DNA from: Antedon mediterranea
Lineage: Eukaryota > Animalia > Echinodermata
Direction of reading: 5' to 3'
Assembly: GCF_964355755.1 (NCBI RefSeq)
Contig: NC_092671.1
Coordinates: forward strand, 21,142,001-21,206,000
Length of the DNA stretch: 64,000 bases
Under the pieces are notes generated by a model. That model was not told the origin of the DNA and ran no database searches. It saw only the letters and a program-made list of their open reading frames with translations. A program made the position numbers and the translations under genes. Shown piece by piece: positions 1-64,000 of this stretch; positions within the stretch are counted from its first letter, which is position 1, and every line of letters starts with the position of its first letter.

Positions 1-59
1 ATTTATAGATCTGCGAATATCTGGTGAAAGATTATTCCAGAGTTTGACTGAGCGGTATT

Positions 60-2470
60 GAAATGTTCTTTTACCAGAATCATTATGCCATTTTGGTAAG
101 ACTAAAGTGTTTTTCGATTCGCTTCTTGTATTTATATTGTGATAATTATCAATAAAATCATAAAAATCAATTAAAGGTCATTATAAGAATATTATGGTCC
201 CATCGTTGATTATATGTTTCCAATTGAGTGATGTCATGAGATCATCAACAGGTGTTCTAATATCAGCATATAAGATAATTCTGGCAAGTCTATTTAACAA
301 TATTTGGAGTGAGTTAACCCGCGCTGATGAATAGTTGGACCAAACGGGACTACAATAATAAAAGACTGGTAAAACTAAGGCATTTGCTAAGAGCTTAAGA
401 GAAAAATTTGGAATGAAACTTCTTAATCTACGTATAACACCAATACGTTGGGAAATCTTTGAACAAAAATTCTCAATATGTTTTCCCCACGTAAAAATGT
501 ATCAAACGTGATTCCTAAATACTTAAAACTATCGACCCTATCTACAATTTTATCATTAATTAAACAAGAAATATTACAAATGTTTGTAAAATTATGTTTG
601 GAACTAAATACCATAAATTTGGTTTTCTTAACGTTAATTGTTAGTTTGTTTGTTTTAAACCACGTTGATATATTAGCAACATTTTTATCAATAATAGATT
701 GTAATTCGATAGGATTAGAGGCTGAACAAAGGAGATTAGTGTCATCAGCAAACATTGCACATTTTGAATTAGGAGTTATAATTTCTGGTAAGGAATTTAC
801 ATAAATAATAAATAGAAGTGGCCCAAGGATGGATCCTTGAGGCACACCAATAGTAACATCTTTAGGTTCAGATAATTTTGAGTTAATTTTAACAATCTGT
901 GACCTTCCAGAAAGGTATGTTGAGAACCAGTTCAGTGTAGTCCTACCTCTGATCCCATATTGTTCAAGTTTAATTAATAGAAGTTAATGGTCAACTGTGT
1001 CGAAAGCCTTTTTTAAATCAAGAAAAGTGGCAGCAGTGACTTTGCCATTGTTAAGATTATTAAGCACGTATTCAGAAACATCAATAAGTGCAGTATTAGT
1101 AGAGTGAACATTTCTAAATCCTGATTGGCATTGAGTTATAATATTGTTATATGTTAGATATTCATAAAGTTGATCGTAAACAAATCGTTCAATGATTTTT
1201 TATAATATAGGTCGGACAGAAATTTGTCTATAATTTTCTGTATTAGATCTGTCCCCATCTTTAAAAATTGGGGTAACTTTAGCAACTTTCCAGGCTGATG
1301 GAAATGTCGCTGCGGTTAATGATACATTTATAATGTGAGTAAGTGAGTGGCAGATAATAGGAGAGGCAAGTTTAAGTAACTTTAATTCAAGAATATCAAT
1401 ACCAGAAGCTTTGTTGTTTTGAAAAGCGTTTATATGATCAAAAACTACTTCTGGTGCAATCAAATCAAAAGAAAATTTACTGTTAAAAGAAGTGTCATTA
1501 GTACTCCAATAGAAGAAAAATAACAGTTAAATTTGTTAGCTATTTTAATGTCATCAGAGACAACTTCATTCTCAGTTATAAGAGAGTTAATTGATTGTTT
1601 TTTATCATCATGTATAATACTTTTAATAGTTTTGCAAATCATTTTAGGGTTTCTAACATTTTCATTAATTGCAGTAGAACAACATTTCTTTTTAAGGTGA
1701 CGATTCATGTTGTTAGCTTTATTTCTGAATTGTTTAGCTTTTGCCCAATAAACAGGGTCATTTGTTTTATGAGCTTTAGAAAAGAAGTAGTCTCGGTCTT
1801 TACTTAATATAGAGTTCTTAATACGCTTAATTTTGAATATAAATTAGTGAATGGTCACTTATTCCAATACTCCTAGTACCATAATTTGTATACTTATTTG
1901 GATTTGATACAAAAATTAAATCCCAAATTGTTTGAGTTGAGTCAGTGATTCGTGTTGGTTGATCTATTAGTTGTGATAGACCACTACGGTATGGTGAGAA
2001 AGTTTGTTAATTTTTGACATTTTTTCTTGATATCAAGGTTTAAATCACCCATAATTATCATATCATTATATGAGGATGAATAAGATTGTAATACATTATC
2101 AAGGTTTTCAAGGTACTCAGCCTTAGCACTGGGGGGCATATAAACGGTCCCAATAACAAATGGTTTATTATGAGGTAAGTGAAATTCAATCCAAAGGCTT
2201 TCCACATTGTTGGCTTCAAACAAAGAAATTTGTTTATGTGCTATCTTATCATTAACATAACACAAGATACCACCACCCTCCTTATGCTTTCTGTCATCTC
2301 TACAAATAGTAAACCCATTAATATACAGTTCATTATTTGATATATCCTTATTTAACCAGGTCTCTGTAAAACAGAGAATATCAATGTTATGTTCATGTAA
2401 TAGAACAGAAATTTGGTCTACTTTATTACGTAGACTTTGAACGTTAAGATGGGTGATCTTTAAACCCTTA
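60..2470 (-). mobile_element. Decayed CR1/L2-group non-LTR retrotransposon ORF2 (APE endonuclease + reverse transcriptase)
   Basis: Minus-strand frames give the endonuclease start GLKITHLNVQSLRNKVDQ...CFTETWL (~2465-2350), IIMGDLN (ORF 1984-2265), WKVAKVTPIFKDG...NYRQIS (1200-1463) and PQGSILGPLLF...FADD...YLG (423-845). Several stops and frameshifts. Confidence 0.93.
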
Positions 2471-2674
2471 CTTCAGAAAAAGTCAAATTTAATTGATTCA
2501 TTAAAAAATGGTAAATTAGTAGTAGCATTTTAACATTTTTTAAATAGCAAGGCAATGTGAGACAGCGTTGAAAGAGTCTAAGTCTATGATGGGTAGTTCG
2601 TCTAGTTAAAGGCTAAGCCTTAATTAAAAAAATACCCGGAAAGGCCTGATGATAGTTATATCAACACTAAGAGA

Positions 2675-5600
2675 TGTTACAGGTGTGGATCTACTAAACA
2701 TTTAGCAAACTCTACAGACTGTAACCACTGCGGTCTAAAAAGGCATTTTGCGAGTGTATGCCGTGCGCGAAATTCATCAGTTAAGAAATTAGAGTATGCG
2801 AGTACAAACTCCAGTGAAGAAAGTGATTCAGAAAATGAGGTTTTGTGTACAATGACTACCTCAGAGAAGAAATCAGTTGTGGTGTCCGTCAAAATAAACT
2901 CTATTGATATGCAACTTATAGTAGATACGGCATCTGATGTATCCTTACTATCTCTTAAATTGTTTGATAAACATTTTGCTAGAAACGAATTAGGCAAATA
3001 TGTAACACAAATTAAAAGTTACACAACACATACGATAAATACTGTAGGCTGTTTTAAAGCTAAGGTTAAATTCAATACAGAATGTGCTACAACAACACTT
3101 TATGTGGTTGAAAAGGGCAGTAGTTTAATAGGTAAAGACTTAATTCAAGCCCTTGGTATCAATATTGACGGGAGCACACTTTCGTGTTTTAAGACTACTT
3201 TTAATGATGTACAATCGCAGTTTCCATGTTTGTTTTCAGAAAGGCTAGGTAAAGTTAAAGGTTTTACACATAAGGTCAAAGTTCGTCCTGATATAAAACC
3301 TGTGCAACAAAAACTACGTAGACTTCGATTTACGGTGCAAGCGGTTCTCGATGAAGGCATAATTGAAAAAGTTGACTCTTCTGAGTGGATCTCGCCTATA
3401 CTGGTAGCGTGGAAAAAAACGATAACATCAGAATAATGTGTCGATTTACGGAAACCAAATGAAGCTATAGTGGAAGATAAATTTCCACTCCCTTCGATCG
3501 AAGAGCTATTAAGTGAGATGCAAAGGAGCAACTCATTTTTCTAAATTAGACATTAAGTTTGCTTACCACCAGCTGCCACCAGCTCGAGTTGGATTCCAAT
3601 AGTCGGGACCTTACAGCATTTATTACACATGATGGGTTTTTCGTTTTCGTACAGTTTGTTTTGGCTTATCATCGGCCCCATCTTGTTTTCAAAAGATGAT
3701 GTCAACCATCTTGTCTGGTATACCTAACATACAATACTTTATAGATGATATTATTATTTCCAGACGCGACAAAGTAGAACATGACAGGGCGTTAATGGCG
3801 GTACTTACTTGGTTGAAAGATAGGGGATGACCTTAAATGATAAATGTGAGTTTGATGTTAAATCAATGAAAGTACTTGGTCATGTAATAGATGACAAAGG
3901 GATACATCCAAGTAATGAGTTAGTGAATGGCATCGCCAAAGCAGCAACCTCTACAATCTACCGACAGCTTAAGTCATTTTTAGGCCTGGCAGGATTTTAT
4001 GCCAAATTTGTTCCCAATTTCACATCTAAAGTGAACGCTATGAGGCAGATCCTAGTAACTGAACCATTCAATTGGACTGAGGAGGCAAATTCTGCTTTTG
4101 AAAATATTAAATTGGATATTATTAACAGTTCAGGCCTTGCATTATTTGATCCGAATCTCAAAGTTGTTGTCACAACGGATGTCAGTGGATATGGCCTCGG
4201 TGCGGTACTTACGCAAATAACACGTGATGGTACACAAGTAACAGTGGCATGTGCATCTAGAACATTAACGGGTCCTGAACGCAATTATTCGGTGGGGGAA
4301 CGCAAAGTACTTGACTGTGTGTGGGCGGTCGAACAATGGCATACTTACCTGTGCGGCAGACACTTTACTCTTCGCACAGACCACCATTAGTAACTCTACT
4401 TTCTTTGAAAGGTACAGGTCGTAGACCAATGCGTATTGCGCGATGGAACGCACGTTTGCATCATTATAAATATAAGGTGGAATACAAACCGGGCGCACAA
4501 AATAAAATTGCAGACTCCCTTTCGCGATTACCAATACAAACATCCGATTCAGCTATAAATGATGGATGATGACCATGCGGTTTGTCAAATTGTTCTATCG
4601 GATGCATATAAAGCCACTACGAAAACAGAATTAGGAAATGCTACGCATAATGATGAGGGTTTACACAGCTTAAAGCGTACCTAAATTCGGGTGGCCTAAT
4701 AACAAAAAAGATATTCCAGAAAGTGTACAACCGTATCACCGAATTAAGGATGAGTTAGCTACTCATAATGGGATTATATTTAGGGGTCAGCGTATCGTTG
4801 TACCTTCAATACTTAATGCTCAGTTAGTTCAACTTGCGCATGAAAACCATCAGGGTATAGTTCGAACTAAACAGCGATTACGTGACCTTTACTGGTGGCC
4901 TAAAATGGATGTACACGTTACCGAGGCAATTAAACACTGTGTGACTTGCCAGATGTCAGACAAGTCAGCTAAAATAAGAATTGCTCCAATGCAACCAGTA
5001 TCCTTACCAGAACGCCCATGGAAAAAATGGGTATTGATTTGGTAGGACCAGATTATTCGGCTCCGGCAAGCGAGCGTTACATAATTTCTTTGATTGATTA
5101 CCGTAGTAAATGGCCCGAAGTTGCGTTTTGTTCAGACATCACTACTAAAACCCTAATTACGTTCTTAATTGAAGTTTTCAGTAGAGAAGGTTACCCTGAT
5201 GAGATAGTTTCGGATAATGGGACACAGTTGACAAGAAAGCCGAGAATTTGAAAAGTTTCTCGCTAAGCGAAATATCAAACATATATTTTCCACGGTTTAC
5301 CACCCTGAAGGGAATAGTACGATTGAATGGTTTAATCGAATTCTGAATGAAACTACCCAAACTGCGTGATAGGAAAAGCGACCACTGAGACTAATTGCAC
5401 TCAGTTTTTAGGTACATTCGGGCAACGCGTCATGCCACTACAGGCAAAACTCCTTCGGTTTTATTGCATGGACGACCTTTCAGAACTATGCTAGATATTG
5501 TAGGTGTTACTAACAACCTCCCTCAATTAAAACCTGAGGAAGTAGACAATAGGGTTAAAAGCGACAAGCACAATGCAAGGAGAGCTATGTGTAAACGTGT

Positions 5601-6085
5601 TAAAAACAGATATTTTAACCCTGGAGATGTGGTTAGAATTAAGAAACTTTGGAGGGTACATTAAGGGGGAGAGTAACTTCACTGAACCCGTTACAATCAG
5701 ACAGAAACTTGGTCAATATGCCTATATCATGACTAATAAGCAAAAATGGAATGTTAAGTATTTGGCTCCTTTTGAATGGGAGATAGATGATAGTGATTTA
5801 ATTGAGCTTCCAGATAATATTCCTTCAAACAACATAGCAAATAACTTAGCAGAACCTCATAGAGGCTGAAGGAATCGAAATCCACCTAGTTGGACTAGAG
5901 ATTATATCATGGATGTTTAAAAGTTGATTATGATGTTTAGTTTTAGATGTTTTATTGTTGCATACTGTTGATCTTTATAGAGAGGGGGAAATGTGGTATC
6001 CGATAGTTTGCCGATGAAGGCGGTAGAGGAGACCGCATTGGTAGAAGAGTAGAGAAAGGAATAGAGAATAAAAGGCTGTTATTGA
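2675..6085 (+). mobile_element. Decayed Ty3/Gypsy LTR retrotransposon (gag zinc knuckles, protease, RT, RNase H, integrase, PPT, start of 3' LTR)
   Basis: Cys/His knuckles CYRCGSTKH and CNHCGLKRHFASVC at 2675-2765; protease LIVDTAS; RT YFIDD near 3735; RNase H TDVSGYGLGAVL; integrase HENHQG...CVTC, GIDLVGP, SDNG. Order PR-RT-RH-IN. Polypurine tract AGAGAGGGGGAAA at ~5979-5991 directly followed by TG at 5992. Many frameshifts; no 5' LTR seen. Confidence 0.93.
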
Positions 6086-6117
6086 AACGAAATACTGGTT
6101 ATTTTCTAGCCTCATTT

Positions 6118-6566
6118 CATGGTTGTCTCTACCATATCCGATTCTCACCAAATTTGGCCACAATGATCTATGCCCCAAAAGCTCAGACGAGTTCGAATTT
6201 GAGGGGAAAAGGTCATAGGTCAAGGTCACAACTAACAAAACTATTTTACTGCCTAGAGACCACAGTTTTTATCTGATTCTCGCCAAACTTAGCCACAATG
6301 ATCAATAATTGTGGTTAAATTTTGAAGGGCCAGGGTCAAAGATCAAGGTCCACGTCCACAAAAAAAAAATAAAAAAATAATAATAATTTTAAAAACCAGT
6401 GATCTCAACTGGATACATAACCATTACACCAAACTCTCATCCACAACTTTTTAGTGTGTAGTTAGCCTATTTACTTAGGCCTAATTAAAAAAAATATATT
6501 TTTATACATGTTATGTAGAGGAATTTTACAGTAGGCGGAGGTTTGTAATTTCGGAGTACCCTCTAT
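6118..6566 (+). mobile_element. 5'-truncated Helentron-associated non-autonomous element (HINE/DINE-1-like)
   Basis: Reverse-complement match to 28376-29668 (ccaaatttggccacaatgatct...ggtcataggtcaaggtcacaactaac...ccaaactctcatccacaac). The 3' sub-terminal GGCGGAGGT at ~6534 is complementary to the ACCTCCGCC head of the other copy. Confidence 0.6.
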
Positions 6567-7557
6567 AAGAAAGGAAAGGATCATGTCTCAAACAGAGAAA
6601 TCCTTTCGTGACTACTAAACACAGAAATGAACATACTTGCACATCACCCTCATTTTTACTAGAAAATACTGCAGAAAATATTACATTTAAAGAAAATGTT
6701 GAAGCTGCACTTCTAGAAGAGCACTTATTCTGTTTTTATACTAACACAGAAGTAAGTGAATTATTTGTTTTGATAGAAGAAAGGAAACCTCACATTTTTT
6801 TTCTCTTTTGTGGTTAACCACCACCTTTATTCATTCAATCTTTCATACATATTTCGTTCATATTTCATTTTGTACATTAAATTTCCGTTTTCTGCTTTTT
6901 TCGTTATTTTATGATTTTTACACTTTTAACCTTTATACATAGTGTTTTGATTTATAGGCCTATGCATACAAATAACCATAAAAATCTACACTTCATTTTG
7001 TACATGAAATAATACATTTTAAAATACAAATATGGATGCCACTTATTGTAGGTTACAACATGCCTAGTGTGTTCTATTAAAATAAATTTAAACTGAATCC
7101 AGGTTTTTTAAGTTCAGTAATGTATTACGTCTACAATAATAAAACATATTATTTGTTCCCAAATTTATTTCGAAAGGAGAGAGTGAATAAAGCTCATGGT
7201 GGACATGTTACTATTTGCAATGAACTGTGTCAACTAAATCCTGAATCGATATGGTGAACTGGGGATGGAGAAAGGACGGCAACAAATTTCGTCCAGTTTG
7301 GAGTTCATTGCCCGAACTTTCAGATGTCATAAATGTGTGGAGAAACTAATAAAACAAACAAACAAACAAAGGTTTTAATTCGCTGTGGATGCACTGACTG
7401 TGATATTGGACGCTGTACATGCAGAAAGAGTGATTTACCGTGTACAGAGCTGTGTGGTTGCCAGGAAAAATGTAACCTACAATAATTGTGTCCGTGTTAA
7501 ATGCATGTAACTATAAACATAAACAAATAGTGTAAAGCCAGTACGGTTTGAGCTACG

Positions 7558-7800
7558 TTCAAAATGGCCGCCATGCAATCAAAGACGTTATACCAATATG
7601 TTTGTTGACCTCAATACCATATTATACTTTGTACCTAAATTATAACTGTAGTGACCGTACAGAAACATTTGGAGTTCGCCATTTTGAAATACAAAATGGC
7701 CGCCATGCAATCAAAATGTTAGTTAATTACTAATATGTTTGGTGACCCATTACCATATAATTTGCACCTAAAATCAGAACTCTGGGTGCCATTGGCAGTT
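7558..7800. repeat. Two ~135-bp diverged direct repeats, probably internal to a non-autonomous DNA element
   Basis: caaaatggccgccatgcaatcaaa occurs at ~7560 and ~7692, each followed by similar sequence. Confidence 0.5.
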
Positions 7801-8214
7801 TTATGATTTATATTACATTAGAACATATATAAAAATATACGTTACGATTAATTTGTGACCACAATTATCAATTTCTTGACCAGTGGTCAGAAAGGGGATT
7901 TCTGTCCACTTTTGGCAAAAGTTTCCCATTAGAGTGAATAGAAATATGGGTCTGAGTAGTTTGGCATAAAAATATATTCCAATACACCCAGTAGTTACCA
8001 AGTTACGCACAGTCCTAAATTTGACCATATTGAACTTTTGGCTGTACTGACCAAGCATCCCAATTTTTGCGGCCAACAGCAAAAAATTAATTTGTATTGA
8101 TATAAGGAAGCAAAAAACATTGTTAACATAGTTTTCTAGAGGGTGCAGGTGAACCCCTTCTAGATCCCCAACTAATTCTGTCGGCGGACTACAGATCATC
8201 ACTTGGTATGTGCC

Positions 8215-8680
8215 CCGTGGTTAAATTCGCGGATGACACAAGTATGATACGTCTTTTATAAATTCTGATAATGATTTACAGTATCGCAATGAAATTAAAA
8301 GATTCATCGAATTTTGCCAAGACAACTATTTACAAATTAATGCTTCAAAAACAAAAGAGATGATCGATTATAGGACTAAAATACATTAATTTTTCAACCG
8401 ATTACTATACAGTACTAAAGAAACAATTATTTGTCGTATGTAGACATACTGCCCTGTGTGTTGGGCTGGAAATGCTACTGGGGGAAACAAAGGAAGGACT
8501 GAAAATCATAGTTGCATTGTTTTGGATGTCTCCCACCCTCTTCATCAGGTAATAATTGACCAATTAAATCCAAGCGGTAGGAAGAGACTCTATAAAAACA
8601 AATTTCCTAGATTCGCTAAATCCTTTGTTCCCTCTAGTATCATCCAGTACAACCGCAATGTAGGTAGATAATTTATTTCT
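8215..8680 (+). mobile_element. Rex1/Babar-like or L2-like LINE RT fragment
   Basis: VVKFADDTS at ~8217, then YRNEIKRFIEFCQDNYLQINASKTKEMID, and a C-terminal SHPLH...RFAKSFVPSSI. Internally deleted. Confidence 0.75.
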
Positions 8681-10029
8681 CTATTTTGTTGATGATCTGA
8701 CTTTTGACTTGATATTGATTAATAACTTTAGGACAGAATTGTTTTGATATTTGTTTTTCCGTTACGTTTTATCTTTGTATGCGACAAGCACCATTATTTT
8801 AGCACTGTTATCTTATCCGCCTGTTAACTGATTAATGGCGTATAGGAAATCTCTCTTCAAAAACCATAATAGCACCATATTCATTTGAATTGACATAACC
8901 AAATAAGGAAATGCATTGTATCTTTTTAATATAGCTCAGGCCTACGGGATATTTTATAAAATAATTTAAAACGAAACGAAGATAAATTGAATAATTGAGA
9001 AGTCAACGATGTTTGAGTAAATTTATTGACAGTAACAATGAATAATAAATCAGGCTGTGGACGTTTGAATGATGTTTACATGTTGAACGATTTTATTGTT
9101 AGTGGTAAGTAAAGTTAAAAGTTGTTCCATTGCCAATTGTTATCCAAGTGTAAATAAAAATGATCATTAGTAAAATTAAAATGAATTATCTATGGTATTT
9201 TTAAAAAGTCTACATTTATGTTCTTCAAAATACATTCAAACATAAGTGATGAATCCAACCAAAAAAAATCAAAAGCTTTTGATAGCATGCCTAACAGAAA
9301 TCAATATATAGTACAATGAACAATAAGAACAGTAAGAGGCGCGGTAGTTACCTTTCCATCTATACCTTCCATGAGCTAACGTTAACCAATCCCATTGATA
9401 CTAAGTTGAATAGAGGTAAGTTCATTATAATATTTAAAATATCTGTTTTGGATAATTAGTCCAATTTAGCTTAGATTAAGTACAGTAACCAAGCATTGCA
9501 ATCTAATAAATTACTCGAGAATCGTTTAATTTCAGAAACCATTTAGTAAGGAAAATTTATGCTTCTAAATAAATAATTGAAAACATAATTAAAACAAGCA
9601 CTTATTAACTACTCAGCCTTGTTGCTATGTTGATTTCATTCTTGAGTCATGTTTTTTTTCTGGTAATTTCATCGTAATCCCCTCGATGGTTATAAATAAT
9701 AGAAAAGAAAATAAAAGCCAATACTTATAATTAAGTCGTGAAATCGGTTTAGTTTCATGACTGAGTCTTAAATTTACCTTAATTGAGACGAATATATTGT
9801 TAGTAAATTATACGACGTTATTAAATGAGAATCATTGTCGAAAAGCCGACCAAGAAAGAGTCTCGTTTAAAGTGGTTTGTCCATGGTAAATATTAAACTA
9901 TATATTATTCCATCCTCTTTAATAAAACCATATATTCCTGTAATTTCAAGTTGAAAACAAACTCATAGAATCGAATTATCTTTTTTTCTATTAAAAAAAA
10001 CCAATAATAATTTCGGAATTTTTCTGGTT

Positions 10030-10292
10030 TGTTATTGTTATTATTTATACTGGGCGACCTTTTCAATCAAAGACTGGTCTCCCAGAGGGCCCAGTTGGTG
10101 ATCAGTGGCTGTGATGTACTAATACACCGGGGTAACCCCCCTACTCGTCTCGAAAGATGTACTAGGCTATTTGAAGTGAACACAAGCTAGTTGTGTACAC
10201 TGGACCTACGGTTTATAGTCCTTATCCGAGAAGACTCGCCGATGTTATGGCTACGTAATTACGGTTCCACTGTCTTAACCACTCGGCCACTC
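10030..10292 (-). mobile_element. tRNA-derived SINE with Deu/Nin-like central domain
   Basis: Minus strand shows the A-box-like head GTGGCCGAGTGGTTAAGAC, then GTCTTCTCGGATAAGGACTATAAACCGTAGGTCC (Deu/Nin-like) and CGAGACGAGTAGGGGGGTTACCCCGG. A second copy lies at 30969. Confidence 0.7.
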
Positions 10293-10431
10293 ACAGTAAC
10301 ATCAAATAGTTTTACCAAAATAATAAATGAAAATCATATACCGTATATATAAACACAACAGGCATAGAACAAATTCTAAACCGCCCGATGATATACTGAA
10401 AATGTATTAATTAATTTGAAATTAAGGATAA

Positions 10432-10510
10432 GATGAGGAAATCTGTGAGAATGAGAAAAAGTCAAACGAGATTTGAACCCGGAACCTTCTGCTTAACCGT
10501 TAGAGCACTG
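10432..10510 (-). mobile_element. tRNA-derived SINE head fragment
   Basis: B-box GGGTTCAAATCTCG followed by TTTTTCTCATTCTCACAGATTTCC. Related fragments at ~19505 and ~53798. Confidence 0.55.
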
Positions 10511-10521
10511 GTGGAGGTGTC

Positions 10522-10648
10522 GTTTAAACTCGATTGGATAGCGACTCTTTGACATTCTCGACGTGGTACGTAGTACGGGGTACGGCGTGCGTACAATTGA
10601 GGGACTCTATAGTGCTGTTCAAGAGTCGCTATCCAATCCAGTTTGAAC
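10522..10648. repeat. Short foldback: ~33-bp imperfect inverted repeats around a ~60-bp CpG-rich spacer
   Basis: gtttaaactcgattggatagcgactctttgaca versus tgttcaagagtcgctatccaatccagtttgaac. Confidence 0.75.
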
Positions 10649-11334
10649 AATATCATAAAAGCCTCAGGGGTGTACGGTATTATTACCGGTACTTATGTAT
10701 TGAAGATGTATAATATTTTTTAAGAATAATACAATAAAGTAATTGTAAAATTCATATGGTATTAGGTCTAACTTTGCACTAATTTGAGCACAGACGTTTT
10801 TTTAATTTCAATTTTTAAAAAGCATCAGGCCTGTAACATTTCGATTTAGGTCTACCAGACTTTACCGTAAACATTTTGCGCGCAATACTAAATCAAATGC
10901 TGATTTGGTTTATTACTCTATCCTATAAATATTAAGCCAGTTAACTCGCTAATCGTAAAAAGCTAACCACGTTATTTTACAATGTTAGTTTCACATAAAA
11001 CGACTGGCTTGATCATGATCAGTGAAAGCATGATCAACGGCGAATGTAAACCCGAGGAAACTTGCCCCAGAATCATTTTTACTTGAATTTGCAGACATTC
11101 TACAATTAAAATACTGAAGATTTATGTAAACCGACGTATTAAACACCATTTCTTGCGATTAAACACCGGATTTTCGTATTTATAAATTTTACGATTTACA
11201 ATGGCCTATAAATTGAATAATTGATGATCGAAAATATGATTGATAATTGAAATTTATGATACATGTTTTTGTTTTCAAAGAAAGAAAAATGGATGTACAT
11301 TTTTATTGTATTACAACTAATAAGGCATAACAAC

Positions 11335-11540
11335 GAGGAATTAATCACTGTCCTATCAGATAGGTGGTAATACCCCTAATACAAGGAATAATGAACTGGG
11401 TTCTTTAAAGTGCACACAGGTTATAACTGTGCACACTGGCCCACCAACAGAACTAGGAGCGAGTCGGCCTCGAACCCTTGTCGATATTTTTGGCTCTTTA
11501 GGTAGGCCTACGGTAAACGACGCCCCTGCCTTAACCACAT
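11335..11540 (-). mobile_element. tRNA-derived SINE (diverged)
   Basis: Minus strand GTGGTTAAGGC (A-box-like) ... GGTTCGAGGCC (B-box-like) ... GTGCACTTTAAAGAACCC, the last shared with the Deu/Nin-type copies. Confidence 0.55.
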
Positions 11541-13062
11541 TGATTCAGTTTCTTTAAAATTAGAAAATATATCGAAACGTCAAATTCTCAACATGTCTTT
11601 CGTCTTTTGTTTATTTTATGAACATTTGTAGTAATATGTTCAATCTAATTTAACCGTCTCATAAATAACATTAGGTACTTTCCACATCGACTATTTAAAA
11701 AATTTTTATTTGTATGATATGCGCATGCGTTAGGCGACTGACACGCGTACCATATGACGTATGACGTCATAGAAAAGTTTACCAAAATCATGGCCGAGAA
11801 CGATCTTGCGATGATTTTCTGGGAATGTACCGGTAGTAAAGTGAACTTCAGTCAAATTATATTTGCAAACTGTGCGCTACTATAGAGATTCAATAACATT
11901 TTTTATTCAATAACTAACAGTAACCCGTGCTGCCCAAGATATTTTCTGCCTTCATATGTGTTTATAAAATAAAAGCTCACTCTGATAAAAGTACTTTGAC
12001 AAATTATTAAAATAAAACAAATTGTAACTACTGCCATTTATTTGTTATACACTATCCCTTCACTTTAAAATATATGTAGGCTAAAAATAGTGGGATATGG
12101 AACTTTAGACTTTACTTTTGACTGTTCAGACTTTAGGAAAATAAAAGACGCTAAAGAAAAAATTGTGCTTTGTGAATTACATGTGCGCTTAAACACATAA
12201 CGAAAGTATAAAATGCCAAACTATATTATTTTTCGTGTTTTTCGTGGTGTATTAATTATTTGATTTATTGATTTTAACTTATCATCCGCTAAATCATACA
12301 GGAAATCGCAGTTCTTTCCATTCCATCTTACATACATGATACAGGTATCGCGGTTGCTGACGGTCCAGTTAAATGTTTAGGTATCAATTTTACACACGAT
12401 GGTAATGACATATTCCGCCTTAAGTATATGCAGAAACTATCTAGACTAAAGAATCAGCTTAAGTGGAGTGGACTGGGAGAGATCTCACAACGACAACGGT
12501 ATTGTTAAAATATTTGCTATTAGCCAGCTTGCATATTCCAAGTTCTCTCCAATCTTCCGGAAACATTTATTAAAAAAGTCCAAAATGCAATCTTTGATTT
12601 CGTCTGGAATGGCAAACCGGATAAGGCAGAAGGAATACAATGTACGCTAAAATTAACAAGTGGCTACTTAGGTTATGCATATTCAAAGTTTCGCATTGCT
12701 CTAAAAATGACCTGGATTAAAGGATATAAAAATGTGAATAACACTGGCTTTTGGAAAATGTTCTTTAATCAATTCTCTATTTGGAAAAGAACTCATCTTT
12801 CGTTGTAATTTACATATCAAAGATGTCACAAATGTTGATAACAATTTTATTAAATATATCTGTATTGGTTGGAGTAAGGCTACTTGCTTATGTAACTTCG
12901 GTAATCAAATTATCTGGAACAACACAAAAGAATAGACAATGTGAAGAGGGAATTACTTATATTAAAGATCTTTTCTTCCTAAGCATTATGATAATCATGA
13001 CATGTTTTTGAATAGATATAATGTTATTAATTTTCCTTTTATTACATTATATGGAATATTAA

Positions 13063-13285
13063 ATAATAATAATAATAATAATAGTTCATTCTTATATAAC
13101 GCATATAAGCAAGCTCTCAATGCGCTGAACATTATTACCCCAGTCATTTTTTAGATCAAACACGTATGGAAACACACTCCCATAATGCAGCTAGTAATCA
13201 GCGCAAAGTTGTGTCTTGATCTAACCGGGTTCTCATTTATACACCTGGATGGAGAGAGGCAAACGTAAGTAGACACACTGCCCAT
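13063..13285 (-). mobile_element. SINE 3' portion with L2-like tail and (ATT)n end
   Basis: Minus strand GCCTCTCTCCATCCAGGTGTATAAATGAG ... AGCGCATTGAG ... GCGTTATATAAGAATGAACT(ATT)n. Confidence 0.6.
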
Positions 13286-13455
13286 ACAATTAAGATGTCA
13301 CGTTTAATTTCCCTTTGTTAATTACCGATATTAGTAAACCTCCAATATATAGTATATAACAAATGAGGCTTAAACTTCAATATCACGCCAGCAAATTTGA
13401 AACATATTTGAGACACCAATTCGTACATCTACCGAGGCCAAGATACAATACTTTC

Positions 13456-15192
13456 GAAGAGCATTTTCCTCAAATTTTCACTAACAAGAGATTGAATGAC
13501 AAGCCCTGGTTTACAACTAAATTAAGAAAATTAATTTTGAAACGCCAGGTGGCTTACCGAAATGGACAGGATATCCAGTGGAAAATCTTACGTTGTAAGG
13601 TACAGCAGGAAGTCAAACGAGCGAAGGCTTCATTCTATGAAAAGTCTATTGCTACCTTGAAAGGGAACCAACCTGGAAAATGGCACCGCAGTGTCCAGAA
13701 GCTCTGTAATATGAGGAAGAAATCAAGTCGTATTCCTGGCTCTGATGTTGACCCTATAAACACCGTTGAATGCATCAATAGCCATTTTGCACTTGTATGT
13801 AATCAGCTTCCGGCTTTGAATATCAACAAGCTACCAGCCTTCCTCCCAGCAAGTGAACCACCAGTTATACATGAATGGGAAGTTCGTAAGGCTTTGACTA
13901 AAGTGAACTGTAATAAATCAAGCCACCCAACAGACTTACCAATTAAAATAATTAAGGAATTTGCTATTGAACTTGCTAACCCGCTAACTAAATTATTTAA
14001 TACGTGTCTCAATGAGGGACACTTTCCACGTCAGTGGAAAACTGCTTCTATAGTTCCAGTTCCAAAACAAAACAAGATCCGCTCTTTTGATGATCTTCGT
14101 CCAATATTATTATAGATAAATTAATTAAACTTGGAGTTAGGTCATCCATTGTTTCCATCGTCTGCAGCTTTCTGTGTGAAAGAACTCATACTACCAAACT
14201 TGGCACGCACATTTCTTCCACCAAATCAATCTCTTGTGGAGTACCACAGGGAACCAAACTGGGACCTATACTCTTTTTGGTTCTAGTAAATGATGCTGCC
14301 ATTGAAAGTTGTAGACGTTGGAAATTTGTGGATGACCTGACTCTAGGGGAAGTAACCAAATGTGGTGCTTCCTCTAACTTACAAAGTGTCCTTAATAGTG
14401 TCAGTGAGTGGTGTGCATCTAATGATGTTCTACCAAAACCAGCTAAATGCCAAGTAATTGAATTTAACTTTTTAAAGCAACGGCAGCTTAATTTAGTTTA
14501 CACTATGGATAACTTTAATCTTCCAATAGTTAGTAAGTTAAAACTGCTTGGTGTAATAATCCAAAATGACCTCAAATGGGGTTCAAATGTTAATGATATA
14601 ACATCAAGAGCCTCACGTAGACTATTTTCACTATGTATCCTGAAAAGGTCTAGTGCACCAGTCAGTGATCTGGTTACAGTATTTACATCATATATCAGAC
14701 CTGTGCTGGAATATGCCTGCCAGGTTTGGCATTCATCATTAACTGTTCAGCAATCTAATTTAATAGAAAAAATTCAAAAACGGGCTTTGCGCATAATTTT
14801 GAGCCCACATTATGTTAGCTATGAATTAGCCTTAGAGCAAGTAGGTTTGCCTTCTTTAAAGTCCCGTAGAGAACAGATTCTTCTCAAGTTTGGCAAGAGT
14901 CTTTTAGAATCTACCAAATTTAGAAATATGTTACCAGCATATAAATCTGATAGGCATTCAAGATCGTTAAGGAGCAATACTAGTTCAAAGTTGGATTCTT
15001 GCAGATGTCGCACTGAAAGATATAGGCGGTCTACTATTCCACACTTAGCACGAATCCTTTAAGTTTAATGTTTAGTTTAGATCTTCTTTGATGTATTTTA
15101 TTTCTCAGTTGATTGTAATCCAACCTTTTCAGCTCTTGCTGCTGGTTGGAATTTGATGTTTTTATACCTTAATAAATAAATAAATAAATAAA
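13456..15192 (+). mobile_element. 5'-truncated, internally deleted CR1/L2-group LINE with (AAAT)n tail and 4-bp TTTC duplication
   Basis: ORFs 13363-14115 (KPWFT...WKTASIVPVPK...DLRPI) and 14277-15062 (KFVDD, KLLGV, RPVLEYACQVW); PQGTKLGP at ~14245; (AAAT)n at 15171-15192; TTTC at 13452-13455 and 15193-15196. Confidence 0.92.
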
Positions 15193-15819
15193 TTTCAATC
15201 TCGCTTTTTGCACCTTAAATTGGGAACTAATAATAGGCTTGTACTTTTTGTCATTCAGAAATAGAGACATTAGAACACCTATTCTGGTCATGCAATGTAA
15301 CCTAACGATTTATTTTAGATTGTGACTATTCTTTGGAAGATAGTTTGTCCTTACCAAGGAGGAGTTGGTAAAATACAAGATACTTACAACCCAGTAATTT
15401 TTTTATGTACTATATGGTAAACAATATATTTTTAACGGTAAAGTGAACAATAAGAAACCAGTACATTAAGACAGTAATGTATTTTTCCAAAAAAATTAAA
15501 TTTACTTTAGAGGTTGAGATACATCTCATTAAAGAAGACTGCTTCCAAACCTCAGTGACCTATTTGTAAGATGTATGAACCAATGATAGACATCTGCCAT
15601 CAAATTAAGGTATTATTTTTGTTTACATAATATGTAACTTCTGTATGAGTATATAAGAGAAATTGAATAAATGAGGTGAAAAAAGTATTTGATACATTAG
15701 AGATAAAATGAAACAGTGGACAAAAATCGAATGAAAAACACATTGCTGCGGAAGTTGCAATTTTCTTTTGTATGGGAGATTTTTTACCTACTTGCTACTT
15801 TTGTAATTAAATTGTGGTC

Positions 15820-16629
15820 TACCAGTAACCCGTGCTCCGCACGGCTTGTCACGTCTGCCTTAATTCACATGGCATGATTAAGTGTCTGCGCATTCTTCCC
15901 GGCCCGTGACAAATTATTTAAAAAAACCGAACAAATTGTCAATAATACAATTCGGCCATTTATTTTGATATACACGGAGTAATTCCATTACTTTGAAATA
16001 TCTGTAAGCTACAAAATGAAAGCAATACTGGATATGGGACTTTGTGCTGTGTGAATATTAATATAGGGTGCGCCTCAGAAAGTGACAACGTGCATGAGAG
16101 GGACATGCACGTTGAAGTATGTTAATCAGTTGGCAGATTAAAGCAAATTAATGATACATTATTAATTGGTAAGTTATCAATTAAGATGTGAAGTATAGGA
16201 ATAATGAAATCAACACAACAAGTAGTCGAAATTAGATGCACTTTTTTTGTGTGTGAGGTTTTGTAACTTTTTGCTAGCTTTGGAATTACATTGTGGTCTA
16301 GTTTTGATTTTTAGCTTTAATTAAGCGGTGATACTCGATAATAATTACATCTGTCGCGGATTCGAACTCGAACGTACTATTTTTTGGCGGCCCGGCATGG
16401 TATTTGTAGGTCCGGCCATGGTGGTACACAACATAAGAGGTTGCGTATTTTATACAGTGACGTAACATGTCAAATTACTGCTATTTTTGCCTTGTTTAAG
16501 TGTTTATCAGGAAAGTGATATAGCCTATCGTGTGCGGCCCCTCATCAGTGTGTCAAATGTGACGTAACATTCAGTTGTTTCAGGAGAAGATACGTAAAAT
16601 ACGCGAAAAATTTAGCATAATATATAGAT
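15820..16629 (-). mobile_element. Probable non-autonomous Helitron-type element
   Basis: Hairpin CCGTGC-TCC-GCACGG near one end and TATATAGAT (5'-TC on minus) at the other. A related fragment lies at ~11918-12110. Confidence 0.5.
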
Positions 16630-18507
16630 AATGATGGTACAGTATTATTTGGATCAAGATTAGAAGTGGGTACTTGTCTCATCTTGACCCTTATTACAAT
16701 ACAATATAAAATAAAAAATAACAAAAAATTGAATTAAATGCAAATACAATTAGGCCTGTGTAATATATGTAATAAATTAATCATGGTAAAGGGACAAATA
16801 AAATGTGTTAATATGTTTCTTAAAAAAATGTAACAAAACAGATTGTTTTATATAATTTTCTAGTCTATTTCACAAATGCGGACCTGTGTAGCCTACTTCT
16901 TAAGTTGTAATCATGGGTTCCATCAACTGAATTGAATTGAATAGAGATTACAAGGTCAGATCCCAAGGCCATTACGTCATACGTTCACGGGCACATCAAC
17001 GTAATTTAAAGGTTCATATATCCATGGAGAAATAAGTCGACTATGAAACTAGATTCAAATTTGAAAGAAAATGTCAACAAAACAAGGAATGCGAAGAAAT
17101 GGTATGTATTGTCCTCTAAAATCTGAAATTGGTATTGATATCCTGAAAAATATATAATTATAGGTTACGTTATATACCTCTTTATTCAAATCTTTACCCA
17201 TGATCACGTCATCAAAATGAATGCAATAATATTGTTTATTTATAGAATTTTACAAAAATGATCATAGTTACGATACGTGTTTTATATTAGATGTATGATT
17301 GTATGTATATCCTTTATCGAAATTTGTATCTCTTTGTACCTGTTGTCTGGCGTGTTCTGTATAGGCCTAATATGGTGTATTGGTGTCCAAACTGACAGGC
17401 ATCCGCTTCTTTTGGTAAATTATAAATTGTGTCAATAGCCTAAATGTCGATACATTGCCCTGATATCTTACTATAATAATTAATAACAAATTACTATAAC
17501 AAAATACTCCGATCGAGATGAAACTTGGGTCTCACGGTCTTCAAACTTGGTGAGTGGATGAAGCCCGGCATAAGAAAGAAGGTCATGGTCAAATCTTAAC
17601 ATTTTCAAATTGCTCCAATCGAGTTTTATTTTCATAAACAATTAGGTCCTATTATCTAGTAAAAGTCAATTTTCTAGAAATAAAATAAAATACTGCTGTT
17701 CATGTATTCCGTTCCGTTTCTAACTATAATAATGCAACGGAATAGATTAAAACATTATTTATATAAGTTTAATATTACTTTCTTAACTAAGATTAATGGA
17801 CGGAAAAGACGGCATGGTACTAAAATGTTGGTGTTAAAAAATCCAATTACAGGCTTGAGTATAATGTCCACCGTTTTGCCTTGTGAAAAAGAGGTGTTTA
17901 CTAATCCATTCGTGGCATTGTAACTTGAAGTCCTGTAGCAATTGAAATGAGAATTATTAGAATAAAACGATAGATATTAAAGGAAACATGATTTGAACAT
18001 GACGATAAACATTGACTGTATTTTAGACGACACTTATTTTCATCCAAAAACAACAGAAAATCGAAAGAGAGCAAATTTAGCACAGTACTAATGAATACAT
18101 ATTTGTACCGTAGGAACAAGCAATTGTGTAAATCGAATTTTATAGGTGCTCTAGACCAATTACGTATTGTTTATATTTAATTTTATGTAATTAATTAATA
18201 ATCAAAGTATCAGCATTTTATTATTAATTGCCCATCATAGTTTCAAATATGAATTATAAACACGGGAACAAAACTAAACTGAATCACTGTGACTATACTG
18301 TTACCTTTATCATGTCATGTTTAAAAAAAATTAAAATAAAAGATAAAAATATAAATCAACAATTTTAAGTAAAAGAGAAATGTAATCGCAATTCCGGAAA
18401 AATAATAGTATTTTAAGCCGCATTTGTAACAATGTTTAATTTCAATTTAGGCCTAAGTATAATTTTTTGAAAATACAGATTAAGAGAAGTTGCAACTACT
18501 GTATTAC

Positions 18508-19259
18508 CTATTTTCGTGACAACCAATTTGTAGAATCCCAGTAGTTTAGATTGCTTCGAAACAAGTAATTCCTTTTACCTAATGATAATTAATAATAATA
18601 ATAAATATATAAACACAATTAAAATTTTGTTGAAACTTATATGTTTTTATCCGGTGCACATTGCATTAAATTGTATATGTTGACTTACCAATATAATAAC
18701 ACAACTGATGACAAGCATGGGACATTGCCAAACATTCTGTTAAAATACAGACAATTATGTTTAATGCATAATGGGTAATTTGTTATGGGTGTATTTGTTG
18801 TGCACATAAATAATACTGTGTACAAAATGACAAAAGCGATCCGACATTACAATATAGGTATATTTTAAAAATATAATAAGAAACCGGTTGAACATTTAAA
18901 TATGATTTTGACGTAATATTAAGCATTATTCTTATTAAATCTTATTTCAACGAAAATACAATTGTTGTATTTCTTTTTCGTTCCAAGAGTGTACATACGT
19001 TTATATAAATGGAATAAAATATTAAATAATGGATAACTATATTTCATAACCACTGAATAGATAGAATTAACTAAAGATAATGACTGCATAATTTTGCATA
19101 TTTTTGATAGTAATGTATTTTTACAAAGTGAACCTTACCTTGTGTACAACACCTACTGTTGCAAAGGTCCGTCTTACATCTGGGTTCGCATGCATTTATT
19201 GATACAGCTATAAAACACAATAGCAATGAAATAAACAACGAATGTTTTATTACAAACAT
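18508..19259 (-). CDS. Three-exon secreted cysteine-rich peptide precursor (79 aa): signal peptide, 8-Cys peptide, GKR amidation site, C-terminal tail
   Basis: Exons 19259-19139, 18736-18689 and 18578-18508. Donors GTAAGG and GTAAGT; acceptors TTTTAACAG and CATTAG; both introns phase 1. Translation: MFVIKHSLFISLLLCFIAVSINA CEPRCKTDLCNSRCCTQECLAMSHACHQLCYYI GKR NYLFRSNLNYWDSTNWLSRK*. Confidence 0.8.
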
Positions 19260-20629
19260 TTTGATTTCTATACCGATCTTACTCTAACCAAATCTCAACC
19301 TGATCTGATATTCTCTATGCGCTCTCGGTTTCCACTAAAATAGACATAAGTTTGCGCATGTACGTATTGTCACCCGATTCTGCAGCTATCACTAGTTAGA
19401 GTATAACTGACTATCGAAAGTCATCTAAAAACGAATCTGGTTGTATTGAATCGAGTTTGAACAATACCACGAAAGTACCAGTATATCTGCATATCAAGCA
19501 GATGGGTTTGAGTTCGAATCTCGATTGTGGCGACCTTTTCTCATTGATGGTATCATTGGAAAGGGAAAGTAAAACTGATCATTTCTATTCCATTACCCCA
19601 TTTTGAAAAATACATAGCTACATTACATAGTTATTCAGCAATAAAACAAGTCACGTGACCAATAAAGGTCAAAAGGACAACATTCAATTTCACCAATATG
19701 TTATTATCTTATTATTGAATAAATACGGTACTTAGCTATAGGACTACGTCACAACATCAAAAACAAAATGGTACTGATCATGGTATAATTTTTTAGTGTT
19801 CAAAGTCATGTGTATAAAAAAAATTGCAAGAAAATGTTTTTTTGATGTATTAAAACAAAATAAAAAAATGTATATCAAAAGTTTACTCAAATACATATTT
19901 ATATTATATTTACTGTTGTCTTTTTTTTTTTTTTTTTTGGTCAGTTTGACTCGACTATATGTCAAACCGGGTGTCACATAATGAACAAGCAAGCAGAGTA
20001 CCAATGTTAATTTTGGTCTACAAGCAACTGCCTTTCTCTTTGAACGTCAGATTTAAAAAAAGTGCAGTGAAATTATATTAACATATTTTAGTAATAAAAT
20101 TAAAAAATTAATTAGTTTTCCTCAAATTAACACGAAACAAAAAAGATCACGAAACAAAAAAGATCAGTGTTTGTTCTTTACAAACTAATACCATCGATAT
20201 TGTGAAGAAACGAATTACGATCTGTTTATAAAGTTAACAAGCGCCTTTAATTTTCACTTATGGTTTGGTTAATTATCGCAATATAAACGCTAACCATAAT
20301 AAGTTATTATTAAGAGTGGCAAAGTAGAATAATTAATCAAACTACTAATTGTTTGTGGTAACTTAACGTTCTTGTTGTTTAAAAGGGAAACCGTTATCCG
20401 CGTCGAACAAAACAATTATTACGTACGGCATTTTAACTTTCCAGTTATATTCAAATTAGTCGGAGAAAAACAGCTGTATGAAACGATTTCAATTATTCAT
20501 TTTCCTTTTTATAAATTTTAAAATTTGTATTTTAATTGTCTTACATTTACGGCATTTCTCAGTTATATTATTAAATATGCAGGTGGAGGGTCAATACTCC
20601 CTAGGAAAGGGTATTGTACCTGATATGAC

Positions 20630-21265
20630 AATGACAGCCAGGGTTGTTCCAATATATACAACTTATAAATAATAAAATCTATTTTCAAGCTACAGACATA
20701 TCTCCGTGCTTCCCATCCTATCTAAAATCCTAGAGCGTATTGTATAATAACTAGATGGTACGCGAGCGATATTTTAAGATGGTATATTCATTGCTTGTGA
20801 AACTGGGTGAGTGGGGAACACAGGCTTCAAGTCATAGTGATTAGGTTCGCTTTTGTGTCCCATGCCAGCTCACTCAGTTAGTTCTATTGTTTTTTTTTTG
20901 TATGTCGTGTTCTTCATGTATTTTATATTTGGCAATAAAAGAATAAGAATAAGAATACCACGATCGGGAATAGCCCCTATTTGGGGCAAATCGTTGTACC
21001 TAAATTCGTTTTAATTGTCAATAACTAATTATCTAACTCAATTTAATTATTAAACAGGGTTACATCAGGTGGTTAAAATCAGTACCGAAAGTATGAACCA
21101 ACTTTATATACCATCGAGTAAACATTCTAAAAGTAACGCGCGATTTACCGAATTTCGCCCTTACGTAAATTTATATTTAGATATAGGCTATATAACTATG
21201 TACAGAATTAAAGGTAACATTATTCACCCTTCACAATTTGGTTTTCCAAAACAAAGCACCACATA
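20630..21265 (+). mobile_element. CR1-like LINE RT fragment interrupted by a short Helitron
   Basis: ARVVPIY...YRHISVLPILSKILERIV before 20750, and NIIHPSQFGFPKQST after 21182. Confidence 0.7.
20751..21181 (-). mobile_element. Short (431 bp) non-autonomous Helitron, same family as 44738-47282
   Basis: Minus strand A|TC...CTAG|T termini. 20958-21181 matches 47058-47282; CTAGATGGTACGCGAGCG matches the family hairpin. Confidence 0.75.
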
Positions 21266-21344
21266 GGCCTAGGCCTATGGCTGTTCAAACTGTTCAAAAT
21301 TGGTTTAAGAGCTATGTCTCCGGAAGGCGCCAATATACTGTCAC

Positions 21345-21745
21345 GGAAGCTTAAAGTACGGAAGGTTAAAGTGACCGTCAATTTCCAATATTCCAACATA
21401 AAATTATCTTGTAACACGGAATAAAGCAGATCGAGGTTAAGACGTCTTTCTGTAATAGAATTCCGTCTTTTTCAAAATAATTTACGTCTTCCCATGATAA
21501 TTATCTTAGAAAGATGGAATTCCATGATAATTTATTTGGGATAAGACATAATTCCAAGACAGCTTTTCTTGGAAAGACATAATTCCATGATAATTTATCT
21601 TTAAAAGACGGAGATTCAAACTATAATTAGGCTATTTCGGAAAGACGGAACTCCATGACATTTATCTTGGTATTCTATTTTATTTGGACTTGCCTATTCG
21701 GCCGGTCGTCGGTGGCCGCACATGACGTTGGTATGTGTTAAAATA
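21345..21745 (+). repeat. Interspersed repeat with an internal ~45-bp tandem array; shorter copy at 26098-26230
   Basis: aagtacggaag.ttaaagtgaccgtcaatttcca...aacacggaataaagcaga is shared with 26098. Repeated aagacggaattccatgataatttatctt units at 21440-21670. Confidence 0.6.
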
Positions 21746-21849
21746 GACACTTGGCTTTGCTTAAAGATGTGTTGTCCCCATGATAAGATGGATGGAACGA
21801 AATTGCATAATAGTTTATTAGATTTATTAACTAAAATGCGATAAATATG

Positions 21850-24800
21850 AATATATTTTTTTAGGCGATATTAATGTAGATGTTTAAAACCCAACTACAA
21901 TGACAGAAAAATATCTAACGGACTAATACTGTTTAAATTTAGTTACAAATGAATCTTCCACTTTAATTTACCATATTTATTCAAATATTTGTAATTCTTT
22001 TATTCATACTAGCACTTTAGCATGTGATATTTCTGATCATTTCCCTGTTTATTCGATATTTGAAAATAATTACGTTTCCACCAAAGAAGATAATTTTTGT
22101 TCGCGACTATTCCAAATTCAACTCAGACGCTTTTCTTAATGTTTAATCAAATGTTGATTGGTTTGATGTCTATTCATGTTCTGATGTTGATGAATCATAT
22201 AATTTCTTTTATTCTAAGTTTATTCAACTGTGTGATTTGCATGCCCTTGTTGTAAGTCTTACACAAATTAAAAGGAAAACACTTTGGATAACCAAAGCAA
22301 TAAACAAAATCTATAAGAACGAAACATACATTATATTCTAATGTTATAAAATCAAATTTCGAATCAACTTTATTTTCTGATTATAAACGATACAGAAATA
22401 ATCTAACCAAAATATATGGCGCGCCAAGCTGTCATTTATTCGGAAATAAAGATATCTTAGTTTAAAACTAAGATATCTTAGTTTAAAACTAAGATATCTC
22501 TATTAATAGAGATATCTCTATTAAAAACTAAGATATCTCTATTAAAAACTAAGATATCTCTATTTAAAACTAAGATATCTTAGTTTTTAATAGAGATATC
22601 TCTATCAATAGAGATATCTTTATTAATAGAGATATCTCTATTAAAAACTAAGATATCTTAGTTTTAAATAGAGATATCTTAGTTTTTAATAGAGATATCT
22701 TAGTTTTTAATAGAGATATCTCTATTTAAAACTAAGATATCTCTATTAATAAACTAAGATATCTTAGTTTTTAAAAGAGATATCTCTATTAACAGATATA
22801 TCTCTATTAATAGAGATATCTCTATTTAAAACTAAGATATCTCTATTTAAAACTAAGATATCTCTATTAATAGAGATATCTTGGTTTTGTTTCCGGTTCA
22901 GTGTTTTATGGGTAATACGATTTTCCATCTGTGACTGAGGTAAGGTCAATTTCCTATAATTGTTAACATCGCAGTCCCAGTTGTAATATAGAGGCTATAA
23001 TGAAATAAAATGGAACAGAGGCAGAAACAGAATGTTTCAGAAAAAATGATGAGGCTTATAATGAGCACATAAACACTTTCCATAAAGATAAAAACCATTG
23101 TATTTGATCACTATTTAATTATGGATGATAGAAGTTTCTATGTACAATTTTGAATAAGTTTTCGTGAAATAGCTTGGTGGATAATGCCGATCATTTTGAA
23201 TGATAAGACAAAATTGAAATACCTCTAGTTTTCTAGAAATTTCACTCTTATTTATCTGGTTCGCGGTCAATGCCTAGAAAATTGTTTATAAAATACGTGT
23301 TATTCCAGGTACAGTCAGTGGGGAGGAGTAGAAGAGCTGTCTTATTTTATACAATATACTATTAATCGGAAAGGGAAAAAATACTATTTCGGAGAGAGCG
23401 CACCACATATTTATTAATTATTTATTTCGTTTTCTTTCAGTAGGGTAGCCCTCTCAGAAATAATATAAAAACTGCCCTTCCGATCCCGAGGGGCCCTACG
23501 ACATGCACATTTCGTTTTCTTATAGTAGTGTAGCCCTCTCAATCAGTAATAATATAACAAAGTTTATGATGTCGATGCGTGTCCCTTTTCACTTCTTTGC
23601 TAGTTTTTTAACCTTCAAAGGCTCGGTATAACTATAAGAAGAGTTCACATCCCTTAGATCTGCCTTTTAATGATGCATGTTAAATGCATGCAACGTTTAT
23701 TACTTTTTTACAGTATTACAGCTCGAAACTCCACGAAATTAATACAGTACAATGTCGGCTCTCAACAATTTAATTATTGTATTTTTCAGTTTTGTATGTT
23801 TTGTAGCACTGTAGCTTATACCTGTTTGACCTAGAAATCAACAACTATAAACACCTTGGTGGGATGTCCCTAATGGGTCATTAATCTTCCATTCTCAATG
23901 ACACACTTCCACCACATTCACAACTATACCATTCCCTACATACTTTGCAACAGGAAACAAAACTAAGATACCTCTATTAATAGAGATATCTCTATTAATA
24001 GAGATATCTTAGTTTTTAATAGAGATATCTCTAGTAATAGAGATATCTCTATTAACTAAGATATCTCTATTAAAAACTAAGATATCTCTATTTAAAACTA
24101 AGATATCTTAGTTTTTAATAGAGATATCTCTGTTAATAGAGATATCTCTATTAATAGAGATATCTCTATATTTAAAACTAAGATATCTCTATTTAAAACT
24201 AAGATATCTCTATTAAAAACTAAGATATCTCTATTGCTTGAATAAATGACAGCTTGGCGCGCCATAAAAATACTCAGAACAGCTAAATTTTTTAAACCAT
24301 TTAACTTTAATGACAAAAACGATTCCAAGAAAACATGGCAGATAATAAATAACCTACTTGGAAGGAGAACATCACCAACCAAACTACCACACAAAATCAC
24401 AGTCTCTAAACCGGACGGTGATGTTAATTTTATGGATGGTAACGCAATTGTTAATGAATTTAATCATTTATTTACTAATATCGGTCCTGCTGTGTTACCT
24501 AAAGATATTCGCAATGATGACTTAATTAATTTTTCTTCTTTTCTTGTTCAACCATATATTAATTCACTGTATTTAGAACCTATTACATCAGTTGAGGTTT
24601 TTAATTTATTTTCTTCTCTTGACAAGAAACAAGCTTCAGGTTATGATAATAATAAAATTAATTTCAATTTCAACCCCATTTATATAGGCCCTATTTGCCT
24701 CTATGCTATTATATTAAATATCTCATTTCAACAATCAATATTTCCTTCTTCCTTTTAAATTGCACGGGTGATTCCATTATTTAAAAAAGGAAGAAAGGAC

Positions 24801-25900
24801 TATTTACTAATTATAGACCCATATCTATTCGTCTAGTTTTAAGTAAAGTTTTAGAACAATTATTTAATGAAAGGTTCGTTAACTATTTTGAATGGTACGA
24901 TTTATTTTATAAACATCAGTATGGTTTTAGAAAATAATTAATCTCGTTAATAATCTCCAATACAATATTGATCATAAAGAATCTTCTCTTTATTGATTTC
25001 AGAAATTCTTTAGATACAATTGATCACTATTATATTACGTTATGGCATTCGAGGCAATACACTTAAATGGATTTCTAATCATCTTTGTAATAGGAGACAA
25101 CTAATTATATCAAGTCATTATACTTCAGATACATTAGATATAACATGTGGTGTTCCCCAGGGATCTGTGCTGGGACCCACCCTTTTTTAATTTACATTAT
25201 TGATTTACCAAATTCCTCTGATTTTTTTTATTTTCGACTATTTGCTGACGACACTAATTTAATCTACTCTTTTCTTGGAAGCATCCTTGATTTATTTGAT
25301 ATTAATGCTCAGGTAAAACAAGTTACTGGGTGGTGTATTGCAAATAAGCTCACAATAAATTCGGAAAAAACTAATTATATGATTTTTCAGTCCAAAAATA
25401 AAGTTATTAGAATTAAAAGTTATTTAACTATTATTAACAATGTTTTAATTAAAGAAAGTTCATTTATTAATTTTGAAATTAAGTTTGAAAAACTCTTATC
25501 TTAAAAACTCCACATTGATGATATTTGTAAAAGAGTTAGAAAAAAGCTGGATTTCTGTCTACCTGTTTTTATTTTCCCCAAAAATGATTGTCAGATGTAT
25601 TTCTTTTTTTTTTCATTTTAGAGATCATACACTTGAATTATATGTTCTTAAATTTGATATTTTTGACTATCACAACCGAACACTACATCTATTACTGATT
25701 ATTTCAAACTATTGATCATTCGTACAATACCAGATTAAATAAAACTGTTCATTTTGCCTTACCCAAACCTCGTACTAATTTAGGTCAAGATAGGATTTTA
25801 TTTTACGGGGCCAAATTATGGCACGAACTCTCTCTCTTTTAACAAGAGATACCCGTTTAGAAAAAAATTGTTAAAAGAAATTTATTTAATAAATGTATTT
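21850..25900 (+). mobile_element. Decayed CR1-group LINE ORF2, interrupted by the IS3EU-like element
   Basis: ISDHFPV near 22030; YKRYRNNLTK|ILRTAK rejoined across the insert; KKTWQIINNLL; NYRPIS; QYGFRK; CGVPQGSVLGP; LFADDT. Confidence 0.88.
22415..24266. mobile_element. Non-autonomous DNA transposon, IS3EU-like (TATGG...CCATA termini, 6-bp TSD)
   Basis: Perfect 27-bp TIR TATGGCGCGCCAAGCTGTCATTTATTC; TSD AAAATA at 22409-22414 and 24267-24272. Excision restores the host LINE frame. Sub-terminal arrays of palindromic AGATATCT units at ~22449-22885 and ~23960-24236. Confidence 0.8.
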
Positions 25901-26961
25901 AAATTTCTTTATTTAAGGTATATTAAAAGTTTCAGTTTATCACATTTTTTTATTTGTATTATTTGCTATTTATTTATAGTTATCGTAACTTAAAGCTTTA
26001 CATTTATCTTCCTTTTCTTCATTTTAAATACATTACATTAATTATTTCAACATAGGACACATTTCTTAATTATACTACTTCTTATGCAAGTTGGTGTTAA
26101 GTACGGAAGCTTAAAGTGACCGTCAATTTCCACGATTCCAACATAAAGTTATCCGTGTAACACGGAATAAAGCAGAGACGTCTTTCCGGAATATGCTGTT
26201 GGTGTGCGTTAAAATAGACATCATGTGAACATTTTGTACAGAATAGCGAAAATCGTACTATAGGTATATTTTGTCTAAAATAGAGAGATTGTATTTTATA
26301 GAGACATTCAGATTTGTTAAAAATGTAAACATTTTGGAAAAATTTCAATGTCTCTATTAGAACAATTCTATTATTTTGGACATATACTGCCGAGAAAAGT
26401 GCTTATCTGCAAAATGCTAATTTTTTAGTAATAGACCAAAACGCACTTTCGTTTGTCATTACAAAAGTTCATGTGTAGTCCGCCCGAGACAAATTGGCAT
26501 CCACTCCGGGCTTTTATTCGAATAAATACCGGTACGGTATTTAATTTTCGACATGGGTGTGATTGGATAAAAGGAATAGTGATAAAATTCCGATGATACC
26601 ATGGATGACCAAGGTTAATGTGGAATGTCAGCCATTTTTAAATTGAAAATGGCGGGTAAAGAAGTGGTTGCACCTAACTTTTTTAAAATTAGCAACTCAA
26701 GAATAAAAAAATTATCCAACAAAATATATTTTGGCGAATGCATTATCTATCCCTTAATCTTCTACAAATATCGATTGCTAGTGAAAAAGTATCAACAACG
26801 ATGGTTACGTCGAGACTTGGTGCCATAGGACTTATTCGAGAATTCATTTCAACTACCTTCAATCACAGTGGACCTAGCGAATTCGTACCATGCTGGGTAT
26901 AAAAAAGAAAATATTCTCACAGATTTTCTTATCATATCGTTTCAAATTAATTAAATTTCAG

Positions 26962-27786
26962 GGGCCGGATTTATCAAACTTGCTTAGCAAAAAAATCGTC
27001 TTAACTTTGCCTTAAATCCTTGATTTTGCCTAAGTCAGATTTATCAATATATCTAAGCAAAAAAATTTGCTTAATTTTGTCTTAAATCTAAGACGAAAAA
27101 CACCCTGCCTTAAGATGAAAAGTTTCGTCTTATCTCATTTCTGCAACAGAAACATTCTTTTTTGACAACGCGAGCGCGCTAGGCCGGAACATTGAACATT
27201 CGGAAAGGCTACGCTAGTGCGTTTTACGCTGTACTACGGACGCTAAAATAATGATATCGATCTTCACAAAGATGGCCTAGAAATTGGACGAGCAAAACTA
27301 ATATTTTCGGGATAGGTACGACCCAATTGACTAGCCTTTAGAAAACTGTATCGGCTGCCAAGGGTCGCTGTCATTGATAAAAATAAATAAATGTTGATTT
27401 GATTTAAGTTTAGAGCGAATGATTTTCGTATGTATTTCCGACTGTTGTGCTCTTTCTCTATTTCAAGTAATAAAAACAATAGTAGCCAGAATGCGCCCTC
27501 TCTTGTTGGGAGTGAAAATACAGAGATAAAATGTTATAGCGCCGCCATCGCTAAGAGAAAAAAGCTAATACGCATGCGTAAGCAAGAATTTTTCGTCTTA
27601 AGACATAATTTGCTGCCCTCTAGAGTTTAATTTTGCGCATGTGCAAAGTAAAATTGACCTAAGACAATTTTTCTGCTAAGACATTGCTAAGACGGTTTGA
27701 TAAATAAGATTAAGTTATTTGCTTAAGCACTTCTTAAATATTTCAGCTTAAGCAAAAATATAAGCAAATATTGATAAATGCCAACC
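26962..27786. mobile_element. PIF/Harbinger-group MITE with CAG TSD
   Basis: Imperfect TIRs GGGCCGGATTTATCAA / TTGATAAATGCCAACC; CAG at 26959-26961 and 27787-27789. Sub-terminal CTTAA/TAAGAC/TAAGCA motifs in inverted orientation at the two ends. Confidence 0.7.
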
Positions 27787-27918
27787 CAGTACATCAACGA
27801 GTGATTTAGAATTAATGTTAAAAAATGATCTCATCGTCAACACTAAGAAGACAACATCAGTGCTCATTGCAACCCATAATAAACTTCGTCAACATAAAAA
27901 TATCAATCTTAAAATTAA

Positions 27919-28340
27919 TTATTAGATCTCGTCAGTGCAGCTCAGGTTTTTGAAATGTACCGCAGAACTGGCACAATATATAGGCTGAGCCAGGTATACG
28001 GGACATGGTACACTGATTATGAACACAAAGAGTGCACAAGCTCAACGAGCGTGCTTTGCAAAATGCTAATAGTATTCACAACAAAAATGCACCGTTTCGA
28101 AATGAAGAGTGCTCTACAAAATAACATACTATATATGAATATAGCAGAAAGTAGAGGAGCGAAAAATCCAATCTGCAGACAGTACTGTTTCGATCTTATT
28201 AGATCTCGTCAGTGCAGATCACGTTTCGAAATGAAATGTACCGCAGAACTGGCACAATATATAGGCTGAGCCAGGTATGCGGGACATTGTACACTGATTA
28301 TGAACACAAAGAGTGTACAAGCTCAACGAGCGTGCTTTGC
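27919..28340 (-). mobile_element. Retrozyme-like tandem unit (~277-bp monomer, ~1.5 copies) containing a hammerhead ribozyme
   Basis: 27919-28059 is repeated at 28196-28340 (period 277). The repeat start overlaps the hammerhead; the first copy has only the part containing CUGACGA. Confidence 0.75.
28171..28219 (-). ncRNA. Minimal type I hammerhead ribozyme
   Basis: Minus strand AUCUGCA-CUGACGA-GAUC-UAAUAA-GAUC-GAA-ACAG-UA-CUGU-C-UGCAGAU: 7-bp stem I, CUGANGA core, 4-bp stem II, GAAA, palindromic stem III, GUC cleavage triplet. Confidence 0.9.
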
Positions 28341-28375
28341 TTTAATGAACATTAATTATATATATTTTTATAAGT

Positions 28376-29668
28376 TCTAAGTGTAAATAGGCTAACTGCA
28401 CACTACAAAGTTGTGGATGAGAGTTTGGTGTTAAGGGTATGTTCAGACCTACGGAGTTATGCTTTCGTATCACAGCCAAGGTCATATTTTAATGAGCGTC
28501 GTAAGAGCAAAGTGTTCAGATTCATTGCAACGAAGTTGCGTTACAAACGGATATGATGTCACTCGCTGGCGATTAACCAAACTCTAACACACGCATATCA
28601 TAGAGACCTACCTTCGTTGTTATTAAAAGTAGTAGTGGTTGGTTTAGGAGTTACAGGCCTAAACCGAACACTTGGGCTCGGCATTATCGATTGGTTGTCA
28701 GGCATACCAACCAGCCGATCGTTTTGGGGTTTGGGTTTATATTTGGTCTATGACCTAAAATATCATTTATGGCAGAAAAATGTTCAAATCCCGTACTTGC
28801 ACCGGCTCCAGATTTATTTACTCGGTCTTTCGCCGCTTTATATGACGACCCCTTCAATTTCGTTTGGATATTAAATCCTTCTTTTTATGAGGATGGCCCA
28901 TCTGCTAACGTGTCCGCCATCTCGTTGAACACAGACATCTTGTTGTCGGTGCTTTTACGCCAGTTTTTCACTTCCAACCGATCTCTGAACTCAGGGCTTC
29001 CCCACAATGAAATAAGGTATTTTACTTCGGTTTCTCGCCAATGCGCACGCTTCGATGACATTTTAAATTAATTAATATATAATAATATTAATAATAATAC
29101 TGTATAGTGTAACAACAAAAGGTATGATTTTTTCGCACGTTCACCGATCACAACAAATGGATCAGCTTGGCTATACGATGAGGAGCACATGTCACGATGT
29201 GATGTGGCGAATATTGTAATTTGATTGGCTAGATCTAACCTAGGTCATATTCATCGATGCGTGACTTTCGTATTGTAAGCGACGTCCACTAAACTCATAC
29301 CTTGAGCTTTCGTAGCGTACGAAATATCAGTGTCGTACGAGGTGGCTTCCACTAATCTTTTCCTGATTCAGACATATGGACTTGTACGCCGCGTACAATA
29401 CGAAAGCATAACTCCGTAGGTCTGAACAGTAGTTTGGTGAGAATTGGATAAAAACTGTGGTCTCTAGACAGTAAAATAGTTTTTTGTTAGTTGTGACCTT
29501 GACCTATGACCTTTCCCCTCAAACTAGTCCGAGCTTTTGAGGCATAGATCACTGTGGCCAAATTTGGTGAGAATCAGATAAAAACTGTGGCCTCCAGGCT
29601 GTTCACAGACACACACACGCACACACCCATACAGGGGGTGAAAACATAACCTCCTTGGCGGAGGTAAT
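28376..29668 (-). mobile_element. Helentron-associated non-autonomous element (HINE/DINE-1-like), interrupted by a Harbinger derivative
   Basis: Minus-strand head ATTACCTCCGCCAAGGAGGTTATGTTTTC, a (TG)n microsatellite at ~29608-29627, and a body matching 6118-6480. Confidence 0.65.
28440..29428 (-). mobile_element. PIF/Harbinger deletion derivative (989 bp) retaining a pseudogenised Myb/SANT-like ORF
   Basis: Perfect 31-bp TIR TGTTCAGACCTACGGAGTTATGCTTTCGTAT; GTA on both flanks. The minus frame from ATG 29061 reads MSSKRAHWRETEVKYLISLWGS...VFNEMADTL...*...TKLKGSSYKAAKDRVNKSGAG...FEHFSAINDILGHRP, with an in-frame stop at 28887-28885. Confidence 0.8.
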
Positions 29669-30184
29669 TCCAACACCATCTTTCTCACTCTCGCATTGAT
29701 TACTGCAGTGTGTGGAGGATCACTATTTGAATCCAATATAAACATCCAAAAATACAAAATAAAGCTTCTACATGCTTATCCACTTACGCGAAACACTATA
29801 CGGCACTATCAAAGAGGGCGTTATATAAGCATGGACAGATAAATAATTTGTGTAAACAGCGTTTGCCAACCGGTATGTTTGGTCTACTGGTAAAGGTTTA
29901 ACCTGTTGCATTGGAGCCCTCGGTTCGAGGTCTAGCAAGAACATGTTTTTTTAATAGTTGAGAGAGAGATTATTTAGAGGTTTTGTTTAGCATATTTAGA
30001 AAGTAGATCTTTCTAATAGAAAAATAATTAAGGTAATGAATTATTCATGATTTCTGCCTTAACCTCATAGGAAAAAAATGATGCGCGCCGGACTACCATA
30101 ACTTCCATCTTACCAGAACCCCAACAAGGTCCAATACACTCGAAGTTCTACAAAAGGTTGTTGTTTTTGTTCCTTTTCCTCATC

Positions 30185-30968
30185 TTACAGCTTAATCTTT
30201 CTGAATCTCACGATATAACTAAACGACTTGAAAGTTGTCTCTCTAAAATATCATCCTGGCTATCATCCAACATGCTCTTGCTTAGCAATTCTAAAACCGA
30301 ATTTATCATTTTCTCCACCAAAAACATACGTTCAAAATTCAATATTCCCTCGTTTTCTTTTAATTCCTGTAAAATTTTTCCATCACCTTTTGTTAAAAAT
30401 CTTGGGGTTTATTTTGATGGATTATTATCCTTCAACAAACATAAGTCATGTTACAAAAACTACTAACTTTCATTTACGTAACAATGCTTGCTTCAAAGCG
30501 TACTGCCTCTACATTAATAAATGCCTCTGTCACTCGCCTTGATTATTGCAACTCTCTTTTTTTTGCCCTACCGAAATCTTTAATGAATCGACTTCAACGT
30601 CTCCAGAACACTGCTGCTGTCCACGTATTCTAACTCTTACTAGAAGATCCTCACACATATCTCCTATTATCTGCCATGGGCTACCGTATAAAATATAAGA
30701 TCCTTTTACTAACATTTAAAACGCTACTTCTTAAACAACCTACTTATCTCCTTGATCTTCTTCCCTCCTACACCCCTCTTGCTTGTCTTCGTTTGGCTGA
30801 CCAAAACCTACTACTTGTTCCTAGAATTAACACCAATTAACACCTTATGGACAAAGGTCTTTTATGTTCACTGCTGCTTCTCATTAGAATTATCTCCCTC
30901 GTCATTTTACTAAATCAACTTCTATTGCTATTTAAAAAAAAGAACTTAAAACGCATCTTTTTAACATA
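30185..30968 (+). mobile_element. L2-clade LINE 3' fragment
   Basis: LESCLSKISSWL...SKTEFI...VKNLGVYFD; VTRLDYCNSL...LQRLQNTAA; HISPI; LLVPR. A further L2-like tail piece lies at ~31340-31590. Confidence 0.85.
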
Positions 30969-31072
30969 GTCTTCTCGGATAAGCACTATAAACCAGTGTA
31001 CATCTGGCTCATGTGCACTTTAAAGAACCTATTACATCTTTCGAGACGAGTAGGGGGTTACCCCGGTGTACT
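30969..31072 (+). mobile_element. Deu/Nin-type SINE central fragment
   Basis: GTCTTCTCGGATAAGCACTATAAACC...GTGCACTTTAAGAACC...CGAGACGAGTAGGGGGTTACCCCGGTGTA, matching the 10030-10292 copy. Confidence 0.7.
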
Positions 31073-33299
31073 AGGTAATTCATACATACACACACACTGT
31101 TGTGGACAGACGTATTGGCACCGTAGTTGGCTGCCGATGTCACAATGGGACCCTTAGTGGAGCAGTAGCCTTCAACTATGAAGTTTGATCCTTAAAATAG
31201 AATAAGAGAAGAAAACATCCAATATAAGCACCTTGGATTTTTACTTCGGTTTAGTTGATTCTGGCGCTATACAAATACCTAAATTATTATTATTATTATT
31301 ATTATTATTGTTAATATTATTATTATATTATATTATCTTGAAACCTTCATGGACAGTTTTTTCAACTAAAGCGCCGTATTTGCTCAATGCATTACCCGTC
31401 GAAATCCGAAACTCAACGTCATTTAATATTTTAAGAGTTCGACTAAAAAAATAAGCATTGTTTCGGAGGGTTTCGAAATTTTCATATTTTTATTCGTCTA
31501 TATTTTTCTATTTTTGTGTTATTGTATTTCTCGTATTTGTGTTGAGGGCTCATGCATGTCAGCCTCGGCTGTTTTGAGTCACCCTTATTAAAAAAAATTA
31601 ATTTAAAAAGAGAAGAAAACAAATTAAACAAATTAATGAACTGAGGAGAATAAATCAAGAAAAGTTTCATTTTTTAAATATCCTCAAATGACTATAATAT
31701 TTGATATTACATTTTTTATATAAAATACAATACGGTAGCTAATATGTAGAATATTATTATTCTAATTATTATAAATAATTAAACTATATACATTATGAAT
31801 ATAAATATTGTATCAATACAATTTTTATTTTTATTCAGTTAAGCAAATGATGTTGTTGTAAGGTGTCTTTCCATTGTTTTAGTATTTGTAAAAAATATAG
31901 TATATCAATTGCAGTTCCTTTTAACAGTAAATTAATTCATAAATACCATCCTAGAGTTTGAAACTCACTATTATATAAAGATTGACGAGCAATTATAGAT
32001 AAACATAAATCTTGTTTTAATGAAAACTCAAATATTGCTATTAATACTGGTGATTAGAAGGCTTTGTAGTTGACCGACTTTAATATTCCTTGGGCTAGAT
32101 AATCGTTATAATTATAAATATTGACAATTGTAGAGATCAGCTAAATTTTGTTAAAAACAAATTCGACTTTTGGTCTAAATATGGAAACTAAAAGTGTTTG
32201 CGAGCATGAGCACTTCAAAGAAATTGACGGAAGAATGGAACCAGATCAGTTACTATTATTTGATTTACATGCGCAAATATTGTCACGTAACCAAAATGAG
32301 AAAAAATAGGTATCAAATACAAATATATAAACAGATGACTATTTAGAAATAGATAGTGCCATGCATAACTGGAAAAACCCGATAACAATTTCATGGTGAC
32401 AATCAGCAAAAAATATTGACAAAGATATTACTACATTTGAAAAATCAATCAAATATGCATTTAAAGAGCAATTGATAAAAAATACCTAGTAGGATAGAGA
32501 ATGGATAATTGAAAAAACCTTAAAACAATAAATAATATAAATTATAACCATGAAAAACAACACATGCTTATTTAAGAAATAAATATATACTAAAAATCTA
32601 TTAAAACGGGAAAAAAAGAAAAAACATAATAAGACTCTTCGACGAAAACGATATTCAAGATTCTGGCTAAATCTCAGAAGAGAAAAAAACAATACATCAA
32701 ATGAAATTTCATTAATGGAATGGCATCGATATTTTAGTAATTTATAAATTAGATGAAGTTATAAATAAAAGGATAATACCTGGGTATTGATGGTATGATC
32801 AGCAACATATTATTGAATGATGTCCTAAATGAACATAAGAAATAGAAGTTAAGCTTCTCTTGAATTAATATTTGTCAGTTGACATTTTGGCAAAGCAGAT
32901 TTGCGTATTTTGGCATGATTTGTTTATTTTGGCAAAGCATAGCGCCCTCAATTTTCGTATTTTGGCAAAATTCTGGCGTATTTGGCAGGGTACTCACCAA
33001 CCTTAATGCAATAGACTGATTCAATGTGGACAGATGGATAACATTGTAGCAAGCCGAGTTTAGGAAAGGATATCGAACACTCGGCAATATATTTATTTTG
33101 AAAAAAATATCTTAAAAAAAAAATCCTTTCAAAACAGCTCCTTTTATTTTATTTTTTATTTTATTTTATTTCATACTCATCCAACAGCGAGTAACCCGCC
33201 AATTACAGGATGGATAAACTATTTAATAATTTCACAAGACAAACATATACACAAGATGCTCTACATAAACAAAGACTCTTTGGGAGTGGAGTTGTAAAT

Positions 33300-33391
33300 T
33301 GTCATGAGAAAAAACCCTGACATATGACAGGACTTGAACCCAGGACCCTTAGATTGGTAGCCAAGCATCATAACCACCAAGCCACAGCTCC
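33300..33391 (-). pseudogene. tRNA-like SINE head or tRNA pseudogene
   Basis: Minus strand TGGCTTGGTGGTTA (A box) ... GGGTTCAAGTCC (B box), followed by GGGTTTTTTCTCAT. The anticodon loop is 8 nt and no acceptor stem is evident. Confidence 0.55.
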
Positions 33392-34278
33392 ACTCCACTC
33401 CACTTCCTCGAATACTTCGATCGAACTGTGGCCATTTTAGAATCAGAAAATTGCCGGAAATCAATGTATGTTTTATTTTCTGTTATTAGTTTTAAACTTT
33501 AACGGAGTACTATACCAAGAAAAATAAATGCAAGTACTCAGCATTAGTTTTTTTCTAAACAGGACAAATATTTAAGGTTGTATACTGCACATTTATAGAT
33601 GTATTTAAAGAGCAGAAACTATCGTACAATTTTACTCGCTACACTCTTTTAGTTTATTATCATTATTACCGACATTAAATAATAATTTATCTATTCATTT
33701 ATGTTTTCAACTTTTGATAAAGAAGATGAACTGCAAGATTGTATGATTACTCTAGATAAGTACTACGACACCAAACAATTCAGAACAGCAAATAAAAACA
33801 AAAATAATTTGAATATCATCAAAAAGAATACAAACATGGGACAAAGAGAATATCTTATGAAGGGCCAATAATATGCTAAAGGGGTCGTCAAACACGCGGC
33901 CAGCCTGTGGTTCTTTTTTGGTCAGCCTGTGGTCCGAGGGCGCTAGACATTTGGCCAGCCTGTGGTCCCGAGGGCGCTAGACATTTCGGTCACTCAGCCA
34001 GAGAGCCATAGAGACAGAGAGATGTAATAAGAACACTAGAGGGCGTACTCCAGACTGAAAAGTGATTCCAACAGGAGGGGGAACCAACAAGATGGCGGCC
34101 GTAAATGTGTCCAAAAACATTATTTAATATAAAAAATAATAATCTAATATAATACATTAAGACCCATAAATTACAACACATATTCTTGTCAAAGCACAGT
34201 GATTTTTTTATAAAATGAAAACAGCTGTAGAGGGCTCACTTTAGAAAAGCATGGAAAAGTTCTAGCGCCCTTGGGACC

Positions 34279-34722
34279 ACAGAGCCATATATAGAGAGTT
34301 TCGACATTGAATGGATTAGAAGCCGTGTTTGTGTCCAACTATTCCTATGTAGCGTATGGAGTTGAGACTTTTGTTTTGAAAATGTATAACGTTCAAAAGG
34401 CTTTAATTATCGAATTTAATATCAAAACAATCAATTTGTTTAAAGGTAAAATAATAAAAAAATTATAAAGTTACTGCGAACATGATTTTAAACAACAAAA
34501 ATAGCAATTTCGGAACGGCTCTGGTTGTGCGCTCCATGCACGCTCTACGCGTTTAGTTTGTACAGCGATTCTCTGTAGCAAAGAATATATTCTTTGTCTG
34601 TAGTAATGCATTGTTTTTACATTTTGTTGTTTAAAATCACACAAACATGGCCGGCGTGCACACCACGTGACTTTCTAAAATCCGTGAACGCAATGCCGTA
34701 ACTCTCTCTATATATGGTTCTG
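34279..34722. mobile_element. MITE (~445 bp) with an adjacent second copy at 34730-38576 split by a PHIS element
   Basis: TIRs CAGAGCCATATATAGAGAGTT / AACTCTCTATATATGGTTCTG. The body 34306-34638 is nearly identical to 38252-38576. Confidence 0.75.
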
Positions 34723-35077
34723 GCTGGCCACAGAGCAATTATATAGAGAGAGTTACGGCATTAGAGAGCTTTCGCTATCTCGATCGGGAACGAGAACCAG
34801 CATTAATTACCGGTTCTCGATCTCGTACTCGTTTTAAGAACAAATGTAGTTTCGTATCCTCGATCACCGATAATATGAAAACTATAGGTGGCAGCAGAGT
34901 TCTGGTACGCTTCAAAGCATACGATATAAACAAAAACAAACTACTGTAGGCCTACTGTATAGTAGTACAGTAGTAGTACTGTGTACACTCGATCGTAACT
35001 AATCGGCACCAGGTCCTTGGGTACTATTAAAGTAACGTGAAAATGGCCGAAAATTTGGTAGATTTTGCAACAATTAT

Positions 35078-35425
35078 TTGGAAGGTCATTACTGCTTGTA
35101 TGGAGATCCAGCGTATCCTATACGCCCATGGCTGATTTCACCGTTCAGACAAGGAGCTGCTAACTTAGATCAGCGTCAGCAGGAGTTCAATGCTGCCATG
35201 TCTTCTGTACGTGTTTGTGTGGAGTGGGTATTTGGAAAGATGCTACAGAACTGGGCTTTTGTGGACTTCAAGAAAGACCTTAAGGTGTTTTTACAACCAG
35301 TGGCAAAATACTATATTGTGGCTGGTTTGCTAACCAATTGTCATACTTGTTTGTATGGGTCAGTAACTGGATCATTTTTTGAAGTCGAACCCCCAACACT
35401 CGAGGAGTATTTGGGCAACGCTTAA
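35078..35425 (+). pseudogene. Harbinger DDE transposase (DDE_Tnp_4/HARBI1-like), C-terminal part only
   Basis: LYGDPAYP...FNAAMSSVRVCVEWVFG...LLTNCHTCLYG; the N-terminal part is missing. Confidence 0.88.
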
Positions 35426-35579
35426 TTGAAAACTATAATAGATCCTCAACATAATTATCAATTGCAAATATATGTATTTATTGCACTACTACTACCATAG
35501 GTCAAAATTACTTTTCAATTACTATATTTATAAACAGTCTACTATGCTAAATTTCATATTTAATTAGATTGTATATAAC

Positions 35580-36329
35580 ATTACTATCCACTTAGTAACG
35601 AAATATTGTTTTGATATTAAATGTTTTATAGGCCTATCAATAATATACCACTAAACACAGTAAAGAAGTACGATTTACAATACTTTTTTAAAACTGTCCC
35701 TGTATTCACAGTAAGACAATTTTGATTCAAATGCCAAACAAAATGGTTAATATGTACAGTATTTTACAATATTGTCAAAGTATTGCAATATTATATGTAA
35801 GTTTTATTCTTCAGGGCCCATAAATTTACCTACTTGTGTTAAACCATGGGCTCATAAATTTATCTACAAACTGGGAGTCTGATAGATTGGAATGTTCCAT
35901 TCATCGCAAATCAATACATTTGTATAAACGTATATTAAATCTATCAAAATAGTATTTTTTTAAAGAAAATCGGCCTGTCTTCAAAATTATGATACTGTAC
36001 TCGAGCTGTTCAACCGGTTTTCAGCTATTAAAAACAATTATCGTAGGAGGAGATAGGAATTGTGTGCAGGTATTTTTTCATGAGAACATCCATTAGACAG
36101 TGTATACAAAGATCGGAAAACACCCTATTTGGGGCAAATCGTTGAACCTAAATTCGTTTTAATCATCAATAACTAATTATCTAACTAAATTTAATTAGTA
36201 AAAAGGGTTACATCAGGTGGTTAAAATCACTACCGAGATTCTAACCAACTTTATATACCATCGAGTAAACATTCTAGAAATAACACGCGATTTACCGAGT
36301 TTTGCACTTACGTAAATTTATATATAGAT
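35580..36329 (-). mobile_element. 5' part of the Helitron family nested between the two Harbinger genes
   Basis: Colinear with 46320-47282 and ends TATATAGAT (5'-TC on minus). Confidence 0.75.
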
Positions 36330-36345
36330 AGTGAGAATAAATAAA

Positions 36346-38086
36346 TTATTTATTGGCAAATGCCTTCAAACACTCTATTAGAGCGTCCCTCTCTTCTTTT
36401 TCTCTCTCTCTTCTGAAAAACGCCTCCTCCCTCTGCAACTGCAGCTCTTGCCTTCTAACCTCCAACTCCCTTTCCTTAAGATCCAGTTCTCTATTCTTCA
36501 TAGTTGTGTAATTATGAAGTGAATTTGTCTTCATCTTTTTTTTTTCACTGGTTTTATCTGCCATAAAATATAAAAACAAAGTACAGTAAAACACCATTAA
36601 AAATGTTGAAAGTATTAACCCTTTCTGAAGATGTTTTGGAAAAAAGTCTGGGTTTTCAGTTTTATGACATAATTTGTCATGATATATTTTAGAATATAAA
36701 ATATGGAACCAATCAAATAGATTTTTTTTTTCACTGAATGAGATTTTACATAATGATTTTGGTAATCATTGCTGTGTCATCACCCAGGGTAAAATGTTCA
36801 TGCTTGTTTTCAAAGAGTTAAAGTTTATAATTACTTTAACTTACTTTATATATATAGAGTATACTAACCTCTATTTACTGGACCCAATGTTTCCAATGCT
36901 CTTTTTCTAATTTCTAAACCTGATTCAAACAACACCTCTGATTGAGTATTTTGCTTGATTTGTGGCTCTCATCCTTCAGGGTAGTTAGTTCTGTTAACAG
37001 CTGTTCTCTCTCCGAATATTTTTCAGCACATCACGATCTGAAAAATTACATTGAATTTCTGGTAATTTAAAAGCAGGTTAATGAAAACTTTATACATACA
37101 TATTATTTATTTAGCACAGGCGGGTGAAAAGTATTATTACCTTTTTTTATGCAGATGTCCTTAATTTGTAGACATTAGAAAAGCTTACATACCTCATTTT
37201 TACTTTATGTTTCCAAATAGTTATGTTAACTATGAAGAATTCATAAATACACTTACTTTCTTAGTGATTCTAACTGCTGCGACTTAAATATCCTCAAGAG
37301 CTTTTCAACCCTCTCTTTAACTGATCTCGTGTTTACCTGCAAGGTGGATGAACGAAACACCTTGAGGGCAACATTGAAATTTGAAGCTACATCGTTCCAT
37401 TTTTCTCCATTTTCATAAGGGTTTAGTGACAGGACCTCCTTCAGCAGCATTATGTCCGTTGCTGCGCAATACCTTATGGTTTTTTTGCTATAAAGAAATA
37501 AAAGTTATATGATTTCAACTATTTTCATTTTCATAATTAATAATATAGACCATTCAGTGTTTTTAACACTCATTATTAATATTATACAGAAAAGCTCCAT
37601 AACGAAAATAATCGATAATCGATCGAATAATTGATCATTTTAAATCATAAATGACGACTTACCTATTTTCTTTCTGACCCAGTCCAAGCTCTTTAATTTA
37701 ACAGCTCCTGTTAAATAAAATTGTAAATATTTTGGTGGAGAATATAATATTTTTACAGCTAAGTAGGCCTAGTTTAAGTTAGGCCCTAGCTGTTTAATAA
37801 ATTATACAAGCTATGTGACTAGCCTAGGCCTAGTAGTATTAGTAAGTAGGATCGGAGGCCCTGCCTGGCACCTACACCGCCTAAAAACTAGTTTAGGCCG
37901 CCTCCTCCTCTAGGCGTAGGCTAGGCCTAAACTAAATGTTTTCTGACTAGGCCTAGGCCTACAGAAAGTTCACAAATATATAATTTAGATTAGTGTTGAG
38001 ATGAGTCTAATTCTTATTTTAATAACTTATATCAGGAAAAGTACATGAAACGTTTTTTGCTATTGTTCAAAAGTTTAACTCACCAT
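36346..38086 (-). pseudogene. Multi-exon Harbinger ORF2 (Myb/SANT-like N-terminus, coiled-coil C-terminus)
   Basis: Putative ATG|GTGAG at ~38086 and GT-AG exons at ~37708-37664, 37488-37258, 37038-36870 and ~36559-36346. Peptides DIMLLKEV...WNDVA...LRKS*...YSEREQLLTEL...ELDLKERELEVRRQE; contains a premature stop. Confidence 0.7.
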
Positions 38087-38967
38087 GTCGCGACGTCGTG
38101 TATTTCTCGATTTTGCAGACGAGAACCAGCTCCTGTATCTCGGGCTACGAGCATTAGTTAATTAAAATTTCACATAAACTAATGACGTCATACACAAAAA
38201 ACCCTTACTTTCTCGGCGGCTCGTTCCCGATCGAGATAGCGAAAGCTCTCTATTGAATGGATTAGAAGCCGTGTTTGTGTCCAACTATTCCTATGTAGCG
38301 TATGGAGTTGAGTCTTTTGTTTTGAAAATGTATAACGTTCAAAAGGCTTTAATTATCGAATTTAAAATCAAAACAATCAATTTGATTAAAGGTTTTTGTT
38401 AAAATACTAAAAAAATTATAAAGTTACTGCGAACATGATTTAAAACAACAAAAATAGCAATTTCGGAACGGCTCTGGTTGTGCGCTCCATGCACGCTCTC
38501 TAGGCGTGCGCGTTTAGTTTGTACAGCGATTCTCTATAGTAATGCATTGTTTTTACATTTTGTTGTTTAAAATCATACTGGGGAAAGAGGTCATTTTGAG
38601 GTCAAAGGTCATTTGGTGTAAAATTAGAGATACGCCTGTTATTGTTTTAATGACGTTGTAAATTTTAAATGTACCTCATTTTGTTTAGTATCAAATGATA
38701 GCTTACTAAATTATCTTTATTTTGATATATAGTTATGTAGGTATATATTGGGTTATAGTATGAATTTTGGTCAATTAATACTAATTTATAAGCATTTTTT
38801 CCAAAAAAAAAAAAAATTATATATTTTACACCAAAAAAAAAAATTAAGCTAGCACTCAATGGTAACGAAACTTCTGTAAAAATATCTCTCCAATATAATG
38901 ATCATGTGTAAAAAAATTTGAATCATTTGATCGTTGATTGTGGACATGGGTGTAGATTGAAGTTATT

Positions 38968-39104
38968 GGCCCGTATTCATGAAAGGGGACTAACTTTAGT
39001 CCTGGATTATCTCTGGATTTAGTCCTGGACTATTTTGAAATGGTATTCATGAAAGGGGACTAACTTTAGTCCTGGACTAAACCTGGACTAAACCTGGACT
39101 AAAA
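38968..39104 (+). mobile_element. Orphan Harbinger-like terminus with sub-terminal repeats
   Basis: GGCCCGTATTCATGAAAGGGGACTAACTTTAGTCCTGGA, mostly duplicated, then (CCTGGACTAAA)3. No partner end seen. Confidence 0.5.
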
Positions 39105-39107
39105 CCG

Positions 39108-40323
39108 TCGTCGTGAGGTGGTTTCCCGAATGATCGTAAAATCAAAACGGTACTGGGTATGACCAACTAGCGTTATTGTCACCGGCTAGTCATCCATTCA
39201 TAGGAGTACTAATGTAGTAGCCTACCTGTACGATGACCATAGAATGTGACCCGAGGCATGACTAACTACGACTTTTAGATGATAGAAAGTTGAGAAAAAA
39301 TGTTACGAGTAGTTGTACGACATGAAGATGTTTATGAAATTATGTCAATAATGTTTACACACTAGCCTAGGCATACAAATAGTAATGTGTGTTAGTAAAA
39401 ATAATTTTGAGTTAATAAGAATAAGATATAAGGAAGAAAAGCAAAGAGACTATGGAGCGGCTGTTCCTGAATATACAATACTAAGTATCGTAGATTTAAA
39501 TTATAAATTTTAGGCGATTTTGTCAAAGGTCAAGCGCCATATAGCCTGCCACGTTTCGATATTCAATATTGAACTTGACCTGACGTGGTTCCATGGTATC
39601 TTTATATGAAAATGGTAGAGTGGATAGAAAATAATTAATTAAAAATTTACCTTAAAATGGTTTTGAACTGAACCGGTGGATGTCTTGTTGTTGTATGGTT
39701 TTAGTTTAAAATACTCTATGTTCGATATTAGTGCGTGTGCGTAATAGAAAGAAATGCTTGCGTACGATGTGCGTGATGCAGAGTTGTACAATAGTGTATG
39801 CTTATAAGTGTATCGTACATAGTAGTAGAAGATCGAAAATATAACATAGGTATATAATATGGTAGAATATGAAAAAGTAGTATAGAATGTAGAAATAGGA
39901 AATGTTTGTTAATTAAAAGAATAGATTTTGAATGTGAGGAATGACTTATGACGGTTAGATCCCACTAGAGATCTATGTCGGCTCCTAGGCCTGTATAATC
40001 GTCGTGAGTTGGTTTCCCGAATGATCGTAAAATCAAAACGGTACTGGGTATGACCAACTAGCGTTATTGTCACCGGCTAGTCATCCATTCATAGGAGTAC
40101 TAATGTAGTAGCCTACCTGTACGGTGACCATAGAATGTGACCCGAGGCATGACTAACTACGACTTTTAGATGATAGAAAGTTGAGAAAAAATGTTACGAG
40201 TAGTTGTACGACATGAAGATGTTTATGAAATGATGTCAATAATGTTTACACACTAGCCTAGGCATACAAATAGTAATGTTTGTTAGTAAAAATAATTTTG
40301 AGTTAATAAGAATAAGATATAAA
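39108..40323. repeat. Near-identical ~325-bp direct repeats with 891-bp period
   Basis: 39108-39432 matches 39999-40323. The second copy stops at TAA exactly where the next Harbinger begins. Confidence 0.85.
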
Positions 40324-40655
40324 GCCTATTTTCCACTAGGCGAATTTGTTCGCGCGAATCGAAAGCGTCATGCTATGCGCATGCGTATTCAAGTTTCTGT
40401 CTGTCATACTCCCTTCTACGACGAATTCTAGTTCCTTTGATTTTTCACTTCAGCGAAATTTACTAGTTTCTACTTTTTGCGAAGCGAAAACTTCTCAACC
40501 AATCACAGAGCTGCTCGAGAAATGAGTTGTCAACAAATCGTCTGGCGGCCCGGCGGATTTCTCAAATTGTTCATACGACCTCGCGCTTTTTTTTTATTAC
40601 AGTATACTATCCGATCTGATTCAAGTGATAGGCCTATTTTTTGAGTCATATTAAT

Positions 40656-41868
40656 ATGGAGTGTAGCGAAATTCTCATGACAATTGAAGATGGTGCTGTA
40701 AAAGATCTAGAAGAGACAGAATTAGGCCTAGGCCAAATACTAATAGGCCAAGGCTATTACGAGTGTGATGAGCAGCAGACTAGGCCTAGGCCTAGGCCTA
40801 GACCTACCGGCACTGGAGCAACAGAAGCAGGCGTCGTAGTCGTCGGGACAGAACCCCAGCCACAGGAGGCATGCAGTCCACCACCAGCAGAGGAGAAAAG
40901 CTTAGGCCTAAGCCTAGGTCTGTTTAACAAAGAACTCTTCATAGAAGAAGTCAGAAAACACAAATGTTTGTGGGAAGTTAACTCTGAAAAGTATAAAAAC
41001 CGTGCAATTAAAGTTAACGCCTGGAAAACAATAGGAGAAATTTTCAATAGAGAAGGTAAAAACAAACTCTAAGTAAACCTAGGCCTAGAGCCTACTAGGC
41101 TACTAGGACTAGGTTAGACTAGGCCTACTACTTGCTAGGCTAGCTATGCTAGGCCTAGGCCCCTATATCTTAATATTAAATTAGTATGCCATGCCTAGAT
41201 AGGTCTAATCTACTAGCCTAGCTAGGCCTAGGCTACTCTATCTAGCAAGCCTACTGGCAGGCAGGCCTATTCGAACATTCCATTTTCAATTTTGGATAAA
41301 TTACTCGCGTGTAGGGCTACAAAAATTAAAGTTAAAGTGTTAATTCGGTATAATTTGTTATATTTTTTTAGTTGAATTCCTTCAGCGACAACTCAAAAAC
41401 CTGAAAGACACACTAAAGAAGTGCCTAAACAAGAGAAATTCAATTATACGGTCTGGGGCAGCCGCTACGTCTTTACCGCAATGCAAGTATTTTGAACAGA
41501 TGAGATTTCTGCATGAAAAAACAGCCAACTAGCCAACTGTCAGCAACTGTCAAGCTACAAGTAGTGGTACTACTGCAAGGCATGCTTCTAATGAAGAGAA
41601 TATTGATCCCTGTGTGTCGACGATACCACAAGTACCGATAAAACGAAAAAAGCAACATGACGAACTTGATACAATGCTAATAAACCAACTGGAAACGACA
41701 TCGGAAGCCATTAATTCTTTGATATCGGGTTCGAATCAACAGGAAGATGAAGTCGCTCTATATTTCAGGAGCCTTATCCCAATTGTTTCAGCATTTGACC
41801 GCCGAAGACAACGACTCGCTATGGTCAAAATAAGCCAATTGCTTTTTGATATAGAATTCGAGGAGTAA
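40656..41868 (+). pseudogene. Harbinger-associated MADF (Myb/SANT-like) + BESS-like protein, two exons, one premature stop
   Basis: Exons 40656-41055 and 41372-41868 (GT-AG, phase 1): FIEEVRKHKCLWE...YKN...AWKTIG...LKNLKD...RSG...KYFEQMRFL; TAG at 41530-41532; C-terminal DEVALYFRSL...MVKISQLLF. Confidence 0.8.
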
Positions 41869-42390
41869 AACAGACATATTTAACATAAGAACTGTTAATA
41901 TGTTACCATTTACTAATAACATTTAATGCGTCTTTGCAAATAATTATATACTGTAAACGAAAACTGTTATTTACATTTCAATTGAATCGGATCGGATAGT
42001 ATACTGTAATTAAAACAAATAATGATTTGTTTAGTGTTATTTATATAGTGCAAATAAGTATTATACTGTATACGTCTACAAAAACCGTTATTTACATTTT
42101 AATTAAATCGGATTGATGTAACAGTATTGATTTCCTTCATATTAAATATTTTCATTTACTTATTTTTAAATTTCGTTATACTGTAAACCGACTGTATTTC
42201 TTTAAGTTCGGTTAACTAATCCCCATTGCTATTGTACAGCGGCAGCAGCATCCTTGGAATAGTTGTTCGAACCTATCCGACGTATCGATTGTAGACCACC
42301 GTGCAAATTAATATCGGTATCTTGCCTCCATTCACTGGCGTTACCCCTGTTGGCCCATCATTGTCAACAAATTGTAATGGGCAATATTTA

Positions 42391-43046
42391 TTACCATTTT
42401 GATGCATTTTGTTTCATTAGGAAATTGTGAAGAACGACAATAGACTGCGTTATGAGCACAACCTTCCGTACTTTGGCAATAATTGGCCTCCTCAGAATGC
42501 GAAATCTGCTTGCAGCTATACCAAAGGTGTTTTCGATGACTCTTCGTGCTCTCGACAGCCTATAGTTAAACACTCGTTGATCAGTTTCTAAATGTGAAGA
42601 AGGATAGGGTTTCATCATATGCTTCTTTAATCCAAAAGCATCGTCTCCAACAAACACACAGGGCAATGTTTTGTCTGAATTTGGGAGCATCTCTCGAGCT
42701 GGAATGTTGAGCAAGTTATTCTCTATAGCATGTCCCAAATAACTACATCCATATACACTACCATCACTCTGACGTCCACTGTCTCCAATGTCTACTAAAG
42801 TAAATTTATAGTTCGCATCACAAACCGCCATAAGTACAATACTAAAGGTTTTCTTGTAATTAAAATATGATGAGCCTGAATTATTAGGTGCTTGCATCAC
42901 TACATGCTTCCCATCTATAGACCCAACACAGTTGGGAAAATTCCATGACTCGAAAAATTCATTAGAAATATCTTTCCACTCTTCCTCTGTTGATGGATGT
43001 TTGATGAAGCCTTTCTCTTTTAGGACTGTCCATATAGCACCACACG
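42391..43046 (-). pseudogene. Harbinger DDE transposase (HARBI1/ALP1-like), N-terminally truncated
   Basis: WNFPNCVGSIDGKH...YFNYKKTFSIVLMA...FVGDDAF...FNYRLSRARRVIENTFG...LHNF. Confidence 0.92.
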
Positions 43047-44737
43047 TCCACCCGATTCTGCTACTGTCCACAGGTGCTATCTGTAAAACTATAGCAAGTT
43101 ATACACGTTGCTGTCTGCTATAAATGCTGTACTTTTAAAACACGGTACACTGTCTGTAGCACAGTGTGTGTTGACAATTTACAATGATGTACAACCATAG
43201 TGTAATATAATGTTGCGTTGTTGAGGTACTAATGAAGACTCTTACTCGCTTGACTGTCGTAACACATATATTGTTTATTCAGTATAATACTTCAGTACAA
43301 TATACAACTATAAGTATAGATAAGGAACGGAGGATCAATGATGCTGTCGGTGAGGTGTGAAGTGTGTAGGTCTGCTTCTGAAGAAGTGGCTGTGAGGTGT
43401 AGATGTTCTTCTGAAGAAGTGGCTGTGAGGTGTGTGCTCCGTGAAGTGGCTGTAAGGTGTGTGCTCCGTGAAGTGGCTGTAAGGTGTGTCTGGGCTCTTC
43501 TGGAACTTGGGAGTATATTGGCCCTCGGTTCATTTACATATGTCACTACGTAATCTTAGAGGTTACTGATTGGTCCTAAGTTGGTCCAGGGGTGTTTAAG
43601 TGGGAATGATTGATCTTATCTGGGGAGGTTACAATGATGAATTGGCCCTGTCGAATCTCTGCTAAAAACTGTCAATATCTAATTGTTTTACGATGGGAAC
43701 AGTCCCAAAGTTATTCTTTAGGGATTCTATTATAAACTAAATGGTCTTTAAAACATCTGGACAAACTCTCCTCTGGACTTTCTGGGTCAAGTTTGTGAAC
43801 CTATTTGAATTCTGATACAAAGGTCAATTTTTTAAATATAACAGTATATCGTTATATTACATCCCTCTGTTTCCTTGTTTTTTTTAAAAAATCTATTTAA
43901 AATATAAAAATGGTTATAATAGTGGCATGCAAATTTAAAGTTATATAAAAGAAAAAAAAACAGTATTATACATAATTATAAGCAAAAGTTGAGTTAGCCA
44001 AAACCATTGACTCTGAAGTGTAACCTTATCACTTTCACTCTCTCTCTTCTCTCTCTTAAAAAAATTAAAATTAAAAATGAATTTGGTATAAAATTCGCGT
44101 AAATCAAACATAAATCAGTTAAAAATAAAATTACAAAACTTAAAAATAGTATGTTACATTGAACATACATCAAATCGTGCGACAACTCATCGCGTTCTAA
44201 TGGTCTTCAAACATAAATCATCAAATTAAAACATAAAACTCAAGAAACTGTGGCTGATTAGCCTAAAATCAAAATATCAAACTTAATCACTTAAAACTTT
44301 AAAGAAACAAATGTGTGTGTCCCGTTGACACAAACTTATCCACAATATATCGTTATCGTCACAACTTTATCGATTTAAGCATTTATATTCACAGGTAATT
44401 ACGATTTCAATCAATCGACAAATTCGACTTTTGTACTCAATGTCAAAAAAATTACAATTAAAAGTACTAAGAAAATCTCCTGTTATTGTATATCAATTAA
44501 TTAATGCTTGAGATTAACGACTCAAAGGTTAAACAAAATATTTGTTACAAAATGCTTGTCGTTCTTTTCAATATCTCAATATATCGATCATCAAAATTCA
44601 AAATTAATCTTTATCAAAAAACTCGTTACAAAATCAATACTTAATCATAATTTCAATTCTCTTTTAACTGAAATCACATCATTACTAAACAAATCTCATC
44701 AAAAATACGTAGACTATGCTATCATTAATTTAGCAAA

Positions 44738-47282
44738 CTAGATGGCACGCTCGCTTCGCTCGCGTACCATCTAGGGGTGCTCACAGATGGTTCTCGAATA
44801 CAGTAGAATCCACGGACGGGGACTTTTTTGGGACACTAAACAAAAACGGAAGTGTCCCCCTAATTGGGGTATTCAGAAATAGAGACAACAAAACCAATAC
44901 TGAATTCCATAAAGGACAATTAATTTATGTGGATTAAAGAAATTAGGGAGAAATGGAAATGTATGTACGGGAATTGGGCGACACGTGGTGGTGGTGATGG
45001 AACCGCAGTAATAAAGTTGATTGTATTTATATATTATAAGAACCAAACTAAATAAATAGACCTAGACATTCTGCGAAATGAAAATCGGAAATGCAAGCTC
45101 CTATTCAGTGAAAAATTAAACTGTAGTCTACCTAAATATTTAGGGCAAATCATCGGTTGTGGTGTTGAAATTCCTGTAAACATTTGTGTGAACCAAACTG
45201 GGTCGAATTTCTGTCATGAGTACTGATTTGTTGGCCTGTGATTTATGACGCCTAAGGGATCTATCTAGACTTATTTTTTAGAATAATGTACGTACCTGTC
45301 AGATACAATTGTCTTGTGTCGTATAATAAATAAGTACTGTAATAGTTACTGAAGTTACTATTACAATCTCGTCAATGAAAACACGAAAATGTATATGCAC
45401 TTACTTATGAAAACGTATACAGTATTATACTCAGTTATTGAAACAGTAGGTTTAAAAGTTTCGTTTGTCTGTAAAATGATGTAATCAAGCTGTTTACATG
45501 AGTCTTAATTTATAAGCACATCAATAATAAAATAGTTTATCTATCCTGTAATTGGCGAGATTATGGTCGCTGTTGAATGAAATAAAGCCAATCGGTATCA
45601 TATTTGTACAGAAACGTTTTCGCGGCCGAAGGGTGTAACCTAAATTCGTTGTATTATCGTCAAGAACTAACTGTAACTAAACTTACATAGAAAGTAGGGT
45701 ATCATAAATTTGGCCTTAGCACTCGGGGGAGTGGCTAAGATGAAGTCCGTGGGACTACTAAATATAAATTGTAATGAACCTCGAGGGACATAAATAGGAA
45801 TATTTCATGTTTCATTATCAATGTATAATAAATGGAAACTGTTTACCGATTCAAATAATAGAAATTGGTTTTTAACATTTTCCGAACCTATTGCAAGTTT
45901 ATTCTCAAAGGGCCTACCGTATGTGTTAAACCAAGGGCTCATAAATTTACCTACAGTACTTGTGTTAAACCAAACTCTGGCAGACTGAGAGATTGGGATG
46001 TTCCATTCATCGCAAATCAATACATTTGTATAATCGTATATTAAATCTATCAAAATAGTATTTTTTAAAGAAAATCGGCCTGTCTTCAACATTATGATGG
46101 TGTACTCTAGCAATCTATCAAAATAGTATTTTTTAAAGAAAATCGGCCTGTCTTCAACATTATGATGGTGTACTCTAGCTGTTCAACCGGTTTTCAGCTA
46201 TTAAAAACAATTATCGTAGGAGGAGATAGGAAAATGCGAAGCCTCCTCGCTATGTAACATTAGGGTTGAGGGATGGGAAAGCGGATAGGTACAAAGAGGA
46301 ACAATTTTTAAATATATTCTTTATCCACTGAGTAACGAAATATTTTGTTCATGTTTTATAGGCCTATAAATAATATACCTCTAAATACAGTAGGCCTAAA
46401 ACATTTGCGATTTAATACTTTGTTAAAACTGTCACTGTCATAATCAATTGAAATATTAAAGTACATGTCACGATACACCACTACGACGTTTATATTTTTG
46501 GTAACTATTAATTAATACAAACGTTGAGAAGGAACTGTCAGTATAAAGTTTATTTGTATATCTAACAGTAGAGCCTATCCACAGTCTCAGTAATAAAGTT
46601 TATTTGTATATATTTTTATATTACATCTAACAGTACGAACATTCACAGTAAGAAATGTTCGATTCAAATGAAAAATAGTTAATAGGTATTTACAGTATTG
46701 TCAAAGTATTGCAAGTTTATTCTCAAAGGGCCCATATATTTACCTACCGTATGTGTTCAAGGGCTCATAAATTTACCTACAGTACTTGTGTTAAACCAAA
46801 CTCTGGCAGACTGAGAGATTGGGATGTTCCATTCATCGCAAATCAATACATTTGTATAATCGTATATTAAATCTATCAAAATAGTATTTTTTAAAGAAAA
46901 TCGGCCTGTCTTCAACATTATGATGGTGTACTCTAGCTGTTCAACCGGTTTTCAGCTATTAAAAACAATTATCGTAGGAGGAGATAGAAAAATGCGAAGC
47001 CTCCTCGCATTTTTTTGGCGGGTATTTTTCAAGACGGACATCCATTAGACAGTGTATACCACGATCGGAAAACACCCCTATTTGGGGCAAATCGTTTAAC
47101 CTAAATTCGTTTTAATCGTCAATAACTAATTATTTAACTCAATTTAATTAGTAAACAGGGTTACATCAGGCGGTTAAAATCAGTACCGAAAGTACGAACC
47201 AACTTTACATACAATCGAGTGAAAATTCTAGAAGTAAGGCGCGATTTACCGAATTTTGCCCTTACGTAAATTTATATATAGA
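44738..47282 (-). mobile_element. Full-length non-autonomous Helitron (2545 bp)
   Basis: Minus strand A|TC ... hairpin ... CTAG|T with no TSD. Hairpin on plus reads CTAGATGGCACGCTCGC-TTC-GCTCGCGTACCATCTAG. Internal duplications: 45890-46250 vs 46710-47010, and a ~67-bp tandem at 46046-46180. Confidence 0.85.
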
Positions 47283-47319
47283 TGTCGTAATTAAAAAAAA
47301 ATTCTTGCAAAAAATTAAA

Positions 47320-47739
47320 TCAGTAACTTGTTGCATTATACAAACGTTTTATGAATCGGTTTGGCGATCCACTTATCGGTATCTGTTTATCATTAATGAT
47401 CTCTTTAATCAATTTCTCTGTATCGTTATATCTGTCAATATTCCACCAAAATTTTCGATCATTAGATTCGTGTTTTGTTTCATCAGTGTTACGTTTGGCT
47501 GAAGTCGGTTTAGAATACGAAACTAAAACTTGGAAATGTCCTGCTTTAAATCTACCTCGGTTTAATGTCATATTTGAATCATTAGGTGCTGTCATAATTA
47601 GATTAGTTTGTTCCTTAATTTCTTCCTCTTTCATTTGGAATGGGGCTGCTAATCTCATGTTATTCTCTACACAGTCAATGTAAGGTTGTACGTTAAGGGG
47701 TTCTACTTTAGTTGGATGTGTAAGGGTATCTGATTGCAA
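47320..47739 (-). CDS. Unassigned 139-aa ORF in the sense orientation of the LTR element interior
   Basis: From the ORF track; non-ATG start; no motif recognised. Confidence 0.25.
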   Translation of the reverse strand: MQSDTLTHPTKVEPLNVQPYIDCVENNMRLAAPFQMKEEEIKEQTNLIMTAPNDSNMTLNRGRFKAGHFQVLVSYSKPTSAKRNTDETKHESNDRKFWWNIDRYNDTEKLIKEIINDKQIPISGSPNRFIKRLYNATSY

Positions 47740-48015
47740 TTGGGTTGGTGTCCTATCATGTTCGTTGACAAATTAAAAATTGTTTTCGTCATTTACTACG
47801 TTAACGGTGTTCTGAATTTTCTCATTATTATCGGTGGGTTTATTCAACAATTATGTTAACAATTTAAAAAACAACGTTAGTGTATATATATAAACTCTCA
47901 CTTTTTCAATCAAGGTTACAAATCAAAAATCAAAATGGTTTTTACTTACCCCAAAGGCTTCGGATCCAATTAAAAATGAATTAAAGGAATGCAAAAAGTG
48001 TTCAAAAATGTTTAA

Positions 48016-51000
48016 GAGCCATTGTCTGTAAGAATCAAAGAAATATCAAAAAGAGTGGCAGACTCAAAAAAATGGATTTCTTTCAAATTTTGTACGTGGC
48101 TATATATGTGTTGAGAGAAATCAAATATGAAGTATTTTTTTTTCACATGTATATTTCCATGGCAACGGCCAAATTTGTGTTTTTGACAAATTTTGTCCTT
48201 TTTTAAGGTTTTTTAAAATGGATATTGGTACTATTTTGATGAATGATATTTTTGTTTTCTTCATTTAATTATAAAAAATAATTAGTGTATGCATAATAAC
48301 AATGCATTGTTTACCTGTTTCAAATTTTTTAATTTTTTTTTATTTCATACTTTGGGAGATACCATTTATTTAAAAAGGGGTGTTTTTCACTTTTTTTAAA
48401 TTGTTCAATGCAACTAAACTTTACTTCACCATAACGCCCAAAGTGGTGTATTTTTTTAGCTGATTTATTACAAATAGGTAGTTCTAATGTTTAATAATTG
48501 ATTTCTAAAATAAAATACTGGGGTAAATTTAAAATCTACAAGCAGTGTTGCGAGAAACATAGGCATTTTTATAAAAAAAAAACATGGTATATTAGTAAAA
48601 CCATTTTATTTTCTTTGATTATTTGATTTGAAACTCATTGGTCAGAAAAATTCTTAATGTTTTATATAGTTCTAGTTGTGTTGTGAGAAAAAAAATTAAT
48701 TTTTAATTATAGATTCTGTAATTCCCAGTTTTAATGTCATTTTATAGGTTATATCCTCTGGAAATTTGAATAAATTATCAGATCGTTGTGAATTTTAATC
48801 TTTGCAACAGATTACTCCTCTCTTATTTTGAAGCTCCTCTTTCATTTGTTTACTTCTTTTATTTACTAACCTAAGCAGATCCCACATGCCCATCCACCAC
48901 CACTTTCGACTACCACCCTCCCTCCGCCCCTTCCCCACCCCGACTATAACCACAAAAAGATAAACTGCAACACTTTGGTCGATCATCCACTATAGAGTAT
49001 CAAATGCATGCATTCAAGCACCACCCACACTGCCGCTGGTATCGCCTTAATGAATAGACGGATTCAAATTCCTCCATTCCACCCCCTCCCCCCTTTCTCC
49101 AAGCCCCCACCCACCCCAACTTAAAAATTGCAATGCAAAAGATAGGACATAAAGTTAAGTTTTTAGACCCTCGCCTTCAACCCCCTAACTATTTAAAAGT
49201 CCTGGATCCACCACTTTCCTCTCCCCAAAATAGAACCAATCAAAAGTCAATGATATACTCATGGTATGTTAATGCTACATAACAAATATTGAAGCCCTGA
49301 TTTGAAATTTCATTTCATTTAAGGTCAGCATGTAAAATATCACACTTTATTATTAAATATTGGTTTTAAATTCTATATTTTTTTACTGTGATGGTTGGAT
49401 TCAGTATTAATTATTAATTAATAATTATCTGATATTTATTTAATTTCCCTTAGTTATACATATCAACAGTTACTATGGTAACTAAAATTGAGATATTCTT
49501 TAGATTTTGCATATTTATCTCATACAAATTTAAATTTGTAGATTATTAGCAGGCATGCCTTATTTGCATTTTCAAATTACCGTTTCACAAGGTCATATTC
49601 GTAAGCACTTTCTTCTGTGATTATTTTTATTCATGAAAACCCCATATTTTATTTACAGCGGCCACCTCCCTTATAACGGACGCACTTTGAAAAGCCTGTT
49701 TGTTCTTCCTATCTAATTAGTGCATTTGGTGCTTACCGTAAGCAGCTGGGGCACCTTTTTATACAAAAAATGAGATTTTTTGTAAGCGGCCAATCGAAAA
49801 ATGTGATACTTATTGCATGGACCTATGAATTAGAGGTGCATGTTTATTGTATTTCTTTATATATTAGCTTTATTTTGAAGAGGTTTTAAAAACATTACCG
49901 TGAAGAGATGAGAAAACTACACAGATTTTGACCGACCCTTTTTCATATGATAAAAGTTTTTAAAATTTGTCTGAAAATGCTAAAAAATACTAAACCACCT
50001 GATTATAAATAATAATAGGCCTACAATTATAAGCGGCCACTTTTCCAGGTCCCGAGGGTGGCCACTTACGGGAGGTTAAACTGTATTTAAAAAAAACAAT
50101 TATCCTTAGGTATGCATAGAAACAGGTTCTAAGATAACATAAATAATACATTTTGACATAACTTGACCCAACAAATGACCCTTTCACAAGGTCAGACATT
50201 TTCTGGGATTCAGTAGATAAGTAAATTTGGGAAAAGATAGTAAAGCTATGTAATCAATTGTTTGTAGTCATGAAACCCCATATTAAAAATATTGTACTTA
50301 GTTACGTATAGAAACAGTTGCTACAATACACTATAGGTAAAATGTTGATGTCATTTGATCTCAATATGTAAAATTTTTTTTTTTCATGAAAACTCCATAT
50401 TTAATTTTTTTTTTAAAATATCATTAGTTACGTAAACAGGTTTAAGATAACACTAAAGGTCATTTTTTTACCTTTATTCAGATTCGTCAAGACTTTCTTT
50501 CTGAGATTATTAGGATTCAGTATTTAAAGTAAATTTGGCAAAAAGTAGAAATGTAAAACTATGTAGAAAAAATGTTTTGTATTTATGAAAAACCCCTTAA
50601 TTTTCACATAGAAACAGTTACTATGGTAAAAAATGAATAAATAATGAATGAATGAATTTACAAGGTCAAGTTTGTCATTAATGGAATGCAGTAGAAGTAA
50701 AATTGAGAAAAATTACAAATGCAATCAATTCTTTGTATTTATAAAAACGCCATTTTTTACGTTTAAAAAAAAAATTACTTTCCTTAGTTACACATAGAAA
50801 TGGTTGCTAAGGTAACACTATAGGTAAAATATGAAAATTGTTGAGAATTGTTATGAACTATCCTGTAAATTTTGATCAAACATTAATAGTTGTAGTAAAG
50901 TGGGGACCTGTCCTGTTTTGCATTCTGACCCCTTTTGACCTCAAATGACCTATTTACAAGGTCAGATTTTTTTGGAGGTCTTTCTGTATCTCTTTACACA

Positions 51001-51813
51001 AAATAGATTTAAAAATTTATAAAAACCATTGACGCAATTATTTCCAAGTTTAACATTATTTGCCAAAAACTAAATATTTCAATGCAAAATACTGTTTTTC
51101 TGGCAATTAATTGAAATAAACCTGGCAACACATTCTCCTATTTTATCTAAACTATTTGTATGACTCTAGTAGCATTATGACAAGCCACATATACATTTTA
51201 TTATTGGATTAGCCATATTTAAATTGTGTTTCATGTGTTTTGTTTGTTGATATTTTGTTATATATTTTGTATTTTTCGTATTTTCCTGGCAACACAAAAC
51301 CTATGTACGAAATTTACCCCAGTGTTTTTTTCGTGATTATTGTTTACACACCTATTTACTATCAAATTAAAAAACCTCATTGATTTAAAAACACCACTTT
51401 GGAAGTTATAGGTACGTTTATGAGGTATACTTTTATAAAAAAAATATTTTTTTAAAACACCCCTTTTTAAAATAATGGTATCAACCAAACTCCATTTTGT
51501 AATTTTTTTTTCTACATTAAATGGAACTTAATACATGTTGTTTACACTGCTATAAACAAAAACTGTATACTGTAAGTATTTTTGGTTAAAATAAGTATAC
51601 AAGTTTGTACTTTTTCACTATAGAAAATCTGTGAAAAATGGCAAAAACATCAAAATTTGGATAATTGACCGTTGTCATGGCAACGGAGGCTAAAAATTAA
51701 AATGAATGTTGTAGATATGCTTTTATTGAAATGTCTATTCATGGTAAAAATTTGAGAGAAATCCATTTTTTTACATCTGCCACAAAATCTTTGATTTTTA
51801 CAGACAATGGCTC
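48016..51813. mobile_element. Non-autonomous Kolobok-like DNA transposon (3.8 kb)
   Basis: TTAA|GAGCCATTGTCTGTAA ... TTACAGACAATGGCTC|TTAA (TTAA TSD, purine-purine termini). Imperfect inverted similarity extends for several hundred bp (e.g. 48350-48390 vs 51455-51490). Confidence 0.85.
49655..50084. mobile_element. Tc1/mariner (pogo-like) MITE remnant inside the Kolobok-like element
   Basis: Right end GGTGGCCACTTACGGGAGGTTAAACTG|TA; recurring AAGCGGCCAC motifs; left end degenerate (TACAGCGGCCACCTCCC). Confidence 0.55.
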
Positions 51814-53214
51814 TTAAATGTTCAAATAACGAATTAAAGAAATGTTAAAGTGCTCATCAATGTTCAAATTTTCAAACAACGAATTCAAAAAAATGCGAAA
51901 GGTGTTCATCAATGTTCAAAATGGTCAAAAAAGTAAATGTTAAAAAAAACGATCGAAAAAAAACGGCGTGAAGTTGAAAGTGTCCAAACGAAACAGTTCT
52001 TGTCCGCTTGCTTCTGTTTTGATTCTTCTTGGGTCTTCCTCGATTATCTTCTTTGTCTTTATCCAATGGTTATAATTTGATAAAATTTCTGCTTGTCTCG
52101 ATCTCATTCAAATATAATTTCAGCTTGTCTTTTGTGTCTTCCTCGATTATCTTCTTTGTCTTCATCCAATGGTAATAATTTGATAAAATTTCTGCTTGTC
52201 TCGATCTCATTCAAATATAATTTCAGCTTGTCTTTTGAGTCAAAGTAAATTTCTGGTTTTCTCCTTTCAAACAAATATGGTTATTTTGTCTTCGTCTTCG
52301 TCTTCGTGTCTTGTTAAGTGTTTATTTCTTGTTTTCTTGTTATTCTGTTTTCTCACTCTGTTCCTTATGAAATTTGGGTCTTCCACCATGTAATATAATG
52401 TGAGTTGTTGAGGTACTAATGAAGACTCTTACTCGCTTGACTGTCGTAACACATATATTGTTTATTCAGTATAATACTTCAGTACAATATACAACTATAA
52501 GTATAGATAAGGAACGGAGAATCAATGATGCTGTCGGTGAGGTGTGAAGTGTGTAGGTCTGCTTCTGAAGAAGTGGCTGTGAGGTGTGTGCTCCGTGAAG
52601 TGGCTGTAAGGTGTGTGCTCCGTGAAGTGGCTGTAAGGTGTGTCTGGGCTCTTCTGGAACTTGGGAGTATATTGGCCCTCGGTTCATTTACATATGTCAC
52701 TACGTAATCTTAGAGGTTACTGATTGGTCCTAAGTTGGTCCAGGGGTGTTTAAGTGGGAATGATTGATCTTATCTGGGGAGGTTACAATGATGAATTGGC
52801 CCTGTCGAATCTCTGCTAAAAACTGTCAATATCTAATTGTTTTACGATGGGAACAGTCCCAAAGTTATTCTTTAGGGATTCTATTATAAACTAAATGGTC
52901 TTTAAAACATCTGGACAAACTCTCCTCTGGACTTTCTGGGTCAAGTTTGTGAACCTATTTGAATTCTGATACAAAGGTCAATTTCTTAAATATAACAGTA
53001 TATCGTTATATTACAATAGGCAGGTTTTCGTGCTGCCATGCAAGAATGGATAGGTGTTTTCCGCCGCTTTTAGGCCTTCTTGTCAATTATTGTTATTATT
53101 ATACGAATTACGTAATTAGTCTAGTAGCTCATCTACCTTTTTAGCAGGGCATAATGAATATTGTAGCTAGGCTAGGCCTACTAGTCTAGCGGGAAATCAA
53201 CCAATTATTTGGTT

Positions 53215-53775
53215 GGATACGAGTTTAGGGTAGGAAGGTAAGTACGAGTTGGCATGGGTACGAGTCGACCAGGGGTGAATCAAACAGAGTACACCTGGCC
53301 GCCCTACTAGAGCATAGGCTACAGGCCTGCAGGAATGGGAAATCTGTCCTAGCTATAGGCATAGGCCTACATTGGGACGCCCAAAAAAGCCATCCTATGA
53401 GCATAAAAAGGCCTCATAGAGCCAGACATGTTAACATATACTACACAGTACTAGTACGTCTACCATTTATTATAGTTCCATGGTACTACGGATCACTACT
53501 ATATCTAGGCCTAGATCTAGTAGGCTAGGGTAGGTTTCCACTAATTTCGGTCGCGTTTTTTCAAGAGGGCATGTGAGAGGTGAGGTAGGTTAGCCCAGCT
53601 AGGCTAAACTAACATGTAAGTAGTATTCTACCATGGGATGGGAACGAGTCGGCATGGGGGTACGGGTTGATCTTTATCCGTATTCTAAGGTGCTGGTCAA
53701 CCCGTAACGTACCCATGTCAACTCGTACCAAACTTGGCTAACTCGTACCCAATTAATTAGTCAACTCGTACCAAT
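53215..53775. repeat. Sub-terminal motif clusters (GGTACGAGTTG / CAACTCGTACC) of fragmented foldback-type elements
   Basis: One orientation at 53215-53272 and 53640-53675; the opposite orientation at 53695-53773. Confidence 0.55.
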
Positions 53776-55023
53776 AGCTTTATAGCTTTATTGATAGCTG
53801 GGTTCAAATCTAGGTTGGGACGGTTTTTTCTCATTCTAAAACAGATTTCCTTATAATAATAAAATAATATCGACCTATGAATTTAACTTAAATATTGTAT
53901 TGTATACATAATATTAGTAGTAATAGTATTTCCCATTGCATTTATTATTATAATATATTTTACGGTTACCCCTTAATTATACTAGTATAACTTCCTTGTT
54001 ATATTTTACAATATTTTCTTCATAATTCAACAATTTTTTTTCACAGCTAATTATCAAACTGAATCATCACACACCAAATCTCATGAAATCGCTAGTGTAT
54101 TTCTCCAAGCTAATCCAGCTACATGGTATTGCCTTGAGGCTAAACTACACTGTATACTGGGCACTACCATCATTCCTGGCCCGTCAACCTGGACCACATT
54201 ATGGTCCAACACAGTCGTGTACTACTGATTCCAAATAGTGAATTACATCCTGTGGTCAAGGATTTATTTGCACCGTAATATGCTTATTTCCTCCAGCATA
54301 CAGAGTACGTAGGGCTTTTAATTTGCTTTTATACCTGTTAATTAAAAAATCGTTTATGCCTATTGTTGCATAAAGATCAAATTTAGACTGTAAATACTGG
54401 GATGATCACCCTAAATTTCCTTTTTCATTTAACAATTTTATATTTCACAGCAAGAAAAAAGCATACAGAGTTTTTTTTATTCATAACTGTTGAATTGCAT
54501 CCAAATACATGGTACCTATTGGTATTATATCTATAAATATAAAGTACTCTCTTATAAATAGATGTATCTCTCCAAACTACTCCAACTACCTAATCTAATA
54601 ATAGTACTATTAGCATACTACTGTACACTTTGTAGACAAGAAATAAGTTGTATCTACCTAGAGGACTTATGGTAGTACTGTACAGTCGATCGTCCTCTCA
54701 CTGGCCTGGTCAACATAATCTATGCCTAGATTATTACAGTAATTAAAAAGTACATTATTACAGATATTATTTTTTTTTTTGCAGAAATCAAAGTTATGTG
54801 TATAGAAAGCAGTACTCGTATTAAAAACTAAGCAGGTTGTACTGAACGGAAACTGGCAGGATATTTTGAATATTTTTTGTTCATTTTCCACGAACTGGAG
54901 ACAAAGACATACTACGACCCTTTTATTTAAATTTATTTGGAAAGACCTCCATGTAAATTCATTAAAGGCTATATGATTGTTTTATATTTTAATAATGTGA
55001 TAGTAGAAAACCATTGTGAATAA

Positions 55024-58000
55024 TGAGAGAGAGAGAGATAGATCAGCAAGAGAGAGAGAGATAGATAGATCAGCGAGAGAGAGAGATAGATAGATAGATC
55101 AGCGAGAGAGAGAGAGATAGATCAGCGAGAGAGAGAGAGATAGATCAGCGAGAGAGAGATAGATCAGTGAGAGAGAGATATAGATCAGCGAGAGAGAGAT
55201 AGATCAGCGAGAGAGAGATAGATCAGCGAGAGAGAGATAGATCAGCGAGAGAGAGAGAGAGATAGATCAGCGAGAGAGAGATAGATCAGCGAGAGAGAGA
55301 TAGATCAGCGAGGGAGAGATAGATCAGCGAGAGAGAGATAGATAGATCAGCGAGAGAGAGAAAGATCAGCGAGAAAGAGATAGATTAGCGACAGAGAGAT
55401 AGATCAGCGAGAGAGAGATAGATCAGCGAGAGAGAGATAGATCAGCGAGAGAGAGAGAGATAGATCAGCGAGAGAGAGATAGATCAGCGAGAGAGATAGA
55501 TCAGCGAGAGAGAGAGATCAGAGAGAGAGAGAGATAGATCAGCGAGAGAGATAGATCAGCGAGAGAGAGAGAGATAGATCAGCGAGAGAGAGATAGATCA
55601 GCGAGAGAGAGATAGATCAGCTAGAGAGAGATAGATCAGCGAGAGAGATAGATCAGCAAGAGAGAGATAGATCAGCGAGAGATAGAGATAGATCAGCGAG
55701 AGAGAGATAGATCAGCGGCAAGAGAGATAGATCAGCGAGAGAGAGATAGATCAGCGAGAGAGATAGATCAGCGAGAGAGAGAGATAGATCAGCGAGAGAG
55801 ATAGATCAGCGAGAGAGAGAGAGATAGATCAGCGAGAGAGAGATAGATCAGCGAGAGAGAGATAGATCAGCGAGAGAGAGATAGATCAGCGAGAGAGAGA
55901 TAGATCAGCGAGAGAGAGATAGATCAGCGAGAGAGAGATAGATCAGCGAGAGAGAGATAGATCAGCGAGAGAGAGATAGATCAGCGAGAGAGAGATAGAT
56001 CAGCGAGAGAGAGATATAGATCAGCGAGAGAGAGAGATAGATCAGCGAGAGAGAGAGAAATAGATCAGCTAGAGTGAGATAGATCAGCGAGAGAGAGATA
56101 GATCAGCGAGAGAGAGATAGATCAGCGAGAGAGAGGTAGATCAGCGAGAGAGAGATAGATCAGCGAGAGAGAGATAGATCAGCGAGAGAGATAGATCAGC
56201 GAGAGAGAGAGATAGATCAGCGAGAGAGAGATAGATCAGCGAGAGAGAGAAAGATCAGCGAGAGAGAGATAGATCAGCGAGTGAGAGATAGATCAACGAG
56301 AGAGAGATAGATCAGCGAGAGAGAGATAGATCAGCGAGAGAGAGACAGATCAGCGAGAGATAGAGAGAGATAGATCAGCGAGAGTGAGATAGATCAGCGA
56401 GAGAGAGATAGATCAGCGAGAGAGAGATAGATCAGCGAGAGAGAGATAGATCAGCGAGAGAGAGATAGATCAGCGAGAGAGAGATAGATCAGCGAGAGAG
56501 AGATAGATCAGCGAGAGAGAGATAGATCAGCGAGAGAGATAGATCAGCGAGAGAGAGATAGATCAGCGAGAGAGAGATAGATCAGCGAGAGAGAGATAGA
56601 TCAGCAAGAGAGAGATAGATCAGCGAGAGAGAGATAGATCAGCCAGAGAGAAATAGATCAGCGAGTGAGAGATAGATCAGCGAGAGAGAGATAGATCAGC
56701 GAGAGAGAGATAGATCAGCAAGAGAAAGACAGATCAGCGAGAGAGACAGATCAGCGAGAGAGACAGATCAGCGAGAGAGAGACAGATCAACGAGAGAGAG
56801 AGACAGATCAGCGAGAGAGAGAGACAGATAGATCAGCCAGAGAGAGAGATAGATCAGCGAGAGCGAGAGAGATAGATCAGCGAGAGAGAGAGATAGATCA
56901 GCGAGAGAGGGATAGATCAGCGAGAGAGAGAGAGAGAGAGATCAGCGAGAAAGAGATAGATCAGCGAGAGAGATAGATAGATCAGCGAGAGAGAGGTAGA
57001 TCAGCGAGAGAGAGATAGATCAGCGAGAGAGATAGATAGATCAGCGAGAGAGAGATAGATCAGCGAGAGAGAGATAGATAGATCAGCGAGAGAGAAAGAT
57101 AGATCAGCGAGAGAGAGAGATAGATAGATCAGCGAGAGAGAGATAGATCAGCGAGAGAGAGATAGATCAGCGAGAGAGAGATAGATCAGCGAGAGAGATA
57201 GATAGATCAGCGAGAGAGAGATAGATAGATCAGCGGGAGAGAGAGATAGATAGATCAGGGAGAGAGAGATAGATAGATCAGCGAGAGAGAGATAGATAGA
57301 TCACCGAGAGAGAGATAGATCAGCGAGAGAGATAGATAGATCAGCGAGAGAGAGATAGATCAGCGAGAGGGAGATAGATAGATCAGCGAGAGAGAGATAG
57401 ATCAACGAGAGAGAGATAGAACAGTGAGAGAGAGATAGATCAGCGAGAGAGAGATAGATCAGCGAGAGAGAGATAGATCAGCGATAGAGAGAGAGATAGA
57501 TCAGCGAGAGAGAGAGATAGATCAGCTAGAGAGAGATAGATCAGCGAGAGAGAGAGAGATATATCAGCGAGAGAGAGAGAGATAGATCAGCGAGAGAGAG
57601 ATAGATCAGCGAGAGAGATAGATCAGCGAGAGAGAGATAGATCAACGAGAGAGAGATAGATCAGCGAGAGAGAGATAGATAGATCAGCGAGAGAGAGATA
57701 GATCAGCGAGAGAGAGAGAGAGAGAGATAGATAGATCAGCGAGAGAGAGATAGATAGATCAGCGAGAGAGAGATAGATCAGCGAGAGAGAGATAGATCAG
57801 CAAGAGAGAGAGATAGATCAACGAGAGAGATAGATCAGCGAGAGAGAGATAGATAGATCAGCGAGAGAGAGATAGATCAGCGACAGAGAGATATATAGAT
57901 CAGCGAGAGAGAGATAGATAGATCAGCGAGAGAGAGATAGATCAGCGAGAGAGAGATAGATAGATCAGCGAGAGAGAGATAGATAGATCAGCGAGAGAGA

Positions 58001-58683
58001 TAGATCAGCGAGAGAGAGAGAGATAGATAGATCAGCGAGAGAGAGATAGATAGATCAGCGAGAGAGAGAGATAGATCAGCGAGAGAGATAGATAGATCAG
58101 CGAGAGAGAGATAGATCAGCGAGAGGGAGATAGATAGATCAGCGAGAGAGAGATAGATCAACGAGAGAGAGATAGAACAGTGAGAGAGAGATAGATCAGC
58201 GAGAGAGAGATAGATCAGCGAGAGAGAGATAGATCAGCGATAGAGAGAGAGATAGATCAGCGAGAGAGAGAGAGATAGATCAGCGAGAGAGAGATAGATC
58301 AGCGAGAGAGAGAGAGAGATATATCAGCGAGAGAGAGAGAGAGATAGATCAGCGAGAGAGAGATAGATCAGCGAGAGAGAGATAGATCAACGAGAGAGAG
58401 ATAGATCAGCGATAGAGAGATAGATAGATCAGCGAGAGAGAGATAGATCAGCGAGAGAGAGAGATAGATAGATCAGCGAGAGAGAGATAGATAGATCAGC
58501 GAGAGAGAGATAGATCAGCGAGAGAGAGATAGATCAGCAAGAGAGAGAGATAGATCAACGAGAGAGATAGATCAGCGAGAGAGAGAGATAGATAGATCAG
58601 CGAGAGAGAGATAGATCAGCGACAGAGAGATAGATAGATCAGCGAGAGAGAGATAGATAGATCAGCGAGAGAGAGATAGATCG
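55024..58683 (+). repeat. ~19-bp minisatellite (GA)nTAGATCAGC, 3.7 kb
   Basis: Continuous array of GAGAGAGAGATAGATCAGC with variable GA and GATA copy number. Confidence 0.98.
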
Positions 58684-61600
58684 ATTGAAGCTATTCTGTA
58701 CACTTTGATGTTTTGTGTGAAAAAATTTTGTCGAAATCCTTAAAATGGTCTAAAACGTTTTTAAATACCATATTAATCTATTCTGTACACTTTGATGTTT
58801 TGTGTGAAAAAGTTTTGTCGAAATGCTCAAAATGGTCTTAAACGGTTTCAAATGTGATTTTAAGCACTTTTATGTTTTTGTGTATCCAAGTTTCATCGAA
58901 ATGCAAAAAATGCTCTAAGACGTCTCCAAATGCAATTTGAAGCTATTATTAGCTCTTTGGTGTTTTTATGTTAACAAGTTTTTTCGAAAATCACAAAATG
59001 GTCTAAAACGTCTCCAAATGCGATTTGAAGCTATTCTGTACACTTTGATTTTTTGTGTGAAAAAGTTTTGTCGAAATGCTCAAAATGTTCTTAAACGTTT
59101 TTAAATACTATAATAAGCTATTTTGTGCTCTTTGTTGTTTTTGTGTGAAAAGTTTTATTGAAATGCTCAAAATGGTCTAAAACGGTTTCTAATGTGATTT
59201 TAAGCACTTTGATGCTTTTGTGTAACCAAGTTTCATCGAAATGCAAAAAATGGTCTAAAACATCTCCAAATACGGTTTGAAGCTATTCTAAGCACTTTTG
59301 TGTTTTTATGTTAACAAGTTTTTTCGAAAATCACAAAATGGTCTAAAACCTCTCCAAATGCGATCTAAAGCTATTCTGAGCACTTTGGTGTTTTTATGTT
59401 AACAAGTTTTTTTCGAAAATCACAACATTGACTAAAACGTCTCCAAATGCGATTTGAAGCTATTCTGTACAGTTTGATTTTTTGTGTGATAAAGTTTTGT
59501 CGAAATGCTCAAAATGGTCTTAAACGTTTTTAAATACTATAATAAGCTATTTTGTGCTCTTTGTTGTTTTTGTGTGAAAAGTTTTATTGAAATGCTCAAA
59601 ATGGTCTAAAACGGTTTCTAATGTGATTTTAAGCACTTTGATGCTTTTGTGTAACCAAGTTTCATCGAAATGCAAAAAATGGTCTAAAACATCTCCAAAT
59701 ACGATTTGAAGCTATTCTAAGCACTTTTGTGTTTTTATGTTAACAAGTTTTTTCGAAAATCACAAAATGGTCTAAAACCTCTCCAAATGCGATCTAAAGC
59801 TATTCTGAGCACTTTGGTGTTTATATGTTAACAAGTTTTTTCGAAAATCACAAAATTGACTAAAACGTCTCCAAATGCGATTTGAAGCTATTCTGTACAC
59901 TTTGATTTTTTGTGTGAAAAAGTTTTGTCGAAATGCCCAAAATGGTCTAAAACGTTTTTAAATACAATTTGAAGCTACTCTTTGCACTTTGGTGTTTTTA
60001 TGTTAACAAGTTTTTTTGGAAAATCACAAAATGGTATAAAACGTCTCCAAATGCGATTTGAAGCTATTCTGTACACTTTCATGTTTTTTGTGAAAAAGTT
60101 TTGTCGAAATGCTCAAAACGGTCTAAAACGTTTTTAAATACGATTTGAAGCTGCTCTTAGCACTTTGGTGTTTTTGTGTGAAAAGTTGTATTGAAATGCT
60201 CAAAATGGTCTAAAACGGTTTCTAATGTGATTTTAAGCATTTTGATGTTTTTGTGTAACCAAGTTTCATCGAAAAACGTCTCCAAATGCGATTTGAAGCT
60301 ATTCTAATCACTTTGGTGTTTTTATGTTAACATGTTTTTTCGAAAATCACAAAACGGTCTAAAACGTCTCCAAATGCGATTTGAAGCTATTCTGTACACT
60401 TTGATGTTTTGTGTGAAAAAGTTTTGTCGAAATGCTCAAAATGGTCTAAAACGTTTTTAAATACGATATTAAGCTATTTTGTGATATTTGATGTTTTTGT
60501 GTGAAAGTTTTATCGAAATGCTCAAAATGGTCTAAAACGGTTTCAAATGCGATTTGAAGCTATTCTGTACACTTTGATGTTTTTAACATTTTGGTGTTTT
60601 TATGTTCGCATTTGGAGACGTTTTAGACCATTTTGTGCATTTCGAAAAAACTTTTCATACAAAAACATCAAAGATCACAAAATAGCTTAATATCGTATTT
60701 AAAAACGTTTTAGACCATTTTGAGCATTTCGACAAAACTTTTTCACACAAAACATCAAAGTGTACAGAATAGCTTCAAATCGCATTTGGAGACGTTTTAG
60801 ACCATTTTGTGATTTTCGAAAAAAATTGTTAACATAAAAACACCAAAGTGTTAAGAAAGAATAGCTTCAAATCGCATTTGGAGACGTTTCAGACCATTTT
60901 GTGCATTTCGATGAAACTTGGTTACACAAAATGATCAAAGAGCTTAAAATCACAATAGAAACCGTTTTAGACCATTTTGAGCATTTCGATAAAACATTTC
61001 ACACAAAAACATCAAAGTGCACAAAATAGCTTAATATGGTATGTAAAATCGTTTTAGACTATTTTGAGCATTTCGACAAAACTTAACATCAAAGTGTACA
61101 GAATAGCTTCAAATCACATTTGGAGACGTTTTAGACCATTTTGTGCATTTCGATTAAACTTGGTTACACAAAAACATCAAAGTGCTTAAAATCACATTAT
61201 AAACCGTTTCAGACCATTTTGAGTATTTTGGTAAAACTTTTCACACAAAAACATCAAAGTGCACAAATTAGCTTAATCTGGTATTTTAAAACGTTTTAGA
61301 CCATTTTGAGCATTTCGACAAAACTTTTTCACACAAAACATCAAAGTGTACAGAATAGCTTCAAATCGCATTTGGAGACGTTTTAGACCATTTTGTGATT
61401 TTCGAAAAAATTTGTTAACATAAAAACACCAAAGTGTACAGAATAGCTTCAAATCGCATTTTTAGACGTTTTAGACCATTTTGTGATTTTCGAATAAACT
61501 TGTTAACATAAAAACATAAAAGTGCTTAGAATAGCTTCAAATCGCATTTGGAAACGTTTTAGATCATTTTGTGCATTTCGATGAAACTTTTTCACAAAAA

Positions 61601-63042
61601 ACATCAAAGTGTACAGAATAGCTTCAAATCGCATTTGGAGACGTTTTAGACCATTTTGTGCATTTCTATGAAACTTGGTTGCACAAAAACATCAAAGAGC
61701 TTAAAATCACAATAGAAACAGTTTTAGACCATTTTGAGCATTTCGATAAAACTTTTCACACAAAAACATCAAAGTGCACAAAATAGTTTAATATGGTATT
61801 TTAAAACGTTTTAGACCACTTTGAGCATTTCTACAAAACTTTTTCACACAAAAAATCAAAGTGTACAGAATAGCTTCAAATCGCATTGGAGACGTTTTAG
61901 ACCATTTTGTGATTTTCCAAAAAACTTGTTAACATAAAAACACCAAAGTGCTTAGAATAGCTTCAAATCGCATTTTGAGACGTTTTAGACCATTTTATGC
62001 ATTTCTATGGAACTTGGTTACACAAAACAAAAACATCAAAGTGCTTAAAATCACATTAGAAACCGTTTTAGACCATTTTGAGCATTTCGATAAAACTTTT
62101 AACACAAAAACATCAAAGAGCACAAAATAGCTTAATATCGTATTTAAAAACGTTTCAGACCATTTTGAGCATTTCAACAAAACTTTTTCACAAAAAACAT
62201 CGAAGTGTACAGAATAGCTTCAAATCGCATTTGGAGACGTTTCAGACCATTTTGTGATTTTCGAAAAAAAATTGTTAACATAAAAACACCGAAGTGCTTA
62301 GAATAGCTTCAAATCGCATTTGGAGACGTTTTAGAGCATTTTGTGCATTTCGATGAAACTTTGGTACACAAAAACATCAAAGTGCTTAAAAGATCATATT
62401 TGAAACCATTTTAGACCATTTTGAGAATTTCGATAAAACTTTTCACATAAAAACATCAAAGTGCACAAAATAGCTTAAAATGGTATTTGAAAACGTTTTA
62501 GACCATTTTGAGCATTTCGACAAAACTTTTTCACACAAAACATCAAAGTGTACAGAATAGCTTCAAATCGCATTTGGAGACGTTTTAGACCATTTTGTGA
62601 TTTTCGAATAAACTTGTTAACATAAAAACACAAAAGTGCTTAGAATAGCTTCAAATCGCATTTGGAAACGTTTTAGACCAATTTGTGCATTTCGATGAAA
62701 CTTTTTCACACAAAACATCAAAGTGCTTAAAATCACACTAGAAACCGATTTAGACCATTTTGAGCATTTCGATAAAACTTTTAACACAAAAACATCAAAG
62801 TGCACAAAATAGCTTAATATCGTATTTGAAAACGTTTTAGACATTTTGAGAATTTCGACAAATTTTTTTCACACAAACCATCAAAGTGTACAGAATAGCT
62901 TCAAATCGCATTTGGAGACGTTTTAGACCATTTTGTGATTTTCGAAAAAACTTGTTAACATAAAAACACCAAAGTGCTTAGAATAGCTTCAAATCGCATT
63001 TGGAGACGTTTTAGACCATTTTGTGATTTTCGAAAAAATTTC
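58684..63042. repeat. ~86-87-bp satellite with monomer variants; orientation inverts at ~60606
   Basis: AAGCTAT anchors at 60384, 60471 and 60557. Units read ...AAAATGGTCTAAAACG... before ~60606 and ...CGTTTTAGACCATTTT... after. Confidence 0.95.
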
Positions 63043-63046
63043 TTAA

Positions 63047-63817
63047 AGATGTATTGTCCCTTTGACTAATTCCAAAAAAAATAAAAAATAACAGATTTCG
63101 AAAAAAAATGGGTCAATTTGAAGTATCATAATAGTAATTTAACTTTCAATAAAAATTAGTCGAAAAAAAAATCATTCAACTGAATTACAAACGGTTTTTT
63201 GTTAAAAAAATAACTGTGACTTCCAGTCAAAGTTTTCGATCAAAACATATCCCATAATGCAACGCGCTTGCTAATGAATTATACATACGACTCCTTTTTT
63301 TGGCTTGTTTATTTCTGTACGTACCGCAAGAGAACACACGTGTGAGTTGATTATCATCGTTCATCGCGAGAGAGACGAACCCGTGGTAAAGGATGGGTAA
63401 ACGAGGCCCTTATTCTGGATTGAGATCATCGGAAAAGAAAAGGCGCAAACTTACACGTAATGTAGCGTCAAATGCTCGCAGAATTTTGCTAAACTTCGAT
63501 ACATTTCAGAGATGGTCCGTAGTAAAAGAAGCAAATAATTTAGCAAGTAATTCTGATGTTGCAAATTTTTTGCTTGACAGGTAACTTCTCTCTTTAGTAC
63601 AGTGTCCATCGGCTCTAGGGATTAGTTAGGGCCTTTTATTTAGTAAAATAGGCAATACTAGTAAGTAATGATAATTATTATTATTGGTACTATAGTTCCA
63701 CAGAGTTATAGATAGCCTAATTATTTTGAATTTAGTATAATACTAATAATAATAAATAGGTTAGGTTAGACCTCCAGGCTAGGCCTAGCCTATCTATACT
63801 AACTACTATATAGCCTA

Positions 63818-63855
<38 letters not shown>

Positions 63856-64000
63856 GGCCTGCCTACCTTTGCAATTAGATGAATCGTTCGAAAACAGGCG
63901 GATTGATAGGCCTAGCTAGATAGAGTAATACAACACACCTTTCGTAGTACAGCAGGTATTTTGAGACAGAAAGTATACTTTTATTTAGTGTTAGTGTTAT
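63047..64000 (+). mobile_element. Left end of a Kolobok-like DNA transposon with its first coding exon
   Basis: TTAA|AGATGTATTGTCCC terminus (similar 20-mer at ~21761). Exon 63393-63580 reads MGKRGPY...FQRWSVVKE...SNSDVANFLLDR, ending at a GTAAC donor and followed by a TAGGCCTA-rich intron. Confidence 0.6.
63817..63856 (+). repeat. (ACT)n microsatellite
   Basis: About 12 TAC/ACT units. Confidence 0.95.

Follow-up and report, generated by a model that had tools for sequence, protein, structure and literature searches.

A spliced four-exon gene in Antedon mediterranea encoding a predicted amidated peptide with eight cysteines

Gene, transcript and surroundings

The window, that is the whole stretch of 64,000 nucleotides analysed, carries on its minus strand a small spliced gene for a predicted peptide precursor. 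The 79-codon reading frame is assembled from three coding pieces of 121, 48 and 71 nt, and its stop codon ends the third exon (Table 1). Exon coordinates, GT-AG sites and translation were recovered as given in a preliminary description of this DNA. However, that description had claimed a gene of three exons, and a transcript contig from sequencing run X1 shows four, the last being non-coding and lying behind a third intron.

Table 1. Features of the gene and of the surrounding DNA. Positions are counted from the first letter of the window; contig positions refer to the X1 contig.
Feature	Position	Strand	Remarks
5' UTR part of exon 1	19260..19399	-	at least 140 nt; contig positions 1-140; true start may lie further upstream
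Exon 1, coding part	19139..19259	-	23-residue leader and mature residues 24-40 with five Cys
Intron 1	18737..19138	-	402 nt, GT-AG, phase 1; joint in X1 contig
Exon 2	18689..18736	-	48 nt, symmetric phase 1-1; residues 41-56 with three Cys; contig piece 262-313
Intron 2	18579..18688	-	110 nt, GT-AG, phase 1; splits codon of putative amide donor Gly57; adjacent contig pieces
Exon 3	18508..18578	-	71 nt; rest of Gly57, Lys-Arg, 20-residue tail, stop at exon end; contig piece 314-381
Intron 3	17933..18507	-	575 nt, GT-AG; begins right behind stop codon; joint in X1 contig
Exon 4, 3' untranslated	17143..17932	-	at least 790 nt; contig piece 382-1170
High-copy repeat	19400..19680	+	tRNA-like head 19466-19532; directly upstream of transcript end
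Broken LINE endonuclease and reverse transcriptase pieces	181-2472	-	
Ty3/gypsy-type element	2624-5251		protease, RNase H and integrase pieces
Broken LINE endonuclease/reverse transcriptase pieces	13360-15062	+	
LINE-like frames	24246-25504, 30071-30466		
Second DDE fragment	35036-35425		
Harbinger/PIF-type element	40632-43098		MADF gene facing DDE_Tnp_4 transposase on other strand

The X1 contig (1170 nt, depth 42.9, minus strand; mapped on 17000-21000) joins all three predicted coding exons and shows no mismatch to the window. Its record positions are contiguous (1-261, 262-313, 314-381 and 382-1170, with 0 other letters), and the four exon lengths add up to its full 1170 nt. Mapping on a narrower stretch also gave contiguous pieces (19395-19139, 18736-18685, 18574-18507 and 17931-17860), again with 0 other letters. 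The joints 19139/18736 and 18508/17932 are spliced in the contig, as GT-AG skips of 402 and 575 nt, respectively. The joint 18689/18578 was read from the adjacent pieces 18736-18685 and 18574-18507, which agree with the predicted joint within a 4-nt ambiguity; the row of this joint had itself been removed by the repeat filter. None of the transcript's joints was found in the DNA runs X2 and X3 mapped on 17000-21000. X1 cover was absent inside intron 2 and almost absent from introns 1 and 3, where two matches of 21-23 nt to a second X1 contig were taken as chance.

None of the five runs is on record as RNA; X1 is presumed to be RNA and was accepted as such for its spliced contig. It contains 17% of the window's words and comes from another study than the four runs with full window content. 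The transcript support is one contig of one run, and contigs drop rare isoforms. Because this contig joins the exons, the gene model is settled: the gene is real, transcribed and spliced, with four exons. Therefore the argument that a Gly codon built across the exon 2/3 junction is unlikely by chance, put forward in the preliminary description, is no longer needed. By itself it was weak, since a phase-1 G/GT junction readily yields Gly and read-through of intron 1 gives Gly-Lys as well.

No other ATG frame of the transcript, on either strand, is as long as that of 79 residues. When 20000 copies of the transcript were simulated with a first-order Markov model, an ORF of at least 79 residues arose in 860 of them; 27 of these had a leader too, and 0 had eight cysteines in addition. 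The coding signal thus exceeds chance (0/20000), under criteria of length, leader and cysteine number that were set post hoc, after the gene had been seen. Across 19399-17143, in the pieces listed, 0 differences separate the window from the X1 contig of the other study. Such identity is unusual for a wild marine invertebrate and may be a sign of a clonal organism, or of one with low diversity.

The main ATG has an A at -3, and the ORF list of the transcript contains a 14-codon upstream ORF in the 5' UTR that stops ahead of it. Exon 2 encodes most of the predicted C-terminal helix. Skipping of this 16-codon exon would keep the frame and still form Gly-Lys-Arg, leading to a predicted 17-residue amidated peptide with five cysteines; the X1 contig holds the full form alone, exon 2 included. 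Intron 3 is in phase 0 behind the stop, and the frame stays open for 32 further codons into exon 4 (17932-17834, minus strand; two Cys and two Trp). This may be a coincidence, reflect read-through of the stop, or be what is left of a tail that was once longer. Exon 4 contains AATAAA at 17240 and 17186, as well as a repeat fragment with raised DNA depth near 17536-17669.

The repeat directly upstream of the transcript matches the Rfam tRNA model with 32.8 bits and reaches a DNA depth of 24333, versus 300. ARAGORN detected no tRNA gene in it, and it is probably a tRNA-derived SINE. Lying in the orientation opposite to the gene, it may supply or adjoin the putative promoter, or it may merely break the contig. 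An Inr-like TCAGTT is present on the minus strand at 19410-19405, at the border between repeat and transcript.

The preliminary description had also found no other host gene in the window. This agrees with the Pfam search of 159 of the 209 listed ORFs and of exon 1, in which the convincing matches were all to transposon domains (at E<=0.001 in 10 of the 159 ORFs, and at 0.0017 in one more, a protease-like ORF). It is less firm for genes made of short exons, others of which are possible, RNA having been mapped on 17000-21000 only. The MADF gene of the Harbinger element is split over two frames (40632-41072 and 41344-41532), and the break is probably an intron. The Harbinger transposase has its named relatives mostly among cnidarians (best 67%), and the best named relatives of the window's LINE are from a crinoid (50%) and amphioxus (43-44%). 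In a quick tree of 53 rows (the window LINE, the top 50 and two other named matches, of 120 listed), the crinoid element adjoins the clade of the window with 89 SH-aLRT, a weak support.

The window is rich in repeats, with a G+C content of 27-46% in 2-kb bins. Positions 55029-63046 are occupied by 184 copies of a purine-rich 19-bp satellite and, behind them, by an 87-bp satellite whose array flips orientation near 60585-60606. AT-rich arrays of 18-21 bp lie at 22445-22888 and 23961-24235. Outside the satellites, in 1-55000, the palindrome TAGGCCTA leads all other 8-mers by a wide margin, with 60 occurrences over the two strands where 3.65 are expected, an excess of about 16-fold; no explanation for this enrichment was found in the literature searched.

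Precursor, predicted peptide and search for relatives

The reading of the precursor as a hydrophobic leader, an eight-cysteine peptide, Gly-Lys-Arg and a tail is supported by the transcript contig and by sequence analysis. The leader was judged by hydropathy (peak of 3.06 over residues 9-19) and by the -3/-1 rule. Signal cleavage is predicted after Ala23, cleavage after Ser20 being possible. Cysteines are found at positions 15 (in the leader), 24, 28, 33, 37, 38, 42, 49 and 53, so that the mature stretch of 33 residues (24-56) contains eight, with the spacing C-3-C-4-C-3-CC-3-C-6-C-3-C. Gly57-Lys58-Arg59 lies in the transcript-supported frame, three residues past the last cysteine, and the only other basic pair in the precursor is the terminal Arg78-Lys79. 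The features of an amidated prepropeptide are thus present: a spliced and expressed gene, an N-terminal hydrophobic leader, and Gly plus a dibasic site at the mature end.

Given the established pathways, processing by signal peptidase, a convertase, carboxypeptidase E and PAM is very likely. Signal peptidase would cut after Ala23, the convertase would cut after Lys58-Arg59, carboxypeptidase E would trim the basic residues, and PAM would turn Gly57 into Ile-amide, leaving a peptide that ends in Tyr-Tyr-Ile-amide. With the amide and four disulfides that we infer for the 33-residue peptide, its calculated monoisotopic mass is 3815.51 Da, or 4113.68 Da if cut after Ser20. The predicted mature peptide (24-56) has three Lys/Arg, three Asp/Glu and two His, with a pI of 6.9 and a net charge of zero. 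The aromatic-rich tail of 20 residues ends in Arg-Lys; trimming would leave 18 of them as a Trp/Tyr-rich peptide of 2292.06 Da (two Trp, two Tyr and one Phe), a composition unlike that of an acidic spacer. The tail may be either a spacer or a second released peptide, a possibility absent from the preliminary description.

The spacing can be read as four C-x3-C motifs. Of the eight cysteines, the last four fall at helical angles of 0, 40, 20 and 60 degrees, i.e. on one helical face, and the first four at 0, 40, 180 and 220 degrees, on two faces. The half with the last four cysteines is also richer in helix formers (mean penalty of 0.44 vs 0.69), and 72 of 5000 shuffles reached its hydrophobic moment, a result due in part to Cys itself being scored as hydrophobic. 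A bond between adjacent cysteines is uncommon, and a plain ladder hairpin would need one. Alternatives are a stack of two mini-hairpins, or a single long helix with an N-terminal arm wrapped around it. In the fold proposed here, the N-terminal half would be stapled to the C-terminal helix, with Tyr-Tyr-Ile-amide left free for target contact.

Copy number was estimated from DNA depth. The coding exons have the depth of one 2708-nt contig (300.3 in X2 and 19.9 in X3, at >=85% likeness), and no second contig covered them in X2 or X3 (>=85%) or in X1 (>=80%). No second copy of the gene was detected within the window. These results exclude recent duplicates specifically, and X2 and X3 are one sample, which may be the source of the assembly.

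Databases were queried with exon 1 or its read-through ORF. Since the leader makes up 23 of the 40 exon-1 residues, more than half of the query, close relatives are those that such searches could detect. A word-index search of 5.8 billion proteins for lengths of 34-109 gave no candidate, and nothing with three 5-mers in common with exon 1. A phmmer search against 1.84 billion representatives returned a single match, P0121, which was dismissed as a translated tandem repeat. Exon 1 had 0 matches to PDB sequences at E<=10 and 0 to Pfam at E<=1. The best ESM Atlas scores (0.77, 0.76 and 0.76) were all at chance level; two of these neighbours, at 0.77 and 0.76, are venom peptides. Among viral contigs, 0 of 23 candidates matched, and the one match among 560 metagenome contigs was dismissed as a hydrophobic stretch of a bacterial membrane protein. 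By contrast, the transposase fragment of the same window is present in the protein collection (P0020, 100%), so that the gene itself seems to be without a protein record.

The exact cysteine spacing was not found in the published literature searched, where coverage is thin for subscription papers and figures. Short motifs of the peptide were absent from the supplements of PMC9793003 and PMC8557429, as was CYYI from PMC7737342, and no 5-mer is common to the peptide and the precursors of the PMC9793003 supplement, PCNP7 and PCNP18 included. The framework had been called unrecognised, which holds for the loop lengths, unreported in the literature searched; the order C-C-C-CC-C-C-C is already in print. 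Judged on sequence, the cysteine order is known, the spacing is unreported in that literature, and the precursor fits none of the families tested.

Candidate roles of the peptide

Of the roles considered, the most likely for the peptide is that of an endogenous signalling ligand, i.e. a toxin-like neuropeptide or hormone of the animal itself, a reading to which we give about even confidence. These weightings rest on analogy. The mature peptide would act on a cell-surface receptor or an ion channel, a target class guessed from layout and charge. An endogenous ligand is favoured because of the precursor layout, the neutral charge and the lack of a close paralog; venom and antimicrobial peptides usually come from recent multi-copy families. 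It is also supported because the layout matches those of echinoderm orexin precursors and crinoid PCNP7, and because eight-cysteine amidated neuropeptides exist (CCWamide/agatoxin-like). The long 3' UTR and the upstream ORF fit a regulated mRNA, though weakly.

Other observations weaken the ligand reading. Hormones are usually conserved across a clade, so that the orphan status of the gene counts against it, in searches that were weak and used exon 1 only. Eight cysteines in 33 residues are denser than in most neuropeptides. Moreover, cone snails, terebrids and a centipede have venom peptides with the same cysteine order, two ESM Atlas neighbours (at chance-level scores) were venom peptides, and an ascidian has neutral amidated cysteine-rich peptides that are weakly antibacterial. 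The toxin-like look in itself leaves the role undecided, because toxin-like cysteine-rich peptides of Nematostella turned out to be neuronal, as reported in bioRxiv 10.1101/2020.05.28.121442.

It is possible, but rather unlikely, that the processed peptide is instead directed outward, as a venom or defence toxin blocking a receptor or ion channel in predators or prey. The cysteine order in common with conotoxin framework XIII, teretoxins and SLPTX17 would fit this role, as would the high cysteine density and the absence of detectable relatives, expected for a fast-evolving lineage-specific gene. Disulfide-stapled helical folds are known in acrorhagin I and B-IV, and the mostly cnidarian relatives of the window's Harbinger transposase could be read in the same sense. 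However, the precursor lacks the N-terminal propeptide that typifies conotoxins and the toxin precursors of sea anemones. A close paralog was absent from the window, X1, X2 and X3, exon 1 matched no Pfam family at E<=1, and the crinoid and amphioxus relatives of the window's LINE give no pointer to a venomous host.

A role in innate immunity or surface defence, directed at microbes as in the amidated cysteine-rich peptides of ascidians, is improbable. In its favour, turgencin A has the same first loops C-3-C-4-C and the same C-3-C-3-amide end, and its eight-residue third loop is also found here once the CC pair is disregarded. The St-CRPs are likewise amidated and neutral, with weak antibacterial activity (PMC13208793). 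Yet the net charge is zero, against a pI of 9.24 for turgencin A; eight cysteines with an adjacent pair stand against six evenly spaced ones, and no residue similarity is visible by eye. The gene is also single-copy and its product lacks the C-x-C motif of defensins. Of the neuropeptide-, toxin- and defensin-like options offered in the preliminary description, the defensin-like one is accordingly the least supported (three Lys/Arg vs three Asp/Glu, pI of 6.9, no C-x-C).

Another secreted role, whether as a structural or metal-binding peptide, an enzyme inhibitor or a water-borne pheromone, is very improbable, as is a different processing: some small disulfide-rich helical peptides of other organisms do act as pheromones or protease inhibitors, the processing is a prediction and expression is seen in one contig of one run, but Gly-Lys-Arg near the last cysteine and the C-terminal basic pair fit the regulated secretory pathway.

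Going beyond the signalling-ligand reading, we tentatively consider, with more doubt than confidence, that the peptide might be the first representative of a neuropeptide or toxin scaffold not yet described, in which four C-x3-C in 30 residues would form the most compact doubling of a helical hairpin. It would be co-released with the 18-residue Trp/Tyr-rich peptide and act on a receptor without known ligand.

The gene is supported by a transcript, and its product is absent from both large protein collections (exon-1 queries); it is an example of the small spliced peptide genes that escape annotation. A predicted amidated peptide of 33 residues and four disulfides, with an unreported spacing, can be easily synthesised and tested. 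The gain would be a new signalling family, whose orphan receptor could then be sought, or else a stable scaffold new to channel pharmacology. For the present the finding carries limited weight, as it concerns an orphan gene of one species, orphan cysteine-rich peptides being common in marine invertebrates.

Comparison with known systems

In CS-alpha-beta defensins, a helical C-x3-C is paired to a strand C-x-C. The spacing found here contains no C-x-C, which sets the peptide apart from defensins of the mytilin/myticin type. In alpha-hairpinin/CS-alpha-alpha peptides and stapled helical hairpins, C-x3-C motifs staple two helices together with a ladder connectivity; the comparison made here is one of cysteine pattern, the peptide having four C-x3-C motifs.

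Several other families were considered from the accessible parts of the sources. Like insulin/relaxin, the peptide has CC-x3-C, but this is followed by x6 instead of x8, with no C-x11-C pair and no internal dibasic site. It differs from eclosion hormone-type peptides in having eight cysteines in 33 residues versus six in a longer peptide, and exon 1 has no Pfam match. No match was found to ASYY, CLCCY, CP3-r or the echinoderm np18, np21, np22 and np23 in the passages available (including those of PMC5627052 and PMC7737342), the spacing being different for np18 and ASYY. The sea anemone frameworks in the available parts of PMC11952004 and PMC13608440 also differ.

As far as the sources could be consulted, the order C-C-C-CC-C-C-C is that of conotoxin framework XIII (G superfamily de13a, 32 residues; PMC4278219, PMC7024426), teretoxins (PMC4494067) and the centipede SLPTX17 (PMC4379518). 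The comparison is one of cysteine order. Unlike these toxins, the peptide has no venom-gland context, and exon 1 has no Pfam or sequence match.

Turgencin A, from the ascidian Synoicum turgens, is a cationic amidated peptide of 36 residues with the spacing C-3-C-4-C-8-C-2-C-3-C (available part of PMC7024374). The two peptides resemble each other in length, amide, C-3-C-4-C start, C-3-C-3-amide end and helix-loop-helix tendency. However, our peptide is neutral overall and differs by an additional CC pair and a loop of six residues, and it falls outside the turgencins, which in that source require six non-adjacent cysteines, a cationic charge and the motifs CXMAC and KKXGG.

The ambulacrarian orexin-type precursors, as described in the accessible parts of PMC4772807 and PMC9793003, are 92-161 residues long, with six cysteines including C-x-C and a long free C-terminal arm. 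They have in common with our precursor a signal peptide, a cysteine-rich amidated peptide (about 36 residues in theirs), a dibasic site and a tail; the spacing is unrelated to the six-cysteine orexin pattern.

The CCWamide/agatoxin-like peptide is a toxin-looking neuropeptide, amidated, with eight conserved cysteines and a short precursor (available part of PMC8557429). The likeness lies in the eight cysteines and the amide signal, compared by count and not by spacing. In that precursor a propeptide comes first, the mature part lies wholly in the last exon and the amide is aromatic, whereas our peptide comes next to the leader, is encoded across exons 1-2, has Ile as its last residue and is followed by a tail.

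Finally, two crinoid precursors, themselves only predicted, offer an analogy in layout. In the available part of PMC9793003, PCNP7 has C-3-C-9-C-3-C-4-GKR in three species, and the first half of PCNP18 reads, in our own interpretation, C-4-C-7-C-3-C-3-G-RKR. These precursors have four cysteines per peptide, no adjacent CC and other loops, and the PCNP7 tail is longer and acidic. As in our precursor, a cysteine-rich peptide with C-x3-C begins almost directly after the signal peptide and is followed by Gly, basic residues and a tail, and hydrophobic or aromatic residues precede the predicted amide.
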